Source: Blochmannia endosymbiont of Camponotus modoc (GTDB taxonomy: Bacteria; Pseudomonadota; Gammaproteobacteria; Enterobacterales; Enterobacteriaceae). Taken from it: 32,000 bases of DNA. Location of the stretch: contig NZ_CP097765.1 of NCBI RefSeq assembly GCF_023585785.1, positions 690,001 through 722,000 on the forward strand, written 5' to 3'. The notes under the pieces were generated by a model. That model made no database searches, was not told the origin of the DNA, and worked only from the letters and a program-made list of their open reading frames with translations. Of this stretch, positions 1 to 32,000 are shown one piece after another. Numbering within the stretch: the first letter of the stretch is position 1; the number at the start of each line of letters is the position of its first letter. A program made the position numbers and the translations under genes.

Positions 1-1204
<1,204 letters not shown>

Positions 1205-1320
1205 CTTTATCAAAATAATATGAGCAAAAGCGCCCACATCAATTATCTAACATTATTTTATGATAATTGAAATATTTATAAAATTCCAAGATTAATTTTT
1301 TGTGTTGTTACTAGAACTCA

Positions 1321-1393
1321 GTCCCCTTCGTCTAGAGGTCTAGGACACTGCCCTTTCACGGCGGCAACAGGGGTTCGAAGCCCCTAGGGGACA
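1321..1393 (+). tRNA. gltW: tRNA-Glu (anticodon UUC) in the 16S-23S spacer; no encoded CCA
   Basis: Nearly identical to E. coli tRNA-Glu: GTCCCCTTCGTCTAGAGG...CCCTTTCACGGCGG...GGGGTTCGAAGCCCCTAGGGGAC plus discriminator A. The 7-bp acceptor stem is GTCCCCT/AGGGGAC and the anticodon loop is CTTTCAC. Confidence 0.95.
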
Positions 1394-1456
1394 TAGGGGA
1401 CATTATAGGTTTTCATAATAAGTGAGGGTTTTTATAAATAAAAAATTTAGTATTTT

Positions 1457-1469
1457 TGTTCTTTAACAA
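1457..1469 (+). promoter_or_regulatory. Spacer boxA-like antitermination element (TGTTCTTTAACAA)
   Basis: One mismatch from the E. coli rrn boxA TGCTCTTTAACAA. It sits in the expected place between the spacer tRNA and the 23S gene. Confidence 0.6.
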
Positions 1470-1702
1470 TAAGGGAAAAGCTTAAAATTAAAAAATATTA
1501 GTATAAATAATAATTACTATTTCCGATTATTTATAAATGTAGGTTACATTATTTTTTTATTTATTTAAAAGTCGGATGCGATAGTAATTGCTGTAATTAT
1601 TGCATTACAAAGCGATATATATATATTGTACTAATTAAACTCTAAAAGTATAATTAAAGTATTTATATATCAAGTATGTTTAGTGTCTTAATAAGATTTA
1701 TA

Positions 1703-1720
1703 GAAATTTCAGGATTGCGA

Positions 1721-1727
<7 letters not shown>
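1703..1727 (+). repeat. 5' arm of the 23S processing stem (pairs perfectly with 4692-4716)
   Basis: GAAATTTCAGGATTGCGAAGTTAAG is the exact reverse complement of CTTAACTTCGCAATCCTGAAATTTC at 4692-4716. This 25-bp perfect helix encloses the mature 23S ends, the classic RNase III substrate geometry. Confidence 0.85.
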
Positions 1728-4691
<2,964 letters not shown>

Positions 4692-4699
<8 letters not shown>

Positions 4700-4716
4700 C
4701 GCAATCCTGAAATTTC
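4692..4716 (+). repeat. 3' arm of the 23S processing stem (pairs with 1703-1727)
   Basis: Exact 25-nt reverse complement of 1703-1727. Confidence 0.85.
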
Positions 4717-4778
4717 CAAACAATTAACGATTGCAATACAAAATAGAGAAAACAGAATACGCAAGTTACATTTAATTT

Positions 4779-6155
4779 TTATAAAATACGATTAATTAGT
4801 CGATCAAATCTAATTTTATGTATTCTATAAAGTAATTGTCCTATTTTTGTAGGATAATCAGATATATGTTGTAATGATGTATAATGCGCTATATAACTCG
4901 TATGCATACGAATCATATTTAATTCTTTATTTCTTTGATGAAATAACAATTTACATGGGTCATGAACAAGTAAAGCATTCTCTAAATCAAATCTTACAGA
5001 TCTAGGATTTAAATTATTTCCAGTAATCAACTGCCATTCATCATCTACCCAAATACCCTTAACATGATACCCGTTATTACCTTCTTTCCACATCCGTACT
5101 AATAATCGTTTATTATCAACATATTTTTGCAACTTTTTTAAAAAATAACGTAAATTTAATTCATATAAATATGGTAAAGTACTAATTAGTGTGAATGGCT
5201 GATGTACAGGCACATAGAAATCATTAGCAATTTTATCTCCCACAATAATTTCTATATTTATTCCTTGACGTAACAAAGAAATCAAGGCACGTATTAATAC
5301 AGTAGGCATATTAAAATAAGGTGTACACAATACAACTTGATTTCTTGCAGAATAAATTAAATGATAAATAGTTTTATTAAGAGCACTATTTTTACCTAAA
5401 CCAACTAATGGTGAAATTGCTAATTCATTAAATGTAGCGTTACCTTGATAACGATAACAAACTCTTCGTAAATTACGACGCAACAAACGAATATTATTCT
5501 TACTGTTTTTTAGTTTTTTTAAAGAATTTCCATATCCCAAATTGTTAGTCACTTTTGCAGACAATAATTCTCTATCAATATAATTCAACATAACATCAGA
5601 TAATTGCGGATTACGTATTATATGATATCGATCGTATCTATATTTAGTATTTATATGTAAATACTCATCATTTAAATTAGCACCACTATACAATATCTGA
5701 TCGTCGATAATAAATCCTTTTAAATGAAGGACTCCTAAAGCTTCATTTACATGGATTGGTATTCCGCATATTGCAATCTCAGTGTTAGGATACTGTTTTA
5801 TAATATCTGTATACCAATCAATATTTGTATATTTTTTAGAAGAACCGATACGGACTCTTCGTGCACGATGCCAATCCACTAAAATTCTAATTTTAATTTG
5901 AGGACGAAGTTTTTTAACATGAAGTAAAGCATCGATAATTTTTTTACCACCTTGATCATCATCTAGATACAATGTAACTAAACAAATATGATTGTTTGCC
6001 CTAGAAATAGCATGCAATAATGCGGTTCTAAATTCTTTAGGGCTGAATAAAATCTTAAAATAATCTACTTTTTGAATAATTTTAGGCAATTCTCTAAGAA
6101 ATCTTTGATGATCATCATATTTATTCAATTCATTATATTTTCTTTTTTTTATCAT
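4779..6155 (-). CDS. pssA: CDP-diacylglycerol--serine O-phosphatidyltransferase (phosphatidylserine synthase)
   Basis: The 458-aa ORF is colinear with E. coli PssA over its full length. Both HKD motifs are present (HLKGFIIDD, HVKGIWVDD). The C-terminus RFDRLINRIL matches E. coli RIDRLISRIL. It is convergent with the rrn operon, as in E. coli rrnG-pssA. Confidence 0.95.
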   Translation of the reverse strand: MIKKRKYNELNKYDDHQRFLRELPKIIQKVDYFKILFSPKEFRTALLHAISRANNHICLVTLYLDDDQGGKKIIDALLHVKKLRPQIKIRILVDWHRARRVRIGSSKKYTNIDWYTDIIKQYPNTEIAICGIPIHVNEALGVLHLKGFIIDDQILYSGANLNDEYLHINTKYRYDRYHIIRNPQLSDVMLNYIDRELLSAKVTNNLGYGNSLKKLKNSKNNIRLLRRNLRRVCYRYQGNATFNELAISPLVGLGKNSALNKTIYHLIYSARNQVVLCTPYFNMPTVLIRALISLLRQGINIEIIVGDKIANDFYVPVHQPFTLISTLPYLYELNLRYFLKKLQKYVDNKRLLVRMWKEGNNGYHVKGIWVDDEWQLITGNNLNPRSVRFDLENALLVHDPCKLLFHQRNKELNMIRMHTSYIAHYTSLQHISDYPTKIGQLLYRIHKIRFDRLINRIL

Positions 6156-6637
6156 AACAAATAAAAATATCTTGTCTTAATTTTAGAAGATACATTACAA
6201 AATATAATAATCATACATAATACGAATAATTCAATAAATCAACTCGAATATCATATGCGCATAGAAAGAAAGTGAATGCCATAATATCTAAAATTTTTTA
6301 AAAATCCTTTTTATAAAAACTGAATTATTACGAATGATGCTAATATTTTATTATTCACAATATACACATTAAATACATACTTCATCTAGATGAAAACTTT
6401 AATAATACAGTACACCATAATATTTCTTAAATAAATCAATTATAAAATAATAGTAAACCGTAATAAATTTCAATAGAAAACTATATATGAAGTATATCGT
6501 ATGTATTACAAACAATAAATAAGTTAAATACGCTATTTATAATTAAACATTATTAAACATAATAAATATACCTGAAAAATATCCTATACATATCTTCAAA
6601 AACACAATAAATTAGTAAATTACTTCTTTAAAAAAAA

Positions 6638-6967
6638 TTAGTGTTCTATCGTGTTAGAAAACATATTAATTAATACAACACCAATAATAATTAAAGCAAT
6701 ACCAATAACAGCTAAACTATCCAATTTTTGATCATAAAATACATATCCTGCTGCAGTAATAAACACAATGCCAAGTCCAGCCCAACAGGAATATGCAATA
6801 CCCATCGGTATTGTTTGCAATACTAGAGATAACAATACAAAAGAGAGTGTATAACCAATTACTACTACAATAGCAGGATATAATTTACTAAATCCTTCAG
6901 ATGCTTTTAAGTAAGAGGTAGCAATAACCTCGGAAAGAATAGCAATAAATAAATATAAATAATCCAT
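6638..6967 (-). CDS. Small multidrug resistance (SMR) family transporter, EmrE/QacE (Qac) subtype
   Basis: The 109-aa ORF has four hydrophobic segments. SEVIATSYLKASEGFSKLYP compares with QacE [20 protein letters not shown] and EmrE AEVIGTTLMKFSEGFTRLWP. Equivalents of the essential Glu14 and of the YxxW motif (IAYSCWAGLG) are retained. Confidence 0.85.
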   Translation of the reverse strand: MDYLYLFIAILSEVIATSYLKASEGFSKLYPAIVVVIGYTLSFVLLSLVLQTIPMGIAYSCWAGLGIVFITAAGYVFYDQKLDSLAVIGIALIIIGVVLINMFSNTIEH

Positions 6968-7035
6968 AATATTTTATTCTTCATTCTTTAAAACTTTTTA
7001 ATTGCATACAATAGATATTCTTGTATTGAATAAAA

Positions 7036-7070
7036 TTCTTTTATGAAAAAATCTTTTCTTTTATGAAAAA
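7036..7070. repeat. Tandem direct repeat, 15-bp core TTCTTTTATGAAAAA twice at a 20-bp period
   Basis: Identical 15-mers at 7036-7050 and 7056-7070, about 70-100 bp upstream of the SMR gene start (minus strand). Confidence 0.8.
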
Positions 7071-7268
7071 GAATAAACGAGAAATAAACATGATCTCATT
7101 AGAGAAATTTTTGAGTGGTGATCAAATAAAATAGAATTTTTATTGATCTAATAAATAAGCTATAACCAAAACTTCAAACCATTCCAAAACATAAAAACCC
7201 CTGTAAATTTCATCATCCTGCATCATTCAATTTTTTTCTATTTTCTATTTTATTTGATCTTTAAATCA

Positions 7269-7660
7269 TGGTGGAGCTGGCGGGACTCGAACCCGCGTCC
7301 AGAATTCTTTTTATTCTTAGTAACCTACATGCTTAGGTCTTGAATTACATTTAATTGGTGTAGATATATCAAGACCAATCACTAACCAACTAACTTTTTA
7401 GTTACTTAACGCTCAGCCAAAAGCAAGCATTTACGCGCACTCTTATTTATATGACCTCTCTATTTATTTTAATATCTAAGAGTAAATATTGAAATGAGAG
7501 GGAATCTTCAGAAGTTTAATCTGATTTAAGCTGCTAAAGCAACAGATTCTTTATATGTAGTATTATTTGCATTTATTTTTTGAGGCTTTTTACGAGGCCT
7601 GCCTCACCTCGGCATGCACTTTAAATAATAAGATACTCCGTCGAATCCAAAATCAGCCCC
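7269..7660 (-). ncRNA. ssrA: tmRNA (SsrA), about 392 nt, encoded tag ANNTTYKESVALAA
   Basis: The minus-strand 5' end GGGGCTGATTTTGGATTCGACGG and 3' end GGACGCGGGTTCGAGTCCCGCCAGCTCCACCA match the E. coli tmRNA termini. The tag reading frame GCA AAT AAT ACT ACA TAT AAA GAA TCT GTT GCT TTA GCA GCT TAA lies at 7526-7570 (minus). It sits directly downstream of smpB, as in E. coli. Confidence 0.93.
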
Positions 7661-7678
7661 ATTCTAACATTGAAAGCG

Positions 7679-7707
7679 ATTATATCATCGAAATATTATA
7701 TATGCAA
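7679..7707 (-). promoter_or_regulatory. Putative sigma70 promoter of ssrA (TTGCAT-17 nt-TATAAT)
   Basis: On the minus strand, TTGCAT is at 7707-7702 and TATAAT at 7684-7679, with a 17-nt spacer. The site lies in the 55-bp smpB-ssrA gap, 18 nt upstream of the mature tmRNA 5' end, consistent with a short RNase P-processed leader. Confidence 0.5.
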
Positions 7708-7715
7708 AACAATTA

Positions 7716-8180
7716 TTATTTCATATATTTTAAGATACGTATTTTTTCTTTCTTCCATTTATGCATATGTATTATATTTCTTTTGTCGTATTTTTTCTTA
7801 CCTTTAGCAATTCCGATGTTCACTTTAATCCAAGAATTTTTCCAATACAAATCCAAAATAATTGCAGTATAACCTTTTTGATTAATTTTTTCCATTAAAA
7901 ATGATAATTCATTTTTTTTTAATAACAACTTACGCACACGAACGGAATTGTGAGTTTCATTATAAAGTTGAGTTACATTTGATTGAAATATAGAATTACA
8001 AATATACGCTTCCTTGTTATAAAAAGATACGTAACTATTATTAATAGTTACCATATTAGAACGCGCAGATTTTACTTCCCATCCTAATAATGAAATTCCA
8101 GATTCAATTTTTTTTTCAATAAAATATTCATGATATGCATGTTTATTTTGCGTAATTTTCTTTAAAATTAACTGATTCAT
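7716..8180 (-). CDS. smpB: SsrA-binding protein SmpB
   Basis: The 154-aa ORF aligns with E. coli SmpB: [91 protein letters not shown]. Confidence 0.95.
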   Translation of the reverse strand: [154 protein letters not shown]

Positions 8181-8272
8181 AATAATTTTTTTTAAAATAT
8201 TATTTTTTTATTACTAAAAACCATTATATTAATATGCATGTAATATTCAAACCCATTCAAAACAGGATTGAT

Positions 8273-8719
8273 ATGGCTTACATCAAATATTTTGTCTCAG
8301 TACCGTATAGTGTAGAGCAAATGTTTAATTTGGTAAATGATATTAACTCTTATACTAAATTTCTTCCTGGATGCAATGTAAGTAAAATTTTAGAACAAAA
8401 TAATAACGAATTAATTGCTGAAATGAATATAGTTTCTAATGGAATCGTTAGGTCATTGGTTACTCATAATTTTTTTATAAACAATAAAAGTATCTCAATG
8501 CTTTTAGTAAGAGGACCATTCAAATCATTTTATGGATATTGGGAATTTATTCCTATTACTTCTGCTGTCAGTAGAATTGAATATTTTTCTCATTATGAAT
8601 TTAAATCAATATTTATCGAAAAAATTTTTAATCATATTTTTAAAACTAAATATAAAAACATAATTACAGCATTCATTTCCAGAGCTCATATAATATACGG
8701 TACATATCACGCGTTATAA
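8273..8719 (+). CDS. ratA: SRPBCC/START-domain protein RatA (YfjG/PasT family)
   Basis: VPYSVEQMFNLVNDINSYTKFLPGC compares with E. coli RatA VPYSAEQMYQLVNDVQSYPQFLPGC. The ORF opens at 8234, but the Met at 8273 (MAYIKY) aligns with the E. coli N-terminus and has AGGA 5 nt upstream. The exact start is uncertain. Confidence 0.85.
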   Translation: MAYIKYFVSVPYSVEQMFNLVNDINSYTKFLPGCNVSKILEQNNNELIAEMNIVSNGIVRSLVTHNFFINNKSISMLLVRGPFKSFYGYWEFIPITSAVSRIEYFSHYEFKSIFIEKIFNHIFKTKYKNIITAFISRAHIIYGTYHAL

Positions 8720-8742
8720 CATAAAAACACGTAGGGGTATTA

Positions 8743-9081
8743 TTATCTTTTGTTCATAGTTACCAAAGTATCATGAGCATCAAATTTTAACATTAAAATT
8801 TGATGCTCCGATATTTTATTGCCACTACGATAATAAAAAATATAATACCATATATTTGGGTTTAAAAAACCTTCTAATGTCGGATCTCCGATATTAGAAG
8901 ATATTTCCAGTTTTGTCATTCCAAGACGAATCTTTTTAATATCATATTCATTTAAATAATTGCCTTGTTGAATATCAGAAGATCGAGGCATATATTGCAG
9001 CATAGTACAACTCACGCTACATACCAGCATTGTAAAAAAAATACTGGTATGTAACATTCTAAAAAATACTTTCAAATACAT
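8743..9081 (-). CDS. bamE: Outer membrane protein assembly factor BamE (SmpA)
   Basis: SDIQQGNYLNEYDIKKIRLGMTK compares with E. coli BamE [23 protein letters not shown]. It has a hydrophobic N-terminus with Cys residues (lipoprotein-like). The syntenic position is between ratA and nadK. Confidence 0.85.
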   Translation of the reverse strand: MYLKVFFRMLHTSIFFTMLVCSVSCTMLQYMPRSSDIQQGNYLNEYDIKKIRLGMTKLEISSNIGDPTLEGFLNPNIWYYIFYYRSGNKISEHQILMLKFDAHDTLVTMNKR

Positions 9082-9186
9082 AATTTTCTGATCAATCTAT
9101 TTTTCAAATACAATATAAAATATATACTCATACAATTATTGTTTAATTACACCTATGATCTTTTTGTTGTAATTACCAATACGATA

Positions 9187-10080
9187 TTATTTTTTCATTT
9201 CAGCAATATTTTGTGACCAACCAAGCTTAATATTTAACGTCTTAAAATAGTTATAATTATTAGGATGAATCAAATCAAGATAATGATTACTACGTTGAAT
9301 AAAGATTTCTTCTTCTTTGCATACTAAAACAGGAGTGTGATTATCATAACCTATTTTCAATTCAGATGTTATTTTAGAAAATTTCAGGCAAATCATACTT
9401 TTACTATTAATCACAACTGGCCGAGATGACAAAGTATGAGGGCATATTGGTACTAATAAAATAGCATCTACTGTAGGACTAAGAATAGGTCCTCCAGCAG
9501 ATAAAGCATATGCGGTTGATCCAGTTGGAGTAGAAATAATTAAACCATCAGATCTCTGTGAAAAAATAAAATCATCATCAATATATAACTCAAATTCAAT
9601 CATATGTCTAATTGTATTTGTATGTAAAATAACTTCATTAATAGCACTACCTAATCTGATTAGATTATTATAGCGTTGTACTGTTACATCTAATAAAAAA
9701 CGTTTTTCGTTAATAAAATGACCTGATAAAACATCAGATAACTCCACTAGTGCTGAATTGGGATCTAAATCAGTAAGAAAACCAAGAGTTCCACGATTGA
9801 TCCCAATAACTTTAATATCGTGCTGTGCTAGAATATTCGCAGCTCTTAACATATTGCCATCTCCACCTATAACTATAGCTAAATCTGCGTAATTTCCTAT
9901 ATCATTTAAATCACCTACAACTGCTTTTTGTACATTTAATAAACTAGCAGCATGATGTTCGATGATGACTGTAATCCCTTTACTATATAACCAATGATAT
10001 AAAATATCATATGTATGTACAGCTTTCGGATAACGAGAATACCCGATAATACCAATAGTACGAAAAATAGAAGAAGTCAT
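9187..10080 (-). CDS. nadK: NAD kinase
   Basis: The 297-aa ORF carries the GGDGNML, NRGTLGFLTD and DGLIISTPTGSTAYALSAGGPIL motifs. It is divergent from grpE, as in E. coli. Confidence 0.93.
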   Translation of the reverse strand: MTSSIFRTIGIIGYSRYPKAVHTYDILYHWLYSKGITVIIEHHAASLLNVQKAVVGDLNDIGNYADLAIVIGGDGNMLRAANILAQHDIKVIGINRGTLGFLTDLDPNSALVELSDVLSGHFINEKRFLLDVTVQRYNNLIRLGSAINEVILHTNTIRHMIEFELYIDDDFIFSQRSDGLIISTPTGSTAYALSAGGPILSPTVDAILLVPICPHTLSSRPVVINSKSMICLKFSKITSELKIGYDNHTPVLVCKEEEIFIQRSNHYLDLIHPNNYNYFKTLNIKLGWSQNIAEMKK

Positions 10081-10136
10081 ATTATTATTGAATCCTTTCT
10101 GTTTTTGTTATAACTTTATTCATAATAAATTGATGT

Positions 10137-10165
10137 CTTGAATACCTGTTATTCATCCTTATAAT
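10137..10165 (+). promoter_or_regulatory. Putative grpE promoter readable as sigma32-type (CTTGAA-14 nt-CCTTATAAT) or sigma70-type (TTGAAT-16 nt-TATAAT)
   Basis: CTTGAA is at 10137-10142 and CCTTATAAT at 10157-10165. The overlapping TTGAAT is at 10138-10143 and TATAAT at 10160-10165. The site is about 45 bp upstream of the grpE ATG, which has a strong GGAGG SD. E. coli grpE is a sigma32 regulon member. Confidence 0.4.
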
Positions 10166-10210
10166 AACTGAATTATAAAACATATAATCAGTAAACGGAG
10201 GAGAAAATTC

Positions 10211-10798
10211 ATGATAGATGATAATGTAAAAAACAATATCGATGAAAGTACATTACAGAATGAAAAAATAGAAAAAGAGGAACTGTTAGAATCTGTTTCG
10301 ACAGTAGATAATGTTATTGATCCTAAAAATGATCAAATCATTAAATTACAAATAAAATTAGCACAACTTCAAGAACACGAACGTAATACGGTATTACGTC
10401 TTACAGCTGAAATAGAAAACATCCGTCGGCGTAACACCCAAGAAATAGAAAAAATCCACAAATTTGGATTAGAACGATTTATCTTTGAATTATTACCAGT
10501 AATTGATAATTTAGAACGTACAATGAATATTTCAGATAATTCTAATACTTTATTATCTGCTATAATAGAAGGTATTGAATTAACATTAAAATCTTTTTTA
10601 GACACTGTGCACAAGTTTGGATTAAAATCTATATATGAAATTAACGTGCCATTTAATCCTGAAATACATCAAGCAATATCTATAATAGAATCTGAAGACC
10701 ATAAACCAAATCAAGTATTAACAATGATTCAAAAAGGATACATTTTGAATGGAAGATTAATTCGACCTGCTATGGTCACAGTATCACAATCCAAATGA
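10211..10798 (+). CDS. grpE: Nucleotide exchange factor GrpE
   Basis: The 195-aa ORF has the GrpE-typical RLTAEIENIRRR and VIDNLERT segments and the C-terminus GYILNGRLIRPAMVTVS (E. coli GYTLNGRTIRAAMVTVA). Confidence 0.93.
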   Translation: MIDDNVKNNIDESTLQNEKIEKEELLESVSTVDNVIDPKNDQIIKLQIKLAQLQEHERNTVLRLTAEIENIRRRNTQEIEKIHKFGLERFIFELLPVIDNLERTMNISDNSNTLLSAIIEGIELTLKSFLDTVHKFGLKSIYEINVPFNPEIHQAISIIESEDHKPNQVLTMIQKGYILNGRLIRPAMVTVSQSK

Positions 10799-11046
10799 CG
10801 GACTATTATGTTTTTTAAAATGTTATAAATAAAAAACAGTACTCATTGTATATTTACAAGTTTCATGTACCTTTTCATGAAATAACAACGTGTTGTATTT
10901 TTTTTATCTAATTAATATGATCATACTTCACATAAAATTTTCCATAAATAATATAATTATATTTATTCAATTAATTTAAATTAAAATTTAATAATTGAAT
11001 TCATTAAATATACAGATTTTTTTTAAAAATATTATAAATTATTAAT

Positions 11047-11086
11047 ATATCATTGTTGATTTATTACAATAAATCAACAATGATAT
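11047..11086. terminator. 40-bp near-perfect palindrome (19-bp stem) between convergent grpE and ung; possible bidirectional terminator
   Basis: In ATATCATTGTTGATTTATTACAATAAATCAACAATGATAT, positions 1-19 pair perfectly with 22-40 (checked base by base). There are no flanking A/T runs typical of intrinsic terminators, so the function is uncertain. Confidence 0.4.
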
Positions 11087-11167
11087 CAAAAGTACAAAAG
11101 ATAAAACAACTAAATTTACATGAAAAGAAGTTATCTTCCATAACATATTTTTAACTTATATTAGTTT

Positions 11168-11848
11168 TTAGTTAACTATTTTAGGTTGCCAATTAATAAT
11201 CTGTTTATTTTGTTGCATTAATAATATATTAACCTTATAAAAATGATGACATCCTAAAAATCCACGTCGAGCTGATATAGGTGAAGGATGTGACGCAGTT
11301 AAAACATAATGTTTTTTATGGTTAATGATGTTACCTTTTTTTTGAGCATACTTTCCCCATAGTAAAAATATAATTTTTTCCTTATACGTGTTCAGCATAC
11401 ATATTATTTTGTCTGTAAATCGTTCCCATCCAATATCAGCATGAGAACAACTTCTTCCTTCCTCAACAGTTAAAATACTATTAAGCAGTAACACCCCTTC
11501 TTGCGCCCAACTCTGCAAACAACCGTGTTCTGGTATTATAAAATTGGGCATATCAGATACAAGCTCTTTATAAATATTCCTTAAAGAGGGAGGAGGCAAA
11601 ACACCAGGCAATACAGAAAAGGCAAATCCATGTGCTTGATTAGGTCCGTGATAAGGATCCTGACCTATGATAACAACTTTTATAGATTCAAAACTAGTAA
11701 AACGAAATGCGTTAAAAACATCCTTTTTTTTAGGATAAATCGTAATACCTTTTTTTTTACGTTCCTCTATGGTAAACAATATATTCTGAAAGTACGGCAA
11801 TGTTTTTTCTTTTGATAACAAACACTGCCAAGTTAATTCTTGAGACAT
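11168..11848 (-). CDS. ung: Uracil-DNA glycosylase
   Basis: The 226-aa ORF carries GQDPYHG (catalytic Asp loop), the LLLNSILTV block and HPSPIS (catalytic His loop). Confidence 0.93.
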
Positions 11849-12238
11849 AGTCTATTTCCGTATTATTATTATGTAATCGTACAAATAAAATTTTCGCTTA
11901 TCATTGATGTTTTTCATTTATCACTAAAAAATTTACGTATTTAAATACATATAATTTATTTGTAATTTTTTAATTTTAGCACTAAAAATTATAATAAACA
12001 GTTAATATCGAAAATTATAATAAATTTTTTACCATACTATATTATATAGTCTAATAATGAAGTATATCCAATGTCTGAATAGGTAACTGCACATACTTGC
12101 GAATAATTTTTCAAAACATCGTAAATATTCTTATACAATCATTTTCATATACATCTATAATATCTTATTATTACACTAATTAATCGCTATTTTTATACTA
12201 ACTATATTTATTTTGTTTGCATTCGACTAATATTAATC

Positions 12239-14041
12239 ATGATAAAATATATACGTAATTTTTCTATTATTGCGCATATTGATCACGGAAAATCAACATT
12301 ATCTGATCGGTTGATTCAGACTTGCGGTGGATTAAACGAACGCGAAATGACATCCCAAGTATTAGATTCCATGGAGTTAGAAAGAGAACGTGGTATTACT
12401 ATAAAATCACAAAATGTGACACTCAATTATACGTCTAAAAACGGCCAGCCTTATCAACTGAATCTTATTGACACGCCTGGTCATGTTGATTTTTCTTATG
12501 AAGTTTCTCGATCTTTAGCAGCATGTGAAGGTGCCTTATTAATAGTAGACGTTACTCAAGGAGTAGAAGCGCAAACTGTGGCCAATTATCGAATTGCTAA
12601 AGAAATGAATTTAAAAATTATTGTGGCATTAAATAAAATTGATTTATCAACAGCAGATCCTAATCGAGTATCTCAAGAAATTAAAAACATCATTGGTATC
12701 GACGTAAATAATGCAATACAATGTTCAGCTAAAACTGGTTCTGGCATACCAGAATTAATAGAGTGTTTAATTCATGATATTCCTCATCCTCAAGGAGATC
12801 CATGCGCTCCTCTGCAAGCACTAATTATAGATTCTTGGTTTAATAAATATTTAGGTGTTGTATCGTTAATATGTATTAAAAATGGCAAATTATATAAAGG
12901 TGATGTATTGAAATCAATGAATACAGGGCAAAAATATACTGTTGATCAAATAGGTATCTTCACTCCAAAACAAGTAAAACGAGAAATATTAGATTGTGGA
13001 GAAGTAGGTTGGTTAGTCTGTGCTAACAAAAATATCATAAAAACCCCTGTAGGAGATACATTCACTCTGTCAACTCGTCCCGCAAAAAAAGCATGTCATG
13101 GTTTTAAAAAACTTCAACCTTATGTTTATGCGGGATTATTTCCTATAGGTTCTAAAAATCAAAAAATCTTTCGTGACGCTTTATACAAACTTAGTTTAAA
13201 TGATTCTTCTCTATTTTATGAGCCAGAAAGATCAGAATTTTTAGGTTTAGGATTTCGTTGTGGGTTTCTTGGATTGTTACATTTAGATATAATCCAGGAA
13301 AGATTAAGACGTGAATATTCACTTGATTTACTTGTTACAGCTCCAATGGTAATATATGAAATATTAACCATTGACAATCGAATAATGTATGTAGATAGTC
13401 CATCAAAATTGCTTTCTTTAACTAGAATTAAAGAAATACGTGAACCTATTGTTTTATGTAACATATTGCTTCCAAAAAAGTATCTTGGAGAGATTATTTC
13501 TTTATGCATTAAAAAAAGAGGTACTCAAATTGACATAATATATCATGGTGCTCAAATTACATTAACTTACGAATTGCCTATGTCTGAAATAATATTGAAT
13601 TTTTTTGATCAAATAAAATCAGCATCTCATGGATATGCTTCATTTGAATATAAATTCATTCGTTTTCAGATATCGAATATAGTATGCATAGAAATATTAA
13701 TTAATAAAAAACGTATTGATGCATTAACGGTAATTACGAATCAAGAACAATCTATATATCATGGCCGTCTATTAGTTAATAAATTACAAAAATTAATCCC
13801 AAGACAACAATTCGATATTGTGATTCAAGCAACTATTGGTAAGAGAATAATATCACGTGATATTGTAAAACAACTGCGGAAAAATGTTTTAGCAAAATGT
13901 CATGGAGGCGATGTAACTCGAAAGAAAAAATTGTTATATAATCAAAAAGAAGGAAAAAAACGCATGAAACAAATAGGCAATGTTAATTTACCACATACCG
14001 TATTTCTAGCAATCTTTGATGTCAATAACAATAAAAAATAA
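12239..14041 (+). CDS. lepA: Elongation factor 4 (LepA)
   Basis: The 600-aa ORF starts [21 protein letters not shown] and has DTPGHVDF and NKID GTPase motifs. It heads the lepA-lepB-rnc operon. Confidence 0.96.
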
Positions 14042-14059
14042 CTAAAGGATTTTATTTAT

Positions 14060-15055
14060 ATGATTAACGCATTTTCTTTAATCTTAGTAATTATTACGGG
14101 AATATCAGGTATTTTCTGGAGTATAAAAAAATTATATACATTAATGTATAATCGTGATCAACATAAAAAAATATTCCTTCAAAAATCAACCAATACTTAT
14201 CAACAATCAAAAAATGCTTATTCATTGATAATTTCATATTGTTCAATAATTTCTGAATTTATGTCCTCAATTTTTCCGATATTATTATTAGTATTTATAA
14301 TACGATCATTTGTTTTTGAACCATTCCGAATACCTTCTGGATCCATGATGCCTACTTTGTTAATAGGAGATTTTATTTTAGTAAAAAAATTCATATATGG
14401 CATTAAAAATCCTATTACTCAAAAAACATTAATTAATACTGGATATCCAAAACGCGGAGATATAATAGTATTTAAGTATCCTAAAAATACCGAACTAAAC
14501 TATATTAAACGAGTAATTGGAGAGCCAGGAGACAAAGTAATCTATAACATTATTACTAAACAATTAATAATATATGCGAATTATGTTAATAATGCTGCAT
14601 GCATACAACCATTACCCATTGTTTATAGCAATGTTGTTCCTAGTAATTTTATTCAAGTATTTGATAATGACGTAGACGGAAAGGTTAATTCTTCATTTAT
14701 TCAAATAGGACCGCATCAAAAAGGTCCTCATGGAATTCGACTTATTCAAACCACAGAATCATTCAGTGGAATAGAACACAATATCTTAACAATGATACCA
14801 CCTGGTGATCAAAACTTAATAAAAATGTATGATCAACATACAAAACACTTAATATCTGAGTGGTTAGTGCCCGCAGGTGAGTATTTTGTAATGGGAGATA
14901 ATAGGGATAACAGCGCAGATAGTCGTTATTGGGGATTTGTTCCTGAACGCAATATAATAGGAAAAGCAATAATAATTTGGATGAATATCAAAAAACAACA
15001 AGAAGGGATATGGCCAATTAGTATCCAATTCCATAGAATTGGTAATATACAATAA
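14060..15055 (+). CDS. lepB: Signal peptidase I
   Basis: The 331-aa ORF has N-terminal TM segments, the catalytic Ser box IPSGSMMPTL, the Lys box YIKRVIGEPGD and GDNRDNSADSRYWGFVP. Confidence 0.95.
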   Translation: MINAFSLILVIITGISGIFWSIKKLYTLMYNRDQHKKIFLQKSTNTYQQSKNAYSLIISYCSIISEFMSSIFPILLLVFIIRSFVFEPFRIPSGSMMPTLLIGDFILVKKFIYGIKNPITQKTLINTGYPKRGDIIVFKYPKNTELNYIKRVIGEPGDKVIYNIITKQLIIYANYVNNAACIQPLPIVYSNVVPSNFIQVFDNDVDGKVNSSFIQIGPHQKGPHGIRLIQTTESFSGIEHNILTMIPPGDQNLIKMYDQHTKHLISEWLVPAGEYFVMGDNRDNSADSRYWGFVPERNIIGKAIIIWMNIKKQQEGIWPISIQFHRIGNIQ

Positions 15056-15182
15056 GATGTTTATATTCTCTAATCATAGATTAGAATTATTGTATTACAT
15101 TTTTTGTAATTAATCTGGTTAAAATTGATTATAAAAAATTTTTTTCCATTAACATTGTAAGAATATACAACCCATAAATATT

Positions 15183-15887
15183 ATGTTAGTTAATACATTG
15201 CAAGAAAAACTTGGTTATATTTTTAATCGATATGACTTATTATTACAAGCACTAACTCATAGAAGTTCTAGCAATCGACACAATGAAAGACTAGAATTTT
15301 TGGGCGACGCTATATTAAACTATGTAATAGCTAACCTATTATATCATAGGTTTCCTCATATTAGCGAAGGAGATATGAGTAGAATGCGTGCAAATTTGGT
15401 ACGCGAAAATACATTAGCAACACTAGCACGAGAATTTAATTTAGGAGATTATCTACAATTAGGACAAGGAGAACTAAAAAGCGGGGGATATCAACGTGAA
15501 TCCATTTTAGCTAATACAATAGAAGCGTTGATAGGCGGTATATTTTTAGATAGTAATATTCAAACTATTGAAATATTAATTATTAATTGGTATAAAATTC
15601 GTATAGATCACATGGATCCTTATGCTTATGATAAACAAAAAGATCCAAAAACTCGTCTGCAAGAATATATGCAACATCGTCGTTTGCCGTTACCTGTATA
15701 TTGGATTAATCAAATAATTGGAGAGGCGCACAATCAAATATTTACGATAAATTGTCAAGTTAGTGAATTAACACAACCGATTATTGGATGCGGTTCTAGT
15801 CGGCGTAGAGCTGAACAAAATGCAGCAAAAAAAGTTTTAGAAATACTAGAGAAGAACATAACCAAAACATATGATCTGATCACGTGA
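15183..15887 (+). CDS. rnc: Ribonuclease III
   Basis: The 234-aa ORF has the signature [13 protein letters not shown] and a dsRBD C-terminus ([17 protein letters not shown]). Confidence 0.95.
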
Positions 15888-16560
15888 TCATTGATCGAAA
15901 ATCGCGTAATATATTAAGATCTTAAACAAAATCCCCTCATGTTATTAAGCTTATTCAATAAATAAGTATACAATTGTTAACAGGTATGTTTACTATTTTA
16001 AAACAATAACTTCACAAATTCAAAAATCAAATTAATTAATTTATTTCATTAATTACATTTTTGAACAAAAATCATCTCAAAAGAATTGTTAAGTCTAATT
16101 ATATATTACACATATATAAACAAACGTTCTTTGTCGATCTATTTTATAGAGATATTTTTATTTTGTTGTAATTTCAATACTGCTATATTCATATTATTTG
16201 AATCGACACAAATAATTTCAAAGCTGACAATATCAATATTTTCAGTATTCTGTGGAAGTTTAATATCAATAATATTTATATGAATAAAAATCTACATCGT
16301 ATAATAGTATATTCTTATAAAATGAAATTTATATATCTTCGCATAGTCCATTCAACCATTAAAGAATTATATGTAAAAATTGTAATTTTGAACTAGAAAT
16401 AACTATTTGTTATCAACATTATATTTTAATAGATCAACAGTACGGCATAATGTAATTTAAATTAAATAGAAACAACAAAAAATACATTTAAAAAGAAATA
16501 TATATAATTTATATTTATATTCGATAACTATCAAATAACTATATTTAAGGCATACATATA

Positions 16561-17295
16561 ATGTCAAATTTATTATTAGGTGTAAATATTGATCATATTG
16601 CAACATTACGTAATGCAAGAAATACTATATATCCTGATCCTATATATGCTGCATTCATTGCAGAACAGTCAGGAGCAGATAGTATTACTATACATTTAAG
16701 AGAAGATCGTCGTCACATTACCGATCGAGATGTCGAAATGTTACGTAAAACTATACAAACATCTATGAACTTAGAAATAGCAGCAACAGATGAAATGATT
16801 AATATCGCATGTACATTAAAACCACATTGTTGTTGTTTAGTACCTGAAAAGCGTCAAGAACTTACAACTGAAGGTGGTTTAGATGTAATTAATAAAGCAA
16901 ATAAATTACAAGATATAATATTTAAACTTACTGAAGCTGGAATTAGAGTTTCATTATTTATTGATCCTAATGAACAACAAATTAGTGTTGCATATAATAT
17001 AGGTGCTCCTTATATAGAACTACATACCGGAATGTATTCTCATGCTACAGATGCAACAACTCAAAACTTAGAATATAAACGTATTAAAAAAAGTGTGCAA
17101 TATGCTGTAAATAATGGTTTAAAAGTTAATGCTGGACATGGTCTTAATTATTATAACGTACGACCTATTGCGATGTTACCAGGAATACAAGAATTAAATA
17201 TAGGACATTCTATAATTAGCCGATCAATATTTTGTGGATTATCTAAAGCTATTCAAGATATGAAGAAATTAATACAAGACTCAAGAAGAGGTTAA
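16561..17295 (+). CDS. pdxJ: Pyridoxine 5'-phosphate synthase
   Basis: The 244-aa ORF starts [17 protein letters not shown] and has [14 protein letters not shown] and AGHGLNY blocks, as in E. coli PdxJ. Confidence 0.94.
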
Positions 17296-17297
17296 TA

Positions 17298-17675
17298 GTG
17301 ATTCACGGAATCGGCATAGATATCGTTGATATTAGGAAAATAAAAAAAATAATAACACATAGCGGAGATAAGTTAGCTACACGTATACTTAGTAAATCAG
17401 AATGGAAAATATATAAAAATAAAAAGCATCCTGTGCATTTCTTAGCAAAACGTTTCGCTGCAAAAGAAGCGGTAGCTAAAGCATTTGGCACTGGAATAAG
17501 CCAAGGAGTAACATTTAATCAAATTGAAATATTTAACGATAAACTAGGAAAACCAATGCTACATTTATTCTCATGTACAGCTCTATTAGCTAATAAATTA
17601 TCATTAAAAAAAATGCATATTACTTTATCTGATACCAATTCGTATGCATGTGCGTTTGTTATATTGGAACGATAA
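17298..17675 (+). CDS. acpS: Holo-[acyl-carrier-protein] synthase (GTG start)
   Basis: [14 protein letters not shown] and [20 protein letters not shown] compare with E. coli ILGLGTDIVEIARI and [20 protein letters not shown]. The GTG start is 2 nt after the pdxJ stop. Confidence 0.93.
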   Translation: [125 protein letters not shown]

Positions 17676-17820
17676 AAAATAAGATATCAATATTAATGAT
17701 CTTGTAATTAAAAAAATTATTTTTATGTTTTGTCGTAACACAGAATGAGTATCTCAATATGCATTTCAGAATGATTTTATTAATTGTGTGGTGTAATATT
17801 TTTTTTATTTTACAATCTGA

Positions 17821-18288
17821 ATGTATGAAATAGAAGATGTAGATACGATATGGATGCGCCATGCTATTGCATTAGCTGCCCATGCTGAAATTATTGGAGA
17901 AATATCAGTAGGAGCTGTTTTAATTCAAAATGGTAAACTTATAAGTTACGGTTGGAATTCTTCTATTATATGCCATGATCCAAGTGCTCATGCAGAAATT
18001 GTAGCATTACGTACAGGGGGGAAAATTTTGGGCAATTATCGATTATTAGGTACTACTCTTTATGTTACTCTGGAACCATGTATGATGTGTATTGGCGCGA
18101 TAATTCATGCTCGTGTTTATCGATTAGTTTGTGGTGCTAAAAACAGTAAAACGGGACAAAGATCATGGCTAAAAAATACACTCCACCATCCAATGAATAA
18201 TCATCATGTATTTTTAACAACTGGGGTATTAGAGAAAGAATGTGCTTATCAATTGAATAAATTTTTTAAACGTCAACGTCAAACCTGA
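17821..18288 (+). CDS. tadA: tRNA-specific adenosine deaminase
   Basis: The ORF has the WMRHAIALA N-terminus and the zinc ligand motifs SAHAEIVALR and LEPCMMCIGAI. Confidence 0.92.
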   Translation: MYEIEDVDTIWMRHAIALAAHAEIIGEISVGAVLIQNGKLISYGWNSSIICHDPSAHAEIVALRTGGKILGNYRLLGTTLYVTLEPCMMCIGAIIHARVYRLVCGAKNSKTGQRSWLKNTLHHPMNNHHVFLTTGVLEKECAYQLNKFFKRQRQT

Positions 18289-18591
18289 TATCATCAAAGA
18301 ATATCAATAAAATTGATAATATAAACCAACCTTATATTTGTTTAAACTACACATAAAAACCTATAGGAGAATATCGTAACAAAAAAAGATATAGACCATA
18401 TCTTACTTAACAAGTAAGTGTTAATTTCATTAAAATAAATGTAATATACTCATATTTATATTTTTATATTTTATATATCATTAATAAAATTGTTATTAAA
18501 AGTAATTATTGCTTCATTTCAATTAAAATAGATTGATGTATTTTTACGTATACAATATATTTTTTTATTTAGATAAGATAAGAGGTTATAT

Positions 18592-19845
18592 ATGTCCATA
18601 TGTACAAATTATGATATTGAATTGTGGAAAATAATACAACAAGAAACTATTAGACAAGAGGAACACATTGAATTAATAGCATCTGAAAATTATGTTAGCC
18701 CTCAAGTTATGAAAGTACAAGGCTCTCAACTTACTAATAAATACGCTGAAGGCTATCCAGGTAAACGTTATTATGGTGGATGCGAATATGTTGACATGAT
18801 TGAACAATTAGGTATTAATCGTGCAAAAAAATTATTTTCTGCAGACTATGCAAATATACAACCACATTCTGGATCACAAGCTAATTTTTCTGTTTATAAT
18901 GCCTTACTACACCCCGGTGATACAATTTTAAGTATGCATCTAAATCATGGAGGACATTTAACGCATGGCTCACAAGTAAACTTTTCAGGAAAATTATATA
19001 ATGCTGTATTTTATGGGGTTGACGAAAATGGTTGTATTAATTATGAAAAAATATATCATTTAGCTGTAAAACATCAACCGAAAATGATCGTAGGGGGGTT
19101 TTCTGCGTATTCTGGTATTATAAATTGGTCTAAAATGCGCCAGATTGCAGATGCTGTTCAAGCATATCTATTTATTGACATGGCTCATATTGCAGGATTA
19201 GTTGCTGCGGGTGTATATCCAAATCCGTTACCACACGCACATGTAGTGACTGCTACTACTCATAAAACATTAGCAGGACCCAGAGGTGGTTTAATTTTAG
19301 CTAGCGGAGGTAATGATGTATTATACAAGAAATTAGATGCTTCAGTTTTTCCTGGTTCTCAAGGAGGTCCTTTGATGCATGTTATTGCAGCTAAAGCAAT
19401 TGCTTTAAAAGAAGCCATGGATCCATCTTTTAAGGTATATCAACAAAAAATTGTTCAAAATGCTAAGATAATGGTTAAAGAATTTACATTACGCGAATTC
19501 CAGATTATCTCTGGAATGACTCATAATCATCTTTTTTTATTAGATTTAAGAAATAAAAATATCACTGGGAAAGATGCCAGTACAGCTTTAGAACGAGCTA
19601 ATATTATTGTTAATAAAAATAGCATACCAAATGATTTTAGAAGTCCTTTTATTACCTCTGGTATACGTATTGGTACGCCAGCAATAACTAGACGTAATTT
19701 TAATGAAAACGATGTACGAAAACTATCTCATTGGATCTGTGATATATTAAATCATATCGATAACAATGAAATTATTTTTTCCATAAAAACCAAAGTTTTA
19801 CGTATTTGTTCTCAGTATCCCATATATAATAATAAAAGTTATTAA
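18592..19845 (+). CDS. glyA: Serine hydroxymethyltransferase
   Basis: The 417-aa ORF has [26 protein letters not shown] and the PLP-Lys block [16 protein letters not shown]. Confidence 0.96.
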
Positions 19846-19942
19846 AATAATATTACTGTAATAAATTATATCTAGAATAGAAAAATACAAATTTGTTCTT
19901 TCGAGATACAGAAACTTATTAATATCTTATTGAGGCAGATAT

Positions 19943-20737
19943 TTAAATAATTTGTATAATTGATAAAATAGTCCGGATTATTCTCACATTACCCGCAATT
20001 ATATTTCCAGACAGTAAATAATTGTCGGTTCCGGTAAAATCTATAATTAAACCTCCCGATTCACGAATTATTAAAAAACCACTAGCTAATTTATTAGTGT
20101 AGTTATTTTTTTTAAAAAAAATAGAAACACACCCATCTACACGTCCAACAGCAACATAGGCTAAATCTAAAATAGTTGATCCAGTATAACGAAAATATGC
20201 GCATTTATTACTAAACTTACTTAGTAGATTAATAGTCATATGTTGCTGTTCATAAGAACAAGATATAGCAATAATAGCCCTATGTAAACTTTTAGCAGTA
20301 CCCACACGAATCCGATAACCATTAAGATGAGCTCCTTTTCCACGGCAAGCACTAAATAACTCATTATGTATAGGATCATATATTACTCCTATTTCGATAT
20401 GGCCTTTAATAAATACGGAAATAGATAAAGCAAAAAAAGGAAACTGCTTAATAAAATTAATATCATTATCTATAGCTCCAATTATCCAGAAAACGCTTTC
20501 TTTGCAACTCACATCATTAATATCACGGGCATTCCATGTATTAATAACAGTATGTAGCGGATAAAATTTTCGAATAATTGCCGTAATAATGTAATATGAC
20601 TCTTTATTGATTTTAGAAATAAGATTATTTATATGATTTGACTGTACACTATTTTTATCAAACAATTCATATTGTTTAACGACAAAGTTCCCCGCCCTTC
20701 TTATAGCTTGAATAGCAATATTAAGCATCGGATGCAT
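19943..20737 (-). CDS. suhB: SuhB homologue (inositol monophosphatase family / Nus-associated factor) with degenerate catalytic motifs
   Basis: The 264-aa ORF shares the N-terminus MHPMLNIA with E. coli SuhB. The YDPxxNELFxAxRGxGAxLNGYRxR, FRxTGSxxLDLAYVAxGRVDG and DFTGxxNYxLxGNIxAGN blocks are conserved. The metal-ligand motifs are not conserved (see finding). Confidence 0.88.
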   Translation of the reverse strand: MHPMLNIAIQAIRRAGNFVVKQYELFDKNSVQSNHINNLISKINKESYYIITAIIRKFYPLHTVINTWNARDINDVSCKESVFWIIGAIDNDINFIKQFPFFALSISVFIKGHIEIGVIYDPIHNELFSACRGKGAHLNGYRIRVGTAKSLHRAIIAISCSYEQQHMTINLLSKFSNKCAYFRYTGSTILDLAYVAVGRVDGCVSIFFKKNNYTNKLASGFLIIRESGGLIIDFTGTDNYLLSGNIIAGNVRIIRTILSIIQII

Positions 20738-21583
20738 AAAGTATTCATCCAGTAATTCTCATTAAATGAAAAATAGAACATATCAAAACCTGCCCACATA
20801 TTATAAAACTATATTTTTTTAAATAACACAGATATTGTATTATAATTGAACTCACCACGTAATACATGTGTTCTTAACATACATAATCACTAAAAATACC
20901 TTCAATCTCATGTTATAAATAAAACATTCATTTTCATTACAAATATATGTAGGATATACGATACAGATCCGTTCATAGATTTATTATTTCTGTGAAAATA
21001 ATAAATTGCATTACAATGAAAGATCGAATTCTTTAAAAATTAATTAAAAAAGTATTTTGTATGGACATGTTGATAAACAGTGATACACAATATAACAATC
21101 CACTATTATTTAATATATTTTTTAAAAAAAACTGCATTATTTTCACTAAAAATATTTTTTTATAAATAGTTAATTTTTATTACTACAAATAATACCAATA
21201 CTTACAATCATTTGTTATGGTCAAATTTTTATTACAACATTACATACGAAAAGTATTGTACATAATTGAAATAACGCTTTACTATCGATTTAATATACAC
21301 TGCTTACAGCATATATTATAAATATGATGTATCGTTAACATGTATTTATATAACCTCAATTAAACGTTTACAGAGATAAAAATATAAAATAGGTTTCAAT
21401 ATTTTATATAGTAACAAATAATAATATCATATAAAATGAATGTTTTGACGTAAAATATAAATCAATCCTAAGAATAAATATATTTTAGAGCATTTAATTT
21501 AATATATTATACAAATAGCGCTGATTTTATAATTTTTATATTTTATACATCAAAATAAGTTTTTGATTTTTGGAGTATGTTAG

Positions 21584-22753
21584 ATGAAGTTACCAATATA
21601 TTTTGACTATGCTGCTACTACTCCCGTAGATCCCAGAGTAGTAGAAAAAATGATACAATATTTTACCCTAGACGGAATATTTGGTAACCCGTCTTCTCGT
21701 TCTCATTATTATGGATGGAAAGCAGAGGAAGCGATAGATTTAGCGCGTAAACAAATTGCTCAGTTGATAGGTGCTGAATCACGTGAAATCATTTTTACTT
21801 CAGGAGCTACTGAATCAGTAAATTTAGCTATTAAAGGAATAGCTCAATCTTATCGCAAAAAAGGAAAGCATATTATTACCAGCATGACGGAACACAAATC
21901 AGTTTTAGATACTTGTCAATATCTTGAGAATAAAGGGTTTGAAATTACCCGTATAACTCCACAACCCAATGGTTTAATCGCTTTCGAACAAATTAGTAAC
22001 GCACTACGTGATGATACAATTTTATTATCTATTATGCATGTAAATAATGAAATCGGTGTAATCCAAGACATCAAAAAAATTGGTGAATTATGTCGTCTAC
22101 ATGACATAATATTTCATGTAGACGCAACCCAAAGCGTTGGTAAATTACATATTGATCTATCTGATTTACCGGTGGATTTAATGTCTTTCAACGGCCATAA
22201 ACTATATGGCCCGAAAGGTATAGGTGGTTTGTACATACGACAACATAGGTATCCAAAACTCCATATTACTGCTCAAATGCATGGAGGAGGACATGAATAC
22301 GGTATGCGTTCTGGTACATTGCCAGTCCATCAAATAGTTGGTATGGCTGAAGCATATCGTTTAGCTAGAGAAACAATGACGACAGAAATGATTTATTTAA
22401 AAAAAATGAGAGATCGTCTATGGCAAGGATTACAACAAATTGAAGGAGTATTAATTAATGGCGATTTAGAGTATAGTATAGGCACATTGTTGAATATTAG
22501 TTTTAGTAATATTGACGGCGAAACACTAATTATAGCATTAAAAGATTTTGCATTATCTTCTGGATCTGCTTGTACCTCTGGCACTTTAAATCCATCACAT
22601 GTATTGCAGGCTTTAGGAAGAAATAATGAACTAGCATATAATTCAATCAGATTTTCTCTAGGGCGTTTCACAACTGAAGAAGAAATAGAGTACGCTATCC
22701 ATCATATAGCTGCTACTGTTATGAAATTAAATGCTATGATACATTTATTATAA
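21584..22753 (+). CDS. iscS: Cysteine desulfurase IscS (389 aa, short C-terminus)
   Basis: [19 protein letters not shown], the PLP-Lys block [14 protein letters not shown] and the catalytic Cys loop [21 protein letters not shown] match E. coli IscS. A GGAG SD lies upstream. Confidence 0.94.
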
Positions 22754-23290
22754 TTTTACAATAAAAAATAAATTAATTTATTTTTCATATATGAAGTTTA
22801 TGACGATAATCAGTATATCTATAAAAAAATCCAAGAAATTTTATTAATATCATTCGAAATAATAAATAAAAAATAATTATTAAAAAGAATATTTTTTTGT
22901 AGATTAGGTTTCATCTCTTATTTTTTAATATTTTTATTATTAAGTTTTCCACATAATTAATTTCTATGTAACCATTTTTACGTATTTGTTTTAATGTTAA
23001 AAATTTAAGATATTGCATTAATGTTATTCGTAAACGGTAAGGATTTTATTATCAATCAACACTCGGATCATATAATTAAGATCGATAAAAATATTTTATT
23101 TCACAATAAAATACAAATATGGATATTTCTACTTGTCTGTTTTGTGTTTATTCTGAGTTTAATTTGTAGTTTTTGAATCGTTGTAGATTTCAAAAGCATT
23201 AAATAATATAAACAATATTATCTGTAATAATTATTGTTTTTATATTTATTTCCTATACAATTATATTAATAAAGACTAATAGGAGTTTTT

Positions 23291-23701
23291 ATGGTTTGTA
23301 AAGAAAATACGCTGTCAATCATAAAACCAGATGCCGTTGCTAAAAACATAATCGGATCTATAATTAGTAGATTCGAGGCTGCTGGTCTTATTATTGTGGG
23401 AGCTAAACTATTACAATTAACATATATACAAGCTTCCGAATTTTATTTTGAACATCAAAAAAAATATTTTTTTGACAGTTTAATAAATTTTATGATTTCT
23501 GGACCAGTATTTGTACAAATACTGGAAGGTAATAATTCGATACAACGTAATAGAGAAATTATGGGAGCCACTGATCCAGCGAATGCGTTAGCAGGTACCA
23601 TTAGATCCGATTATGGTTATAATTATACTAAAAATGCCATTCATGGATCAGATTCTAAAAAATCTGCTATACGTGAAATTTCTTATTTCTTTGATATATA
23701 A
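23291..23701 (+). CDS. ndk: Nucleoside diphosphate kinase
   Basis: The 136-aa ORF has [29 protein letters not shown] and the catalytic His in NAIHGSDS. Confidence 0.94.
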
Positions 23702-23905
23702 AAACATGCGGATACATTACCTGTTATCCATAAAAGTAATCATTTTAGCTGCGCAAAAAAACGGTTTTGATTAATGAATTAGTTTATCAAAAAAATATTA
23801 ACGTAAAATATAGATCAATTTAAAGTTGAAAAAATAGTGGTAATGTAGTCAATTGCTATTGAGCTCGTGCTCATAGAGCATTGCTATTGATCAACTTTCG
23901 TAAAA

Positions 23906-25024
23906 ATGGATCTTGAGAAATATATTTTTATGTATACAAAAAAAGTTAATTTACTTAACATGAACAAAGAAGAATTACTAATTTTTTTTGATAAATTAGG
24001 TGAAAAACCTTTCCGTTCTCATCAAGTAATGAGATGGATCTATCATTACTATTGTGACGATTTTAATTACATGACAAATTTAAGCAAGTCTCTAAAAATC
24101 AAATTGAAGCAAATAGCAGAAATCCGTGCTCCAATAATTATAAAAGAACAACTATCTTCAGATGGAACAATCAAATGGGCTATGAAAATTGATGAACAAC
24201 AAATCGAAACAGTTTATATTCCTGAAAATAAAAGAACCACTTTGTGCGTTTCATCACAAATTGGATGCCCTTTAGGATGTAGTTTTTGTGGAACTGCGCA
24301 GCAGGGATTTAACAGAAATCTGAATGTATCAGAGATAATTGGTCAAGTTTGGAGAGCAGCACAACTTATTAATCTCAATAAAAAAATGAAAATAAAAAAT
24401 AGATTTCCTATTACCAATATAGTATTTATGGGTATGGGAGAGCCATTGTTAAATATTGTTAATGTTGTATCGGCGATCAGAATTATATTAGATGACCTTG
24501 GTTTTAAATTATCAAAACGACGTGTTACGCTCTCAACTGCCGGAATTGTACCAGGCATAGAAAAATTAAAAAATATGATTGACGTACCGTTAGCTATATC
24601 TCTACATGCTCCAAATGATACCATTAGAAATAAGATTATGCCAATTAATAAAAAGTACAATATTAATAGCGTATTAGAAGCAGCACGTAGGTATTCGAGA
24701 GACACTAAATCTAATCACGGTAGAGTAACAATAGAGTATGTATTGTTAAAAAATATTAATGACGACGTCCTGCATGCCCATCAATTAGCAAAACAACTTC
24801 AAGGTATTCCGTGTAAAATTAACTTGATCCCATGGAACCCAATTCCGAATATACGATATGCATGTAGCTCACAGATTCGTATGCATGCATTTCTTAAAGT
24901 TTTATTAAAATATAATATAATAACCATCATACGCAAAATAAGAGGAGCGGATATTAGTGCTGCCTGCGGACAATTAACAGGAGAAGTAATTAACCGTATA
25001 AAATTACAATATAACTCATTATAA
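23906..25024 (+). CDS. rlmN: Dual-specificity 23S rRNA/tRNA A2503/A37 C2-methyltransferase (radical SAM)
   Basis: It has [18 protein letters not shown] and the radical-SAM cluster motif CPLGCSFC, plus GMGEPLLN and the C-terminal AACGQLTG. The start could instead be the Met at 23930. Confidence 0.93.
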
Positions 25025-25247
25025 AACAATATCATTGTATTTAATACTATATAAAATTAATAAGACAAAATTTTTAAAAAAAGGGATCATAAATGCAATA
25101 TAACAATTACGCATATTTACTGTGTATCCTAAAATTATAAAAATTATGATTCCTATTATAAATATAATTAAATCTCTTAATTGATATAATCAATAAATTT
25201 AAACAAATATATTTATTGTTTAAAAACATGAAAATATAGGAGATTAT

Positions 25248-26378
25248 ATGAATAATATTACGAACATTGTTCGTCGAAAATCTACACGTATTTATATTGG
25301 CAATGTTCCTATTGGAGATGGCGCTCCTATTGCGGTACAATCCATGGTAAATACTCGTACTACAAATATTGTAGAAACAGTTACTCAAATTAACGCCCTA
25401 AAAAAAGCAGGGGTAGATATTGTCCGAATATCGATACCTACTATGGATGCGGCTGAAGCTTTCAAAATAATTAAACGAAAAGTAATTAATATTCCATTAG
25501 TAGCAGATATTCATTTTGATTATCGAATTGCATTGAAAGTAGCTGAGTACGGAGCAGATTGCTTGCGTATCAATCCTGGTAACATCGGGAACAATAAACG
25601 TATTCGATCTGTAGTGCATTGTGCTCAAGATAAAAATATATCTATTCGTATTGGTGTAAATTCTGGATCTCTTGAGCGTGATTTACAAAAAAAGTATGAC
25701 GGAAATCCAACAGAACATGTATTATTAGAATCAGCAATGAGACACGTAGATATTTTAGATAAATTAAACTTTCATCAATTTAAAGTTAGCGTTAAATCTT
25801 CTGATGTGCTAATAACAATACAAGCCTACCGCGCATTAGCATCAAAAATAGATCAACCATTACATATAGGCCTTACTGAAGCCGGAGCTTTACGTAATGG
25901 GACAGTAAAATCTGCAATGGCTGTAGGTTTCTTATTAAACGAAGGCATCGGGGATACAATACGTATATCATTAGCTACAGACCCTATAGAAGAAGTTAAG
26001 GTGGCATTTGATATTTTAAGAGCTTTGAAAATTCGTGCTCATGGTATTAATTTTATAGCTTGTCCAGGATGTGCGCGACAAGAATTTAACGTAATCAATG
26101 TAGTTAATGCGTTAGAAGAAAAAGTAAGTGATATTACAACGCCTATGGATGTATCTATTATTGGATGTGTGGTTAACGGACCAGGAGAAGCATTAAAATC
26201 AACCATTGGTGTTGCCGGTGCACGTAATAAAAGTGGTATATATGAAGATGGTATACGACAACAAAAACGCTGCGATAATATATCAATAGTTGAAGAATTA
26301 GAACGTCGTATTCGAGCTAAATCTAAATTATTAAATCAAAATAACCCACGACACTGCCCTATCACATATCATAAATAA
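25248..26378 (+). CDS. ispG: 4-hydroxy-3-methylbut-2-en-1-yl diphosphate synthase
   Basis: [25 protein letters not shown] is almost identical to E. coli. The cluster ligands are [10 protein letters not shown] and [11 protein letters not shown]. An AGGAG SD is present. Confidence 0.96.
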
Positions 26379-26391
26379 TCGAAGATTACAA

Positions 26392-27699
26392 ATGCTTAAA
26401 TATGATAAAAATATCCAATCTATCCGCGGTATGCATGATTATTTGCCGAAAGATACGATTCTATGGCAATACATAGAAAATATACTTATAACTATATTAA
26501 ACAGTTACGGATACAAGGAGATTAGATTTCCTATTATTGAAGACACAAATTTATTCAAACGTTCAATCGGAGAAGTAACAGATGTAATAGAAAAAGAAAT
26601 GTATAATTTTACTGATCGTAACGGTAATAATTTAACGTTACGTCCAGAGGGAACATCTGGATGCGTTCGAGCAGGTATTAAGCATGGTCTGTTTTATCAC
26701 CAAGAACAACGTCTGTGGTATATTGGTCCGATGTTTCGCTATGAACGTCCTCAAAAAGGACGCTATAGACAATTTCATCAATTTAGTGCTGAAGCTTTTG
26801 GTCAAATAGGACCCGACATAGATGCTGAGTTAATTTTAATTACTGCTCGTTGTTGGAAAGAATTAGGAATTAATCATCATTTATCTTTAGAATTAAATTC
26901 AATTGGCTCTTTATCATCTAGAATAAATTATCGTAAAAAATTAATAACTTTTTTAGAAAAAAATTTAAACAACTTGGACAACAATGCTCTACGACGTTTA
27001 TACTCTAATCCATTGCGCATCTTAGATACCAAAAATGCTAAAACTAAAGAATTACTACTTAATGCGCCTATATTAAGCGATCACTTAGATGATGATTCAC
27101 GTGTTCATTTTTCCGAATTATGTCAATTATTAAATCTCTTAGGAGTGTCGTACAGGGTTAATCCGTATCTAGTACGCGGTTTAGATTATTATAACAAAAC
27201 CGTTTTTGAATGGGTTACTGATAGTTTAGGAGTAAAAAAAACTATTTGTGCTGGTGGTCGTTACGATGAATTAGTCCAAGAATTAGGAGGGTATTCAGTA
27301 CCTGCGATAGGATTTTCCATAGGATTAGAACGTGTAATATTATTAATGCAAGAAATTAACAATATTACCATTTTAAATAAAAATATATATATTGATGTAT
27401 ATTTAATTAGTATAGGAGATAATTCTCGAAAACACGCAATGTTATTATCTGAAAATATTCGCTCAACATTACCATCGCTTCGATTAATGGTACATCATGG
27501 AGGAGGTGACATAAAAAAACAATTTTATTGTGCTAATAAACATAAACCACAAATCATATTAATCATGAACGAAAAGAATGTTCTTGAAAAAACGATTATT
27601 TTAAAAAATTTACAATCAAAAACTCAAGAAATATTAAAACATGATGCAGTTTCCGAAAGATTAAAAAATATACTACATATTACATGCAATTCTACTTGA
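26392..27699 (+). CDS. hisS: Histidine--tRNA ligase
   Basis: The 435-aa ORF has the class II motifs [40 protein letters not shown] and GGRYDELV...GFSIGLERV. Confidence 0.95.
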
Positions 27700-28049
27700 T
27701 AATAAGTGATCACAAAAATGATATGAATTTTTCTATAAAATAAAATATCATTAATATTTAACGCATCTTAATAGATTTGAAGAATATACATGAAATTAAA
27801 ATTATGACGATACAGATGAAAACTATTTAAACATTAATCTATTTATACTTATTTATACATACGTGCAAAAGATAAAAATCTAATCTTTCAGCAATCAATG
27901 AGGGCTATTTGCTGGCATTTGTAGTGATTATAATTATACTTTAACCATTCAATAATTACTCAAAACAGAAATAACTTTATTGTGTTATTTAAGACTAATA
28001 TTATGTATGTTTATTTATATACAACCACTTATTTATGGATAATTAAATA

Positions 28050-29465
28050 ATGCTACCTATCATCACGCTAATTGGGCAAAAAAATGTAGGTAAATCTACT
28101 TTATTCAATAAATTAACACATACACATGATGCTTTAATATCTACTTATCCAGGATTAACGCGAGATCGACAATATGGTTATTTTCAATGCAAACAATTTA
28201 AATCTATTCTTATTGATACTGGGGGTATTGATAAATTTTGTAGTACAAAAACAAAAAATATTCAAAGTTATGTAACCTATCAAACAACTCTCGCAATGCA
28301 AGAAGCTGATATTCTATTATTTGTTATGGATAGACACTCTGTAGGAACATCTATAAATTATGATATTTTTAATTTTCTAAAAAAAATAAAAAAAAACATA
28401 TTTGTTGTCATTAATAAAATTGATAACATCCCACATCATATACATACCACGATGTGGGATTATTGTTCTTTTGGTATAAAAAATATTATCTTTATTTCAG
28501 CGATTCATGGGCATGGAATTGATAATTTATTAGAAAATATATCTTCATTAATTTCAAAAAATATATTTTTTTACAAAAATAAAATACCTGAAAGTAATAT
28601 AAATAACACTATTTATCAAAACCACATCATTAATCCGTCATTTAATAAAGTAGATTCTGCTATCGCAATAGCTGTTGTAGGACGTCCTAATTCCGGTAAA
28701 TCTACTTTTGTCAATCATATTTTAGGAGAAACTCGTATGATTGCTTGTAACACACCAGGAACTACTCGAAATTGCGTTCATACGCCTACAATATATGACA
28801 AACAAAAATACATATTGATTGATACAGCAGGCGTACAAAAAAGCAAAAGAATAGATAATGTAGCGGAGCAAATTTCTATTCTAAAAACATTTCAAATTAT
28901 TAAGACCGCGCACATCCTATTATTCATAGGAGATGCAAATATTGGGATATCTGACCAAGATTTACATTTGTTACGATTTATCCTAAATAATGGTAAAACA
29001 TTAATAATCGTTATTAACAAATGGGATTTGATATCTCCAGATTTGCGTGATACAATTAAAAAAAATTTATACGAAAAAATTAATTTTATTAGTTTTGCTC
29101 AAATACATTTTATTTCGGCATTGTACGGAAACGGAATTAAAACATTATTTCAAACAATCAAAGCAACAAACTTGCGGGCTCGTTATACAAAAACCATCAA
29201 TACCGCACATTTAATTCGAACATTGCACGCTGCAATCGCTAAATGTCCACCTCCATTTTTACAAGGTAAAAGAATTAAACCCAAATATATTCATGTCGGA
29301 CAACATGAACCATTGACTCTGATTATTCATGGCACTCACGTCAGCAAATTACCTGATGATTATAAACGATATCTAAAAAAACATTTTTATCGTATGTTAA
29401 ACATCACAGGTATTTTATTACACATTCAATTTAAAGATAATATTAATCCATTTATTAACAAATAA
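28050..29465 (+). CDS. der: Ribosome-associated GTPase Der (EngA), double GTPase domains
   Basis: GD1 carries GQKNVGKSTLFNKL, DTGG and NKID. GD2 carries GRPNSGKSTFVN, DTAG and NKWD. The KH-like C-terminus has PDDYKRYLKKHFYR. Confidence 0.94.
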   Translation: MLPIITLIGQKNVGKSTLFNKLTHTHDALISTYPGLTRDRQYGYFQCKQFKSILIDTGGIDKFCSTKTKNIQSYVTYQTTLAMQEADILLFVMDRHSVGTSINYDIFNFLKKIKKNIFVVINKIDNIPHHIHTTMWDYCSFGIKNIIFISAIHGHGIDNLLENISSLISKNIFFYKNKIPESNINNTIYQNHIINPSFNKVDSAIAIAVVGRPNSGKSTFVNHILGETRMIACNTPGTTRNCVHTPTIYDKQKYILIDTAGVQKSKRIDNVAEQISILKTFQIIKTAHILLFIGDANIGISDQDLHLLRFILNNGKTLIIVINKWDLISPDLRDTIKKNLYEKINFISFAQIHFISALYGNGIKTLFQTIKATNLRARYTKTINTAHLIRTLHAAIAKCPPPFLQGKRIKPKYIHVGQHEPLTLIIHGTHVSKLPDDYKRYLKKHFYRMLNITGILLHIQFKDNINPFINK

Positions 29466-29560
29466 AAATATGTCATATTAACACACACAGATGCAACGAA
29501 AACAACTGACATTTATATAGAATTATAGAATTGAAAAAAAATCAGCAAACATATTGAGCT

Positions 29561-31120
29561 TTAACGATCTATTGCTTCTATATAATTTAATTTCAAAGCA
29601 TTACAAGTATATTGTCTAATTTTATTTACTAATATAAGATCACCATTTAAACTCTTAGTATATGACGGGATCATATCTATAAGTTTATTTTTCCACACAT
29701 CACTATTAATTTTATTATTAAACATTGTATCCAAAAGTTGCAATATTATTGAAACTACAGTAGATGCTCCCGGAGATGCGCCAAGAAGTGCCGATAAAGT
29801 ACCATCACTAGAATTAACTACCTCTGTTCCAAATTGTAACATACCTCTCTTGTTGCTATTTCTTTTAATAATTTGAACACGTTGTCCTGCTGTTACTAAA
29901 GTCCAATCTGACGGGTTAACTGCCGGATAGTATTCCCTAAGCTCATCAATACGGTCCATGTTTGACATAACTAACTGACTGATTAAATACTTAATCAAAT
30001 CAAAATTATCTATCCCAACTTGCAAAATTGGAATAATATTATGCTTATTTAAAGAATGAAATAAATCTAGCCATGATCCATATTTTAAAAATTTACTGCT
30101 GAAAGTTGCAAATGGGCCAAACAACAAAATCTTCTCACCATTCAATATTCTAGTATCTATATGAGGTACTGACATTGGAGGCGTGTTAACAGATGCTTTT
30201 CCATACACTTTAGCTAAATGTTGTGCAACTATCTTCGGATTTTTTGTGACTAAAAACTGACCTCCTACCGGAAATCCAGCGTATCCACAAACTTCTGGAA
30301 CTCCAGAACTTTGCAAAAGACTAAGAGATCTTCCTCCGGCTCCTATAAAAACATAATTTGTACGAATACATTTTTTGTGGTTACACCGTCGATCAATTAC
30401 ATGTACATCCCAAGTTGCATCGTTATTATTCTGTACAGATCTAACATCATGCTGTAAATACATTTTAAAATTTACATTTTTTTTCAATTCATTCAATAAT
30501 TGTTGAGTAAGTGCTCCAAAATTAACATCTGTACCCATCTCCATGCGAGTAGCGGCTATTTTCTGCGATACATTACGTCCGTCAATAATAAGAGGAGCCC
30601 ACTGACGAATTTGCTGTAAATCTTCCGAATATACCATACCACTAAACAAAACACTATTTAGCAATGCTTGAAAGCGTTTTTTTAAAAAACAAACGTTTTC
30701 TTCTCCCCATACAAAACTCATATGCGGTACATTATTAATAAAGGAACTCGGATATTTAAGTACTTTTATTTGTACTAAATATGCCCAAAATTGCCGCGAT
30801 ATTTCAAATGCTTCATTAACAGCAATAGCCTTTGAAATATCAACAGAACAATTTTTATTATTATATTGGGTATAGTTCAGCTCGCAAAATGCTGCATGTC
30901 CTGTACCAGCGTTATTCCATACATTAGAGCTTTCCTGTGCTGGCTGATTAAGACGCTCATATATATGAATTCTCCAAGTTGGCTCAAGAATTGTTAAGAA
31001 CATACCAAAAGTTGCGCTCATAATCCCAGCTCCGATTAGCACCACGTCTGCTGAAGATGTAATTTTAATCAATCGATGTTGTTGATTTATAACAGCAACA
31101 TTACTCATATAATTACTCAA
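29561..31120 (-). CDS. mqo: Malate:quinone oxidoreductase
   Basis: The 519-aa ORF has DVVLIGAGIMSATFG (FAD fold), QESSNVWNNAGTGHAAFCELNY, PHMSFVWGEENV, GFPVGGQFLV, AKVYGKASVNTPPMSVPHIDTR and LLGASPGAST, all colinear with E. coli Mqo. Confidence 0.94.
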   Translation of the reverse strand: MSNYMSNVAVINQQHRLIKITSSADVVLIGAGIMSATFGMFLTILEPTWRIHIYERLNQPAQESSNVWNNAGTGHAAFCELNYTQYNNKNCSVDISKAIAVNEAFEISRQFWAYLVQIKVLKYPSSFINNVPHMSFVWGEENVCFLKKRFQALLNSVLFSGMVYSEDLQQIRQWAPLIIDGRNVSQKIAATRMEMGTDVNFGALTQQLLNELKKNVNFKMYLQHDVRSVQNNNDATWDVHVIDRRCNHKKCIRTNYVFIGAGGRSLSLLQSSGVPEVCGYAGFPVGGQFLVTKNPKIVAQHLAKVYGKASVNTPPMSVPHIDTRILNGEKILLFGPFATFSSKFLKYGSWLDLFHSLNKHNIIPILQVGIDNFDLIKYLISQLVMSNMDRIDELREYYPAVNPSDWTLVTAGQRVQIIKRNSNKRGMLQFGTEVVNSSDGTLSALLGASPGASTVVSIILQLLDTMFNNKINSDVWKNKLIDMIPSYTKSLNGDLILVNKIRQYTCNALKLNYIEAIDR

Positions 31121-31583
31121 ATAATAGTATACTTAACGTATTTAGTTACCGTAATAAAAACAAAAAACTTTTAATAACATGCAATTTATACACCACACAA
31201 AAACCCTTATAATTAGGACCACATCTTAATAAAGAAATAAAAAATAAATTCCAAAAAAACAATTAAAAACAACATTAAATCATATTTTTAACGTTTAATA
31301 CAAATAACATAATTAAAATAATAATTTTATTTTAACAAAAACTTAACTGTTGACGTTTCATGGATACATAATACACTTACAACTAATACCATATCAATTA
31401 CACATAACTTTAACAAAATTCTATAATGATTAATTTTTATAAATTGTATTCTAAACTTGATTAATTACATAATTTATGATAGAACTAACACCGTTAGGTG
31501 TTAAAGAAATATAATATAACCCACATAATTATAGTCTACAGTGTGCTGTTCCTTGTTCTTCTAGAATTAGTTTGCTGGTGTTC

Positions 31584-31603
31584 GGGGTTTGGTTTTGGTT
31601 TGG
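31584..31603 (+). other. G-run motif GGGGTTTGGTTTTGGTTTGG (two-tetrad G-quadruplex-type pattern)
   Basis: Four G runs of at least 2 nt (31584-87, 31591-92, 31597-98, 31602-03) are separated by T3-T4 loops, inside the G/T-rich block just right of the composition switch. Confidence 0.5.
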
Positions 31604-31724
31604 TGTCTGTGTTTTAGTGTGCTTTAAATAAAAAAATTTCTTGGTACTGGAAGGTATGGTGATGAAATCGAATTGCCATCGTAGCAGTGTCGCTATTGTA
31701 GTTTAGGGTGTACTGATAATTGTA

Positions 31725-32000
31725 ATGTTGACTTTTGTTAAAGAGGCTTTGACTTTTGATGATGTGTTGATCGTTCCGTCTCGTTCGAGAGTACTTCCTG
31801 CGGAGACGATTTTAAAAAGTTTTTTGACTAATGCTGTTTCTTTGAACATTCCTATTGTATCATCGGCGATGGATACAGTGACTGAGGCAAGTTTAGCTAT
31901 TGCTTTAGCGCAAGAAGGCGGGGTGGGTTTTATTCATAAAAATATGTCTTTGGATCAACAGATTAATGAGGTGCGTCGGGTTAAACGTTATGAAAGTGGA
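31725..32000 (+). CDS. guaB: IMP dehydrogenase, 5' fragment (first 92 codons; continues beyond the window)
   Basis: The translation [27 protein letters not shown]...[35 protein letters not shown]...[10 protein letters not shown] compares with E. coli [25 protein letters not shown]...[35 protein letters not shown]...VRRVKKHESG. It is shorter than the ORF-track threshold, so it is not listed there. Confidence 0.93.

What the first reader, a model, noticed from the sequence alone, without database searches (positions are those of the whole stretch)
31121..31724. Abrupt origin-type strand-composition switch in the mqo-guaB spacer, without canonical oriC hallmarks
I counted bases by hand on the + strand. 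Positions 31141-31540 have G=23 against C=58, with A far above T. Positions 31541-31720 have G=51 against C=19, with T above A. The flip happens within about 20 nt around 31540. It also reaches into coding sequence. guaB (+, right of the switch) uses TTG for 6 of its first 10 Leu codons. der (+, left of the switch) uses TTG for none of its first 10 (TTA/CTA/CTT/CTC instead), and its first 130 nt have C>G in the sense strand. mqo and pssA (-, left of the switch) are G/T-enriched in their sense strands. The spacers I sampled further left (20761-20880, 6156-6400) are also C>G and A>T on +. By the established rule, leading strands are G>C. A C-rich to G-rich transition read 5'->3' therefore marks diverging forks, meaning an origin and not a terminus. 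Reverse-complementing the window does not change this sign. However, I find no perfect DnaA box (the best match is TTATACACC at 31186-31194) and no GATC anywhere in the 604-bp spacer. The neighbours are also not the usual mnmG/mioC/dnaA/dnaN genes. The site coincides with a synteny break. E. coli has der-xseA-guaB, whereas here xseA is gone and mqo is inserted in inverse orientation. dnaA-less insect endosymbionts (Blochmannia floridanus, Wigglesworthia) are known. A sharply localised switch point with no DnaA-type features would be a useful handle on how such genomes start replication.
Basis: partly seen in the sequence, partly recalled or inferred. Interest (0 to 1): 0.75.

Follow-up and report, generated by a model that had tools for sequence, protein, structure and literature searches.

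The report
Extra replication-start signature in Blochmannia
In one branch of the carpenter-ant endosymbiont Blochmannia, which has no DnaA initiator, the DNA strand bias flips sharply between the mqo and guaB genes as it would at a replication origin, 137 kb from where the origin has been placed, although only about 55 kb of the 791-kb genome could be examined.

Summary
The window is Blochmannia, a close relative of B. pennsylvanicus. The composition change point lies at 31541 (support 31529-31543).

At four-fold degenerate sites the switch is replication-type, not a by-product of divergent transcription. It persists at least 9.4 kb to the right (guaBA, ure) and at least 45 kb to the left (mqo, through the rRNA operon, to rpoB).

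No inversion explains it. Gene order and orientation match E. coli and three Blochmannia that lack the switch (B. floridanus, B. turneri, B. obliquus). The switch is present in B. pennsylvanicus BPEN, B. vicinus and B. ocreatus.

A roughly 50-bp promoter-like block plus hairpin, found only in the lineages with the switch, sits 40-90 bp left of it.

Published whole-genome evidence conflicts. A maximum-likelihood fit for BPEN puts the origin breakpoint at mnmG (791.4 kb). It puts the terminus at 262 kb, which is the antipode of this spacer and not of mnmG.

Most likely this is a lineage-specific, DnaA-independent initiation site that probably coexists with the switch at mnmG. It is not shown to be the sole origin. 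I found no published mention of the site.

The parts
31109..31724 (.). mqo-guaB intergenic spacer (616 bp) that contains the polarity switch
   Evidence: The ORFs and family assignments are. The spacer is 99.2% identical to that of CP097758.1.
31529..31543 (.). Composition change point (best estimate 31541). C/A-rich on the + strand to the left, G/T-rich to the right. Inferred point of fork divergence.
   Evidence: Likelihood-ratio statistic 79.9 against a shuffle maximum of 25.1.
31452..31485 (+). Conserved promoter-like block AAACTTGATTAATTACATAATTTATGATAGAAC, with TTGATT at 31457-31462, TG at 31477-31478 and TAGAAC at 31480-31485. It is oriented towards guaB.
   Evidence: It is the only part of the spacer that still aligns with B. 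ocreatus (49 bp, 84%, E 2e-10) and B. vicinus. It is unique in the window. It is present in L001, L007, L008 and L011 and absent from the B. floridanus, B. turneri and B. obliquus loci. Function as a promoter is inferred, not shown. The generic promoter scan is uninformative in this AT-rich DNA.
31487..31504 (+). Conserved 7-bp hairpin TAACACC-GTTA-GGTGTTA immediately after the block
   Evidence: It folds. The stem is kept with two-sided changes in B. vicinus (CCCT/AGGG) and partly kept in B. ocreatus. With only three lineages the covariation evidence is weak.
31541..31724 (+). G/T-rich segment next to guaB (G51/C19), including the G-run tract GGTGTTCGGGGTTTGGTTTTGGTTTGGTGTCTGTG at 31576-31610
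   Evidence: and repeat family D7.
31109..31528 (-). Segment next to mqo, G/T-rich on the mqo sense strand. No recognisable gene remnant.
   Evidence: Base counts are. A tblastn of Mqo and GuaB against the spacer gives only chance-level hits.
29561..31108 (-). mqo (malate:quinone oxidoreductase). Its sense strand has leading-type composition.
   Evidence: NCBIfam match at 3e-247. Four-fold GC skew +0.42.
31725..32000 (+). The 5' part of guaB. Its sense strand has leading-type composition.
   Evidence: Four-fold GC skew +0.40 and TA skew +0.35 over the full gene in the extended sequence.
4701..31528 (.). The part of the reversed-polarity domain that lies in the window (pssA to mqo). The - strand has leading-type composition.
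   Evidence: Four-fold sites: - strand genes have GC skew +0.345 and TA skew +0.17, while + strand genes have -0.014 and +0.01. Fisher tests give p = 1e-3 within the block and p = 3e-6 against the right side.
1..4700 (+). 16S (partial), tRNA-Glu and 23S operon. It is transcribed head-on to the inferred leftward fork.
   Evidence: Rfam and ARAGORN. The same polarity continues beyond the operon into rpoC and rpoB in L009 and L010.

Best explanation
The mqo-guaB spacer holds a lineage-specific, DnaA-independent site where replication forks diverge, in other words an origin. It arose in the B. pennsylvanicus / B. vicinus / B. ocreatus branch of Blochmannia without any change in gene order.

From about 31530-31545 one fork runs rightward through guaBA and ure, co-directional with those genes. 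The other runs leftward through mqo, the der-to-lepA cluster, the rRNA operon and rpoBC, head-on to most of them.

In B. pennsylvanicus-type genomes this site most likely coexists with a second origin-type switch at the ancestral position next to mnmG. The leftward domain would then end somewhere between about 700 kb and mnmG.

What is shown: the polarity switch, its extent, its restriction to certain lineages, and the absence of any rearrangement. What is inferred: that the polarity reflects fork direction, which is the standard leading-strand G>C, T>A rule. What is conjecture: that the conserved promoter-like block and hairpin 40-90 bp from the switch are the cis element, and that initiation is transcription-primed (an R-loop processed by RNase H and extended by Pol I, as at ColE1 or in E. 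coli cSDR).
For: (1) At four-fold sites the sense-strand GC skew is +0.40 for genes right of the spacer. To the left it is +0.35 for - strand genes and -0.01 for + strand genes, so the - strand is leading-type there. Intergenic spacers follow the same model (Fisher p = 3e-6 and 1e-3).

(2) The published BPEN genome shows the same pattern (+0.35, 0.00, +0.49), with the switch at about 654,278 of 791,654.

(3) The pattern is stronger in B. vicinus (+0.29; -0.30; +0.67) and B. ocreatus (+0.33; -0.33; +0.62).

(4) The polarity continues through the rRNA operon. In B. ocreatus pssA is +0.64, purH +0.40, rpoC -0.34 and rpoB -0.42. In the B. pennsylvanicus-like genome rpoC and rpoB are both -0.11, against +0.40 expected for a leading-strand gene.

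(5) B. floridanus, B. turneri and B. obliquus have identical local gene order but no switch. Their der-side genes score +0.69, +0.51 and +0.44, and their spacer likelihood-ratio statistics are at the null level.

(6) Orientation of every gene relative to guaBA is as in E. coli. Gene order from guaB to mnmG is collinear in all three Blochmannia groups. No inversion is therefore available as an explanation. B. pennsylvanicus, B. vicinus and B. ocreatus are deeply diverged (Mqo 68-80% identical), so each must be maintaining the skew now.

(7) The conserved block occurs only in the lineages that have the switch, right at the switch.

(8) The maximum-likelihood terminus of BPEN is 262,280 (256,595-280,481). 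Its antipode, 652.4-676.3 kb, includes the spacer at 654.05-654.66 kb. The antipode of mnmG is 133 kb off. The gene table lists no tus, so termination should occur where the forks meet.

(9) Origin relocation inferred from skew is already documented in dnaA-less B. vafer and B. floridanus.
Against: The whole-genome maximum-likelihood fit at four-fold sites puts the BPEN origin breakpoint at 791,425 with a tight interval. Three papers place the B. pennsylvanicus skew shift near mnmG. The leftward domain must therefore flip back before mnmG, so this cannot be the only switch.

A simple model of two origins firing together predicts a terminus near 327 kb, not 262 kb.

I sampled only about 55 kb of a 791-kb genome.

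purH in the B. pennsylvanicus-like genomes (+0.05) does not fit the pattern.

The leftward fork would meet the rRNA, rpoBC and ribosomal-protein operons head-on, which is normally selected against.

The B. vicinus and B. ocreatus assemblies were seeded on the BPEN reference.

No initiator or helicase loader is known for this organism: dnaA, priA and dnaC are all absent from the gene table.

The promoter and R-loop step has no direct evidence. The G-run is not well conserved and the leader has no unusual fold (z = -0.18).
Confidence: 0.55

Rival explanations
1. One reading: the spacer is the single chromosomal origin of this lineage. The reported shift at mnmG would then be an artefact of gene orientation, because genes flip coding strand there.
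For: The BPEN terminus estimate is the antipode of the spacer, not of mnmG, and no tus is listed. Raw skew on the published top strand steps from -0.28 (guaB side) to +0.04 (mqo to pssA), then -0.18 (rRNA operon) and -0.11 (rpoBC). A raw-skew plot would therefore hide the switch and show a sign change only where gene orientation flips. The polarity shows no decay over 45 kb. In B. ocreatus the raw skew itself flips at the spacer.
Against: The Morton & Morton fit used four-fold sites with a separate coding-strand term, and it still chose 791,425 with a 6-kb confidence interval. That requires leading-type composition on the guaB-sense strand over most of about 700-791 kb.
Confidence: 0.15
2. Relic of rearrangement. 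The block from mqo to rpoB spent most of its history inverted, and either has recently flipped back or exists as flip-flop isomers. Its composition would then record the old orientation.
For: The boundary is sharp, as at a breakpoint. The B. vicinus assembly has perfect palindromes hinged exactly at the switch, which suggests a site prone to inverted-repeat events. Inversions do occur in Blochmannia despite the loss of recA.
Against: Orientation is the ancestral, E. coli-like one in all seven Blochmannia genomes examined, with or without the switch, including the Sanger-finished BPEN. The three deeply diverged lineages that carry the switch would each need a recent, precise re-inversion. I found no long inverted repeat that pairs the spacer with another site in the window region tested (31000-32000 only). 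The amplitude is full in B. pennsylvanicus-like genomes and larger in B. vicinus and B. ocreatus, not decaying.
Confidence: 0.1
3. The polarity domain is real but comes from a strand-asymmetric process other than initiation at this point. One example is a strong fork-arrest and restart site. Another is domain-wide antisense read-through transcription from the mqo promoter.
For: Rep, DinG, UvrD, PriA and RecA are all missing or eroded, so fork behaviour may be unusual. The switch sits at a divergent promoter region.
Against: Diverging leading-type composition on both sides is the signature of diverging forks. Antisense transcription would have to outweigh the sense transcription of rRNA, rpoBC and lepA over more than 45 kb. 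The transcription-linked term estimated here (about 0.15-0.18) is smaller than, or similar to, the strand term.
Confidence: 0.1
4. An ordinary local effect of two divergently transcribed genes, with sense strands G/T-rich on each side and no link to replication.
For: mqo and guaB are divergent, and the switch lies between them near a promoter-like element.
Against: Left of the spacer the + strand genes (der to lepA, rpoBC) have lost the sense-strand G and T excess that the same genes show in B. floridanus, B. turneri and B. obliquus. Those species have the same divergent pair but no switch in the spacer.
Confidence: 0.02

Closest known systems
Origin relocation inferred from skew in B. vafer and B. 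floridanus (yibN-hldD spacer, about 32 kb from mnmG; Williams & Wernegreen 2010 and 2012, PMC3017870 and PMC3268670)
   Same: Same genus, no dnaA, and no DnaA-box cluster. The switch lies in an intergenic spacer with no change in gene order, and the call rests on strand composition alone.
   Different: The site is different (mqo-guaB, 137 kb from mnmG) and so is the branch (B. pennsylvanicus, B. vicinus, B. ocreatus). Here the switch appears to coexist with a second origin-type switch at mnmG. It places the rRNA and rpoBC operons head-on to the fork. A conserved sequence block marks it. None of the papers I could search mentions this site.
Enterobacterial oriC (mnmG-mioC region, DnaA-dependent)
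   Same: Origin-type skew polarity, and a location in an intergenic region flanked by promoters.
   Different: There are no DnaA boxes, no GATC cluster, no dnaA, dam or seqA in the genome, and different neighbouring genes.
R-loop-primed, DnaA-independent initiation: the ColE1 RNA II origin and E. coli cSDR (oriK) sites in rnhA mutants. This comparison rests on my own knowledge.
   Same: No DnaA is needed. A promoter lies just upstream of the start point. The non-template strand downstream is G-rich. rnhA and polA are retained.
   Different: ColE1 and cSDR need PriA for helicase loading, and the gene table lists no priA. No R-loop evidence exists here. rnhA is intact, whereas cSDR needs it to be lost.
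E. coli strains engineered with a second origin (oriC + oriZ). This comparison rests on my own knowledge.
   Same: Two origin-type sites on one chromosome. Forks from the ectopic origin meet rRNA operons head-on and are delayed. The terminus is displaced.
   Different: Those strains are artificial, depend on DnaA and are unstable without suppressors. This would be a natural state kept for millions of years.
DnaA-independent replication in some cyanobacteria and other dnaA-less symbionts (PMC7198777)
   Same: Loss of DnaA dependence, possibly with polyploidy.
   Different: Those cyanobacteria have weak or irregular skew and no defined start site. Here the switch can be placed to within about 15 bp.

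Membership tests
DnaA-dependent bacterial oriC | Cluster of DnaA boxes (TTWTNCACA) | tested here: not met
   There are no consensus matches in 31109-31724. The whole window has 5 against 5.8 expected by chance. The best match is the one-mismatch TTATACACC at 31186.
DnaA-dependent bacterial oriC | dnaA gene present in the genome | not testable with these tools
   The whole genome was not available. PMC4389277 reports dnaA absent from all Blochmannia of Camponotus, including B. pennsylvanicus, intact in B. turneri and a pseudogene in B. obliquus.
DnaA-dependent bacterial oriC | GATC (Dam/SeqA) clustering | tested here: not met
   There are no GATC sites in the spacer. dam and seqA are absent from the published gene table.
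DnaA-dependent bacterial oriC | Conserved neighbours (mnmG/mioC or dnaA/dnaN) | tested here: not met
   The neighbours are mqo and guaB. mnmG lies 137 kb away in BPEN coordinates.
Skew-defined replication origin | Sign change of origin polarity at neutral (four-fold and intergenic) sites | tested here: met
Skew-defined replication origin | Polarity persists for tens of kb on both sides | tested here: met
   It persists at least 9.4 kb to the right and at least 45 kb to the left through rpoB. Nothing further could be fetched.
Skew-defined replication origin | It is the global breakpoint or minimum of the whole chromosome | tested here: inconclusive
   This could not be computed. The published maximum-likelihood fit for BPEN gives 791,425 (mnmG), not 654 kb. 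For B. ocreatus and B. vicinus no genome-wide analysis exists.
Skew-defined replication origin | Terminus-type breakpoint roughly opposite | tested here: met
   The published BPEN terminus is 262,280 (256,595-280,481). The antipode of the switch at 654,278 is 258,451, which lies inside that interval.
Inversion breakpoint | Gene order or orientation differs from relatives across the boundary | tested here: not met
   The order ureG..guaA-guaB | mqo-der-hisS... is the same in seven Blochmannia genomes, with or without the switch. Relative orientation is the same as in E. coli.
R-loop / transcript-primed origin (ColE1- or cSDR-like) | Promoter directed at the start site, a stable RNA-DNA hybrid, and RNase H plus Pol I | not tested
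   Only indirect evidence exists. There is a conserved promoter-like block and hairpin and a G-rich non-template strand. rnhA and polA are listed in the gene table. The transcription start site and the hybrid were not tested. No priA is listed.

The most novel reading that the evidence does not exclude
B. pennsylvanicus-type Blochmannia keep two working replication start sites on one small chromosome. One is the ancestral site next to mnmG. The other is a newer, earlier-firing site in the mqo-guaB spacer, set off by transcription from the conserved promoter and hairpin block.

The leftward fork from the new site would be held up by head-on rRNA, rpoBC and ribosomal-protein operons, in a cell that lacks Rep, UvrD, DinG, PriA and Tus. 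That would explain both the short reversed domain and a terminus opposite the new site.

If so, initiation sites in DnaA-less bacteria are evolutionarily mobile. Three positions would then be documented in one genus.
Probability: 0.3. Interest if true: 0.85.

Novelty: new variant of a known kind. Interest (0 to 1): 0.62.

Why it matters
How bacteria that have lost DnaA start chromosome replication is an open question. A start point located to within about 15 bp, marked by a short block conserved only in the lineages that have the switch, gives a concrete sequence to test. Sister species with the same gene order but no switch serve as natural controls. The finding would also revise the accepted origin map of B. 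pennsylvanicus and explain why that genome was flagged in 2007 for unequal replication arms. It may be a natural example of two origins, or of serial origin relocation, in a bacterial chromosome. It further shows that raw GC-skew plots can miss a switch when gene orientation opposes it.

Tried and rejected
- The single genome-contig scan, with Mqo as query, returned only an unrelated Cryobacterium MAG contig (L002). I obtained cross-species loci through the Mqo and PurH homologue searches and 12 contig look-ups instead.
- Exact-protein look-ups failed for mqo read from the TTG start and for pssA.
- I first took purH (+0.05) as a sign that the reversed block ended at the rRNA operon, and considered a model in which the head-on rRNA operon acts as a fork barrier. 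rpoB and rpoC in two genomes showed that the polarity continues past the operon, so I dropped that model.
- Degraded xseA or a duplicated mqo in the window spacer: tblastn gave only chance hits.
- RNA families: no Rfam match in the spacer even at E <= 1.
- The annotated 51-aa ORF in CP097758.1 is interrupted in the 99.4%-identical window, so it is spurious.
- The generic promoter scan is uninformative in this AT-rich DNA (10 sites against 5.3 +/- 2.3 expected).
- The guaB leader has no unusual fold (z = -0.18).
- Degnan et al. 2005 (PMC1182215) is not held in the library. A search for CP097758 found no papers.
- I could not reach the mnmG region or anything between rplJ and mnmG. Look-ups accept only proteins from the window or from homologue searches, and any query I could supply for genes there would return enteric proteins, not Blochmannia ones.
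- The Mqo and PurH neighbour-joining trees put B. ocreatus with the B. pennsylvanicus and B. vicinus group. The 507-gene tree of PMC9251289 puts its host, and nearly identically the symbiont, nearer B. floridanus. The number of gains and losses of the switch therefore stays open. The single-gene trees may also be biased by the strand switch itself.

Full report
**What the window is.**
The window carries a partial 16S gene, tRNA-Glu and 23S, then pssA ... lepA ... glyA, suhB, iscS, ndk, rlmN, ispG, hisS and der on the + strand, mqo on the - strand, and the start of guaB on the + strand. Its Mqo protein is identical to that of CP097758.1, a 790,842-bp Blochmannia genome, and the DNA is 99.4% identical over 12.4 kb. 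Mqo is 96% identical to that of B. pennsylvanicus BPEN. The window corresponds to about 659.9-691.9 kb of CP097758.1 in reverse orientation. mqo most likely starts at the ATG at 31108, so the spacer is 31109-31724.

Every hand count is exact. A two-segment likelihood scan places the change point at 31541 (support 31529-31543). The likelihood-ratio statistic is 79.9, against a maximum of 25.1 in 200 shuffles. The spacer has no GATC and no DnaA-box consensus. The Leu-codon and der claims also hold.

**Is it replication-type, or just two divergent genes?**
I joined the window to the 9.1 kb that follow it in CP097758.1 and measured skew at four-fold degenerate sites in the sense strand of each gene.

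| Gene set | GC skew | TA skew |
|---|---|---|
| Right of the spacer (guaB, guaA, ureDABCFG; all +) | +0.40 | +0.23 |
| Left of the spacer, - strand genes (mqo, suhB, ung, nadK, bamE, smpB, pssA) | +0.35 | +0.17 |
| Left of the spacer, + strand genes (der ... lepA) | -0.01 | +0.01 |

A purely transcriptional effect would give both gene sets on the left the same value. The data instead fit a coding-strand term of about 0.17 plus a strand term of about +0.2 to the right and about -0.2 to the left. Intergenic spacers follow the same model. The differences are significant (p = 3e-6 for right + against left +; p = 1e-3 for left - against left +). Raw skew stays at +0.25 to +0.35 for the full 9.4 kb beyond the spacer, so the "reverts within a few kb" outcome does not occur.

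**How far left does it go?**
A locus centred on purH shows that the same polarity continues past the rRNA operon.
- In B. ocreatus, pssA is +0.64, purH +0.40, rpoC -0.34 and rpoB -0.42.
- In a B. pennsylvanicus-like genome (CP097754), pssA is +0.50 and rpoC and rpoB are both -0.11. A leading-strand gene in that genome scores about +0.40. purH (+0.05) is an outlier.

The domain is therefore at least 45 kb long. The inferred leftward fork meets the rRNA and rpoBC operons head-on.

**Comparison across species.**
I fetched the mqo locus from six other genomes. All have the same order, ureG ... guaA-guaB | mqo-der-hisS....

| Genome | guaB-side genes | der-side genes (same strand as guaB) | mqo / mqo-strand genes |
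|---|---|---|---|
| BPEN (switch at about 654,278 of 791,654) | +0.35 | 0.00 | mqo +0.49 |
| B. vicinus | +0.29 | -0.30 | +0.67 |
| B. ocreatus | +0.33 | -0.33 | +0.62 |
| B. floridanus | +0.68 | +0.69 | -0.58 |
| B. turneri | +0.54 | +0.51 | 0.00 |
| B. obliquus | +0.32 | +0.44 | -0.29 |

The first three genomes have the switch. In the last three the der-side genes are as leading-type as the guaB side, mqo is lagging-type or neutral, and the spacers show no change point (likelihood-ratio statistic 9-13, the null level). The "synteny break" is shared by all seven genomes, so it is not the cause.

**No inversion is available.**
Each gene's orientation relative to guaBA is the same as in E. coli, where mqo's slot is held by xseA, also divergent from guaB. 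In the published ortholog table, which follows each genome's own gene order, the run from guaB through rpoBC to the last gene before mnmG is the same in B. obliquus, B. turneri and the Camponotus Blochmannia. The lineages that carry the switch are deeply diverged (Mqo 68-80% identical). Each must therefore be maintaining the reversed composition in the present orientation. This points to a change in fork direction, not moved DNA.

**A conserved element at the switch.**
Between the window, B. vicinus and B. ocreatus the spacer is otherwise unalignable. One block survives, at window 31452-31504: AAACTTGATTAATTAYAWAAWTYATGMTAGAA followed by a short hairpin.
- It is unique in the window.
- It is present in all loci with the switch and absent from the three without.
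- It reads as TTGATT-N17-TAGAAC (TAAAAT in B. vicinus) with an upstream TG, pointing at guaB.
- The hairpin stem changes on both sides in B. vicinus.
- The change point lies 40-90 bp to its right in the window, and at or within the block in BPEN and B. ocreatus.

Its function is inferred only. The generic promoter scan is uninformative in this AT-rich DNA, no RNA family matches and the leader has no unusual fold.

**What is published.**
Three Blochmannia genome papers place the origin by raw GC skew next to mnmG in B. pennsylvanicus, B. turneri and B. obliquus. [quoted passage not shown] None mentions mqo or guaB. The paper that produced the 2022 genomes does not analyse skew, and it seeded its assemblies on BPEN.

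Raw skew explains how the switch could be missed. On the published top strand it steps from -0.28 (guaB side) to +0.04 (mqo to pssA), -0.18 (rRNA operon) and -0.11 (rpoBC). Most genes there lie on the other strand, so the visible sign change comes only where gene orientation flips at mnmG.

**The only whole-genome test I could find.**
Morton & Morton (2007) fitted two breakpoints to four-fold sites with a separate coding-strand term.
- For B. floridanus they obtain an origin at 674,777, which agrees with yibN-hldD.
- For BPEN they obtain an origin at 791,425 (787,737-794,169) and a terminus at 262,280 (256,595-280,481).
- They list BPEN among 31 chromosomes with unequal arms (33% and 67%).

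This cuts both ways. The origin breakpoint is at mnmG, so the leftward domain must flip back somewhere between rplJ (about 700 kb) and mnmG, and the spacer is not the only switch. The terminus, however, is 133 kb from the antipode of mnmG. Its own antipode (652.4-676.3 kb) contains the spacer (654.05-654.66 kb). The gene table lists no tus, rep, dinG, priA, dnaC, recA, dam or seqA, and uvrD is a pseudogene, while rnhA, rnhB, polA and dnaB are present. Without Tus, forks should terminate where they meet.

**Conclusion.**
The best reading (0.55) is a lineage-specific, DnaA-independent initiation site in the spacer that probably coexists with the switch at mnmG.
- The sole-origin version (0.15) conflicts with the maximum-likelihood origin.
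- A history of inversion followed by re-inversion (0.10) needs three independent, precise reversions.
- Another strand-asymmetric process (0.10) cannot be excluded.
- Plain divergent transcription (0.02) is refuted.

Transcript-primed initiation from the conserved block is my preferred mechanism, but it is conjecture.

A full-genome four-fold-site profile and read-depth profiling from the public reads would settle the matter. I could run neither, because only about 55 kb of the genome could be fetched.

Noticed in passing
L007 7958-10000 (B. vicinus CP097763.1, guaB-mqo spacer): The spacer is 2,043 bp instead of about 400-620 bp. In window orientation it is built of perfect palindromes (1-898 at 100%; 424-1957 at 99.3%), with 1-475 repeated at 1483-1957. 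It includes two inverted copies of mqo codons 1-106. The 52-bp hinge lies at the position homologous to the skew switch. This is either a real fold-back duplication at the putative start site or an artefact of the reference-seeded MinYS/MindTheGap assembly.
   Followed up: partly
window 4701-4778 and the whole window: There is no 5S rRNA gene after the 23S gene; pssA follows on the other strand within 78 bp. The published gene table lists rrf elsewhere, after aroE, so the rRNA operon is split.
   Followed up: partly
window 1-1204 with L003 17250-19388: The arrangement pssA-23S-tRNA-Glu-16S | purH-hupA-rpoC-rpoB looks like a recombinant between the E. coli rrnG (pssA side) and rrnE (purH side) contexts. 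That would be an old inversion across the origin, mediated by rRNA operons. The E. coli contexts are recalled from memory and were not checked.
   Followed up: no
window 15888-16560, 20738-21583, 22754-23290: These intergenic spacers are unusually long (673, 846 and 537 bp) and lie where E. coli has era/recO, iscR and neighbouring genes, and the rest of the isc operon. They are probably eroded gene remnants. The gene table lists era only for B. obliquus.
   Followed up: no
L001 9477-9632 (CP097758.1), equivalent to window about 31476-31632: CP097758.1 annotates a 51-aa ORF across the switch point. In the 99.4%-identical window the frame is closed by a stop after 12 codons, so the ORF is spurious.
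   Followed up: yes
L010 10001-11629 and L003 17760-19388 (purH of B. pennsylvanicus-like genomes): purH has a four-fold GC skew of +0.05, while its neighbours on the same strand score +0.4 to +0.5 and B. ocreatus purH scores +0.40. This outlier within the reversed domain is unexplained.
   Followed up: no
L008/L009 and L007 (B. ocreatus, B. vicinus): In these two genomes the strand term is much larger on the mqo side (about 0.48) than on the guaB side (about 0.11-0.18). That is the opposite of what a recently reversed domain would show. It is unexplained.
   Followed up: no
window 7269-7660: The tmRNA gene is on the - strand, with tag peptide ANNTTYKESVALAA. It is ordinary.
   Followed up: no
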